From assembly GCA_022844575.1 (NCBI GenBank), contig JALHLL010000001.1, forward strand, positions 5,916-51,325: a DNA stretch of 45,410 bases, read 5' to 3'. The notes beneath the pieces were generated by a model. It did not search any database and was not told the origin of the DNA. It saw only the letters and a program-made list of their open reading frames with translations. Source of the stretch: a bacterium. Lineage in GTDB: Bacteria; Bacteroidota; Ignavibacteria; Kapaibacteriales; UBA961. Shown here one piece after another: positions 1-45,410 of the stretch. The first letter of the stretch is position 1; each line of letters begins with the position of its first letter. The position numbers and the translations under genes are program-made.

Positions 1-390
1 AGTCATATCAGGATATAACGCTATTGTAGCAAATATTACTCCGCTTACCGCACCCGATGCTCCTACTGAGCTATAATCAGTATCATTACGCCGAAGAAAT
101 AATGCACACAAATTTCCGCCTAATAATGCTACAAAGTATATGGTCAGAAAAAAGGGAATGCCCATTATCGCTTCCAATGTCGGAGCAAAAAAGAACAGAC
201 TTACCATATTAAAAATCAGGTGCATCCAACTCACGTGCAAAAATCCCGAACTTAAAAGCCGTATATATTCCTTGTTATACAATACCCTATCAACTCTGAA
301 CAAATATTTTTCGAAGAGTAATATATTGCTAAATCCCTTATAGGAAACAACAACATTCGAGATGATGAAGAGAAGAGTAGCTATTCCCAT
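1..390 (-). CDS. rhomboid family intramembrane serine protease (5' part; ORF runs off the left window edge)
   Basis: Not in the supplied ORF track because it is open at the edge. Manual minus-strand translation from the ATG at 390-388 gives MGIATLLFIISNVVVSYKGF...SSGFLHVSWMHLIFNMVSLFFFAP...SSVGASGAVSGVIFATIALYPDMT (130 codons, no stop). It is a hydrophobic multi-pass protein with a rhomboid-like WMHLIFNM motif and a catalytic GxSG (GASGAVSG). Confidence 0.8.
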   Translation of the reverse strand, partial: MGIATLLFIISNVVVSYKGFSNILLFEKYLFRVDRVLYNKEYIRLLSSGFLHVSWMHLIFNMVSLFFFAPTLEAIMGIPFFLTIYFVALLGGNLCALFLRRNDTDYSSVGASGAVSGVIFATIALYPDMT

Positions 391-456
391 ATTTAATTTT
401 ACAGCTATTTTAAAATAAAGAACATCATGGGCAAATACGGACAGTATTTTATTTAA

Positions 457-1503
457 TTACACCGTTGCACCGCCGCAACTACTACCAGTTCCGGCTGTGC
501 AGCCGAAACAATGCGAACCGAATAAGATACTACGGTTCAGCATTTTCTTATAGTCAAAATTAAATACAGTTTTTTTCACGCCGTTTTGTATTTCCATCTC
601 CAACATTTGGTTAAAGTCACAATCATACAATGTACCATCATACCCTACACTTATTATAGTGCGACACATTATACCCAAAGCCGCAACAGGGTTAAATGCA
701 TTCACTAATTTTTCCATATAATCATTATAACCACCATGCCGTATTAAGTTATCCCTAAACCTATGTATAGGCATATTCGTTATCGTATATAAATTATTAA
801 ACCGTATGCCATATTGCTGCCATAGTTCTTTTTTAAAATCGGCTTCCAAACTTTGTTGCGAGGCGGGCAAAAAAGCCCCTGCCGGATTATAGACCAGGTT
901 CAAATGCAATGATGAATCCTCCGTACCATAACCGACCTTATTTAATAGAAGTATGGACTCAATGCTTTTAGAAAATACGCCTTTGCCCCTTTGTTTATCG
1001 GTAAAATATTCCTGATAATATGGTAAGGATGAAATAACTTCAACATTGTGTTCAGCAAAAAACTCGGGTAAATACCGTTTGCTTTCACCCGTTACCGGAT
1101 TTCCATCGAAAGTAACGGTCAGATTGTGACGCACCATAATGTGTTTGTTCAGTTTTTTTGCTTCTATTACAAACCAATCGAAGAACGGGTTTAATTCCGG
1201 TGCACCGCCGGTTATATCCACATTTTTTATTTCTTCATTCTTTGCCAAAATCTGCAAAATTTGCCGAAGTGTAGTTTCGTTCATTTGCTCCGTTCTTTTC
1301 GGAGAAGCATCCACATGACAATGCCTGCATGCCTGATTGCATAACTTAGTGATATTAATTTGCAAAGTATCTATAATACTTGGCTTTAATACAAGGTTAT
1401 ATCTATCCAAATATGCTTCAAAATCATAATGCGGATCGTGTATAGTCGGCATATCCGAAAGTAAAGGTAATTCAATTTCCATCATACTCATAATTATAAA
1501 CAA
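457..1503 (-). CDS. ArsS-type radical SAM / Cys-rich domain protein (arsenosugar-biosynthesis radical SAM family)
   Basis: It has the CxxxCxxC radical SAM cluster motif (CNQACRHCHV). The characteristic C-terminal Cys-rich tail is HCFGCTAGTGSSCGGATV. It sits directly downstream of the peroxidase-like partner that normally accompanies this family. Confidence 0.8.
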   Translation of the reverse strand: MFIIMSMMEIELPLLSDMPTIHDPHYDFEAYLDRYNLVLKPSIIDTLQINITKLCNQACRHCHVDASPKRTEQMNETTLRQILQILAKNEEIKNVDITGGAPELNPFFDWFVIEAKKLNKHIMVRHNLTVTFDGNPVTGESKRYLPEFFAEHNVEVISSLPYYQEYFTDKQRGKGVFSKSIESILLLNKVGYGTEDSSLHLNLVYNPAGAFLPASQQSLEADFKKELWQQYGIRFNNLYTITNMPIHRFRDNLIRHGGYNDYMEKLVNAFNPVAALGIMCRTIISVGYDGTLYDCDFNQMLEMEIQNGVKKTVFNFDYKKMLNRSILFGSHCFGCTAGTGSSCGGATV

Positions 1504-1512
1504 CAGATACCA

Positions 1513-1845
1513 TCAAGCGTCCATTCGTTCCAACACATTTTGCATTTGCACACCGTGTACTAAAGTCATACCTGCCTCCATTGCGGCTGCCACATGTATT
1601 GCCTCCGTCATTTGGTCAGGGTTCGCACCGCTTTCCAAACATGCCTGCGTATAAGCATCAATACAGTAAGGACATTGTTTTGCCACCGAAACTGCAAGGG
1701 CAATAAGAGCTTTTTCTCTTTTAGTTAAAGCACCATCAACACCTGTAACCGAATTGTAATAGTCAAAAAACTTATCCATTAAGTCTTTACGGAACTTCCC
1801 TACTTCGGCAAAACGTTTTAAGTCTGCACTTTCATAATAATTCAT
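1513..1845 (-). CDS. arsenosugar-biosynthesis-associated peroxidase-like protein (AhpD/carboxymuconolactone decarboxylase fold)
   Basis: It has the AhpD-like CxxC motif (CPYCIDAY). It is about 110 aa when started at MNYYESADLKRF (ATG at 1845). The 20-codon upstream extension in the ORF track (to 1905) looks non-native. A 9-nt gap separates it from the radical SAM gene. Confidence 0.75.
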   Translation of the reverse strand: MNYYESADLKRFAEVGKFRKDLMDKFFDYYNSVTGVDGALTKREKALIALAVSVAKQCPYCIDAYTQACLESGANPDQMTEAIHVAAAMEAGMTLVHGVQMQNVLERMDA

Positions 1846-1971
1846 TACTCTATACTCCACATATGGTGATTGTACGCAAAATAGTAAAAAATACTCCCCT
1901 TGCAATTATTGTAGAATGACGGTAGGGATGATTTTGTATGGTAATGCGTGAAGTAACACTATAGCATGGGC

Positions 1972-2008
1972 ATAAAAAAACCCGAGCTTTGGTGTTGCCC
2001 GGGTTTTG
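1972..2008 (-). terminator. rho-independent terminator after the repeat-lipoprotein gene
   Basis: The stem is cccgagc (1981-1987) / gcccggg (1997-2003) with one mismatch. It is flanked by an A-run on the plus strand, which is a U-run on the minus-strand RNA. It lies 33 nt downstream of the stop at 2041. Confidence 0.6.
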
Positions 2009-2040
2009 TGTTTTATTCTGGTGAAATTAGGGTGTTCCTT

Positions 2041-2322
2041 TTAGCGACGTATAATTATTACTGAATCGCCAATAATAACGGTATCGCCTACCCAATTTGA
2101 ATCGCAATCGCCATTCCATGTAGTATCGCCACCGCCGTGCCATGTAGTATCGCCACCGCCGTGCCATGTAGTATCACCACCGCCATGCCATGTAGTATCA
2201 CGACCACCGCCGCCGCCATCACCGGGATCCCAAGGATCGATAGGCAAATCTTGGCAACTAATTAACAAGAGCATAGCGCATGCGGCTGATGCTGTGGTGA
2301 GTCTTAGAAAAAGTGTTTTCAT
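2041..2322 (-). CDS. small secreted lipoprotein with tandem octapeptide repeats (GGGDTTWH x4)
   Basis: It has a signal peptide with a lipobox-like LLISC. Then comes a Gly run and four near-perfect DTTWHGGG units followed by degenerate ones. It has its own terminator. No family was recognised. Confidence 0.6.
   Translation of the reverse strand: MKTLFLRLTTASAACAMLLLISCQDLPIDPWDPGDGGGGGRDTTWHGGGDTTWHGGGDTTWHGGGDTTWNGDCDSNWVGDTVIIGDSVIIIRR
2092..2211. repeat. 24-bp coding tandem repeat (about 4 good copies plus 1 degenerate)
   Basis: The unit ccatgtagtatcgccaccgccgtg is at 2116-2139 and is identical at 2140-2163. At 2164-2187 there are 2 changes. The copies at 2188-2211 and 2092-2115 are degenerate. 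Confidence 0.9.
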
Positions 2323-2661
2323 AAAAAACCCAATATTGATAATGTGTGAATAAAAAATACATTAACCGAACTTACACATAGTAACACCACATTTTAAAAA
2401 ACGTCGCAATCGTTTTGTAAAAAATCATAATGATAGTGTATTCATGTCTCGATGCCTCACGCATCGTTCGCTCTCACCGTATCATTATCCTATACGTAGC
2501 TTTGTCATTACTATAACCGAACTTATCGACATGTAAACTACCCATAACAACCATTTGTGGAAGGGTATGCTACATAATGCTAACATATAATTGGCGGAAA
2601 ACCTGTATTTTGGTTGCAATTATACCCATGACATTTACACAGACACGATTAGGATTGTTTT

Positions 2662-3906
2662 ATGGATACAAACACCATTCTCGAAACCCGATCAGACCAT
2701 CGCGATAAGCCGCCGGCTTTTACATTGGGGATTGAAGAAGAGTATATGATTTTGGACCCCCAAACCTTCGATTTACGCTCACATATCAATATCGAGCTTA
2801 TCTCAAAAGGGCGTATGTTGTTACATGAGCATGTGAAGCCGGAAATGCACGGCTCGATGTTGGAGATTGGTACGGGTGTATGCAAAAATGTAAGGGAAGC
2901 CCGTTTTGAGCTGACCAAACTACGCTCCATAATATGGCATTTGGCAAGAACCAATCACTTAACATTCGGCGCAGCAAGTACGCACCCTTTTGCACGTTGG
3001 CAAGATCAGGAAATATATCCCGATGAACGCTATCGCATACTCGTAGAGGATATGCAAGTATTAGCCCGTTCGCTTCTCATTTTCGGAATGCACATACATA
3101 TCGGCATTGAAGACCGAGAACTGCAAATACAGATTATGCATGAAATGCGATATTTCCTACCGCATGTATTGGCTATTACAACAAACTCGCCTTTCTGGAT
3201 GGGTGAAAACACAGGTTTAAAATCCTATCGCTCCAAAGTTTTCGATCGTTTCCCCCGAACTAATTTACCTTATGAATTTGCTAGTTGGTCAGAATACGAA
3301 AACTATGTCAATTTTCTTATTAAGACAAATTGTATAGACAATGCAAAAAAAATATGGTGGGACATCCGCCCACATCCACACTTTCCAACTCTGGAGGTAC
3401 GAATTTGCGATTTGCCGATGCGCGTAGATGAAACCATAGCTATTGCGGCACTATGCCAAGCGATTGCTGCAAAACTATATTCATTATACAAAAAGAACCT
3501 AAGTTTCCGCCGTTATCCGCGCGCGCTCATTATGGAAAATAAATGGCGTGCGGTACGTTATGGTTTGGATGGTAAGTTAATTGATTTCGGTAAACAACGC
3601 GAATATCCTGCACGTGAACTTGTGCGCGAACTTATAGAATTTGTTGATGATGTTCTCGATGATTTGGGTTCGCGTAAGGAAGTTGAATATATTTATCAAA
3701 TTCTCGAAATGGGTAGCGGCGCCGATAGGCAATTACGTGTATTTAATGAAACTGGTGATATGCGCGAAGTAGTAAAATACATTCACAAAGAAACCACACT
3801 CGGTTTATTTGAAGATGCAACGCCTTATTTGCCGGATATTCACACGCCTTCCCCTGATGCTATTGCGGAAAAGATGACATCATTAACACCGCCGACAATT
3901 ATGTAA
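2662..3906 (+). CDS. carboxylate-amine ligase, YbdK / glutamate-cysteine ligase family 2
   Basis: The N-terminal FTLGIEEEYMILD signature and the overall pattern (HIHIG, WWDIRPHP..PTLEVRICD) are typical of GCS2/YbdK enzymes. There is a C-terminal extension of about 40 aa. Confidence 0.85.
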   Translation: MDTNTILETRSDHRDKPPAFTLGIEEEYMILDPQTFDLRSHINIELISKGRMLLHEHVKPEMHGSMLEIGTGVCKNVREARFELTKLRSIIWHLARTNHLTFGAASTHPFARWQDQEIYPDERYRILVEDMQVLARSLLIFGMHIHIGIEDRELQIQIMHEMRYFLPHVLAITTNSPFWMGENTGLKSYRSKVFDRFPRTNLPYEFASWSEYENYVNFLIKTNCIDNAKKIWWDIRPHPHFPTLEVRICDLPMRVDETIAIAALCQAIAAKLYSLYKKNLSFRRYPRALIMENKWRAVRYGLDGKLIDFGKQREYPARELVRELIEFVDDVLDDLGSRKEVEYIYQILEMGSGADRQLRVFNETGDMREVVKYIHKETTLGLFEDATPYLPDIHTPSPDAIAEKMTSLTPPTIM

Positions 3907-3912
3907 AATACT

Positions 3913-3953
3913 GTACCCGATCGTCAACAATAAAACGGTCGGGTATTTATTGT
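3913..3953 (+). terminator. putative rho-independent terminator
   Basis: The hairpin is tacccgatcg ... cggtcgggta (one G-T pair), followed by tttattgtt. It lies just after the stop at 3906. Confidence 0.45.
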
Positions 3954-3976
3954 TCATATAATGTTCGTTAATTCCT

Positions 3977-5818
3977 ATGCAGCAAACCGTAGCACCCTTC
4001 AATACCATAACAGAATTATTTCTTAATACGATTAATACGTATGAAAAAAATACCGAAAAATTTGCCTATATACGAAAAGTAGACGAAAAATATACAGGTA
4101 TTACGTTTTCCGAATTACGTAAAACCGTAGAGGAATTTGCTATTGCCTTATTGGATTTGGGGTTGAAAAAAGGTGATCGAATAGGAATTGTTTCCGAAAA
4201 TCGTTTGGAGTGGATTATTGCCGATTTGGCTTGTGCATTAACGGGCTTGGTTGATGTCCCTGTATTTCCGACACTCACATCAAAACAGTTGGAGTATATT
4301 TATAATAATTGCGGTGCTTCGGCAATAATTGTAAGTAATACATTTCAATTAGGGAAAATTCTAGCACATCAGCAGGAATTACATCATCTAAGGCATATTA
4401 TTGTTATGAACGATGATGCAAAAGGAAATCATACATTTGTAAAAACAATGAATGAAATGATTACCCATGCACAAACAAAGGTAAGCGAATCAGATCGAAA
4501 AAGAATAATACAAGAAAATGCAGCTACAATATTACCCGATGATTTGATGACGATAATATATACAAGCGGCACAACGGGTCACCCAAAAGGAGTAATGCTT
4601 ACACATGGCAATATTGCCTCCAATGTATCGAGTTGCACCGGCTGCTATAGTATTACTTCCGATGATTTGATGTTATCTTATCTACCTTTATGCCATTCAT
4701 ATGAACGTGTTGCAGGTTATTTATTACCGTTGGCAAAAGGAGCATCCGTTGCTTTTGCGGAATCCATTGATAAAGTAGCTACGAATATCAATGAAGTTCG
4801 ACCTACACTTATGACAAGCGTACCACGATTATTTGAGAGAATTCAGGGTAGAATTATAAATCAAATGGCGAAGGAAAAACCCGCAAAGCAAAAAATATTC
4901 GCATGGGCATTAAGCGTCGGCACAATATGGATTCGTAATAAAATGAAGGGAAAATCATCGCTTTTCAATTCATTACAATATAAACTTGCCGATAAGCTTG
5001 TTTTCTCTAAAATACGCGAACGTATGGGCGGAAAAATACGCACCTTCGTTTCTGGCGGAGCCGCCTTAAAAAACGATACGGCAGAATTTTTTCTGATGCA
5101 AGGATTAACAATTTTGGAAGGATACGGATTAACGGAAGCATCTCCCGTATTGGCTGTCAATCGCCCTGATAGTATCGAAATAGGAACAGTAGGAAAACCT
5201 TTGCCCAATGTAGAAATCAAACTTTCGGAACAGGGTGAAATATTGGCAAGAGGAAAAAATATAATGCGTGGTTATTGGAATGATGAAGAATCCACACGAG
5301 AATCAATTACTGCCGATGGATGGTTAAAAACAGGTGATGTCGGTGTATGGACGGAAAAAGGAAATCTTAAAATTACCGACAGAATTAAACATTTATTTAT
5401 TTCAAGCGGCGGAAAGAATATTGCACCCACACCGATTGAAAATATGATATGCCATAGCCGTCTTATTGAGCAGTGTGTATTAATAGGTGAAGATAAACCA
5501 TATTGCACAGCTTTAATCGCTCCCAATTTTGAAGAACTTCAACTATTTGCGGAAAAAGAAGGATTGGTATATCGTACACATGAAGAGTTAATTCAACTGC
5601 CTGTTGTTATGCGTTTATTCCATCGGGATATTGACCATTTGCAAAAGGATTTGGCAAAATATGAACGAATAAGAAAATTTACTCTTCTCCCACGTTTATT
5701 ATCGGTGGAAGACGGAGAATTAACACCCAAAATGAGTATTAAAAGAAAAGTTGTTGAGGAAAAATTCCGCGTAGAAATTGAAAAAATGTACGAAGGTTCG
5801 GATTCGGTTATTGATTAA
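3977..5818 (+). CDS. long-chain fatty acid-CoA ligase (AMP-dependent synthetase/ligase)
   Basis: It has the AMP-binding signature IIYTSGTTGHPKGVMLTHGN. It also has the downstream GYGLTE and TGDVG...DRIK motifs of the FadD-like ANL superfamily. Confidence 0.9.
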   Translation: MQQTVAPFNTITELFLNTINTYEKNTEKFAYIRKVDEKYTGITFSELRKTVEEFAIALLDLGLKKGDRIGIVSENRLEWIIADLACALTGLVDVPVFPTLTSKQLEYIYNNCGASAIIVSNTFQLGKILAHQQELHHLRHIIVMNDDAKGNHTFVKTMNEMITHAQTKVSESDRKRIIQENAATILPDDLMTIIYTSGTTGHPKGVMLTHGNIASNVSSCTGCYSITSDDLMLSYLPLCHSYERVAGYLLPLAKGASVAFAESIDKVATNINEVRPTLMTSVPRLFERIQGRIINQMAKEKPAKQKIFAWALSVGTIWIRNKMKGKSSLFNSLQYKLADKLVFSKIRERMGGKIRTFVSGGAALKNDTAEFFLMQGLTILEGYGLTEASPVLAVNRPDSIEIGTVGKPLPNVEIKLSEQGEILARGKNIMRGYWNDEESTRESITADGWLKTGDVGVWTEKGNLKITDRIKHLFISSGGKNIAPTPIENMICHSRLIEQCVLIGEDKPYCTALIAPNFEELQLFAEKEGLVYRTHEELIQLPVVMRLFHRDIDHLQKDLAKYERIRKFTLLPRLLSVEDGELTPKMSIKRKVVEEKFRVEIEKMYEGSDSVID

Positions 5819-5848
5819 TATTTTTACGAGAAAAGCTTTACGGTTATT

Positions 5849-6793
5849 ATGAAACGACGGACATTTTTTATAGTTTCGGGCTTAGGAATAACTTCACTTC
5901 TCGGCGGATCACTCAATCGGCTTTTAGCATTGTTTTCCGGCGGGAAAACTGTACAAAATTACCGTGAACCGAAAAAAAATACAATCGAATCACCATCTGA
6001 AGATTCATTCCGTACCTTTATTATAGGTGACTGGGGAGCAGGCGGTTCATTCCAGAAGCGTATTGCCAATGCTATGTCACAACATGCCGACAAAAAAAAA
6101 CCAAATATTATTATAAGCACCGGCGATAATATTTATTCGGACGGTGTGGAATCAGCCGATGATAAACAATGGAAAACCAAGTTTGAGAATATATATAATG
6201 CTCCGTCTTTGGCTGTGCCTTGGTATGCCGTGCTTGGCAATCATGATTATCGGAGCAATCCCGATGCACAAATAGACTATGGAAAGAAAAATAGCCGTTG
6301 GAATATGCCCGCACGGTATTACTCCTTCAAACCGAAGGAAGATATTGAATATTTTATGCTCGATACACAAATGATAATGGCCGGAAAAGCCGAGCAACAA
6401 ATTAAATGGCTTGAGGATTCTCTAAAAAAATCTAAGTCACAATGGAAAATAGCCGTAGGGCATCACCCCATGCGTTCATATGGGCATTATGGCGATTTAC
6501 AACCGCTTATACGGAGCATTAAACCATTGTTTGATACATACGGAGTACAATTTTACCTTTGCGGCCATGACCACGATTTGCAATTTATAAAAAATCCAAA
6601 TGACTCATTTTACTGTATAGTCTCCGGTGCCGGTGGCGGCGCACGTGATACCGCTTATGGCGAGCATAGTTTATTCGCTGCTACCAATGGCGGTTACGTT
6701 ATTATGGAAATGGATTCACACTTTGCTTATATCTCCTTCATCAATGCCATGGGTGAAAATATTTATTTTCAGAAGGTAGAATATAAACAATAA
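5849..6793 (+). CDS. metallophosphoesterase, purple/tartrate-resistant acid phosphatase type 5-like, exported
   Basis: The calcineurin-like motif series is GDWG, GDNIY, GNHDY, GHHP, GHDHD. The N-terminus MKRRTFFIVSGLGITSLLGG resembles a twin-arginine/secretory signal. Confidence 0.85.
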   Translation: MKRRTFFIVSGLGITSLLGGSLNRLLALFSGGKTVQNYREPKKNTIESPSEDSFRTFIIGDWGAGGSFQKRIANAMSQHADKKKPNIIISTGDNIYSDGVESADDKQWKTKFENIYNAPSLAVPWYAVLGNHDYRSNPDAQIDYGKKNSRWNMPARYYSFKPKEDIEYFMLDTQMIMAGKAEQQIKWLEDSLKKSKSQWKIAVGHHPMRSYGHYGDLQPLIRSIKPLFDTYGVQFYLCGHDHDLQFIKNPNDSFYCIVSGAGGGARDTAYGEHSLFAATNGGYVIMEMDSHFAYISFINAMGENIYFQKVEYKQ

Positions 6794-7010
6794 TTAAAGA
6801 TGTTTTCCGGACATCACATATGATCTATCTATATAGACTTTCTGAAGTTTTCTACAATCTCCTAAAATTGATACCAAGTAAAAGAACTTCTAATATTTAA
6901 CAATCTTTGGAATCTAATCGGTCAGTATTTTTTAATTCTATTAAGTAGTAATGGTATTCCGAACAATTGCAATATCAATAAGAATGAAAGAAAAGCATAC
7001 AACATAAGGT

Positions 7011-7304
7011 TTAACCTTCCTGTATTTCCTGATTTGTGTTCTTAAACTTTATAATCTTATTGTATAAGTATCTTCCAAAGAGTAAATATAAAGCTATTAA
7101 ACTGCCATGGAAGAAAGCTACGAGTATACCTGCTAGCAAAAGAATAACCGCTGACTCCCAACCTGATGTAGGATTACCGTTAAAAGTTATGGCCTCAGAG
7201 TGGATATCGAAGATACCAATAATTATGCACGCAATGATTACTAGGAATATAGTTACACAAGCAAAATATCTTAATAAATTTACAAATGAAAAATCACTTT
7301 TCAT
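7011..7304 (-). CDS. small two-TM membrane protein, unknown function (candidate immunity protein of the adjacent RHS remnant)
   Basis: There are two clear hydrophobic helices (ACVTIFLVIIACIIIGIF; AVILLLAGILVAFFHGSLIALYLLF). It lies 48 nt downstream of the decayed RHS tail on the same strand. The overlapping plus-strand ORF 7036-7347 looks like antisense noise. Confidence 0.5.
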   Translation of the reverse strand: MKSDFSFVNLLRYFACVTIFLVIIACIIIGIFDIHSEAITFNGNPTSGWESAVILLLAGILVAFFHGSLIALYLLFGRYLYNKIIKFKNTNQEIQEG

Positions 7305-7351
7305 ATTTCTCCCACTTAACTTATTAAAAACACGTATTACTCAATAGTTAT

Positions 7352-7980
7352 CTACTTTTTCTTGTTCTTGCGCATCAGGTCTTTCCAAATTATTCTTGTC
7401 GAATGCGTTCGATAATCTACTAACAACTCCCTTTGTGACCTCAGCGAAAAACATTCGTTCATTTCTTTTAGAAACTGCTCCTGCATAACTGCTACCTGCT
7501 CAGGCGTACTATACCATTATCAATCTCTTTACCATTAACATTTCTAAAAATGATTGGATTATTGGCGAAATACTGATGTGTATTCATCCCAATATATTTT
7601 CCTCACAATGGATCAACAGCCATAAACCCGTTGATAATATAATCATATTTCCGTACCTCATGGTCAGCCAAATCGCTTTTGGTATCCTTTTCCTTACCTA
7701 TAAATCCCTGTCGGGGTAAAAACTGATTATTATTCGATGATGTATAAGGATAAGGTATAGTAATTTTCTTACCGAATGGTTCATAATCGTTTTTGGCAAC
7801 TATACCGGCAGATTGATTAACGATTGTATGAGTATTATCAAAATGATCAAGTCTTTTATACTCCCTATTACCTTTCGGTAAAAAGTTTCACTAATGAATT
7901 ACTATCTCCGACATACATTAGGTATTCGCTTTGCTCTGCTTTTTAAGTCCATTTATTAACACGTAGCAAAACTCTACTCA
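7352..7980 (-). pseudogene. decayed orphan RHS/YD-repeat core end plus short C-terminal tail
   Basis: Manual minus-strand translation of 7863-7606 gives EYKRLDHFDNTHTIVNQSAGIVAKNDYEPFGKKITIPYPYTSSNNNQFLPRQGFIGKEKDTKSDLADHEVRKYDYIINGFMAVDPL. An in-frame TGA follows at 7605-7603, then GKYIGMNTHQYFANNPIIFRNVNGKEI. This matches the RHS repeat-associated core end (PFG..., F.GKE.D, R.YD...G.F..VDPL, Y.Y..NNPI.F.D.NG.E). Further stops and frame changes occur upstream (about 7890) and at 7494-7492. No ORF of 60 aa or more exists here. Confidence 0.7.
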
Positions 7981-8051
7981 CCTCCTTAAAAAAAACGCCA
8001 TAAACTTTAGTAAAGTCTATGACGGAAAAATAAAAAATGCGGCTATAGATA

Positions 8052-8552
8052 CTAATCTCCGATTTCATTTTCCTTTATAAATTCCTTAATTGAACTCTTG
8101 GCATAATTACCCTTATCAGGTAAGTACTTAATAAGTTCTTTTAATAAACCAAAGTCAATCAGATAATAGCTATTATTATATTCCATAATGCCCTCTCTTC
8201 CCAAACCAATCGTATCGGCACTTCCATTCTCTTTTGTAATAAGACAAATCATTCTTACTCTGTTGAACGTGTGCGTTATTTCGATTCTTTTTTCACCTTG
8301 TAAGCGATTAATTACATTATAAAGATATAAAAACAGACTATCCTCACCTCTAAGTAAAATATAATTTAAACCACTTCCACACGGATTACGAATTTGCTGC
8401 TTTGTAGTCCAGCCACCCGCAGTACCAAAACGAGAGTCCCATGCCCTGCTACTATATAGAAGACTTACTTCTTTTATATTCATTTCTTGGCAATTCAGAG
8501 ATTTCAATGAAAAAAAAGAAAATAGACATATTAAAAAAATAAATATTTTCAT
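8052..8552 (-). CDS. secreted hypothetical protein (paralogue of 8739-9281)
   Basis: It has an N-terminal signal peptide. The C-terminal half aligns by eye with the neighbour: VRMICLITKENGSADTIGLG...NNSYYLIDFGLLKELIKYLPDK versus VRTICVFKWKYGVADTLYLG...NNKYYYLDFWLLHRICNRLPES. Confidence 0.6.
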   Translation of the reverse strand: MKIFIFLICLFSFFSLKSLNCQEMNIKEVSLLYSSRAWDSRFGTAGGWTTKQQIRNPCGSGLNYILLRGEDSLFLYLYNVINRLQGEKRIEITHTFNRVRMICLITKENGSADTIGLGREGIMEYNNSYYLIDFGLLKELIKYLPDKGNYAKSSIKEFIKENEIGD

Positions 8553-8738
8553 ATATAAACCTTCCTATAAACTTTACTCTAACACAATGAAGCTGCGGCT
8601 CGATTCCAAATACTAATTTACTTTTTACCAATACCTTTTATCCAAACCCCTCCGTCTGAATTAGTAATTACCTCATACATTACGACAGCACCTAAAGATA
8701 CAAAGGTCTGTATAATATTCTATTTTCATACTTTCCCA

Positions 8739-9281
8739 TCACGGATTTAATTTTTTCTTTAATTCTTCCGGTAAATCGTGTTCACTAATAAAATTCAAAA
8801 TACTATACTTCACATCACTTTCCGGTAATCTGTTACAAATTCTGTGCAAAAGCCAAAAATCCAAATAATAATATTTATTATTTAATACCATGAAGGGTGA
8901 TGGACCTAAATATAAAGTGTCGGCTACACCATATTTCCACTTGAATACACAGATCGTCCTGACATGAATCGGATATACCCCCAACTCCTTTTCATTCTTT
9001 ATCTTTTCGATTCTTTTCGCGATATAATTATACAAAGTGTCAGAAGTTTTTTCCTCTAAGGTAATCAGTCTTTCTGCAGAAGGTAAAAGGGAAGCTAACT
9101 GTTTTGCATTTCTTAACGATTTCATTCCAAGAGGTCTTGCCCACGATCCTCCTACATCGACTTGTACTTTTATTAGTATATTCTCTTGAGAAGAAGCTAT
9201 GTTAGTATTGCAACTATGCAACAAAATACAGAGAAACAAGACTATTGTTTTTTTTAAGTACTGATTACTTGTAAGATACAT
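8739..9281 (-). CDS. hypothetical lipoprotein (paralogue of 8052-8552)
   Basis: It has a signal peptide with a lipobox (ILLHSC). It shares a C-terminal domain with the 166-aa neighbour. No family was recognised. Confidence 0.6.
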   Translation of the reverse strand: MYLTSNQYLKKTIVLFLCILLHSCNTNIASSQENILIKVQVDVGGSWARPLGMKSLRNAKQLASLLPSAERLITLEEKTSDTLYNYIAKRIEKIKNEKELGVYPIHVRTICVFKWKYGVADTLYLGPSPFMVLNNKYYYLDFWLLHRICNRLPESDVKYSILNFISEHDLPEELKKKLNP

Positions 9282-9345
9282 AAGGTATTCTTTTCATACT
9301 CATATTACTCGGATCTATAATTTGTCTCACTTTTCACGTGTGTAA

Positions 9346-9416
9346 GTGGCAGCGCACGTTATGCAGCTTATGCCGAGCATAGATTGTTTGCTGCTACTAA
9401 TGAAGGTTTCAAGTAA
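9346..9416 (+). pseudogene. relic 3' end of a second metallophosphoesterase gene
   Basis: The segment 9346-9412 aligns without gaps to 6634-6700 of the intact gene at roughly three quarters nucleotide identity by eye. In frame it reads GSARYAAYAEHRLFAATNEGFK-stop, versus GGARDTAYGEHSLFAATNGGYV in the intact protein. No homology is seen upstream of 9346. Confidence 0.75.
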
Positions 9417-9423
9417 TTTCCTT

Positions 9424-10155
9424 TTATATCTCGGAATTGAATTTAATAATTTTTTCCCAATCTATAGAGCCATTTTCTTTACAGAATTCAATAGAAAATT
9501 CTCTCGTAAATCTATTAATCATTTGTGCGTACAAGGTGTCAAATTCATCGTTTTTCTCTTTTGCCTTAAATCCTAAAGGCTCTATAATTTCAAGAAAAAG
9601 ATTCTGTTCTCCTGAGATAAATTCCCAAAATCGTTGACCGCAATACTTAAAGTGTTCGCCTTTATCAGGATTATTGTCTTTTCCATAACAACATCCGTTT
9701 ATGGCAACAATATTCAATCCCGAATTACTTGTACGTAACGCTTTTTTGGCTGTCTTAAAATCGGAAACCATTTTTGCCATTTGCGAACTATTTCCCCAAT
9801 TCGGACCGGACTTAATTGTTACAATGTAACGTATTCTATCATTATCAAACTCCAAGTCAATTCCCGTGATACCCGATTTCTTACCATCATATACTTTACT
9901 ATTTATAAAGATAGCCAAACCCTCTAACCAATCTCCGAATATGGTCTCTTCATTAGAAGAAATATGAGCATCTATTATTCCCCGAACAATTTGCTCGGCT
10001 GTTAAAACGTTTTTTGCCTTAAAAAGATACGGGTTCTTTCTTTTGAGAACTTTCGATAATTTCAGTTCATCCAAACTCTGAATGCGCTTCTTGTGAAATG
10101 TCCCTATATTTTCCTCAACGTATTGCGATACGTCTGCCCGATTTAGTTTTTTCAT
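9424..10155 (-). CDS. putative type II restriction endonuclease (Eco47II/PmeII-like by recollection of the KNPYLFKAKN region)
   Basis: It is 243 aa, and its start overlaps the 3' end of the methyltransferase gene by 41 nt. The N-terminal region LSKVLKRKNPYLFKAKN...IFGDWLEGLAIF resembles sequences I recall annotated as small type II REases. The family assignment is unverified. Confidence 0.55.
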   Translation of the reverse strand: MKKLNRADVSQYVEENIGTFHKKRIQSLDELKLSKVLKRKNPYLFKAKNVLTAEQIVRGIIDAHISSNEETIFGDWLEGLAIFINSKVYDGKKSGITGIDLEFDNDRIRYIVTIKSGPNWGNSSQMAKMVSDFKTAKKALRTSNSGLNIVAINGCCYGKDNNPDKGEHFKYCGQRFWEFISGEQNLFLEIIEPLGFKAKEKNDEFDTLYAQMINRFTREFSIEFCKENGSIDWEKIIKFNSEI

Positions 10156-10993
10156 TGCGCTTTCCGTTATCCAAATGAAATAAGTCCGTTTTTTTCAGTT
10201 TCTTTCTCACCATTTCATAGTATTCGGGAACAATATCAATCCCTATGGAATTTCTACCCATCCTATCGGCTACTATTAATGTTGTACCGGAGCCCATAAA
10301 CGGATCAAGAACGGTGTCACCTTCTTTTGTAAAAAGCTTTATAAACCATTCGGGCAACTCTTCGGGAAAAGCAGCACTATGGTTTTTATTATTGCACTCG
10401 GTTGCCAAATGCAGTACATTGTTCGGGTATGCCATATCCCTTTTTAACCAATTGGATATATTCTTACCGAAGCCACTACCCACTTTAGAATTGTCTCTTA
10501 TTTTATCCGTTTCCGAAAGATTTTTTAATCGGGATTTCGCCCAATCGCCCATCGGAACCATAACCGCTTCCTGATACATATTAAATTTTTTGCTTTTATT
10601 AAATTGTAATAAACGCTCCCAAGAATCACGGAAACGGTTAGGCCATTTACCCGGGTAACTGTTTTTTTTATGCCATATAAACTCTTCAGTCCATAACCAC
10701 CCTTGCTTTCTCATCTCCATAATAAGTTCCATTACATAGGTACTTCTTTCCCCTTCAACAACTTTTTCCTTGATATTCAGAATAAAAGTGCCCGATGGTT
10801 TCATCACCCTCAATAATTGCTCGGAAATCGGTAAAAACCATTCCACGTACTTATCGGGGTGTATGCCACCATATGTACTTTTCCGTTGGTCGGCATAAGG
10901 GGGCGATGTAACGATTAAATCAATGGAGTTATCACTCAGTAATTGTAATTGTTCTTTACTGTCGCCTAAATATATATCTGTCTGTATTTTCAT
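10115..10993 (-). CDS. site-specific DNA methyltransferase, N4-C/N6-A beta class
   Basis: Motif IV TSPPY (DLIVTSPPYADQ) is near the N-terminus. The AdoMet motif I DPFMGSGTT is near the C-terminus. This order is the beta-class permutation. SPPY is more typical of N4-cytosine enzymes. Confidence 0.85.
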   Translation of the reverse strand: MKIQTDIYLGDSKEQLQLLSDNSIDLIVTSPPYADQRKSTYGGIHPDKYVEWFLPISEQLLRVMKPSGTFILNIKEKVVEGERSTYVMELIMEMRKQGWLWTEEFIWHKKNSYPGKWPNRFRDSWERLLQFNKSKKFNMYQEAVMVPMGDWAKSRLKNLSETDKIRDNSKVGSGFGKNISNWLKRDMAYPNNVLHLATECNNKNHSAAFPEELPEWFIKLFTKEGDTVLDPFMGSGTTLIVADRMGRNSIGIDIVPEYYEMVRKKLKKTDLFHLDNGKRNEKTKSGRRIAIR

Positions 10994-11053
10994 CTTTCAT
11001 TCGTTTTACTACACCGATACCGATATTATCTTATATACCAAGTAAGGTTTAAG

Positions 11054-11061
11054 CAAACTTA
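11054..11061 (-). promoter_or_regulatory. candidate -7 box TAAGTTTG for the R-M operon
   Basis: It matches the Bacteroidetes-type TAnnTTTG motif on the minus strand, 61 nt upstream of the ATG at 10993. Such 6-position matches are not rare in AT-rich DNA. Confidence 0.25.
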
Positions 11062-11180
11062 CCTATTGCGGTTAATTTTGCCAAGATAAATCTCTTCTTT
11101 CGTAAATCGATTAATTATTGTTACAGTGTAGGGCGACGGATAAGGCAAAGTAATACTGTATGGTTGAAAACACCGAATTC

Positions 11181-11218
11181 ATAAAACAAAAGGGCGCATT
11201 TCCGAAGAAATACGCCCT
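11181..11218 (-). terminator. rho-independent terminator of cassette 1
   Basis: The minus-strand RNA reads AGGGCGUAUUUC-UUCG-GAAAUGCGCCCU, followed by UUUGUUUUAU. It is near-identical to the terminator at 19024-19060. Confidence 0.8.
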
Positions 11219-11221
11219 TCT

Positions 11222-11241
11222 TTTCCGTGTGGGGTATGGAG
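11222..11241 (-). promoter_or_regulatory. conserved 3'-UTR box, copy 1 (minus-strand RNA CUCCAUACCCCACACGGAAA)
   Basis: This 20-nt stretch is identical to 19062-19081. It lies between the stop codon and the terminator, whereas the adjacent C-terminal coding sequences of the two genes have diverged strongly. Confidence 0.6.
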
Positions 11242-11252
11242 GGAAAAGTATT

Positions 11253-14200
11253 TTATTTTTGAACAGTAAGCGGAAGTGTTACCGTTTCATCGCCGGTTTG
11301 TAAACGAACAAAGTAAACACCATTACTCAAATCGCGTGTTGTTATCGCAAATTGATATTGACCTGCCGTCTGTGTTTCCGAGAACAGATTTGAAACAACT
11401 GTTCCGAGTGAATTAACAATACTTACGCTCACATTTTCACTTACAGTAAGCGTATATTGAACTATAGCGCGTTCTTGTGCCGGATTCGGGTATATAGTCG
11501 AAGAAACAACTGTTGTTTGTGACGGTGTTTCTTCATCAACTCCTACTACCGGAATTTGTGCTTTATATTCAGCATTGATAGGGTCATATTCAGTCCATTC
11601 GGCATCCCAACGTTGCAAGCCCATAGCACCGCGGAATGTAACTCTCTCGAAGTGACTGTCATCAATTGCAACCGCTCCGTCTTTCGTAAAGTTTGCACCC
11701 GTTAGCATCGGCGAATTGTCAATTGTCATAGGGTTAAACTCCACAATCTCAAATGGACTTTGGAGCATTGCTTTGCTCGGCGAGCTCTTATCAATAACAT
11801 TATTAAATTTCGCCGTTGTAATCCAGTCCGTATTCATACCGGCAGGAGGCGTTCCGCCCGCAAGGTTTAATATCGTAGAACGAATACCGTATATGGCATT
11901 ATTGCGTATTTGTAATGAATCCGTTAACGCCGCATTCATCGTCGGGACTTGTGCAATTTCAATACCGCGACCCCATCCCATAATCAATGAGTTAAATACC
12001 GATGTACGTGCATTTCTACGTATTTGAAGCCCTGCACCATAACGCGGATTCGGTACTTTCGATGTATCGTTAATAGGACCGATTGCGGTCAAGTTTGAGA
12101 AGATAGGACTTGTTAACGGTTTTCTTGTCGAACCGTTTGCATCATTATCCATTTCCATTACTTGGCTTGTACTTTGGTCGGCACGATTAGGGTGTCTTTG
12201 TGCAATCGCAAATTGAACTCTACCGCTCCAACCATTATCTCCATCAAAGTCATCATCAAGTGCAGCTATCGAGATAAGATGTTTAGCGTTTACAGTACCG
12301 CCAAACCATTCATAAGAATCATCATTGGCATAAGAAACCTGAACATTGTTCATAACCGTTTTACGACCCACTGCGCCCATTGTTAAACCGTTAAGCTCCT
12401 GATTTGGCTGTAATGCCAAACCACCGAATTCAATACGAACATATTCAAGAATACCGCTACTGTCATTATCATCATTACCGCCAAAATACCAGCGTGTTTT
12501 ATTATTCGGGTCGGCAACGCCGCCTTCCATTGCTGCTTCGCCACCCGGATTATTGATTGTAGCCTTTCCGAACATGAGTAAACCGCCCCAGTCACCGGAT
12601 TCGCGTTGACCCGGAGCTGCAAGACTTGAGAATATAATAGGAAGTTTTGCAGTACCTTTGGCAATAATTTTTCCGCCACGATTTACAACCAATGCACAGT
12701 TTTTACCTACAGAATCGCCAAGTATAATCGTTCCCGGAGGTATTACCAATACACCGCCATTATCAACGTGTACATAGCCGCGTAAGCCGTAAATTTTAGT
12801 GTTTGAAAGCTGTACCCGTTTACTTATGCCACCGGTAATAAACGAATCCACTTTACTTGCCGCAGGACGGAAAATTGCAAAAGGATTATCGCTTATATCA
12901 TTCTTCGTTTCATCCGATAAAAGTATCATACGGATATATCCCGTATTCGTTAATTGATCGGGAACGAGGAAGCCGCCAACAATACGACCGCGACGAATAG
13001 TACTGCTTCTATTACTGTCAATGATGTTTTCAAGACCTTTAATAACATTCCATGGGCCACTTGCAGATGCACCATATTCAAAGCGATAATGACGACGATA
13101 GCCGCCTACGGTATCATATGTAATATCAATCGAACGACCGGGACGATAACGCTCGCCTGAACCTGCACCCGGTGTAAGAATACGTACGGTACCATCCACA
13201 GGTTTATCAACGGTAATAGTAAACGGTTTTTCATTCTGCGATGAAATAGCATCAACAGGGTTACCGTTTGCAGCCAAAGCTGTCATACGTACATATCCGC
13301 TTGTAGTTGCTACATTCGGTACAGTAAATCCTGCCATAACTTTACCGCGCATTGCTCCTTCATCCAAAACATTTACTGCACCGGTAACATCATTCCATGG
13401 GTCGGTATCATTCAAACGATATTGGAAACGGAAACGCGAACCTGCTGTAGCTGTTGTATCCCATACCAAATCCACTTTGGAACTACCTTTTAATGTAGTT
13501 TCGCCTGCCGGTTGTAATAATTTGATACCAACTATACGAAAAGCTTGTGGGTTTGTAGAATATACTGTTGTCGGTGACCCGTTTTCATTAAGAATAGTCA
13601 TTCTCACATAAGCAGTTTCCGCAGGTGTATTCGGTAAAATCAAACCGTCAGCAAGAAAATGCTCACCTTTATCGATAACTGTTTCAGCACCCGGAATCGT
13701 CGTCCACGGACCATTTTCCGAAGTGGCAAACTCAAAGCGAAGTTTCACATCAAAAGGATTCTGTCCAGCCGGCTCCTGTCTCCAAACTATGCTTTTACGT
13801 GTTCCTACACGATATACTTCACCGCCTGCAGGAGATGTTAATGTCATTTTCAAAATGGTAATTGGCCCGAGAATACTTGCCGCATCGGGGTTAACAGTGC
13901 CGTCGCGACGTAATGCTACCATTCTGATATACCCGTTATTTGTTGGAACTGAAGGTACGCGAAAACCATTCACTATGCGCCCGCGGGTACTGCCTTCATC
14001 GGTAATATCTTCGGCACCTTGTATATCAGTCCATGGTCCTTCAATCGAAGTGGAAAATTGGAATTTATAACGCAAACCGCGTGAACCGGTCGTATCCCAA
14101 GCTAAATCAGCCGTTGTACCTACAATATATGCCTGCCCCGTTACAGGTGCTGTTAAGCGAAGTGAAGCACCGGAAACAGTCGGAGCACCGGCTATATACG

Positions 14201-15911
14201 GAGCATTAATCGGATCGTAATTTGCCCATTGATAATCCCAACGAAGCCCGTCTCCAAATGCACCGCGATGATTTACTCTTTCAAAAAACGGAGCATCAAT
14301 AGCAGCAAAACCATCACGTGTAAACGAAGCACCGTTTAATACGGGCGAACCCGGATTCGGCACGGCACTAAATGCTATATCGGAAAAAGGGTTCTCTAAT
14401 TGTGCTGCCGAAGGATTATTGGAAGCATCATTGATATTGTTAAATCTCGCGGTACTTATCCATGAAGTCGTCATACCGGCAGGCGGTGTACCACCTGCAA
14501 GATTTAACCATGTTGTTTTAATACCAAACCATGTGTTATTACGAATCTGTAATGTATCATTATATGCAGCGTTCATGGTCGGCACTTGAGCTATTTCAAA
14601 ACCGCGAGGCCAACCGAGAAAAATAGAATTAAAAACAGCAAGTAGTGATGCACGGCGGATTTGCATAGCAGCACCAAAACGCGGATTCGGTGTTTCCGAA
14701 ACATTTTGTAATGGGCCTATAACCGTAACATTCGAGAAGATACCCGATGTACGCGGTACGCGGAATGAACCGCTCGCATCATTATCCGATTCAAATGCTT
14801 GACTTGTTGACTGGTCGGCACGGTTTGCGCTCCGTTGTGAAACCGCAAATTGTACCCTACCACGCCATCCATTATCCGCATCAAAATCATCATCAAGACA
14901 TGAAGTAGAAATAATATGTCTTGCATCAACCGTACCACCGAACCATTCAAAGGCGTCATCATTAGCATAACTCACCTGTACATGATCCATAATCGTACCT
15001 CTACCGACACCGCCCATTGTCAAACCGTTCAATTCTTGATTAGGTTGCAAGGCGATACCACCGAATTCGATACGTACATAACGCAGAATACCGCTATTAT
15101 CATTATCATCAGTTCCGCCAAAATACCAGCGTGCTTTATTATTCGGATCGGCAACGCCGCCTTCCATCGCTGCTTCTCCACCCGGATTATTGATTACCGC
15201 TTTACCCAGAATGATCATTCCTCCCCAATCACCCGGAGCACGTGAACCCGGCGGTGCACTGCTTGTGAATACAATAGGCGCATCGGCACGACCATCGGCA
15301 ATAAGTTTACCGCCACGATTAATAATGAGTGCCGAGTTAACACCTACCTGATCGCCGACAACTATAGTACCCGGTTCAACAACTAAAGTTCCACCGGCAT
15401 CAACATGAAAATACCCTCTTATCCCGTAAATTTTATCACGGGTAAGTGTACGTGTTTCGCCTCCGGCTACAGCGCCCTGCAAGTATTCATCAATTTTTGT
15501 TGTCTGCGGTTGCTCGATTTTAAAAGGAAACTGATTGATACTGGTTTTCGTATTATCGCTCAATAAAACCTGACGTATATAACCGGTGCTTGTAGGTGTT
15601 GCAGGAACGCGAAACGCGCCGATAACACGACCCGCCCGAACGGTACCGCTAGCGTTACTATCTACAATATTGGAAGCACCGCTGATAGTTGTCCACGGTC
15701 CGGATGCCGAAGTTGAAAACTCAAAACGATAACGTGGACGCGGCGTTACACTTGACGGTGAGGTCTCATACACTAAGTCCACGGAGTTACCCGCTCGGTA
15801 GCTCTCATTCGGAGCTGCGCCCGGCGATAGAAATTTTACGGTCTGCGAAAAAGAGACCGAACCCGTCATACACAAAAGTATAAGTACGGAAATTGTAATA
15901 CGTTGATTCAT
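11253..15911 (-). CDS. 1552-aa T9SS-sorted surface protein: two [Ig-like + beta-helix-like] modules bridged by three extra Ig-like domains
   Basis: It has a signal peptide. The modules span aa 23-575 and aa 908-1460 and share long motifs (GDWGG, NNPGGEAAMEGGVADPNNK, WYFGG.DDND.SGIL.YVRIEFGG, NQELNGLTMG, DD..EWFGGTV, ADQSTSQ). The C-terminus (YPNPAQERAIVQYTL...GVYFVRLQ) is a Por_Secre_tail-type CTD. It lies 55 nt downstream of its TBDR. Confidence 0.85.
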   Translation of the reverse strand: MNQRITISVLILLCMTGSVSFSQTVKFLSPGAAPNESYRAGNSVDLVYETSPSSVTPRPRYRFEFSTSASGPWTTISGASNIVDSNASGTVRAGRVIGAFRVPATPTSTGYIRQVLLSDNTKTSINQFPFKIEQPQTTKIDEYLQGAVAGGETRTLTRDKIYGIRGYFHVDAGGTLVVEPGTIVVGDQVGVNSALIINRGGKLIADGRADAPIVFTSSAPPGSRAPGDWGGMIILGKAVINNPGGEAAMEGGVADPNNKARWYFGGTDDNDNSGILRYVRIEFGGIALQPNQELNGLTMGGVGRGTIMDHVQVSYANDDAFEWFGGTVDARHIISTSCLDDDFDADNGWRGRVQFAVSQRSANRADQSTSQAFESDNDASGSFRVPRTSGIFSNVTVIGPLQNVSETPNPRFGAAMQIRRASLLAVFNSIFLGWPRGFEIAQVPTMNAAYNDTLQIRNNTWFGIKTTWLNLAGGTPPAGMTTSWISTARFNNINDASNNPSAAQLENPFSDIAFSAVPNPGSPVLNGASFTRDGFAAIDAPFFERVNHRGAFGDGLRWDYQWANYDPINAPYIAGAPTVSGASLRLTAPVTGQAYIVGTTADLAWDTTGSRGLRYKFQFSTSIEGPWTDIQGAEDITDEGSTRGRIVNGFRVPSVPTNNGYIRMVALRRDGTVNPDAASILGPITILKMTLTSPAGGEVYRVGTRKSIVWRQEPAGQNPFDVKLRFEFATSENGPWTTIPGAETVIDKGEHFLADGLILPNTPAETAYVRMTILNENGSPTTVYSTNPQAFRIVGIKLLQPAGETTLKGSSKVDLVWDTTATAGSRFRFQYRLNDTDPWNDVTGAVNVLDEGAMRGKVMAGFTVPNVATTSGYVRMTALAANGNPVDAISSQNEKPFTITVDKPVDGTVRILTPGAGSGERYRPGRSIDITYDTVGGYRRHYRFEYGASASGPWNVIKGLENIIDSNRSSTIRRGRIVGGFLVPDQLTNTGYIRMILLSDETKNDISDNPFAIFRPAASKVDSFITGGISKRVQLSNTKIYGLRGYVHVDNGGVLVIPPGTIILGDSVGKNCALVVNRGGKIIAKGTAKLPIIFSSLAAPGQRESGDWGGLLMFGKATINNPGGEAAMEGGVADPNNKTRWYFGGNDDNDSSGILEYVRIEFGGLALQPNQELNGLTMGAVGRKTVMNNVQVSYANDDSYEWFGGTVNAKHLISIAALDDDFDGDNGWSGRVQFAIAQRHPNRADQSTSQVMEMDNDANGSTRKPLTSPIFSNLTAIGPINDTSKVPNPRYGAGLQIRRNARTSVFNSLIMGWGRGIEIAQVPTMNAALTDSLQIRNNAIYGIRSTILNLAGGTPPAGMNTDWITTAKFNNVIDKSSPSKAMLQSPFEIVEFNPMTIDNSPMLTGANFTKDGAVAIDDSHFERVTFRGAMGLQRWDAEWTEYDPINAEYKAQIPVVGVDEETPSQTTVVSSTIYPNPAQERAIVQYTLTVSENVSVSIVNSLGTVVSNLFSETQTAGQYQFAITTRDLSNGVYFVRLQTGDETVTLPLTVQK
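11532..13190 (-). repeat. intragenic duplication, module 2 (Ig-like + beta-helix-like, aa 908-1460)
   Basis: See module 1. For example, 12478-12558 and 15115-15195 are 81 nt long with only 4 differences. Confidence 0.8.
13212..14168 (-). repeat. three tandem Ig-like domains of about 105 aa (aa 582-900)
   Basis: Each unit has the pattern L..P..G......G...D..WDT.......R..F.......GPW..I.GA....D.G...G.....F.VP.......GY(I/V)RM, which recurs at about aa 582, 688 and 795. The same domain heads both beta-helix-like modules. Confidence 0.7.
14187..15845 (-). repeat. intragenic duplication, module 1 (Ig-like + beta-helix-like, aa 23-575)
   Basis: It aligns along its whole length with aa 908-1460 of the same protein and with aa 24-600 of the 695-aa protein at 19097-21184. 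Confidence 0.8.
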
Positions 15912-15966
15912 AAAAATACCTTAAAGGTTATTTAATAAATACTGTTTCTGAAATATGAATTTATAA

Positions 15967-18837
15967 TTATCGTAATCGGTAGCTTATGCCAAGACTATAT
16001 GTAGTGCCTCTTAAATTGGAAGCAATTGTTTTTCCCCCTTGTAGCCATACCAATTCCTGATTCAGAATATCTCTTGCAACAAGTTTTACTTCCATCGAAT
16101 TATCCAAAAAGGGTTGGATAATAGTAAAATCAATAACATCTCGCGGCTGCTCATATACATGGGGATCATCGAAGGAAAATGCACCGCGCAGTCCGACCTG
16201 AACTATTCTTCGACCATATTTATTATAGCCGATATTAACGGATGTACCGAATGTAGGGTTTGTATAAAACAGTCCTATATTAAGCGAATAGGGTGACTGC
16301 CCCCAAATAGTTCTTTTATCTTCCGAGCGACCCTGTAGTACCGTAATTTCGGAGTTAATAAGAGAAAGATTAAAATTCACACCGAAATCAGATAAAAAAT
16401 CGGTAATAAAACTTAATGATTTGCGTGCCTCGAATTCGACACCATAATTATTTGCTTTACCATCGGCGGTTTTTTTGCCGGTGGAATCAACACTTTGTCC
16501 ATTGGAGAATGTTCTGATATACTCGCTTGAAACTTGGTCAATAGTTTCTTCGATAGGATTGGTAAGGTTTTTATAGAATAAACTGATAGAAAATACTTCA
16601 CCCGGATTTGAGAAGTATTCCCAACGTATATCGTAATTGGAAATTAATGTACGTTCCAAATTCGGATTTCCGCGCACTACGAATAATGATTGGAAGTCAT
16701 AAAATGCAAAGGGCGCAAATTCGCGTAAGTTAGGGCGTGTTAATGTTCTTGTGGCAGAAAAACGGAAATTTGTTTTTTCATTCATTTTATATACGACATT
16801 GAATGAAGGCAACCAATCTGTTGTTTTATAATTTAAATTAATCGGATTACCTTCCGTATCAGAGCTCTGAAGCGATTGAACGGCATCTTCAACTCTTGCA
16901 CCTCCGATAAATCTGAATTGTTCATCAAACAGAGTAAAAGGTGCGTCAATCATTAAGAATGCCGCATTTAAGTCTTCACCTGCCGTATATGAATCGCTTC
17001 TTTTAGAATCTTCCGACATTCCAAGACCACCCGGACGAAAATTTTCCGCACGGAAAAGACTGTCCGGTGTATCGGAAAAGTCAATATCGAAATCCGCTCC
17101 GCTTGTCGGCTGATTGATAGTAAAAGAACGTACTCCGAAATTCCTGCTTTTTCTTTCTATTAAAAATCCTGTTTTTAATTTAATATCATTACTTATCGGT
17201 AGGGCAAAATTTAATGCTGCATTTCTTCCTATATCACTTAGGTTGGAAAAAAAGCGGCCTGCTAAAGTACCGTCTCCCTGTGGGGTGGGTTGTATATCAG
17301 CTGTAAAAGGAAGTGTTGAATCAACCGATTGACGAGAGTAGCGTAAACGTCTAAAATCAGGTTCATCACGCATGGATTCCGAATATCCGAGTCTCCAATC
17401 GAAAAACAGATTATTTACGATTGCATTACTATCGAAAGAAATGCTATGCTCACCATTCAGTTGGGTTGATAATAATTGTTTTTGAACAAATTGCCAACTT
17501 GAAGGACGTATATCAATACCCTGCGGAATATCGCTACCATTAAGTAATGTTGTTTCATCATCACTTGAACGATTAAATACATTTTTAAAGCTTACGGAAC
17601 TATGCGCACCTATTTTGTAGGCAAAATTCGCCATACCCCCATAGTTTACGGAATATGTGGAAACGACACCTACATTTTCCTGACGATATTCCTTATCGGC
17701 AAGAATAGGACTTCTCGTAATGGAGTTTATCGCATACGCATTGCCATAATTAACGGAAGCAATTACCCCTAAATCATTATCGGCAATATTATATAAATTA
17801 GTAAACGATAGCGCAAAAGAAGTATTCGGATTAGCTGTAAAAGATTCTTTATTCCAAACATTCTGATTAAAACCACGTGCAAAATTCTGCAAAGTACTTT
17901 TAGCCGAGTCACCCGATGCATCATTTCTTCTTGCAGCTAGAATCAAACGATTTATTTCATCACGACTGCTCGGCGCACTTGCCGGCATTGCCCTTGTACC
18001 GTCATCCTGTGCAAGCCAGTCATCAGCACCGCCCGGATATGAATTAAATTGATTATCGCTTATTTGTACATTATTATTTGCCGATGTGGAAATACTTGCT
18101 TTTACCGAAAATCCATCGGGGAAATCAATCGTATTTAATTGAACCAATCCGCCTGCAAAATTACCCGGCAAATCGGGTGTAAAGGATTTGGCAATATTAG
18201 CACTTTGTAGAAATTCGGATGGAAACATACCGAAGTCGAATGAACGTTTGTCGGGTTCCGTTGATGTTAGTGTCGAGCCGTTTAATGTAGTATTACTATA
18301 TCTATCGCTTGACCCACGAACATAAATAAACTTATCGCCGACCAATGTTACACCCGAAACCCTTTTTAATGCCTGCCCGGCATCGGCATCCGGTAAACGG
18401 GAAATTTCCTCTTTACTCACACCATCACTTACCTGCGCCGAATTTTTTCGATTAGCAAGAATTGCCTCTTTTGATTCTTTATTGGCGCGAGCGGTAACAA
18501 TTACTTCTTTTTCATCTTTTTTGGGAAATAACACAACATTAACCGTTACGGATTTCTCGGGCGTAACCTCAACATTTTCTATTGTTTTTGTCTGTAATCC
18601 TACATAAGAAAATTTAAGAGAATATTTTCCTACCGACACCGACTTGATTGTGTATTTACCTTTTACATCCGTATATGCACCTTTTTTTGTACCTATTATT
18701 TGTACGGTTGCACTACGTAAGGGCTCACCCGATTCACCATCCGTTACAACTCCTGTAATTGTGCTGTTATTTTGTGCGGATGAATAACTTATGACAGTGA
18801 AAATAAACACTAAAAAAGTACCAAAGCGTTTGCCCAT
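15967..18837 (-). CDS. TonB-dependent receptor with CarboxypepD_reg-like N-terminal domain (cassette 1)
   Basis: It has a signal peptide after MGKRFGTFLVF and a carboxypeptidase-regulatory-like domain (GVVTDGESGEPL...GKYSLKFSYVGL). The plug region is VSDGVSKEEISRLPDADAGQALKRVSGVT, followed by a long beta-barrel. I place the start at 18837: GGAGGT lies 10 nt upstream, and the ORF-track extension is the conserved leader read through. Confidence 0.9.
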   Translation of the reverse strand: MGKRFGTFLVFIFTVISYSSAQNNSTITGVVTDGESGEPLRSATVQIIGTKKGAYTDVKGKYTIKSVSVGKYSLKFSYVGLQTKTIENVEVTPEKSVTVNVVLFPKKDEKEVIVTARANKESKEAILANRKNSAQVSDGVSKEEISRLPDADAGQALKRVSGVTLVGDKFIYVRGSSDRYSNTTLNGSTLTSTEPDKRSFDFGMFPSEFLQSANIAKSFTPDLPGNFAGGLVQLNTIDFPDGFSVKASISTSANNNVQISDNQFNSYPGGADDWLAQDDGTRAMPASAPSSRDEINRLILAARRNDASGDSAKSTLQNFARGFNQNVWNKESFTANPNTSFALSFTNLYNIADNDLGVIASVNYGNAYAINSITRSPILADKEYRQENVGVVSTYSVNYGGMANFAYKIGAHSSVSFKNVFNRSSDDETTLLNGSDIPQGIDIRPSSWQFVQKQLLSTQLNGEHSISFDSNAIVNNLFFDWRLGYSESMRDEPDFRRLRYSRQSVDSTLPFTADIQPTPQGDGTLAGRFFSNLSDIGRNAALNFALPISNDIKLKTGFLIERKSRNFGVRSFTINQPTSGADFDIDFSDTPDSLFRAENFRPGGLGMSEDSKRSDSYTAGEDLNAAFLMIDAPFTLFDEQFRFIGGARVEDAVQSLQSSDTEGNPINLNYKTTDWLPSFNVVYKMNEKTNFRFSATRTLTRPNLREFAPFAFYDFQSLFVVRGNPNLERTLISNYDIRWEYFSNPGEVFSISLFYKNLTNPIEETIDQVSSEYIRTFSNGQSVDSTGKKTADGKANNYGVEFEARKSLSFITDFLSDFGVNFNLSLINSEITVLQGRSEDKRTIWGQSPYSLNIGLFYTNPTFGTSVNIGYNKYGRRIVQVGLRGAFSFDDPHVYEQPRDVIDFTIIQPFLDNSMEVKLVARDILNQELVWLQGGKTIASNLRGTTYSLGISYRLR

Positions 18838-18922
18838 AGCGTACGCGACCTCCATAATATTGATAATACGTCCCCGTTCACGCTTATCCCCCACGTTAAC
18901 GATAACTTTTTTTAATCGAACG

Positions 18923-18930
18923 CAAAATTA
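18923..18930 (-). promoter_or_regulatory. candidate -7 box TAATTTTG, cassette 1
   Basis: It is a TAnnTTTG match 86 nt upstream of the ATG. The same octamer lies at nearly the same distance (87 nt) upstream of the cassette 2 ATG (24141-24148). Confidence 0.45.
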
Positions 18931-18948
18931 TAGAGGCAGTATTTTAAC

Positions 18949-18981
18949 AATGTTACGCCAATACTAACAACACGTAACATT
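18949..18981. promoter_or_regulatory. operator-like inverted repeat AATGTTACG-N15-CGTAACATT
   Basis: The arms are perfect 9-bp repeats at 18949-18957 and 18973-18981, starting 19 bp upstream of the -7 box. A counterpart lies at the same offset in cassette 2. Confidence 0.45.
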
Positions 18982-19023
18982 AACAACATGTAATATTGGA
19001 ATTATTTTCTCGATCGAAAATTG

Positions 19024-19060
19024 AATAAAAAAAGGCGTATTTCTTAAAGAAATACGCCCT
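19024..19060 (-). terminator. rho-independent terminator of cassette 2
   Basis: The minus-strand RNA reads GGCGUAUUUC-UUUAA-GAAAUACGCC, followed by UUUUUUUAUUC. Confidence 0.8.
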
Positions 19061-19061
19061 G

Positions 19062-19081
19062 TTTCCGTGTGGGGTATGGAG
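19062..19081 (-). promoter_or_regulatory. conserved 3'-UTR box, copy 2
   Basis: It is identical to 11222-11241 (plus-strand tttccgtgtggggtatggag). Confidence 0.6.
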
Positions 19082-19096
19082 TACGGAAGATTTCTA

Positions 19097-21184
19097 CTAT
19101 CGTACTATCGTTAACGGATAGGAAATTGCTCCGGCATTGCTCTCAATTTGAACATAATAAGTACCAACCGATAAAGTTGATGTATTAAGTTGAACATCAA
19201 AAATACCATTACCACTTGTTTCATAATTTTCCAAAGCAACCATTATTTTATTGCCGATTACATCATATACATTTACCGAAACCGTTGCACGTGAGGGGGT
19301 CGAAAAACGTATCAATGTCATTTCATTTGCCGGATTGGGTAATAAACGCATATCAACACGACTGAGAGAAGGAATTTCTTCATTTTCTACACTTGTAAAT
19401 ACTTGCGGATAGGCTGTATTTACCGGATTATAATTTGCCCATGGCAAATCCCAACGTTCTTGAACATTTACACCGAAAGCACCGCGATAGTTTACTTTCT
19501 CAAAAAAGTTATTATCGAGATTCACCGTACCGATAGTAGCAAACGAAGGGTCACCTATTGTTGCGTTCGGAATAAAATTCGGTGTTTCCGGATTGCGTGT
19601 ATATATTCCTGTAAATGGTGCATATGAGCTGATAGCGCCGGAACCGTTTGTTATATTGTTTGCATTTTTCGATTCCAATAACCATGCTGCATTCATACCC
19701 TCAACAGCACTTTCACCCGATTCCAAAGGAACTCTTAAACCACCACCTTTAATACCATACCATGAATTGTTACGTACCAATAAAGAATCTTTTGAAGCTG
19801 CCGTTAAAGTTCTTGCACCTCTTAATTCATACCCAGCTCGTGGGAAGCCGTAAAAAACGGAATTTATTAATGACATATGCGAATTTCTGCGTACTTGACC
19901 AGCTGAACCGTATAATGTATTCCATTGTTCATTTCCGGAACCTAAGGTACGCGACGTATCATCAATGGGCCCTACTAATGTCATATTACTGAAAATAGGG
20001 CTCGTACGCGGCTTATTGTACGTACCCGTACCATCATTATCAGATTCAAAACATTGGCTTGTGCTTTGGTCGGCAAATTCGCGATAACGTTGTGCCACAC
20101 CAAATTGAATGCGACCGCTAAAACCAAAATCGGTATCAAAGTCATCATCTACCGTACCATTGGCAACAAGGTGTTTTGCATCAACAGTACCGCCAAACCA
20201 TTCAAAAGCATCGTCGCCATTGTGTGTGCATTGAACATTATTGATAGTTGTTCCGCGACCGACTGCTCCTAATGTCAGAGAGTTCAGTTCCTCATTCGGA
20301 AATGCGGCAATACCTGCAAACTCAATACGAACATATTCCAGCGTACCGCTATTGTCATTATCATCAGTACCACCATACCAACCTTTGCCTGATGTAGCCG
20401 CAGCTATACCGCCTTCAAGAGCTGCTTCTCCGGCTTTAACGTTAACTCTGGCTTTGCCGCATATCAAGATACCACCCCAATCGCCTGTGCGTCTTTGTCC
20501 TGCAGGTGCTGAACTTGTGAAAACGATAGGACGTTCTTTAGTACCGCGTGCTTCAATTTTACCACCGCGATTTACGCATAATGCAGAGTTTGTACGAGGT
20601 GTATCACTTACAATAACAACACCGGGCTCTATCGTAAGAGTAGCGCCTGCTTCAACATATGTATAACCGCGTAAACCATATATTTTATTCGGCACATAAG
20701 CAATATTGACAGTACCGGTAATGCTTTGTGGTAAATATTCATCAATTTTAATCGGAGTAGGCGGCGGAGTGATCGAAAATTTATCGCTCAAACCGATAAT
20801 TGTCGGATCATCTCTTTTCACCATTCTCAAATAGCTGCTTTCACCGGCTAATGTAGGTCGGAAAGCAAAACGTGCTTCACCACGACCACGAGTTGAACCC
20901 GCAGAAGCTGCTCCTGAATCATTGTGTACCCAATCAACAGGTAATTGCGTAACCGGATCACGACGTTTAATACGACTCCATGGACCCGATTCGCCTGTTA
21001 CCGAAAATTCCAAATAATATCGTGTACCTCTTGGCGAATTTGTCGTATCCCAGCGAATTGTATAAGATTGCCCAACACTTAATACTGCATTGGCTGCCGG
21101 TGTAGTGATTTTAGGTCCGTTTTGCGCTGAAGTAATAGCTACGCTCAATACTATCATGCAAAAAAGAAGAAACATTTTTTTCAT
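19097..21184 (-). CDS. 695-aa T9SS-sorted surface protein: Ig-like domain + beta-helix-like module + CTD (cassette 2)
   Basis: It has a signal peptide and the same motif set as the 1552-aa protein (GDWGGILICGKA, KAGEAALEGG, WYGGTDDNDNSGTLEYVRIEFAG, NEELNSLTLGAVGRGT, DDAFEWFGGTV, ADQSTSQCFESDNDG). The C-terminal LLPNPANEMTLIRF...GTYYVQIE is a Por_Secre_tail CTD. It lies 32 nt downstream of its TBDR. Confidence 0.85.
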   Translation of the reverse strand: MKKMFLLFCMIVLSVAITSAQNGPKITTPAANAVLSVGQSYTIRWDTTNSPRGTRYYLEFSVTGESGPWSRIKRRDPVTQLPVDWVHNDSGAASAGSTRGRGEARFAFRPTLAGESSYLRMVKRDDPTIIGLSDKFSITPPPTPIKIDEYLPQSITGTVNIAYVPNKIYGLRGYTYVEAGATLTIEPGVVIVSDTPRTNSALCVNRGGKIEARGTKERPIVFTSSAPAGQRRTGDWGGILICGKARVNVKAGEAALEGGIAAATSGKGWYGGTDDNDNSGTLEYVRIEFAGIAAFPNEELNSLTLGAVGRGTTINNVQCTHNGDDAFEWFGGTVDAKHLVANGTVDDDFDTDFGFSGRIQFGVAQRYREFADQSTSQCFESDNDGTGTYNKPRTSPIFSNMTLVGPIDDTSRTLGSGNEQWNTLYGSAGQVRRNSHMSLINSVFYGFPRAGYELRGARTLTAASKDSLLVRNNSWYGIKGGGLRVPLESGESAVEGMNAAWLLESKNANNITNGSGAISSYAPFTGIYTRNPETPNFIPNATIGDPSFATIGTVNLDNNFFEKVNYRGAFGVNVQERWDLPWANYNPVNTAYPQVFTSVENEEIPSLSRVDMRLLPNPANEMTLIRFSTPSRATVSVNVYDVIGNKIMVALENYETSGNGIFDVQLNTSTLSVGTYYVQIESNAGAISYPLTIVR

Positions 21185-21216
21185 AAATTTAACTCTATTA
21201 TTAAAGAAATAAAATA

Positions 21217-24054
21217 CTAGAATTTTAGTCCGAGACTGAAATTGACTGTACGACCTCTTAAATTAGAAGCGATATTATTACCGCCTTGCAACCATATTAA
21301 TTGCTGATTTAATACATCGCGAACAACCAAACGTACCTCAAGAAGTTCTAAAAACGGTTGCGATACGGATATATCAACAACATCACGAGGTTGCTCATAT
21401 ACATGCGGATTTGCAAAATCATAACTGCCTAATAAACCAACTTGAATTATGCGTTCTCCCGCACGATTATAACCGAGATTAAATTGAGTACCCCAAGAAG
21501 GGTGCTGATAGAATAATCCGAGATTTACGGAATATGGTGATTGCCCCCACATACGACGCGTATCGTTAATATTGCCTTGGCGAACATTGACGCTGGAATT
21601 AATAAGCGATACATTAAGCGAAGCACCTAAGTTTTCAAATCCTTCACCAATAAATCCTAATTGTTTACGTAATTCAAATTCGATACCGTAATTTGTCGCC
21701 AAACCCGCAGCATTTTGAAATGAAAAAACAGGATTTCCGCTTGAAGGTAAAATTGTTTCTTCTATTGCGTTTTCAAAACTTTTGTAAAAAGCACTTACGG
21801 AAATTACTTCGCCCGGATTAGGGAAATATTCATATCGTGCATCTACATTCCAGATAAGTGCGCGTACCAAATCGGTATTACCTTGCACACGTGCCTGGCG
21901 TTGAAAATCAAAAAAGGCAAAAGGTGCAAATTCACGTAAATTGGGTCTTGTTAAAGTTTGCGAACCGGAAACACGAACATTTGAATTTTCAGATGATTTC
22001 CATATTAAATTCAAAGCAGGAAGAATATCCGTATTTTTTCTTTCAACGGAAATCAGTTGATTATCGCCCGTATATACCGAAGGCAAACGTTGAATATTAT
22101 CTTCAATACGCACACCGGTAATAATTCTGAATTGTTCATCGCCAAAACTAAACGGGACATCAAACATTACATAGCCGGCATTTAATTGCTCCTCAGCCAT
22201 ATACTGATCTGATTTTTTAGAATCTTCCGCAATGCCTAATCCGTTTGCACGGAAATTTGTGGAATCAAATAATTTTTCCGGTGAGTCGGTTAGGTTTATT
22301 CCTTCGGGATCAACGTCAGGAAAGACCGTTTTACTTTGAATAATAGTAAATGATCGTGCTCCGAAATCACGGTCGCGACGTTCAAGTAATCCGCCTACTT
22401 TTATTTTAGTTGTTTCTATGGGAATGGTAATATTTAATGCACCTGTATAAGCATTATCCGTCAAATCGGAAAAAAATCTGCCCGCTACCGTACCATCGCC
22501 TTTTGAAGTACTCGGAACATCAGCGGAAAATAATTCCGTAGTGCTGCCAAGTTGGCGCGAGTAACGTAAACGGCGTAAATCGGGTTCATTACGGGTACTT
22601 TGTGAATAACCGCCATTCCATTCTGCAAGAATATCTCCGGGTAAATTATGCTGCCCTGCAATTTGACCGGAATACAATGATTTTTCTATAAATTGAGCAC
22701 TATAATATCGGCGTTCTCTATCTTGATTAAAATCTTCACCTTGTAATAATACAACCTCATCGTCAATGGATTGATTGTAAATATTTTTAAAAGCAAGGGT
22801 GGAATGCCCACCTAATTTATAAGCAATATTAAAAAGACCACCCCATCCGGCACTACGCGTGGAAACCGAACCGCCATAATTATATTGTTTATTACCCGCA
22901 CCTGATAATCCGGCACGTGTAATTTGATTAATCGAATAACCGTTAGAATAATTTGCGGAAGCAATGATACCTAAATCATTATCGGCAACATCCAATAAAT
23001 TACTATAAGAAAGACTCATACCCATATTAACAGGTGCAGCCGTATTTTCCTGTTTCCAAACAGATGAGTTAAATGCCCTACCCAACCCTATCCATTCTCT
23101 TGCTGCTACACCATTATCCGCTTCGGGATTACCTGCATGGCGAATTAAATTGTCCATTTCTGTCGAAGTAGTAGGCACTCCGGAAACCATGCTACGCGTA
23201 CCATCATCAAAAGCAAGCCAATCGCTATCGCCGCCGGAATATGTTTGAAAAGCACCGTCGCGTAATGTTACATTATTATTGTATGCCGATGAAATACCGA
23301 ATTTAAAAGCATTACCTTGTGGAAAATCAACCGTATTTAATTGTACCAATCCACCGGCAAAGTTTCCGGGCATATCGGGGGTAAATGATTTTAATACATT
23401 CGCACTTTGCAAAAATTCCGAAGGGAACATATCGAAAGCAAATGCTTTTTTATCGGGTTCGGTAGATGTAAGTGCGGCTCCGTTTAATGTCGTATTATTA
23501 TAGCGTTCGCTTACGCCACGTACATATACGAATTTATCGCCAACAACGGTAACACCCGTAATACGTTTTAGTGCCTGTCCGGCATCACCATCGGGTAATT
23601 TGGCAATCTCTTCTTGCCCTACTCCATCGCTTACTTGTGCGGCATTTTTTCTTTGAGCAAGTATCGCTTCTTTCGACTCCCTATTGGCACGTGCGGTAAC
23701 AACCACTTCGTCCGCTTTTTTATTTTCCAATTTCAAAACCACATTTACCGATACGGTTTTGCCCGCAGCTACCTCTACCTTTTCAATCAATTTGGTTTCA
23801 AAACCAACATATCGGAAACGTAATGAATAAGTACCCGTAGCAACCTTCTTTATGGTGTATTTGCCCGTTACATCGGAATAAGCACCTTTTTTTGTGGGCT
23901 GTTTTTCCGGTGTTAGTAACTCTACGGTAACACTGCGCATAATATCGCCCGTTTCCCCGTCAGTTATTTTGCCGGTTATAATTCCATCTTGTGCTTTCGT
24001 GGCAAATAAAGAAGTGAGTGTAAGAACAAGAATTGTAATAATGCGTTTGCTCAT
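21217..24054 (-). CDS. TonB-dependent receptor with CarboxypepD_reg-like N-terminal domain (cassette 2)
   Basis: It is collinear with the 15967-18837 receptor throughout and ends in the typical terminal Phe (LGLKF). The start is placed at MSKRIITILVL (24054), 10 nt after GGAGGT. Confidence 0.9.
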   Translation of the reverse strand: MSKRIITILVLTLTSLFATKAQDGIITGKITDGETGDIMRSVTVELLTPEKQPTKKGAYSDVTGKYTIKKVATGTYSLRFRYVGFETKLIEKVEVAAGKTVSVNVVLKLENKKADEVVVTARANRESKEAILAQRKNAAQVSDGVGQEEIAKLPDGDAGQALKRITGVTVVGDKFVYVRGVSERYNNTTLNGAALTSTEPDKKAFAFDMFPSEFLQSANVLKSFTPDMPGNFAGGLVQLNTVDFPQGNAFKFGISSAYNNNVTLRDGAFQTYSGGDSDWLAFDDGTRSMVSGVPTTSTEMDNLIRHAGNPEADNGVAAREWIGLGRAFNSSVWKQENTAAPVNMGMSLSYSNLLDVADNDLGIIASANYSNGYSINQITRAGLSGAGNKQYNYGGSVSTRSAGWGGLFNIAYKLGGHSTLAFKNIYNQSIDDEVVLLQGEDFNQDRERRYYSAQFIEKSLYSGQIAGQHNLPGDILAEWNGGYSQSTRNEPDLRRLRYSRQLGSTTELFSADVPSTSKGDGTVAGRFFSDLTDNAYTGALNITIPIETTKIKVGGLLERRDRDFGARSFTIIQSKTVFPDVDPEGINLTDSPEKLFDSTNFRANGLGIAEDSKKSDQYMAEEQLNAGYVMFDVPFSFGDEQFRIITGVRIEDNIQRLPSVYTGDNQLISVERKNTDILPALNLIWKSSENSNVRVSGSQTLTRPNLREFAPFAFFDFQRQARVQGNTDLVRALIWNVDARYEYFPNPGEVISVSAFYKSFENAIEETILPSSGNPVFSFQNAAGLATNYGIEFELRKQLGFIGEGFENLGASLNVSLINSSVNVRQGNINDTRRMWGQSPYSVNLGLFYQHPSWGTQFNLGYNRAGERIIQVGLLGSYDFANPHVYEQPRDVVDISVSQPFLELLEVRLVVRDVLNQQLIWLQGGNNIASNLRGRTVNFSLGLKF

Positions 24055-24140
24055 GGCGTACGCAACCTCCATAATGTTTGTGATGTGTGCCGACCACGCT
24101 TTTTCCCCACACGGTTTCGGCATTATTTACTCTACAGTCA

Positions 24141-24148
24141 CAAAATTA
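24141..24148 (-). promoter_or_regulatory. candidate -7 box TAATTTTG, cassette 2
   Basis: It is a TAnnTTTG match 87 nt upstream of the ATG at 24054. It is positionally equivalent to 18923-18930. Confidence 0.45.
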
Positions 24149-24166
24149 TCTTTACAGTGTATCCGG

Positions 24167-24199
24167 AATGTTATCGTAGTGTTATCAATACATAACATG
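24167..24199. promoter_or_regulatory. operator-like inverted repeat AATGTTATCG ... CATAACATG
   Basis: The arms are ATGTTAT / ATAACAT. The total span (33 bp) and the offset from the -7 box are the same as for the cassette 1 repeat. Confidence 0.4.
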
Positions 24200-24305
24200 A
24201 ACTTTTTAGCATTATTCGTGGCGACTCAGGGGTCGGCACAACTATAAAAAGTTAGTAGTTAGGGCATAAACAGGGCTTATCGGCAAAAGGAAATTGAATG
24301 AATGT

Positions 24306-26246
24306 TTATCTGTTGACAGTAAAAGGAATACATAGATTTTCCGATGAATCGTAAAGGCAAAGAAAGTAATTTCCGCTTTCAAGTGTTCGATTATTGGACA
24401 ATGATATATCAAAACGATAGCTGGTATTAGGTATAATGGGTTCATTAGAAAGAAACACCCTTTCACCGCTTAGCGTGTACACGGCACAATATGCCCATTT
24501 TTTTACGGAAGTAACGGCAATATAGTCATAACAGGGATTTGGCGAAATAGTAACAATTCCGTTTTGCTCCTCAGTGTTTTTATCGAGTTTTGTATAAACC
24601 GAAGGACGAATATCGGAAAGTGCGGCAACAGCTGTAAGCCAAGCTCCCGTATGCGCTATGTACGATTCATTACCGATAAAACGTGGCACATCTCCATTCT
24701 GAGGAATCTCCTGTTTAAATTGCTGGGTAGCAGAAAAGCCATTCACTATTGAGCCCTTTATATCGGGAAACTCCCCATACCCGTCACGTATCCATTGATA
24801 CCCTTTTCCTACTATACATGATACCGGATTGGCTGAATAGGGATAACCGACACCGGTATTAAACCCTGCAATCCATAATAATTGCTGCTCTGCAACCGAT
24901 AAAGCGGAGGTGTCATTCATTATTAACCCATATTGTATGCACTGTTCAGCTACTTTGGAATATGTAACGCTTATGCCGTGAAATAAATCGCTGAACCAAC
25001 GTACGCCATAATATTCACCATTAGCAATTAAGCCGAAGGGATTTCTTTTTACTACATTCGCCAAAAATCCATTATAATAATCACGCACTATCTTTTTCCA
25101 TACATGTACACTATCATGCGTTGGCTGTAAGGCTATCAGGTCTAAAAAACCTTTAATATGATTTCCCCAATACACACCATAAAAATCATATCCTTTTCCA
25201 TGATAGTTTAGCCTGAGAATGTTTTTTGAATGACCATATTCATAAAATGTTCCGTAAATACCGTTTTGTGAGCGTTCTTCTTTCGTTATTTGTCTTTCAC
25301 CGAGTTCTGCAGCAATTTCATTAACAATACACCACGATGTACTATCAACAGATTCGCGATAAAAAACAACTTCCGCCTGTAACCACAAACACAATAAGGC
25401 AGAATGTAATGTATCAATCGAATAATTACTTCTCATATTTTTTAATGAGTGTAAAGCGGTTTTATAATATTTCGCGCCTATACCCTCATCATATAATTTG
25501 AAAGCGGAATAGATTTCCATAAGAGCTTGAATTGCCATCAGCTGACCCGGAATAACCCCCAAACGATGAAGTTTCCAATCTTGCCAATATCCGCCATCCA
25601 TTTTTCCTACGGAATCAATTCTCATCGTAAAGAAGTCCCCGAAATGCTCCAAGTGATTCATAAGATGAGAGTGTTCTTCTTCTGTAAAATTCCCATATTT
25701 CGATTTGAGTATATTACAAATACCAAGCACCATTGTGGCATGTGAACCCGTTTCACGAATATCTGTTCCGCAATCCACATAACCGCCTTTTGCATCGTTC
25801 TTTCTTCTTTTATCTAATTGAATTGTAAACATATCTCGTGATAATGTTTTTATGTAGTGGTCGGCAACATTTTCAACATTAAAGAAGTGGGAGCGGAGCG
25901 ATTTTGCAATGAGGTGGTATTTACCATGCGCTAAAAAATTCAGATCAATATACCAAAAGTGATTGCCCGCCCATTTACCCCAATATGTAGGGTGCCCTTG
26001 TCCGATAATGCTTCCTACTGTATCTACTACCTTGTATTCAGTAACTTTATCGCCCGAGTCACGAGACATGGAACAAAGCAGAGCGTGACGTACCCCCGGA
26101 TAAGCATAACCCGTCTGACTCACAATAAGAGATACGCTATCCGATGTTGTTACAACAGTCGGATCCCATACAGGAGTAATTATTTGCTGCGATTTAACGC
26201 TGCAAAAACTTAAGAAAAAAAGTATGAATAATACTGCGGGCATCAT
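24306..26246 (-). CDS. T9SS-sorted (alpha/alpha)6-barrel glycoside-hydrolase-like protein, distantly GH9-like
   Basis: It has a signal peptide. KGGYVDCGTDIRETGSH resembles the GH9 GGWYDAGDH region. The C-terminal pattern QQLLWIAGFN...IVGKGY...GSIVNGF...GNESYIAHTGAWLTAVAAL resembles the GH9 end (NEVA...NA). The CTD is ISPNPCYDYIAVT...GNYFLCLY. The assignment is tentative. Confidence 0.4.
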   Translation of the reverse strand: MMPAVLFILFFLSFCSVKSQQIITPVWDPTVVTTSDSVSLIVSQTGYAYPGVRHALLCSMSRDSGDKVTEYKVVDTVGSIIGQGHPTYWGKWAGNHFWYIDLNFLAHGKYHLIAKSLRSHFFNVENVADHYIKTLSRDMFTIQLDKRRKNDAKGGYVDCGTDIRETGSHATMVLGICNILKSKYGNFTEEEHSHLMNHLEHFGDFFTMRIDSVGKMDGGYWQDWKLHRLGVIPGQLMAIQALMEIYSAFKLYDEGIGAKYYKTALHSLKNMRSNYSIDTLHSALLCLWLQAEVVFYRESVDSTSWCIVNEIAAELGERQITKEERSQNGIYGTFYEYGHSKNILRLNYHGKGYDFYGVYWGNHIKGFLDLIALQPTHDSVHVWKKIVRDYYNGFLANVVKRNPFGLIANGEYYGVRWFSDLFHGISVTYSKVAEQCIQYGLIMNDTSALSVAEQQLLWIAGFNTGVGYPYSANPVSCIVGKGYQWIRDGYGEFPDIKGSIVNGFSATQQFKQEIPQNGDVPRFIGNESYIAHTGAWLTAVAALSDIRPSVYTKLDKNTEEQNGIVTISPNPCYDYIAVTSVKKWAYCAVYTLSGERVFLSNEPIIPNTSYRFDISLSNNRTLESGNYFLCLYDSSENLCIPFTVNR

Positions 26247-26271
26247 GGATACTGAATATATATTGCGATGA

Positions 26272-27213
26272 TTAGTCTTTACTATACCACTCCAATATAG
26301 GTTTTTTCTTTAATACCTGATATTGTACCAAAGTATCGGCAACTATCGTGAAGCCGTTTTTATCAATATTCGACCCCATAAAAAATTTCGGTACCGATAC
26401 CGCTTGGGCTAATCCTTCTTTTTGTATAGGAGTATATTTTAGTAATGTCTTTTTGGCACCGACAATATCATTCCCTATATTTTTAAGCGACTCTTCAAAT
26501 ATAGAATATAGTTTTTGCGCTACTTCGGGGTTTTCATCTGCAAATTTAGCATTGAATGAATAATAACCGCCAACCCATTGAGGAAAAATGTCCTTTTCAA
26601 TTGCGCCTTGTTGTAATACTTTTGCTTTTTTTGTCACCTTTGCTATAGTGCCAATCGGTTCCAAACACATAATGGCATCGGCACCTCCGCTTTCAAGAGC
26701 TTGTAACTGTAAAGGCGGTGGCATTTCCACAAGGCGACTTTGCTCACCCCAGGCATTATTCTTTTTCAGATATAAAGTTGTAAATGTTTTTATTGCAGCT
26801 CCGGGAAAACATCCTATCGTTTTGTTTTTCAGTTGAGAGACTGAATCAATACCCGATGTTGGCGAAACAAGAAGTGATGACATGTGGTTCTTCTCGGAGG
26901 CAACAATCGAAAGAAATATTTTCATCTTCGAGGCAGATGTTTGGGCTAAGGCAAGCCCCACAAAACTGCTTGTACCGGCATCTACATCAATTTGCCCATC
27001 CACCAATGCCTGACCCAGCAAATTGCTGGACTCAAACTTTTTCAACTCAACCTCAATACCGTTTTGTTCAAACATCTTTTGCTCAAGTGCAACAAACAAA
27101 GGCAAATTGCTTGTAACACCAAGATAACCGATTCTCACTTTCGGATTTGACGGTTTGGAACATGAGGAAAAAAGAACGGAAATACAGAAGATAATACCGA
27201 TGAATATTCTCAT
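26272..27213 (-). CDS. NMT1/THI5-like (NitT/TauT family) ABC-type substrate-binding lipoprotein, orphan
   Basis: RIGYLGVTSNLPLFVALEQKMFEQNGIEVELKKFESSNLLGQALVDGQIDV is typical of SsuA/TauA/NMT1-like binding proteins. The start is placed at MRIFIGIIFCISVLFSSC (lipobox). No permease or ATPase gene is adjacent. Confidence 0.75.
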   Translation of the reverse strand: MRIFIGIIFCISVLFSSCSKPSNPKVRIGYLGVTSNLPLFVALEQKMFEQNGIEVELKKFESSNLLGQALVDGQIDVDAGTSSFVGLALAQTSASKMKIFLSIVASEKNHMSSLLVSPTSGIDSVSQLKNKTIGCFPGAAIKTFTTLYLKKNNAWGEQSRLVEMPPPLQLQALESGGADAIMCLEPIGTIAKVTKKAKVLQQGAIEKDIFPQWVGGYYSFNAKFADENPEVAQKLYSIFEESLKNIGNDIVGAKKTLLKYTPIQKEGLAQAVSVPKFFMGSNIDKNGFTIVADTLVQYQVLKKKPILEWYSKD

Positions 27214-27243
27214 AATACACAATGATTGGAGTGATAAAATTCT

Positions 27244-27251
27244 CAAAACTA
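27244..27251 (-). promoter_or_regulatory. candidate -7 box TAGTTTTG
   Basis: It is a TAnnTTTG match 31 nt upstream of the ATG at 27213. Confidence 0.35.
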
Positions 27252-27751
27252 CAGAAAAAAGCAGCACATTTATTTTACTTTGTAAAGTACGAGGTATGTT
27301 CATTTTATGGTTCGGAAGATTCTGCCATCTGTTTTCATCTATTAAAATCATCACTTTTTGAGTATTGAGTACAATTTGTTTAATACGTTCTCGTCGGACT
27401 CTTGCGTTTCTTTATTACAATAAAGGTTTACACCGGATATGTCCAAACATTCTTTGATACAAAATATGTGCTATGGGTTAACAACCTTAGCCCATGTTTC
27501 AAGGAATCGGTTCAACAGGGGCCTCACTCATTTCATTTATCACGCTTTTACATTCGGAATTCGCTTCGGCAGAGCAAACCCATCAAGCAAAGTCAACTGC
27601 ATTTATCTGATAGGCGGTCGCCGTATCAAGATTACTCTCAATTATCAGAACAGACCTGTTTTCGACACGAACACTAATTCAGTACAAGAACGTAAAAACG
27701 CTTTAATAATGCAGTTTCAGGCGGCAATACTATAAAAGAACACTAAACCTC

Positions 27752-27780
27752 AATAAAAAAGCCATGAATTTCATGGCTTT
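27752..27780 (-). terminator. rho-independent terminator of the two-component operon
   Basis: The hairpin is agccatgaa-ttt-catggct (27760-27779), with a U-run on the minus-strand RNA. The response-regulator stop codon lies inside the stem. Confidence 0.75.
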
Positions 27781-28484
27781 TTTATTACTCTATTATTCGA
27801 AAGTTTATCAACCAAATCTTCCTTAAATGAATCGCCGATAGGTATATGGAATATACCCACATCCACATAATTGGAATCAAAACTTTTCACAAAATCCCGA
27901 TTGACGATATACGATTTATTTACCCTTATAAAGTTCGGAATTTTTAGATTACTTTCTAAGTTTTTCAAGTTAAAGGCAACGAGAAAGTTCTCCTTTCCGC
28001 ACACTATTTTCGAATAATCTTTTTCCCCTTCTATATACATCACATCCTTTATATTGATTCTTACATATTTTTTATTAGCCCGTATAAAAAAGTATTCATT
28101 CTCTTTCACTATCACATCTTCATTTTTTCTCTTTTCATGCAACTCGGAACATTTTTTAACGGTTTTAAAAAAACGCTCCAAACGAATCGGCTTAGTTAAG
28201 TAATCAATTACATCATATTCATAGCTTTCAAGCGCATATTGTGGGAAAGCCGTTGTTATAACAACCATAGCCGGATGCCTATTCATCTTTAAGTATTCAA
28301 AACCGTTTATGCCGGGGATATGAATATCGAGAAATATAATATCCGTGTTTGTCTCTTGTAAAAAATTATCGGCTTCAATAATAGTAGCAAAACTTCCCAG
28401 ATGCTCCAAATCGGGAATCTCCGTAATCAAAAGTTCCATTCCTTGTCTTGCAAGGGGTTCATCATCAATAACGATACATCTCAT
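27771..28484 (-). CDS. LytR/AlgR-family response regulator (receiver + LytTR DNA-binding domain)
   Basis: The receiver motifs are MRCIVIDDEPLAR and FLDIHIPGINGF. The C-terminal LytTR-type domain is about 100 aa. There is a 4-nt overlap with the kinase gene. Confidence 0.9.
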   Translation of the reverse strand: MRCIVIDDEPLARQGMELLITEIPDLEHLGSFATIIEADNFLQETNTDIIFLDIHIPGINGFEYLKMNRHPAMVVITTAFPQYALESYEYDVIDYLTKPIRLERFFKTVKKCSELHEKRKNEDVIVKENEYFFIRANKKYVRINIKDVMYIEGEKDYSKIVCGKENFLVAFNLKNLESNLKIPNFIRVNKSYIVNRDFVKSFDSNYVDVGIFHIPIGDSFKEDLVDKLSNNRVIKKP

Positions 28485-29521
28485 ACAAGTTCCAATCGTA
28501 AGTCCGCACAGTACATATCGTTTTTCACGGTATGGTTCAAACTGTGTTTATGTGGGTAACTAATTTGTAAACGTCTCGATAAGTTGTGAAGACCTAAACC
28601 TTTTTCATTATATTTTCCGCTCGCCGGTATTGAATTGCAAATAGAAAAATGCAATTCCGTTTTATTAACATTCAATGTAACCACAATGGTACATTGCGTT
28701 AATTGTTGCGAACCATGCTTAATGGCATTTTCCACCAATGGTGTAAACATCATCGGCTGTATCATACAATTATTATCACCGATATTTATTGCCATTGTAA
28801 TTATCAAATCATCTTTTCGCAGTTTTTCGAGATTCAACAAATCATTTATATATCGTACCTCTTGTTCAAGCTGAACCGTTTCTTTCTGTATTTCGTATAA
28901 TTGATAGCGTGTTATATCGGCGAGAGCAAGAATAGATTCGGCTGCTTTACCGGAGTCCTTTTTACACAATACATATAGATTATTAAGTGTATTAAATAAA
29001 AAGTGAGGACTTATTTGATTTTTCAATGATTCCAATTCCGCCTTCAGTATCAGATTTTCGTATTCGGAAATCTGCTTTTGTGTCTTAAAAAGTGAATGTA
29101 ATAATACAAAAGCCAATCCCACCGCCCCTATCATCGCATTAACAAGTATATTGATCCCGAAATCCTTTAGATATAGTTGTGTCTCTTTTGTAAACCGATC
29201 GGCAAAATCTCCGATACCATTAGAATAGACAAGCTGCTCTAAACAGTAACTTACAATATTAACCAGAAGTGAAAGTAAAAAATAAGTAATGTATTTACCA
29301 CGGAATAGGTACCGAGGTATCAGTACATGTATATTAAACGATAGGAATACAAAATATACTGAAGCATATAAACACAGCTGTAGCCATCCAAATAATTCGT
29401 TTACATGCCGAGCCGAATATACACCCCACCATAAATAGACAAAGGATGCAAATAAGAGTATATGAAGTAATCGCTCCTTACGGCTCAGAACGATAATATT
29501 TCCTTGTTTAAGGTTTTGCAT
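28481..29521 (-). CDS. sensor histidine kinase, LytS/YehU-type (His_kinase PF06580-like + HATPase)
   Basis: It has several N-terminal TM helices. Then comes QISPHFLFNTLNNL (the phospho-acceptor region of this family), followed by the ATPase motifs ENAIKHG and GLGLHN. Confidence 0.85.
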   Translation of the reverse strand: MQNLKQGNIIVLSRKERLLHILLFASFVYLWWGVYSARHVNELFGWLQLCLYASVYFVFLSFNIHVLIPRYLFRGKYITYFLLSLLVNIVSYCLEQLVYSNGIGDFADRFTKETQLYLKDFGINILVNAMIGAVGLAFVLLHSLFKTQKQISEYENLILKAELESLKNQISPHFLFNTLNNLYVLCKKDSGKAAESILALADITRYQLYEIQKETVQLEQEVRYINDLLNLEKLRKDDLIITMAINIGDNNCMIQPMMFTPLVENAIKHGSQQLTQCTIVVTLNVNKTELHFSICNSIPASGKYNEKGLGLHNLSRRLQISYPHKHSLNHTVKNDMYCADLRLELV

Positions 29522-29550
29522 AATGTATTATCATTGGTACAAGTACTCCG

Positions 29551-29558
29551 CAAACTTA
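29551..29558 (-). promoter_or_regulatory. candidate -7 box TAAGTTTG for the kinase/regulator operon
   Basis: It is a TAnnTTTG match 30 nt upstream of the ATG at 29521. Confidence 0.35.
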
Positions 29559-29740
29559 CACATTTATTTTCTCAGAACGCTTTACCGAAGCAGGCAAATA
29601 ATTACAAGAAAATGACTTATATACTTTTTCCCGCAAATTGAGAACTATGGAAAAGAATCTTATATAGAGTGTATCATACCGTTTATATAATTAATATGGC
29701 TTTTGGTATAAAAGCAAAACAAACGGTATTAGCGAAAGAG

Positions 29741-29748
29741 TAATTTTG
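29741..29748 (+). promoter_or_regulatory. candidate -7 box TAATTTTG for the BNR-propeller genes
   Basis: It is a TAnnTTTG match 73 nt upstream of the ATG at 29821. Confidence 0.35.
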
Positions 29749-29820
29749 AGGCGTTAATTTTTATTCATCAAACAACACCCTACTTTTTAAGTACATTATT
29801 CACCATTACATATTGCCAAA

Positions 29821-31083
29821 ATGAAAACTTTTGTTATCACATTGTCTCTTTTACTCCTATTAACAGCCGAAATGTTCTCCCAACAATGGGAGAACATCGG
29901 TAATTCCATAACTTCTTCCAGCATATACGATGTACATATAAACGGTGCGGGACATGGCTATGCAGTCGGTTGGTCGAGCGAACCCGTTATCCTTAAAACT
30001 CGGGACTTCGGCACAACATGGGAAACTCTTTCAGCACCTTCAAGCGCTTTATTGTTTTATGTAACCATGCGCGGAAACGACACGGTATATATTGTCGGTT
30101 ATTCGGGTCCAAATAATTGCGGTTTGGTCTCCATATCATACGATGCAGGTAATAATTGGGAACATAAACTCTTCAACGGTACTGATAATCCCAGTTCCTT
30201 CGGCTTTTATCAATATAAAATTACACCTAAAGCGGATTATATATGCGGTTATGGCGGAGCCGTTTTCAAAAGCACTGATAAAGGCCAATCATGGAGTGAA
30301 ACCACAACCGGATCTACCGTGGCAACATTTCGCTCTATTGGGTTCTATAATGATAAATACGGTTATGCAGCTTGCGACCCCGCCGGTGGATTTTCCAACA
30401 TAAATACATTATACTCCACTACAAACGGAGGCGAGAGTTGGGAGAAAAATTCATCACTAAAAAACTCCATTATTGCTTCCATCGAATGTATAAGTGAAAA
30501 TACCGCTTTTATTTTCGGTTATGGTGGCGGAACAGAAGCTGTTCAGAAAACTACCGATGGTGGTAAAACTTGGGAAATTGTATGGTCAGGCGAAAGTAAC
30601 AAAACATTACAAGGCGGAAAATTCTTTACATCCGAAACAGGAATTGCCGTTGGTGGTAACGGTACCGTTATTATAACTAAAGATGGCGGTAATTCATGGG
30701 AAAATATCTCTCTTCCGGAAACTAATAATCTTATGTCTTGTTCAATGGCATCCGACATGGTTTATGTATCGGGTGCGGGCGGTACTTTATGGCGTAGAAC
30801 ATCTCTTTCCGACATACCTACTGTATCAAATTCACAAAATGAAGTCTCCGTTTATCCGGTTCCCGCTTATGAATACTGCACTGTAGCGACCGACGAACAA
30901 TATCTGAACGGAACTATTATCATGAAAAATTTATCGGGCGAAATAGTCTTACAATCAGCTATTTCAGGTTCTCATACACAACTTACACTCAATACTATAA
31001 CTGCGGGAATCTATTGTTTGGAAATCGTTGCAGCAGATAGAAACAACAAAAAGATTCAATGGTTCGTGCATCTTCCCCTGTGA
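29821..31083 (+). CDS. T9SS-sorted BNR/Asp-box beta-propeller protein (Ycf48/sortilin-like)
   Basis: It has six S/T-x-D-x-G-x-(T/S)-W boxes (TRDFGTTWE, SYDAGNNWE, STDKGQSWS, TTNGGESWE, TTDGGKTWE, TKDGGNSWE). It also has a signal peptide and the CTD VYPVPAYEYCTVAT...GIYCLEIV. Confidence 0.8.
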   Translation: MKTFVITLSLLLLLTAEMFSQQWENIGNSITSSSIYDVHINGAGHGYAVGWSSEPVILKTRDFGTTWETLSAPSSALLFYVTMRGNDTVYIVGYSGPNNCGLVSISYDAGNNWEHKLFNGTDNPSSFGFYQYKITPKADYICGYGGAVFKSTDKGQSWSETTTGSTVATFRSIGFYNDKYGYAACDPAGGFSNINTLYSTTNGGESWEKNSSLKNSIIASIECISENTAFIFGYGGGTEAVQKTTDGGKTWEIVWSGESNKTLQGGKFFTSETGIAVGGNGTVIITKDGGNSWENISLPETNNLMSCSMASDMVYVSGAGGTLWRRTSLSDIPTVSNSQNEVSVYPVPAYEYCTVATDEQYLNGTIIMKNLSGEIVLQSAISGSHTQLTLNTITAGIYCLEIVAADRNNKKIQWFVHLPL

Positions 31084-31194
31084 TGTAACCCCCCTCTCCA
31101 CAAGGCCCCATTGCCACCGAATAACCGGTTATTCGCAACAGTTGGGGCTATTTTTATTCAACAGTATTTTTCTACCACATTCGGAGATATAGCC

Positions 31195-33507
31195 ATGAAA
31201 AAAAACTTATTTATTTATTTCCTTTTGTGTATTAGTGCTTTAGTATCGGCACAAAGCCAACAATGGAAACTTTCCAAAGCGCCTGCGGAATATGATATTT
31301 GGGATATTACGATGGTCAATAAACTATCGGGTTCCGCAGCAATATGGGATTCACGTTCAGGAGCAAATGCAAAAATTATTTCTACCAATGATGGCGGAAA
31401 AACATGGACACAAGCATATGATGAAATCTTTCGCGGTGCAACGGCAATTGACCGTTTGGATGACAAAAATGCTTTTGCCGTCGGTGGGGCAAATAATTAT
31501 CTCGCTTGTTGGAAATCGAATAATAATTTAAATTCTTTTACACCCATGATGGAGCCCGATAAATTTATAGAGGGCAAACCGTCATTTTGGTCGATAGATT
31601 TTATTTCTGCTACTCATGGTTTCGGCGGCGCTTCCGTCGGTAAGATATTAAAAACAACAAATGGCGGCTCTACATGGACATATTTACCCGATAATTTTAC
31701 GGCAGGGTGTATTGTTGCCATCCACTTCATCAATCAGAATATCGGTTTTATTGCAAAATCGGATGCTAATGATGATCCATACAGAGGAAAAAATCTATAT
31801 AAAACTTTAGATGGTGGAAAAACATGGACAAAGGTTTTCACAACCGATGTTATCAGGAAAATATATTTTCAAGATGAGAAAATCGGCTTCTGCGTCGGCG
31901 GAATTGGCGGAACTCCGAGAATATGGAGAACAAATGACGGCGGTGAAAATTGGAAACCTGTATTCTTCGGGAACCCTGAAGCTTATTGGATGAACGGTAT
32001 TTCTTTTACGGCAAACAAATATGTCGGTTATGCAGTTGCCGGTAATATTTATAATAATAATCAGGGAGCTATTTTCAGAACCACCGACGGCGGTTTAACA
32101 TGGGAAAGAGAAATAGGAAATTTACCGACCTGTTTATTAAAAGTTTCTTTTTTTGAGGAGACAAACGGCATTGCCGTCGGCACAAAGGGTTATACTTATT
32201 ATGCCGAAAAAACCAAACAGCCACCTTTTGTTGCCGGAATTTCCATCTCTGATACGGCATTCGATCTGGGTACTACCTCCCCCAATGAAACATTAACAGG
32301 ATATTATACAATTACGGCAAAAAACCCTGCAGGAATTACCATTACAAGTATCACTTCCGATGATAAAGATTTTGCTAAAAAAGGATTTACGATTGATACA
32401 AAGGATGTTGCATTCCCATTAACTATAGAGTATGGTGATGAGTATAATTTTGAAATACATTTTACCAATAGTAAAAGTGGTGGATATGCTTCGACAATAA
32501 CATTTAAAAGTAATGATAATAAACAACCGTTAAAAACAATTCCCGTTCTGGCAGACTGCGAACAAGGAGAAGTACAAACAGCCCGAATTTCAGTTTCAGA
32601 TATAGCTTTTGGCAATATTGAAATAAATGACAATAAGCAGGAAACATTCTTTATAGGAAGTAAAAACTCAGCCGGTTTACATATTGACAGTATTTATTTA
32701 GCACAATCCGATGAAGTGTTCTTGATTTCAGCGGAACAAAAACTACCCTTTACACTCCTCGGTCTCGACAGCATTAAAGTTACCGTTAATGTTTCTGCAT
32801 TGAAAACCGGCTTATTCTCCAATACGATCATTATTAAAACTTCCGATGCTGCCAATCCGGTTATCAGCATACCGATTTCAGTAACTATCTCAGAAAAGAA
32901 TGTACCAACGGCAGGTTTGTCTGTCAGCGAAGTGGATTTCGGGAATCTGACTCCCAATAATAATAAAGAATCTTCTTTCAAGATTTATAGTACTAATGCA
33001 GCAGGACTAACTATACATTCCATTACAATCAATGATAATACCGATAATTATTATTCTTTTACAAGTTCTAAAAAGTTGCCTGCAACACTTACGGGTAAAG
33101 ATAGCATAACAGTAACTGTAAAAGCCAATCCGAAAAGCGGCGGTATATTCAATCGTTCCATGCTCATAGAAACAAATAATACTACGCAGAATTCGATAAT
33201 AATACCGCTCAAATCGAATGTTACTATATCCGACATAGACGATGAAGAAAAGAATATTGATTTTTCAATTTTTAGCAACTCTTCCGATAAGAAAGCTATT
33301 ATTCGTTTTTCATCGCCCATATATGCTCTTGCCGGAATTACCATTTCCGATTCCGAAGGAAGAAATGTAGTAACCTTTTCCCATCATGCCGGTGAAGGTG
33401 TCAATCTTTATTCATTCGATACGGAAAAATTGGCAAGCGGCATATATTTTGTCTCATTATCATTAGGAGGTAAACAATATGTGAAGAAGATGATATTAAC
33501 TCAATAA
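31195..33507 (+). CDS. T9SS-sorted BNR/Asp-box propeller + 3 choice-of-anchor-D-like Ig domains
   Basis: The start is at MKKNLFIYFLLCISALVSAQ. The Asp-boxes are TNDGGKTWT, TTNGGSTWT, TLDGGKTWT, TNDGGENWK and TTDGGLTWE. Three units of about 110 aa follow, with the pattern (I/V)S.(S/T).(I/V)(A/D)FG......N......F.I...N..G(L/I).I.SI.........F........LP..L.G.DSI.VTV......G.F....I(I/L).(T/S).(D/N). A CTD follows. Confidence 0.8.
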   Translation: MKKNLFIYFLLCISALVSAQSQQWKLSKAPAEYDIWDITMVNKLSGSAAIWDSRSGANAKIISTNDGGKTWTQAYDEIFRGATAIDRLDDKNAFAVGGANNYLACWKSNNNLNSFTPMMEPDKFIEGKPSFWSIDFISATHGFGGASVGKILKTTNGGSTWTYLPDNFTAGCIVAIHFINQNIGFIAKSDANDDPYRGKNLYKTLDGGKTWTKVFTTDVIRKIYFQDEKIGFCVGGIGGTPRIWRTNDGGENWKPVFFGNPEAYWMNGISFTANKYVGYAVAGNIYNNNQGAIFRTTDGGLTWEREIGNLPTCLLKVSFFEETNGIAVGTKGYTYYAEKTKQPPFVAGISISDTAFDLGTTSPNETLTGYYTITAKNPAGITITSITSDDKDFAKKGFTIDTKDVAFPLTIEYGDEYNFEIHFTNSKSGGYASTITFKSNDNKQPLKTIPVLADCEQGEVQTARISVSDIAFGNIEINDNKQETFFIGSKNSAGLHIDSIYLAQSDEVFLISAEQKLPFTLLGLDSIKVTVNVSALKTGLFSNTIIIKTSDAANPVISIPISVTISEKNVPTAGLSVSEVDFGNLTPNNNKESSFKIYSTNAAGLTIHSITINDNTDNYYSFTSSKKLPATLTGKDSITVTVKANPKSGGIFNRSMLIETNNTTQNSIIIPLKSNVTISDIDDEEKNIDFSIFSNSSDKKAIIRFSSPIYALAGITISDSEGRNVVTFSHHAGEGVNLYSFDTEKLASGIYFVSLSLGGKQYVKKMILTQ

Positions 33508-33531
33508 TATCGCATGTTTGTAAAACAAAAA

Positions 33532-33569
33532 AGGGCTGCTTTCTTATGAAAGCAGCCCTTTGTTTTTTT
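33532..33569. terminator. bidirectional rho-independent terminator between convergent genes
   Basis: The perfect 12-bp stem is agggctgctttc-ttat-gaaagcagccct, flanked by an A-run and a T-run. Confidence 0.85.
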
Positions 33570-33579
33570 CTTCCGTACT

Positions 33580-35367
33580 TTATCGTATTATCTGTACCTT
33601 TTTCGTTAGCACGTTTTCACCATTACTCACTCTAATAAAATAAGTTCCGCTATTCAATTCCTGCACGGAAAAATGAATTACATCAATTCCTTCATTAAAA
33701 AAGTCCTGTTTTAATACCGATACATCTTCACCCAAATGATTAACTAAGGTTATTGTATAATAATCGGCTTTTTCATGAACAAATTCCATCATCATATCAT
33801 CGTGCACAGGATTCGGAGCAATATTCAATACGGTTCCATCATCATCATTATTTTCATGAACCGATACCGTAGAATTTGTTACATACATTCTTGCCGTTAC
33901 AGGCAAATGGTCGGATGTTGTGGATGTATAAGAACTGATAAAGGCATTCGGTGTTTCAATATATGTTCTGTGAAGATTTCCTGCGATTTCATTCGATACG
34001 AGAATATGATCAATCATACTTCTGTTCGTACGAATATATGTTGCCAAACCTCGTTCGCTTAATTGTTTCGTAACTACCGACCAATTCTGAACATCATCAA
34101 CAAACACCTTATATGGCGATGGGAATGTACCGTCTTTAATCGTGGATTTAATAACATCATCATTAAAATCGCCCAATACAATTACATTCTTATCTCCATA
34201 AAATGAATTAAGGTAAGTATGGAATGTAGTTGCATCTTGTTCACGACGTGTACGGTCATCTTCTGACGTTAATGTATCCGTTGCTTTTCCATGTATAACA
34301 AAAGCGTGCATATCGGATGTTTTTCCGTCAATGGTTGTTCTAAAAGAAAATCTATAAGGGAATCTGCCGCTTGCCCATGCTTGCGAACCACCATTCACCG
34401 CTAAACCACTATCAAGTAATTGAACGGTTGATGTGCGATATAACCACCCTGTTTTTTGCGCTTGGTTAATGCCTTTGGCAATAAATCCGGAAAAGCCACC
34501 TTGTAAAGTATCTCTTAAACGATTAAACATATTCTCTTTTGCAATTTCTTGCACACCTATAATATCACTTTCCATAGAATTCATGGTGCGTGTAACATTA
34601 CGTAACTGCAATTCGCTATTACTCGGTCCCGAAGTCGTATCGCCAAACCAATATAAATTCCATGTCGCTATATCCAATGTACGATTTCTTTGGACCGTAT
34701 CTTTTACTGGCGGATCAAGGCCCAAGTCAACAGCAAAACGTGGTTGTAATTGATATGTACCTCTGAATTGTGAAATCACACCTATTACATCAATTCTTCC
34801 GCTCGGAATTCCCAACTGATTCGTGGCAATATCCGTATTACCGTCGATTCTTACTTGTAAAGTGTTTCCCGCCTGATTTTTTAAAGTATAATTATTTTCA
34901 CCCTGAAATGCTCCTTCTTCCTGAAATTCCACACCGCGAACTCGGACTAATTGACCTTCAACACTTTCATTAATAGCAGGTATCGTAATATTGCGCGGCT
35001 CGGGTGCTTTTGCTTCAACGGGTACAACAATAAATGTAAAATCAGGCGATGTTAATTGAAATAAACCCGTACCCGGCTGACCTGTTGTCGGTTGAAATTC
35101 CGTAATTGTTGCGGTTTTAATAATAACGGAATCACCCACTTTTACGCCGCCGCGAAATGTGCTGTTAAATAAGGCAACACCGGCAGTACCATCTTGTGCA
35201 AAACATGTATTACGGAATTGATTGGCAACTGTAACACGCAAACCGACATTCGTAACAGTCGAACCGATAGCTTTTGTTTTAACTTCCGCAACCGTTGTTT
35301 GAGCAGAGCTTTCCGAGCATAATTGTAGCCATAAAGCACCTAATACTAATAGTCGAAATATTTTCAT
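33580..35367 (-). CDS. T9SS-sorted extracellular endonuclease/exonuclease/phosphatase (EEP) family nuclease
   Basis: It has a signal peptide and an N-terminal barrel-like region of about 200 aa. The EEP motifs are LDIATWNLYWFGD, IIGVQEI, VLGDFND and SDHLPV. The CTD is IAPNPVHDDMMMEF...GTYFIRV. Confidence 0.8.
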   Translation of the reverse strand: MKIFRLLVLGALWLQLCSESSAQTTVAEVKTKAIGSTVTNVGLRVTVANQFRNTCFAQDGTAGVALFNSTFRGGVKVGDSVIIKTATITEFQPTTGQPGTGLFQLTSPDFTFIVVPVEAKAPEPRNITIPAINESVEGQLVRVRGVEFQEEGAFQGENNYTLKNQAGNTLQVRIDGNTDIATNQLGIPSGRIDVIGVISQFRGTYQLQPRFAVDLGLDPPVKDTVQRNRTLDIATWNLYWFGDTTSGPSNSELQLRNVTRTMNSMESDIIGVQEIAKENMFNRLRDTLQGGFSGFIAKGINQAQKTGWLYRTSTVQLLDSGLAVNGGSQAWASGRFPYRFSFRTTIDGKTSDMHAFVIHGKATDTLTSEDDRTRREQDATTFHTYLNSFYGDKNVIVLGDFNDDVIKSTIKDGTFPSPYKVFVDDVQNWSVVTKQLSERGLATYIRTNRSMIDHILVSNEIAGNLHRTYIETPNAFISSYTSTTSDHLPVTARMYVTNSTVSVHENNDDDGTVLNIAPNPVHDDMMMEFVHEKADYYTITLVNHLGEDVSVLKQDFFNEGIDVIHFSVQELNSGTYFIRVSNGENVLTKKVQIIR

Positions 35368-35400
35368 AAAAACCTTTTAAAAAACAATAAAACTTCAATA

Positions 35401-36087
35401 TCAATGAGGAAGATAACCTACACCTGTACGTGTATCTATCCCGGGAGTATCGTATGTATAAATTGTATATACTTTACCCGCAACAAAGTTTAATACGGGT
35501 AATGAACCCCAAAAATTTTCCTGTTTCCCCTCTTCATGCACGAGAATTGAATGCGTACCTGCATCTATGGGAAAAAGCCGTGTATAATCACCGGAATAAA
35601 TTGAAAACGGAGTAACAATATTCCCGTCGGAGGAAACCTCCAAAGCCGGATCGGCGGGGATTTTTTCAGCCAAATGTACAAAACGCAACGCTGCTTTCCC
35701 TATAAACGGACTTGTTAAAGTATCAGGAAGCGGGGCAAGAAAACCAACGGTATTTGATGCCGATCCTTTCATAAAAACCAAATAATTACCACCGGAGCCA
35801 AGTGTGTAAAAACTTTGAAACAGTAATTTGGAATTTAATTTATCATATACCTGCCAGCGTGTAGCACCACCTGATTTTGCTTCCGTAATCGACGCATATT
35901 GCCCCCGCTCAAGCGAACTTATTTGCACTAAGCTGTCAATATCAATACGAATTGTTTCGGCAAAGGAAATCCCGTTTACAAAACGAATTTTTGCTTTTGC
36001 CAAGTCGGGAATAACCGGAACATCCTCATTACAGCCCGTATTCAAACTAAGGATACCTAAAATCAATAGGAAAGTTATATATCGCAT
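35401..36087 (-). CDS. DUF4397-like lipoprotein
   Basis: The start is at MRYITFLLILGILSLNTGC (lipobox). There are two repeats of the (I/L)RFV(N/H)...........(I/L)(D/E)(I/V)..D pattern typical of DUF4397. It lies 17 nt downstream of the TBDR gene. Confidence 0.55.
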   Translation of the reverse strand: MRYITFLLILGILSLNTGCNEDVPVIPDLAKAKIRFVNGISFAETIRIDIDSLVQISSLERGQYASITEAKSGGATRWQVYDKLNSKLLFQSFYTLGSGGNYLVFMKGSASNTVGFLAPLPDTLTSPFIGKAALRFVHLAEKIPADPALEVSSDGNIVTPFSIYSGDYTRLFPIDAGTHSILVHEEGKQENFWGSLPVLNFVAGKVYTIYTYDTPGIDTRTGVGYLPH

Positions 36088-36104
36088 ACAATTCATTAAT
36101 AATT

Positions 36105-39100
36105 TCAGAAAGAATAACGCATACCCAATTGCATGCGCCAACGCGAATAAAAATTATCCGTCGTGTAGATACCCTGCCCGCCATTTGCGGCATTCGGATC
36201 ATTATAATTGATTATCAAACGATTTTGTCTATCGAACACCGTTCTCGTTTGCGGATCGGTCGTTAGCCCCATAAGACCAAAACTCTGAAATTCCACATAC
36301 TTTTGCAAACCCCATTCGGAATTAAACACATTAAGTATATTCTGAATATCAAGTGTCAGCTCTATTTTTTGACCTGAAAATGTCGGTATTAATTGTGTAA
36401 TACGCATATCCAACAAATTAACCCAAGGTGCACGCATCGCATTCCTCGGTAAAATTTTTCCCTGATATTCTTTCAATTTGGGATTCGCTTCAATAAACTG
36501 CATTAACTGATCGAAAATCTGTGAAGGTGTTCTCAAATCCGTACCTGCCGACGGCTGATTGACAATTACTTTCGTGCCGTAATCTTCACGCTTCGGTACA
36601 TAAATCAAATCGTTAAAGTTAATACCGTCACCGTTGTAATCATTAAAATACGAAAAACCGTACGGTTGCCCCGAATTACTCGAATATACAAGTCCGAATG
36701 TGGTTTTTAACTCCTTAGTCCATGAGTACGTATAAGAAACATTAGTCATTATTCTGTGCGGTATATCAAAGTTGGAACGAGCCAAACTTGCATTATTCGG
36801 ATCGGCAGCATTCGTGTTCTGCCAATTGGAAAGTGCTACTGAATTTTGTCCGGCCTGAATATCATAAGCCCTGCCGAATGTATAAGAGATAATAGCCGAA
36901 ATACCCGGAACAAATTGATTATTGGCATCAAGTGACAGTTGAGAAACGACAGAGTACTGATACCCTTCATTCCGATTACGTAAAAGTAAAACTTGTGTAA
37001 AGTCTTTTGTCCTCAAAGAATCCGAACTTGAACCGAGTGCATACATTGCCCTTCCGTCCGTCGGCGATATGGCAAAACGTTTGGAGGGACGCAAATTCAT
37101 ATTCGTATAATCCACTTCATTTCTATTTTGGCTATACATACCTTCTAATGTCAAAGTCAGCCCATTATCAAGTTTATAATCCATACCAAATGTTGAACGC
37201 CATGTCTGTGGTAATCGGAAATTTTTATCCGTAAGATTTATAACCGATGTTCTAATCGGTTGTCCTGGATATGTGGAGTCACCGGGTACCAAAGGATCAT
37301 TTGCATATTGCGTATTAAGTGGAAATACAAAAGGCGTATTTGTACGGGGGTCATTTATTAGAACCTGATTTGCCCCTGTTCGCCCTAATTCCGAACGATA
37401 AAGATCCATACCCGTATTTGCATATTGATTGCCCAACCAAACCGCAGCTACACGTCCTGTAAATAAACCCGTACCACCCCGAATAATAAGAGTTTTGTCA
37501 TCGAATACATTATAATTAAACCCAATACGCGGAGAGAATAATAAATTATTATTCGGTAATTGATCGGTCGAAAAGCCGGGGAAACGTTTTGAGAGCGTAT
37601 CATTCCTATAGGGGGTATCTAAAAATATCGGTAAATCGAAACGCAAACCGCCTGTAATTCTGAGATTGGAAGAAACAGTCCATTCATCGGAAATATACCA
37701 ACCGGTTTGCAACATACTCCATTGCGCTCGCGGACGTGTATTTCCTCCCGTTACATTCGTATTAGCATAACTTACTCTGTAAAATGAAGGTGTACCGTTC
37801 GCAAATGCCTCTGCCGTCGGAAATATCATACTGCTAAAGGCATCCTGAATAAATAAATTATTAAAAAAATACAATTCATTATGCGTACCTAATGTTATTG
37901 TATTGTCTCCGGCAAATAATGTAAAGTCATCGGTAAGAGCAAATTGTTTTTGATTAAGCGCGTTTGTAGCCGAGCTTCGTTCAGGACCTAACCACACACT
38001 CTGATTTCCGCCCAAATACACACGAATTTCGGGAAAAGAGTTTCCTTGCAAATCTCTTTCATCATTAATGGATGTAAATGAAATTCTTAATTCATTAAAT
38101 ACATTATCAACAGCACTGAGACCTAAAAAATTCATATCGTGAAACATTGTATTCAACTGTCCTACGGTCGAATTTGTCACACTGTTAAATATATTCCATT
38201 GGCTTGATAAAGAAAAATTCGCATTGTCCCTCCGTACATTACGGTCTTGCAAACCATATGTATAATTATGCCTTACTTGCAATTTATTCGATTCGTTGAT
38301 ATTCCAATCCATTCTACCGATAATGTTCAAAGAATTATTACGCGATGTAAATAAATCGGAATTACCTGCATCATATCCGTACTTCGTGCGCGCTATTTCT
38401 TCAATTTCATCAATCTGATTTTTCGATACGGGAAAATTATTTAAAGCTCCCGGATCATTTATTCCTAATTCCAGAGGTGTTCGTCTTAATCGTGTTTCAG
38501 CAGTTATATGAAAAAAGAGCGTATTTTCAATAAATGCGCCGCCTAATCTGCCACCCATCTGAAAATCGCTGAATTGTGCATAGGGTCGGCGATTTGCATC
38601 AGGGCTTAAACCGACCAAGTCCTCATTACGACCATAGAGAAATACCGAACCTCTCATCGTATTGGTACCGGCTTTTGTTATGGCATTCACAACGCCACCC
38701 GTAAATCCGCTTTGCCTGACATCATAAGGGGATACGGAAACCTTTAACTCCTCTATAGCATCTAATGAAATAAAATTCGTATTTGCCTGACTTCCCGCCG
38801 TTCCTGCTTCGCCCAAACCGAACATATCATTTGCAACAGCTCCATCAATCTGAAAATTATTAAATCGTGAATTTTGCCCCGCTATACTCAAACCCTGCAA
38901 ACCGTCATTGCCTGCTGTTTGTGTCTGATTCGCAAGCGGGTTAATTCGGGCAAAATCGCTTATACTTCGGTTAATAGTCGGCGCGGCAGTTATCTGTTCA
39001 TTGGATATAACCGAACCTGAACCCGTTTTCGATATATCAAGTTCATTACTACGTTGTGCACTGACAATTACCTCTTCCGTTTTTGTATCTTTTTCCGAAA

Positions 39101-39434
39101 GTTCAAAGGAAATGTCCGTTTCCTCGCCGAGTTGTACTTGTATGTTCTTCTGTTCGGCTGAGTTGTAACCGATATAACTTACCTTTACAGAATATGGACT
39201 TCCGACTCTCATTCCTTTTATCGTGTATCGTCCTGATGAGCGAACAATAGCTCCGTACTTTGTTCCGGTCGGTTCATGAACGGCAATAATTCTTGCCCCG
39301 GCCAAAGCTGTACGCTTTTTATCATTTTGCGCTTTGGAAAACACCGTACCGCTTATGGAGCCGGTCGTGACACCCTGTGACCAAGCACTTATTGATGTAA
39401 GTATAAAGAGTACAAAGAGTAGTCGTAGATTCAT
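36105..39434 (-). CDS. TonB-dependent receptor with CarboxypepD_reg-like domain (about 1109 aa)
   Basis: The start is at MNLRLLFVLFILTSISAWSQ. The CarboxypepD_reg-like domain is GTVFSK...GRYTIKGMRVGSPYSVKVSYIGY, followed by a plug and a long barrel ending in MRYSF. Confidence 0.9.
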   Translation of the reverse strand: MNLRLLFVLFILTSISAWSQGVTTGSISGTVFSKAQNDKKRTALAGARIIAVHEPTGTKYGAIVRSSGRYTIKGMRVGSPYSVKVSYIGYNSAEQKNIQVQLGEETDISFELSEKDTKTEEVIVSAQRSNELDISKTGSGSVISNEQITAAPTINRSISDFARINPLANQTQTAGNDGLQGLSIAGQNSRFNNFQIDGAVANDMFGLGEAGTAGSQANTNFISLDAIEELKVSVSPYDVRQSGFTGGVVNAITKAGTNTMRGSVFLYGRNEDLVGLSPDANRRPYAQFSDFQMGGRLGGAFIENTLFFHITAETRLRRTPLELGINDPGALNNFPVSKNQIDEIEEIARTKYGYDAGNSDLFTSRNNSLNIIGRMDWNINESNKLQVRHNYTYGLQDRNVRRDNANFSLSSQWNIFNSVTNSTVGQLNTMFHDMNFLGLSAVDNVFNELRISFTSINDERDLQGNSFPEIRVYLGGNQSVWLGPERSSATNALNQKQFALTDDFTLFAGDNTITLGTHNELYFFNNLFIQDAFSSMIFPTAEAFANGTPSFYRVSYANTNVTGGNTRPRAQWSMLQTGWYISDEWTVSSNLRITGGLRFDLPIFLDTPYRNDTLSKRFPGFSTDQLPNNNLLFSPRIGFNYNVFDDKTLIIRGGTGLFTGRVAAVWLGNQYANTGMDLYRSELGRTGANQVLINDPRTNTPFVFPLNTQYANDPLVPGDSTYPGQPIRTSVINLTDKNFRLPQTWRSTFGMDYKLDNGLTLTLEGMYSQNRNEVDYTNMNLRPSKRFAISPTDGRAMYALGSSSDSLRTKDFTQVLLLRNRNEGYQYSVVSQLSLDANNQFVPGISAIISYTFGRAYDIQAGQNSVALSNWQNTNAADPNNASLARSNFDIPHRIMTNVSYTYSWTKELKTTFGLVYSSNSGQPYGFSYFNDYNGDGINFNDLIYVPKREDYGTKVIVNQPSAGTDLRTPSQIFDQLMQFIEANPKLKEYQGKILPRNAMRAPWVNLLDMRITQLIPTFSGQKIELTLDIQNILNVFNSEWGLQKYVEFQSFGLMGLTTDPQTRTVFDRQNRLIINYNDPNAANGGQGIYTTDNFYSRWRMQLGMRYSF

Positions 39435-39562
39435 AATAATCGCCGATGTTACACATAACTTCCGCAAAACTCCGCAAATTTCTCAGCCCTGCCAAGTGAA
39501 CTTATAGTAATGAGAAAAATGTTCGCTTTGGCGTAAAGAATAATTGACTACAACTTATTACC

Positions 39563-39612
39563 AAATCATAAAATCCCTATCAAAAATCATTAAGAAATCA
39601 TAATCAAATCAC
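39563..39612 (+). promoter_or_regulatory. four phased direct repeats AAATCAY (Pho-box-like architecture)
   Basis: AAATCAT occurs at 39563, 39584 and 39595, and AAATCAC at 39606. The spacings are 21, 11 and 11 bp. They lie in the divergent intergenic region between the TBDR operon and the phytase-like gene. Confidence 0.4.
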
Positions 39613-39692
39613 AACATAAAGCCAACATTAGCTCAGTTAACTTGCTCTCCTATACAGTAGCAAGGTCTCATTCACATTATAAGGGAACCATT

Positions 39693-42600
39693 ATGAGTTT
39701 TCTCCGCTCAAAGTTTTTTTGTTTCACTGCGTTTATTGTTGCGATAGCCATATTCGATTATGTGCCATCCTTATCGCAGGCATATCCCCCACAGGGAAGA
39801 ACATTGCAGTTCTTGGGTAGATATTCTACCGGTTTATTTAACCAGTCAGCAGCCGAAATAGTAAGTTATGACCCCGCAACAAAAACTGCTTATATGATAA
39901 GTTCGGTAGCTGTTCGCCTTGATGCAATCAACTTGTCAAATCCGAAAAATCCGACACTTTCATTTACTATTGATTTATCACCTTATGGTAGTGCCGTTAA
40001 TAGTGTTGCTGTTAAGAATGGCATTATAGCCGCAGCAATGGAAGCACCTGTTCGTACCGACAACGGTTCTATTGTGCTTCTTACAACATCAGGGCAATTA
40101 TTAACACAATTAGCCGTGGGTGCTCAGCCCGACATGGTTACTTTCACCCATGACGGAAATAAAATTCTTGTAGCTAATGAAGGCGAACCGAGTTCCAATT
40201 ATTCTGTTGACCCTAATGGCTCGATAAGCATTGTGAATATTGCCGCCGGAGTTCAAAATGTAACGGTAACAACTCTCGATTTCAGTTCTTACAATAATCG
40301 CCGTCAGGAATTACTCGGAAAAGGTATTCGTCTTTTTGGGCCAAATGCAACGGTAGCTCAGGATTTCGAACCTGAATATGTAGCAGTATCTCCCGATAAT
40401 TCGCGTGCATGGGTAACATTACAGGAAAACAATGCCGTTGCTGTCATCAATCTTACTAACAATACATTAGCGGATATTTATCCTCTCGGTACAAAAGATT
40501 GGGGTCGCGGTTTACCAAGATGCGAAAAATATACGATGGAAAATCGTCCGCTTATGGGAACAACAGCGGCAGGTCAGGATATTTTGCTCGGTGGTTTTTC
40601 GGGCTTATGGTACGAAGGTACGACACCCGACGGTAAAATGAAATTTATCACTCATCCTGATAGAGGTCCGAATGCTGAACCTGCTAATATCGGCGGTGTT
40701 GTTAAAAGACCATTCGCATTACCCGACTATCAGGCGCGTATAGTACGTTTTGAATTGGATCCTGCAACAAAAAGTACAACAATAACCGAACAAATACCGC
40801 TTTTCCGTACTGATGGTGTAACACCTATAAGCGGAAAACCAAATGTTCAGGCACAAGCACAGGGTTTGGCATATACCGATGAGTTTGGCGTTGACTTATT
40901 TGGCAACCCGATTTCCAATGATGAAATGGGTGGCGACATGGAAGGAATTGTTGTCGCACCTGATGGTACATTTTATCTTGTTGATGAATATCGTCCGGCA
41001 ATCTATAATTTCGATCAGAACGGTATAATGATTGACCGTTTTATACCGATGGGTACTGCCGCTGCCGCGAGTCGTCCTGATGGTACATTCGGAACGGAAG
41101 TATTACCGGCCGTTTATGGTCAGCGTCGCAATAACCGTGGTTTCGAGGCAGTTGCAATCGAGGGCAATAAATTATACGCATTCATTCAGAGTGGTATTGA
41201 TAGCCCGGATTTGACAAATGACAATACTTCAAGAAATTCTAATTTCTTACGAATTGTTGAGTTTGATATCGTTACCAAAACCGTAACCGGTGAATTTGTT
41301 TATCCGATATTTGAACGCGCGCAAACTTGCGACAAACTTGGCGATGCCGTTTCTTTGGGCAATGGTCGTTTTCTTGTTGTTGAGCGTGATGATGCAACAG
41401 GACCAAATGCACGTAAGTATATTTTTGAAATTAACTTAACCGGAGCTACCAACACATTTACCAACCCGCCTTCTCTTGCGGTGGGTAAAACAATTGAAAA
41501 TTCAACGTATGATGAATTAGTTGCTGCAAATGTTCGCCCTGTTTTCAAACGTAAAGCAGTTCATCTTGCCTCTATCGGTTACGATCAAGCGGAAAAAGTT
41601 GAAGGTCTCGCAAGAATTGATGACAATACATTTGCGATTATAAATGACAATGATTTCGGCGTAGGCGGAAGTGTTTTACCGGCGATTCCTAATGGAACAA
41701 TTACTGTTAATTCTACCCCGATTGAATTAGGCATCATCAGTTTTGACCGTAGTAATGCTTTAGATGCCAGCGATCGTGATGGCGCGGGTAACACAGCATC
41801 CATTAACTTCCGTAACTGGCAAAATCTTTACGGTTTATTTATGCCCGATGCTATTTCCTCTTTCACTTCGGGCGGCAGAACTTATTATATTACTGCCAAT
41901 GAAGGTGATGCACGTGATTATTCCGGCTTTGGTGAAGAACGCAGAGTTAGTGATGCTACAAGGGTACCGTTAAATCCTGTATTTTTCCCGAATGCAACAA
42001 CCCTAAGACAAGATGCAAATCTTGGTCGTTTGCAAATTACTTCGTTTGTCAATACCGGCACTTTAAGTGCTTCTTCAATGTCAAGCGGCGATTTGGATGG
42101 TAATGGTACTTTCGAGATGCTCCATACCTTCGGCACTCGTTCATTTACAATATGGAATGCCGATGGTAACTTAGTTTGGGATAGCGGTGATGATTTAGAG
42201 CGTCGTACAGCATTCTTATTCCCTAACAACTTCAATGCAAGTAATTCCAACAATACACGTGATGGTCGTAGCACCTCCAAAGGTCCCGAACCGGAAGCAG
42301 TAACCGTAGGTGTAGTGAACGGTCGTACTTTAGCATTTATAGGACTTGAGCGTATAGGCGGAATTGCTGTATGGGATATAACGGAAGCTCACAAACCTAA
42401 ATATGTAGATTACATAAATACCCGTTCATTTAATGCACTCTTCAACTATCCGACTGAAGGCGATTTAGGACCCGAGGGTTTAGTCTTTATCCCTGAAAAT
42501 GAAAGCCCGAATGGACTGCCAATGATACTATGTGCAAACGAGACAAGTGGTACTGTTTCGATTTATCAAGTTAATCCTACTGCTGTTTATGTAGATGGAC

Positions 42601-44108
42601 AAAATGGTGATGATAACAATACCGGTATCAATCGCACAAACTCACCAATAGGTACAGGTCCGAAAAAAACTGTACAAGGAGGTATTAGCGGCGTTGCAAA
42701 TGAAGGTCGTGTAGAAGTTACAGCCGGTATGTACAATGAAACAGTTACTATCAACAAACAAGCTACCGTTATCGGACCTGCTATGATGAATAGTCAGAGT
42801 GTCGTAACAATAAACGGCGGCAATGGTACAACGGTAACATCTATCGGTTCCGATAATAAATTATTCCAGAGAATAAATCTTGGTATCGCAGCAAATCCTG
42901 TCGCACGTATAGCAAGCATTCCTACAGGAAGTTCCGGCAATGTTGTTCTTATAGGAAATGCACAAATTGGCGGCTCGAATGTTTCGGCTTCCATTGCGGC
43001 ATCCGTTATAAATGATGCTAATGATGCAGGATTCGGCACAGGACGTGTCTTATTCGGCCCAATGGCTCCACCGACACAAAATCTTGTCCTTCACCTCGAT
43101 GCTACTTCGCATACTGCTCCTAATAACTCTCCGACAGCACTATGGAACGATCGTTCAGGTAATGATAATAATGCCGAACAGACAATCAATGCACGTACCC
43201 CAATGTTTTTGGCAAATTCGCCATTATTTAACAATAGAAACTCTATGGTTTTTACCGGTGGTAAAGGCATGGAAGTTAAAAATTCTGCTGTGCTAAACGG
43301 TGGCGGACATAAAACAATGTTCGTTGTATTCCGCACCGGTAGTAGTATTGCCGGATATCAGACTATTGCTGAATTAGGCGGAACGAATAGCGGATTTTCA
43401 ATGTATGTATTTAATGGTCGTATATATTTCGGAACTTGGGATAATTCCATACTTTATTCTTCGCGTATTATCTCTGCAAATACCAATTATCTTGCTCAGT
43501 TTACATACAATGGAGAAAGAATCGGTTGGTCGCTCAATCGCTTTACATATTCTTCGCCATTCAACGATAACTCCATAGCACCTGATTTTTCAAAGGTCGG
43601 TATTGGTGCGGTATCCGAAGGAACTCGTTATCATAATAGAGTTGAAGGTTCGGCTTTTGCTCATCCTTTTGCAGGACAAATACCTGAAGTTTTAGTATAT
43701 AATGCTTCTCATATAGATATGCGCGAACTAACATTCGCTTATCTTAACGAGAAATACAACTTGAACTTAGCGTTACAGCCGCTTGAAAAAACAAGTGACA
43801 GCGATACCGAATGGGAAATAATTGAAGGCGAAGGAAATAATAATACCGGTGAAAATGCAAGTATTAGTATTCAACCGAATCCTGCAAATGATAATACGAC
43901 AATCATTGTTAACAATGCTAATTCATCCGATATACGCTTAACAGTTACCGATTTATTCGGTACGACAGTTATTCCTACTCGAGTTTTACATTCATTAAAT
44001 AATAATGTTTTAACTCTCGATACAAAACAGTTATCATCGGGTATGTACATTGTTCGTGTAGAATCTAATGGTTCAGTATTTAGTGAAAAAATGACAGTTG
44101 TCCGATAA
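39693..44108 (+). CDS. 1471-aa T9SS-sorted multidomain protein: choice-of-anchor-I propeller + phytase-like esterase domain + LamG-like domain + CTD
   Basis: The start is at MSFLRSKFFCF (signal peptide). The choice-of-anchor-I motifs are SAAEIVSYDPATKTAY, GAQPDMVTFTHDGNKILVANEGEPSSNYSVDPNGSISIV, ANEGDARDY, KGPEPEAVTVG...GLERIGGIAVWD and GDLGPEGLVFIP. The phytase-like segment is LGGFSGLWYEG...HPDRGPN...MEGIVV...DEYRP. The LamG-like segment is LHLDATS...WNDRSGNDNNAEQ. The CTD is IQPNPANDNTTIIV...GMYIVRV. Confidence 0.8.
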   Translation: MSFLRSKFFCFTAFIVAIAIFDYVPSLSQAYPPQGRTLQFLGRYSTGLFNQSAAEIVSYDPATKTAYMISSVAVRLDAINLSNPKNPTLSFTIDLSPYGSAVNSVAVKNGIIAAAMEAPVRTDNGSIVLLTTSGQLLTQLAVGAQPDMVTFTHDGNKILVANEGEPSSNYSVDPNGSISIVNIAAGVQNVTVTTLDFSSYNNRRQELLGKGIRLFGPNATVAQDFEPEYVAVSPDNSRAWVTLQENNAVAVINLTNNTLADIYPLGTKDWGRGLPRCEKYTMENRPLMGTTAAGQDILLGGFSGLWYEGTTPDGKMKFITHPDRGPNAEPANIGGVVKRPFALPDYQARIVRFELDPATKSTTITEQIPLFRTDGVTPISGKPNVQAQAQGLAYTDEFGVDLFGNPISNDEMGGDMEGIVVAPDGTFYLVDEYRPAIYNFDQNGIMIDRFIPMGTAAAASRPDGTFGTEVLPAVYGQRRNNRGFEAVAIEGNKLYAFIQSGIDSPDLTNDNTSRNSNFLRIVEFDIVTKTVTGEFVYPIFERAQTCDKLGDAVSLGNGRFLVVERDDATGPNARKYIFEINLTGATNTFTNPPSLAVGKTIENSTYDELVAANVRPVFKRKAVHLASIGYDQAEKVEGLARIDDNTFAIINDNDFGVGGSVLPAIPNGTITVNSTPIELGIISFDRSNALDASDRDGAGNTASINFRNWQNLYGLFMPDAISSFTSGGRTYYITANEGDARDYSGFGEERRVSDATRVPLNPVFFPNATTLRQDANLGRLQITSFVNTGTLSASSMSSGDLDGNGTFEMLHTFGTRSFTIWNADGNLVWDSGDDLERRTAFLFPNNFNASNSNNTRDGRSTSKGPEPEAVTVGVVNGRTLAFIGLERIGGIAVWDITEAHKPKYVDYINTRSFNALFNYPTEGDLGPEGLVFIPENESPNGLPMILCANETSGTVSIYQVNPTAVYVDGQNGDDNNTGINRTNSPIGTGPKKTVQGGISGVANEGRVEVTAGMYNETVTINKQATVIGPAMMNSQSVVTINGGNGTTVTSIGSDNKLFQRINLGIAANPVARIASIPTGSSGNVVLIGNAQIGGSNVSASIAASVINDANDAGFGTGRVLFGPMAPPTQNLVLHLDATSHTAPNNSPTALWNDRSGNDNNAEQTINARTPMFLANSPLFNNRNSMVFTGGKGMEVKNSAVLNGGGHKTMFVVFRTGSSIAGYQTIAELGGTNSGFSMYVFNGRIYFGTWDNSILYSSRIISANTNYLAQFTYNGERIGWSLNRFTYSSPFNDNSIAPDFSKVGIGAVSEGTRYHNRVEGSAFAHPFAGQIPEVLVYNASHIDMRELTFAYLNEKYNLNLALQPLEKTSDSDTEWEIIEGEGNNNTGENASISIQPNPANDNTTIIVNNANSSDIRLTVTDLFGTTVIPTRVLHSLNNNVLTLDTKQLSSGMYIVRVESNGSVFSEKMTVVR

Positions 44109-44133
44109 ACAAGTGTAATTTTGTCCATTCAAA

Positions 44134-44167
44134 AAGACCGTCACATATTGTGGCGGTCTTTTTTTAT
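44134..44167 (+). terminator. rho-independent terminator
   Basis: The hairpin is gaccg(t)cac-atatt-gtg(g)cggtc, followed by a run of 7 T. Confidence 0.7.
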
Positions 44168-44198
44168 TTTCAACAGTTTTTAGTTTATAGGTATAAAT

Positions 44199-45185
44199 AT
44201 GAAAATTGCCCTATTCAATACAAAATCATACGAAAAAGATTTTTTTGAGAGAATAATTGGCGAATACTCCCATGAGATTACATACTACGATATTCCTTTA
44301 CGTCCGGAATCAGCCGAATTGGCACGGAACCACGATGCCATTTGCATTTTTGTAAATGATATTGCAGACAAAGAAGTGTTAAAAAAACTCTCCGAACTCG
44401 GCATAAAGATTATTACATTACGATGTGCCGGCTTTAACAATATTGACATATCCATAGCCAAGGAATATGGTCTCCGCATATTCAGAGTACCTTCCTATTC
44501 GCCGCAATCCGTCGCCGAACATGCCATAGCTTTAATAATGACACTTAATAGAAAAACGCATAAAGCATACAATCGTGTAAGGGAAAATAACTTTTCACTG
44601 GAAAAACTAAATGGTTTCACACTTTACGGTAAAACTGTCGGGGTGATAGGAACAGGAAAAATCGGAAGTGCTTTCTGTACGATTATGAAAGGATTCGGAT
44701 GTCATATTCTTGCTTATGATCCTACCGAATCGAAAGAGATGATAAAAATCGGCGTGCAATACACAACCTTCGATTTCCTACTTCAACAATCCGACATTAT
44801 ATCACTCCACTGTCCGCTAATACCCGAAACAAAACATATTATTAGTAAAGAACAGTTTGATATAATGAAAAAAGGTGTTATGCTTATAAACACAAGCAGA
44901 GGAGCACTTGTCAATACAAAGGATGCAATCGGAGCTTTGAAGGTAGGAAGACTCGGCTATTTGGGAATTGATGTCTATGAACAAGAAGAACAAATATTTT
45001 TTCATGATATGTCAGAATCCATTATTCAGGACGATGTAATATCCCGCCTTTTGACATTCCCCAATGTACTGATTACCTCACATCAGGGTTTTTTCACCAA
45101 TGAAGCATTAGAAGAAATAGTTCGTACTACTTTGCAAAACTGTACGGATTTTGAAAATGGAATAGCTAATGATCGTGAGCTATAA
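44199..45185 (+). CDS. ldhA: D-lactate dehydrogenase (D-isomer-specific 2-hydroxyacid dehydrogenase)
   Basis: It is collinear with E. coli LdhA as I remember it. Examples are MKIALFNTKSYEKDF versus MKLAVYSTKQYDKKY, plus LRCAGFNN, VAEHAI..MMTLNR, GKT.GVIGTGKIG, SLHCPL.PE, NTSRGALV and GIDVYE.E...FF.D.S...IQDDV. Confidence 0.9.
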   Translation: MKIALFNTKSYEKDFFERIIGEYSHEITYYDIPLRPESAELARNHDAICIFVNDIADKEVLKKLSELGIKIITLRCAGFNNIDISIAKEYGLRIFRVPSYSPQSVAEHAIALIMTLNRKTHKAYNRVRENNFSLEKLNGFTLYGKTVGVIGTGKIGSAFCTIMKGFGCHILAYDPTESKEMIKIGVQYTTFDFLLQQSDIISLHCPLIPETKHIISKEQFDIMKKGVMLINTSRGALVNTKDAIGALKVGRLGYLGIDVYEQEEQIFFHDMSESIIQDDVISRLLTFPNVLITSHQGFFTNEALEEIVRTTLQNCTDFENGIANDREL

Positions 45186-45213
45186 TAAGTCAAACCATGT
45201 CATCGCAAAATAA

Positions 45214-45238
45214 AAAAGGCGGTAAAACCGCCTTTTTA
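45214..45238 (+). terminator. rho-independent terminator of ldhA
   Basis: The hairpin is aaggcggt-aaa-accgcctt, followed by ttt. Confidence 0.75.
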
Positions 45239-45293
45239 TAATCTTGCACTGCCCCGTCCTAGAATAAGTTGACACATTATAGGAGAAGTAGTA

Positions 45294-45410
45294 ATGTCAA
45301 CAAGGACTAAGGTATCAGTTAAACGTACTCAACGGGACTACAGTTTATCCTTCAAATTATCGGTAATTGATGCGGTAGAAAAAGGAGAGTTGAGTCAAAG
45401 AGAGGCAAAG
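45294..45410 (+). mobile_element. 5' end of an IS3-family transposase orfA (helix-turn-helix part), truncated by the window edge
   Basis: The ATG at 45294 opens MSTRTKVSVKRTQRDYSLSFKLSVIDAVEKGELSQREAK (39 codons, open to the window end). This is the typical N-terminus of IS3/IS911-type OrfA proteins. AGGAG lies 8 nt upstream. A possible TG-initiated terminal repeat lies near 45246. Confidence 0.6.

Follow-up and report, generated by a model that had tools for sequence, protein, structure and literature searches.

What does a TonB-dependent receptor gain from a neighbour that carries a sorting signal of the type IX secretion system (T9SS)? The question is raised by two similar gene cassettes in the window, that is, in the whole stretch of 45,410 nucleotides that we analysed from a bacterium of the class Ignavibacteria. 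Judged by the best matches of its proteins, the organism resembles Ignavibacteriota/Kapabacteria. The original prediction saw in them an undescribed outer-membrane uptake system, possibly for glycans, with a partner module that could not be placed in any family.

Organization of the two cassettes

The cassettes are two consecutive minus-strand operons, each of which consists of a promoter with an operator, a TonB-dependent receptor, a short gap, a T9SS partner and an intrinsic terminator. In the first, receptor 1 (21217-24123, minus strand; an ORF of 968 aa) is followed by partner 1, a protein of 695 aa referred to below as p695 (19097-21184, minus strand). In the second, receptor 2 (15967-18894, minus strand; an ORF of 975 aa) is followed by partner 2, a protein of 1552 aa (11253-15911, minus strand). 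The gaps between receptor and partner measure 32 and 55 nt, exactly as foreseen. Both receptors have the same three domains (CarboxypepD_reg, Plug and TonB_dep_Rec_b-barrel) and are 54% identical, while p695 aligns twice with the 1552-aa protein, at aa 9-572 (44% identity) and at aa 910-1552 (41%). The ORFs, the domains and this similarity bear out the predicted twin architecture.

The true start of receptor 1 is likely M24 at 24054, ahead of a signal peptide ending in KAQ, and that of receptor 2 is likely M20 at 18837, also ahead of a signal peptide. Counted from these positions the receptors are approximately 945-956 aa long, in agreement with the predicted size of about 950 aa.

There are just two copies of the inverted repeat ATGTTA-N19-TAACAT in the 45 kb window, against 0.10 expected by chance, and both sit upstream of a receptor. 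The operator-like repeat of cassette 1 (24168-24198, minus strand) reads ATGTTAT-N17-ATAACAT and that of cassette 2 (18950-18980, minus strand) reads AATGTTACG-N15-CGTAACATT. About 20 nt past each repeat lies the sequence TAATTTTG (24141-24148 in promoter 1 and 18923-18930 in promoter 2, minus strand), which we take to be a -7 box of the Bacteroidota type, TAnnTTTG. A scan with the sigma-70 consensus did no better than on shuffled sequence. The -7 box, the operator-like repeat and the leader described earlier are thus present in both operons, with leaders of approximately 85-86 nt (originally 86-87 nt) when counted to M24 and M20. The leaders gave no Rfam match, no RNA structure and no excess folding energy, and a riboswitch or other leader RNA was rejected on these grounds.

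Intrinsic terminators follow partner 1 (19032-19060, minus strand; a 13-bp stem and a T run) and partner 2 (11188-11221, minus strand; a 15-bp stem). None was found between receptor and partner in either cassette.

Domains of the partner proteins

In p695, a signal peptide is followed by an Ig-like domain (aa 23-135), a Beta_helix_4 module (19385-20767, minus strand, aa ~140-600) and a T9SS type A C-terminal domain (CTD; 19127-19339, minus strand, aa 616-686), recognized by Por_Secre_tail (39.2 bits) and TIGR04183. The larger partner begins with a signal peptide and a first Ig-like domain, continues with module A (14187-15509, minus strand, aa 135-575), four Ig-like spacer domains, Ig2-Ig5 (12864-14159, minus strand, aa ~585-1016), and module B (11547-12866, minus strand, aa 1016-1455), and ends in a T9SS CTD (11277-11495, minus strand, aa 1473-1545; Por_Secre_tail 47.6 bits). 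Its two units of Ig-like domain and helix are 61.5% identical to each other. The layout originally proposed for both partners, one Ig-like domain, one module and a CTD, therefore describes p695 but not the 1552-aa protein, which has two module copies and five Ig-like domains.

Both Por_Secre_tail scores exceed the Pfam cut-off of 27 bits. Together with the N-terminal Sec signals, which are SPI-type signal peptides (..SAQ, ..SFSQ), the Por_Secre_tail/TIGR04183 matches mark both partners as T9SS type A cargo. The window encodes four more CTD proteins, two of them just below the Pfam cut-off. A lipoprotein signal (a lipobox Cys plus an export signal) is absent from the window partners, which have Por_Secre_tail in its place.

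Fold and family of the module

The module of p695, modelled alone, reached an AF2 pLDDT of 92.7 and a pTM of 0.93. Foldseek searches with this model returned right-handed beta-helix proteins only, namely enzymes and tailspikes, including pectate lyase Pel9A, PL6, GH28 and GH87, as well as the adhesin PfbA. These matches are weak (E >= 2e-3, TM 0.15-0.34). With the full-length p695 model, nearly all matches were to Ig domains. The model and the Foldseek results together support the parallel beta-helix that had been put forward as a guess.

The family can be named too. A protein 100% identical to p695 (P0001) carries precomputed PF18962 and PF28492 (Beta_helix_4) annotations, and the three window modules score 653-671 bits against a family HMM. 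The module gave no match in a Pfam release older than PF28492, in NCBIfam or in PDB sequence and profile searches. The claim that it could not be placed is overturned by the Pfam assignment, and that of an undescribed system is not supported, the pair being assigned to the family of ElpS/CC0171, Fjoh_0546/0545 and BT4056/BT4055. A phmmer search recovered 6,253 cluster representatives (clusters at 50% identity) at E <= 1e-3. Literature searches for PF28492, or for TonB-dependent uptake, T9SS and Ignavibacteria combined, returned nothing useful.

The motifs listed in the original prediction are real: in a set of 100 module instances that covers three phyla, conservation reaches 90% or more at most of their polar positions. 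About 18 polar residues of the module are invariant across phyla, and invariant acidic and polar residues extend over at least five consecutive rungs of the helix. This ladder comprises D277, E299/N301, D324-D325-E328, D346-D347-D350, E380-D382-N383 and N400.

A conserved pair with alternative anchors

It is worth stressing that membership of the window pair in this family rests on the shared Pfam domain and on positional orthologues of ElpS and BT4056. With a Bacteroides lipoprotein, p695 shares 36% identity (E 8e-32), and the locus of that lipoprotein has the order TBDT-lipoprotein-HK-nuoN/M. As the nuo genes are BT4058-4067 in B. thetaiotaomicron (PMC11351048), this is the position of BT4055-56-57. 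A Sphingomonas lipoprotein matches p695 with 36% identity across 277 aa (E 3e-37), has all core motifs in common with it and lies in the order lipoprotein-TBDR-gspN-gspD-gspE; the lipoprotein-TBDR-gsp arrangement is that published for elpS (PMC2996285). The receptors are homologous as well, with 25-27% identity from end to end. Judged by sequence, the window partners belong to Beta_helix_4, and the pair very probably to the ElpS/BT4056/FI-FII family.

The association of module and receptor, whose absence from other genomes would have told against the original prediction, does recur: in 60 of 63 related loci the module gene has a homologous receptor next to it in the same orientation. These loci span at least four phyla, and the median gap is 77 nt. 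The arrangement is also seen in Proteobacteria, and the two proteins of a pair vary in concert.

What varies is the anchor. A T9SS CTD was found in 27 homologues and a lipoprotein signal in about 46, the latter with a D/E/K-rich stretch after the Cys; none had both. From these sequence features, the predicted T9SS display here, as against the lipoprotein anchor of most Bacteroidota, is an anchoring variant of a known family. Since either anchor is used, never both, and the same transporter is kept, surface exposure next to the transporter appears to matter, which we count as independent evidence.

Genomic linkage to phosphate genes

Genes of the pst/phoU/phoBR group were found in 14 of 80 related loci. 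In three of them (L006, L043 and L066) the operon reads TBDR-helix-x-pstSCAB-phoU, an Alteromonas locus has the order phoR-pstS-...-helix-TBDR, and PhoB/PhoR equivalogs scoring above cut-off adjoin the pair in related loci. In two model bacteria, the expression of family members points the same way: ElpS is induced by phosphate starvation (PMC2996285), and Fjoh_0545/0546 of F. johnsoniae are induced by Pi starvation, with no induction under Fe limitation (PMC8115612).

Against a phosphorus role in this genome, the 45-kb window has no pst or phoBR genes, the regulator adjoining the cassettes is a LytTR system, and their common operator is palindromic, unlike a Pho box. In favour of such a role, a metallophosphoesterase and two T9SS proteins, one of the Exo_endo_phos type and one phytase-like, are encoded in the window.

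These results lead us to consider it probable that each cassette is an uptake pair of the ElpS/BT4056 family, which serves a phosphorus-linked ligand by means of a surface beta-helix partner and TonB-driven import. A transporter outside the SusC group would be co-transcribed with its right-handed beta-helix (Beta_helix_4) partner. The latter would be exported by Sec and handed on to the type IX secretion system; the example of other type A CTD cargo suggests that it would end up either attached to the cell surface or set free. Docked to the transporter, its acidic and polar ladder may form a ligand or metal site for a phosphorus-linked ligand of invariant chemistry, which it would capture, possibly via divalent cations, or process. 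Import by the neighbouring transporter would draw on TonB energy. Several points count against this reading: an acidic groove does not bind phosphate directly, ElpS had no phosphatase activity and could be deleted without a phenotype in the assay concerned (PMC2996285), and BT4055/56 mutants and complex predictions, described below, gave little in its favour.

A broader idea is possible, although we hold it only tentatively: Beta_helix_4 and its transporter might constitute an energy-dependent outer-membrane phosphorus route upstream of PstS in thousands of Bacteroidota, Ignavibacteriota and Proteobacteria, with the T9SS multi-module forms as long-reach "fishing-line" scavengers. Its cargo might be, for example, orthophosphate, pyrophosphate, polyphosphate or metal-phosphate complexes on a cation-loaded acidic ladder.

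Alternative functions

The beta-helix might instead be a surface enzyme, such as a Ca2+-dependent lyase, a hydrolase or a phosphoesterase, that cuts an anionic polymer or complex (polyphosphate, metal-phytate, teichoic-acid-like polymers, uronic glycans), leaving the receptor to import the product. We regard this as unlikely, yet it deserves the most attention among the alternatives. The Foldseek matches are beta-helix enzymes or tailspikes, and invariance of some 18 polar residues across phyla is a pattern seen more often at catalytic or metal centres than at SusD-like binding sites. In addition, the DD..D cluster may resemble the Ca2+ site of PL9 lyases. However, those structural matches are weak, and the module matches no lyase or hydrolase family in Pfam or NCBIfam and nothing in PDB by sequence or profile. 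Experiments on ElpS point in both directions: its overexpression raised extracellular phosphatase activity, but the purified or immunoprecipitated protein had no such activity (PMC2996285).

Capture of a phosphorus-linked ligand also has to be weighed against metal acquisition, in which the receptor would import Ca2+, Mg2+, Fe3+ or rare-earth ions that the ladder binds, perhaps by stripping them from insoluble phosphates. The wealth of invariant Asp, Glu and Asn on one rung after another agrees with such a role, TonB transporters classically import metal chelates, and T9SS has been tied to Ca2+/Mg2+ assimilation in Cytophaga. What makes the idea improbable is that the pair is linked to pst/phoBR rather than to metal regulators or metal ABC systems, and that induction in F. 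johnsoniae is specific to Pi depletion and absent under Fe limitation (PMC8115612).

The glycan locus of the original prediction, of a type other than SusCD, had a T9SS protein and a "GH9-like" protein feeding oligosaccharides to the receptor. The beta-helix fold is indeed common to many polysaccharide-active enzymes. Additionally, the NCBIfam model that scores best for both receptors is the TonB-Xanth-Caul subfamily, whose members are often tied to carbohydrate uptake; receptor 1 reaches 247 bits, which is under the cut-off of 310.

The genes upstream (24306-29521, minus strand) encode a 646-aa protein, a binding lipoprotein of the SsuA/NMT1 type, a LytTR response regulator and a His_kinase. 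For the 646-aa protein, which has a weak CTD-like tail, searches of Pfam and NCBIfam (E <= 0.01) and of PDB sequences (E <= 1) returned no match. The GH9 identity was therefore dropped, there being no match of any kind to GH9 in Pfam, NCBIfam or PDB sequences. Neither this protein nor the binding lipoprotein or the LytTR two-component system, all proposed as components of the system, has a homologue in any of the 80 related loci, which rules them out as conserved parts. No CAZyme is a conserved neighbour either; the recurrent neighbours are pstSCAB, phoU and phoBR. Furthermore, a site that is near-invariant from Proteobacteria to Ignavibacteriota is hard to square with variable glycans. Glycan capture is thus highly improbable.

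Finally, we give almost no credence to an adhesin or S-layer-like protein that has no transport role and adjoins the receptor through co-regulation only: PfbA, an adhesin, ranks high among the structural matches and Ig-like spacers are typical of adhesins, but the co-varying pair stays adjacent and co-oriented in nearly all loci and in at least four phyla.

Significance

TonB transporters with surface partners other than SusD are only now being catalogued, and few of them are as widespread as the Beta_helix_4 family. In Flavobacterium and Caulobacter, moreover, its members rank with the proteins that phosphate starvation induces most strongly. If the suggested phosphorus route is real, T9SS would be a general alternative to lipoprotein export for the complexes of TonB transporters and their partners. 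The cassettes indicate that T9SS can supply transporter partners, and the invariant acidic ladder offers a site to mutate. Practical value may lie in phosphorus cycling in soil, rhizosphere, ocean and gut. Annotation would gain as well, as current labels read only "T9SS type A sorting domain-containing protein", "Ig-like domain-containing protein" or "hypothetical".

Comparison with known systems

Like SusC/SusD systems (PusCD, RagAB), the window cassettes pair a TonB transporter with a co-encoded, presumably surface-exposed partner. The window receptors, however, fail the SusC/RagA model TIGR04056: against a cut-off of 368 they score 51.3 and 37.7 bits (38 bits for receptor 1), with matches confined to their N-terminal region. 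SusD is helical and TPR-like, whereas the window partner is modelled as an all-beta helix, has no SusD-like (RagB) Pfam match and is not a lipoprotein. The assertion that it is neither SusD-like nor a lipoprotein holds in this genome.

In ElpS (CC0170) and the TonB receptor CC0171 of Caulobacter crescentus (Le Blastier et al. 2010, PMC2996285), a partner of the Beta_helix_4 type is again encoded beside its cognate receptor, is surface-exposed and then released, and is induced by Pi starvation. ElpS differs in being an N-terminally lipidated lipoprotein freed by T2SS-dependent proteolysis, in its order of partner, then receptor, and in having one module and neither an Ig-like nor a T9SS domain.

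BT4055 (a TBDT) and BT4056 (a lipoprotein) of Bacteroides thetaiotaomicron, judged by the positional orthologue, share with the window pair the Pfam domain, a receptor built of CarboxypepD_reg, Plug and barrel, and the order of receptor, then partner. In BT4056, Price, Deutschbauer and Arkin (2023, bioRxiv 10.1101/2023.03.17.533168) proposed a non-SusD "lid". They reported proximity of this type as conserved in 621 genera, no mutant phenotype in 519 fitness experiments and few confident contacts in AlphaFold-Multimer. Unlike the window partners, BT4056 is a lipoprotein of about 400 aa with an export signal and without a C-terminal extension, Ig domain or CTD. A T9SS tether at the C-terminus and a lipid tether at the N-terminus would each bring a different end of the helix close to the membrane, which argues against a rigid lid.

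In F. johnsoniae, the lipoproteins FI, FII and FIII (Fjoh_3856, Fjoh_0546 and Fjoh_4889) are likewise pectin-lyase-fold partners downstream of TBDTs (Fjoh_3857, Fjoh_0545). As members of the Pho regulon, they rank with the most abundant exoproteins when Pi is depleted (Lidbury et al. 2020, PMC8115612). They differ in being lipoproteins within a phoBR operon, and their relation to the window proteins is transitive, with Fjoh_0546 40% identical to BT4056 (Price et al., bioRxiv 10.1101/2023.03.17.533168). A September 2026 preprint called the function of the Pus3/Pus4 loci that hold them difficult to predict (10.64898/2026.09.03.749221).

More distant parallels are HasA/HasR and BtuG/BtuB, whose folds and ligands are unrelated to those of the window pair. 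In both, a dedicated TonB transporter receives its scarce nutrient from a binder that is exposed at the surface or released, and this shuttle idea fits the observation that ElpS and FI/FII are released into the medium.

Two tandem receptor–partner operons

Gene calls and domain searches confirmed the presence of two tandem cassettes, each composed of a TonB-dependent receptor and a secreted T9SS partner. Receptor 1 (21217-24123, minus strand) and receptor 2 (15967-18894, minus strand) both consist of CarboxypepD_reg, Plug and TonB barrel domains and share 54% identity. The partners, p695 of 695 aa in cassette 1 (19097-21184, minus strand) and a 1552-aa protein in cassette 2 (11253-15911, minus strand), end with a Por_Secre_tail domain (CTD) whose scores exceed both the Pfam and the TIGRFAM cut-offs. 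As predicted, the gaps between receptor and partner are 32 nt and 55 nt long. Neither gap contains a terminator and a strong intrinsic one follows each partner (19060-19032 and 11221-11188), which allows us to treat the cassettes as two separate two-gene operons.

Upstream of each receptor lies the palindrome ATGTTA-N19-TAACAT, found only at these two sites in the 45 kb window, with 0.10 expected by chance. About 20 nt downstream of each copy there is TAATTTTG, which we take to be a Bacteroidota-type -7 element. The receptor signal peptides start at M24 (receptor 1) and M20 (receptor 2), while the ORF-finder starts lie too far upstream; the leaders are thus about 85-86 nt and the receptors about 950 aa long, in line with the original prediction. 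No RNA element was seen in the leaders of the two operons, which gave no Rfam match and folded no better than shuffled sequence.

Partner architecture and fold of the module

The p695 sequence aligns twice to the 1552-aa partner. Domain-level analysis of the latter revealed, in order, a signal peptide, a first Ig-like domain, beta-helix A (aa 135-575), four more Ig-like domains (aa 585-1016), beta-helix B (aa 1016-1455) and the CTD, the two Ig+helix units being 61.5% identical. The expected plan of Ig, module and CTD therefore does not describe this protein, which has two helices and five Ig-like domains.

Searches of the window proteins against local sets of Pfam, NCBIfam and PDB sequences gave no match for the module. 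In a large protein collection, PF28492 (named Beta_helix_4 in the database) is precomputed on every module homologue, including P0001, a protein identical to p695. The guess of a beta-helix-like fold proved right: AlphaFold2 was confident for the whole of p695 (pLDDT 88) and for the module alone (pLDDT 92.7, pTM 0.93), and for the model of the module Foldseek returned only right-handed parallel beta-helix proteins, among them tailspikes, pectate lyase Pel9A, adhesin PfbA, PL6, GH28 and GH87. All these matches were weak (E >= 2e-3, TM 0.15-0.34), and the module has no close solved relative. The family is large: in a full phmmer pass, 6,253 cluster representatives (50% identity) scored E <= 1e-3 and 4,848 scored E <= 1e-10, many carrying 2-5 modules.

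Conservation was studied on 100 module instances aligned to a family HMM, from Bacteroidota, Ignavibacteriota and relatives as well as nine proteobacterial modules. Each of W236, D277, E299, N301, D324, D325, E328, D346, D347, D350, D352, Q360, D372, E380, D382, N383, N400, R432 and N441 is conserved in 94 or more of the 100, and nine of these 19 residues are invariant or nearly so (99-100 modules). They recur about every 22-25 residues, the length of one beta-helix rung, and this periodicity would place them in a row on one side of the helix, spanning five or more rungs. Invariance of this kind across phyla suggests a catalytic centre, a metal site or a ligand of constant chemistry rather than variable glycans. 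As a ladder of acidic residues cannot itself bind phosphate, divalent cations may act as bridges, the ligand may be cationic or the site may be catalytic; the module may be either a binder or an enzyme.

A conserved receptor neighbourhood and two surface anchors

A scan of one genome per species yielded 595 confirmed relatives, from which 80 loci were kept; genes were called and labelled by BLAST against the window proteins. These loci come from Bacteroidia, Sphingobacteriia, Chitinophagia, Flavobacteriia, Cytophagia (Hymenobacter), Ignavibacteria, Kapabacteria/Chlorobiota, Krumholzibacteriia and Eisenbacteria. In 63 of them the sequence extends 3 kb or more upstream. The next gene upstream, on the same strand, is a homologous receptor in 59 of these, and in one the receptor comes directly downstream; the median receptor-partner gap is 77 nt. 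In two more, only small ORFs separate the genes. Adjacency in 60 of 63 loci bears out the prediction of a partner dedicated to a TonB receptor.

Searching plasmids and chromids with tblastn added Pseudoalteromonas, Alteromonas, Marinobacter, Sphingomonas and Indioceanicola. The order is partner, then TonB receptor, in four out of five proteobacterial records examined, the exception being a Marinobacter locus near an IS element. Some proteobacterial partners carry two or three modules (L088 3477-7547 from Alteromonas macleodii, L082 6740-9535 and L086 3276-6146).

Surface anchors were surveyed in 74 full-length module homologues from the related loci, with the lipobox sought by regular expression. 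A T9SS CTD without a lipobox was present in 27 and a lipobox without a CTD in 41; five evident lipoproteins were missed by the expression and one start was truncated. No homologue combined both anchors. The lipoproteins are K/D/E-rich after the cysteine (e.g., SCSKDDN, ACGDDDD, SCSDDDDD), matching the pattern of the signal for export to the Bacteroidota surface that Price et al. discuss (bioRxiv 10.1101/2023.03.17.533168).

One module beside one type of transporter thus appears, from its sequence signals, to reach the surface by two unrelated routes. The use of both favours the view that what is selected is exposure at the surface close to the transporter. The tethers would sit at opposite helix ends, an N-terminal lipid in one form and, by analogy with type A CTD cargo, the C-terminus left after CTD cleavage in the other, a layout that speaks against a lid on a rigid hinge and in favour of a binder that is loosely tethered or released. 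Our literature searches found no paper on the T9SS form of the module-receptor pair.

Phosphorus genes around the related loci

Clustering of the genes flanking the 80 loci revealed recurrent response regulators, histidine kinases, OlsF-like acyltransferases, PstS-type binding proteins and M28 peptidases. In Bacteroidales, two-component systems adjoining the pair pass the NCBIfam equivalog cut-offs (Bacteroidota) for both PhoB and PhoR in L059 and L037 and for PhoB only in L064; the L043 binding protein passes that for PstS. In L043, L066 and L006 (Melioribacter roseus, a T9SS-type carrier), the receptor, the beta-helix gene, one further gene and then pst genes follow on a single strand, and in L043 the run was confirmed through pstSCAB, phoU and a response regulator. 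Under strict thresholds, pst, phoU or phoBR genes occur within 7 kb in 14 of the 80 loci, and in 12 of the 53 of at least 12 kb. Alteromonas macleodii has, in succession, phoR, a phosphate-binding protein, a 2OG oxygenase, a three-module beta-helix protein and the TonB receptor. Glycan capture, as originally suggested, finds no support among neighbours that include PhoB/PhoR and PstS types, and a phosphorus role for the ElpS/BT4056 family (see below) is reasonably probable.

Several further neighbours were recorded. The Alteromonas oxygenase, of the 2OG-Fe(II) type, stands between the phosphate-binding protein and beta-helix genes. The gene that separates the beta-helix gene from pstS in three distant genomes (L006 9117-10091, L043 8434-9429, L066 8484-9473) encodes about 325-330 aa and has no Pfam or NCBIfam match; the C-terminus of its L006 product, ...FYWKF, resembles that of an outer-membrane beta-barrel, and the protein could be an analogue of phosphate porins. 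Eight loci of Sphingobacteriia, Melioribacter and Chlorobiota (L004, L011, L012, L041, L047, L055, L073, L079) have, only a few genes away from the pair, a bifunctional acyltransferase of OlsF-like type (Acyltransf_2 + Acetyltransf_5) that is possibly connected to phosphorus-free lipid synthesis. In L018, L036, L041 and L061, from Ignavibacteria, Melioribacter and Chitinophagaceae, the T9SS-type beta-helix gene adjoins genes for an M28 peptidase and for a short binding protein of the PstS family (about 277-295 aa).

Other genes in the window

The 45 kb window has no pst gene and no pho regulator. Judging by domain content, it does hold further exoproteins of phosphorus-scavenging type. They are a metallophosphoesterase (5849-6793), a T9SS protein of 1488 aa whose domains are Phytase-like (PF13449) and choice-of-anchor-I (39642-44108, plus strand) and the Exo_endo_phos protein described next. 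An Oar-like receptor (OMP_b-brl_4, CarboxypepD_reg and Plug; 36105-39467, minus strand) is followed by a DUF4397 protein (35401-36141, minus strand) and a T9SS protein with DUF5689, Exo_endo_phos and Por_Secre_tail domains (33580-35367, minus strand), probably a secreted nuclease or phosphatase. In this stretch (33580-39467, minus strand), T9SS cargo again follows a TonB receptor, in a third arrangement.

Cassette 2 is followed directly downstream by a type II restriction-modification pair (9424-10993, minus strand), in which an endonuclease of the EcoO109I family (E 1.7e-92) accompanies an N6/N4 DNA methylase. The 646-aa protein at 24306-26246 (minus strand) had been called GH9-like, which is unsupported: it matched nothing in Pfam, NCBIfam or PDB sequences. 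Its C-terminus scored weakly against a locally built T9SS CTD model (E 2.5e-5) and the 80 related loci contain no homologue; it is an orphan. An SsuA/NMT1-type solute-binding protein (26272-27354, minus strand) gave weak phosphonate-binding-family matches; its real start is probably MRIFIGIIFCISVLFSSC, with a lipobox, and no ABC permease or ATPase gene lies nearby. Two adjacent T9SS proteins (29821-33507, plus strand) carry BNR/Sortilin-type beta-propeller domains, the second also having ASH/HYDIN-type Ig domains.

Comparison with published receptor–partner pairs

The pair had been predicted to be undescribed, and three papers already describe it. In Caulobacter, ElpS (CC0170) is made on phosphate starvation as an outer-membrane surface lipoprotein later released in a T2SS-dependent manner; its gene adjoins the receptor gene CC0171 just upstream of gsp genes, an arrangement noted also in Sphingomonas, Xanthomonas and Hyphomonas (Le Blastier et al. 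2010, PMC2996285). Flavobacterium johnsoniae has three related lipoproteins (FI, FII, FIII), described as weakly homologous to pectate lyases and polygalacturonases; when Pi is depleted, they rank with the most abundant exoproteins. [quoted passage not shown] 2020, PMC8115612). BT4056, 40% identical to Fjoh_0546 and distantly related to ElpS, was proposed as a non-SusD 'lid' for the TBDT BT4055, and such pairs occur in proximity in 621 genera, 394 of Bacteroidota and 171 of Proteobacteria (Price, Deutschbauer and Arkin 2023, bioRxiv 10.1101/2023.03.17.533168). For the F. johnsoniae loci with these lipoproteins, function was still described as difficult to predict in a preprint of September 2026 (10.64898/2026.09.03.749221).

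Membership in this family was tested through positional orthologues of the published proteins. A Sphingomonas record has the order lipoprotein-TBDR-gspN-gspD-gspE, which is the published elpS synteny; its lipoprotein has an LSAC lipobox and aligns with p695 over 277 aa at 36% identity (E 3e-37), the alignment taking in every core motif. A Bacteroides contig carries a 904-aa TBDT, a 402-aa Beta_helix_4 lipoprotein and a PAS/GAF histidine kinase, then nuoN and nuoM on the opposite strand. Since nuo of B. thetaiotaomicron is BT4058-4067 (PMC11351048), this is the BT4055-BT4056-BT4057 position. The lipoprotein is 36% identical to p695 (E 8e-32) and the receptor aligns over its full length with the window receptor at 25-27% identity.

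In Bacteroides finegoldii NZ_OY725943.1 (L083 5821-7074), the BT4056-type gene is frameshifted into two ORFs and absent from the distributed gene table; other assemblies of the species have it intact (417 aa).

These alignments make it very likely that the window partners belong to the ElpS/BT4056 family. From the original interpretation we retain the idea that the partner is a surface protein dedicated to a TonB receptor and folded as a beta-helix, and give up its undescribed, glycan and GH9 parts. Taken as a whole, the proposal we lean towards, with some reserve, is that the cassettes would be phosphorus-linked capture-and-import pairs of that family, T9SS-anchored and partly double-module. 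The module-receptor pair itself is already published; what is new here is its T9SS-anchored form.
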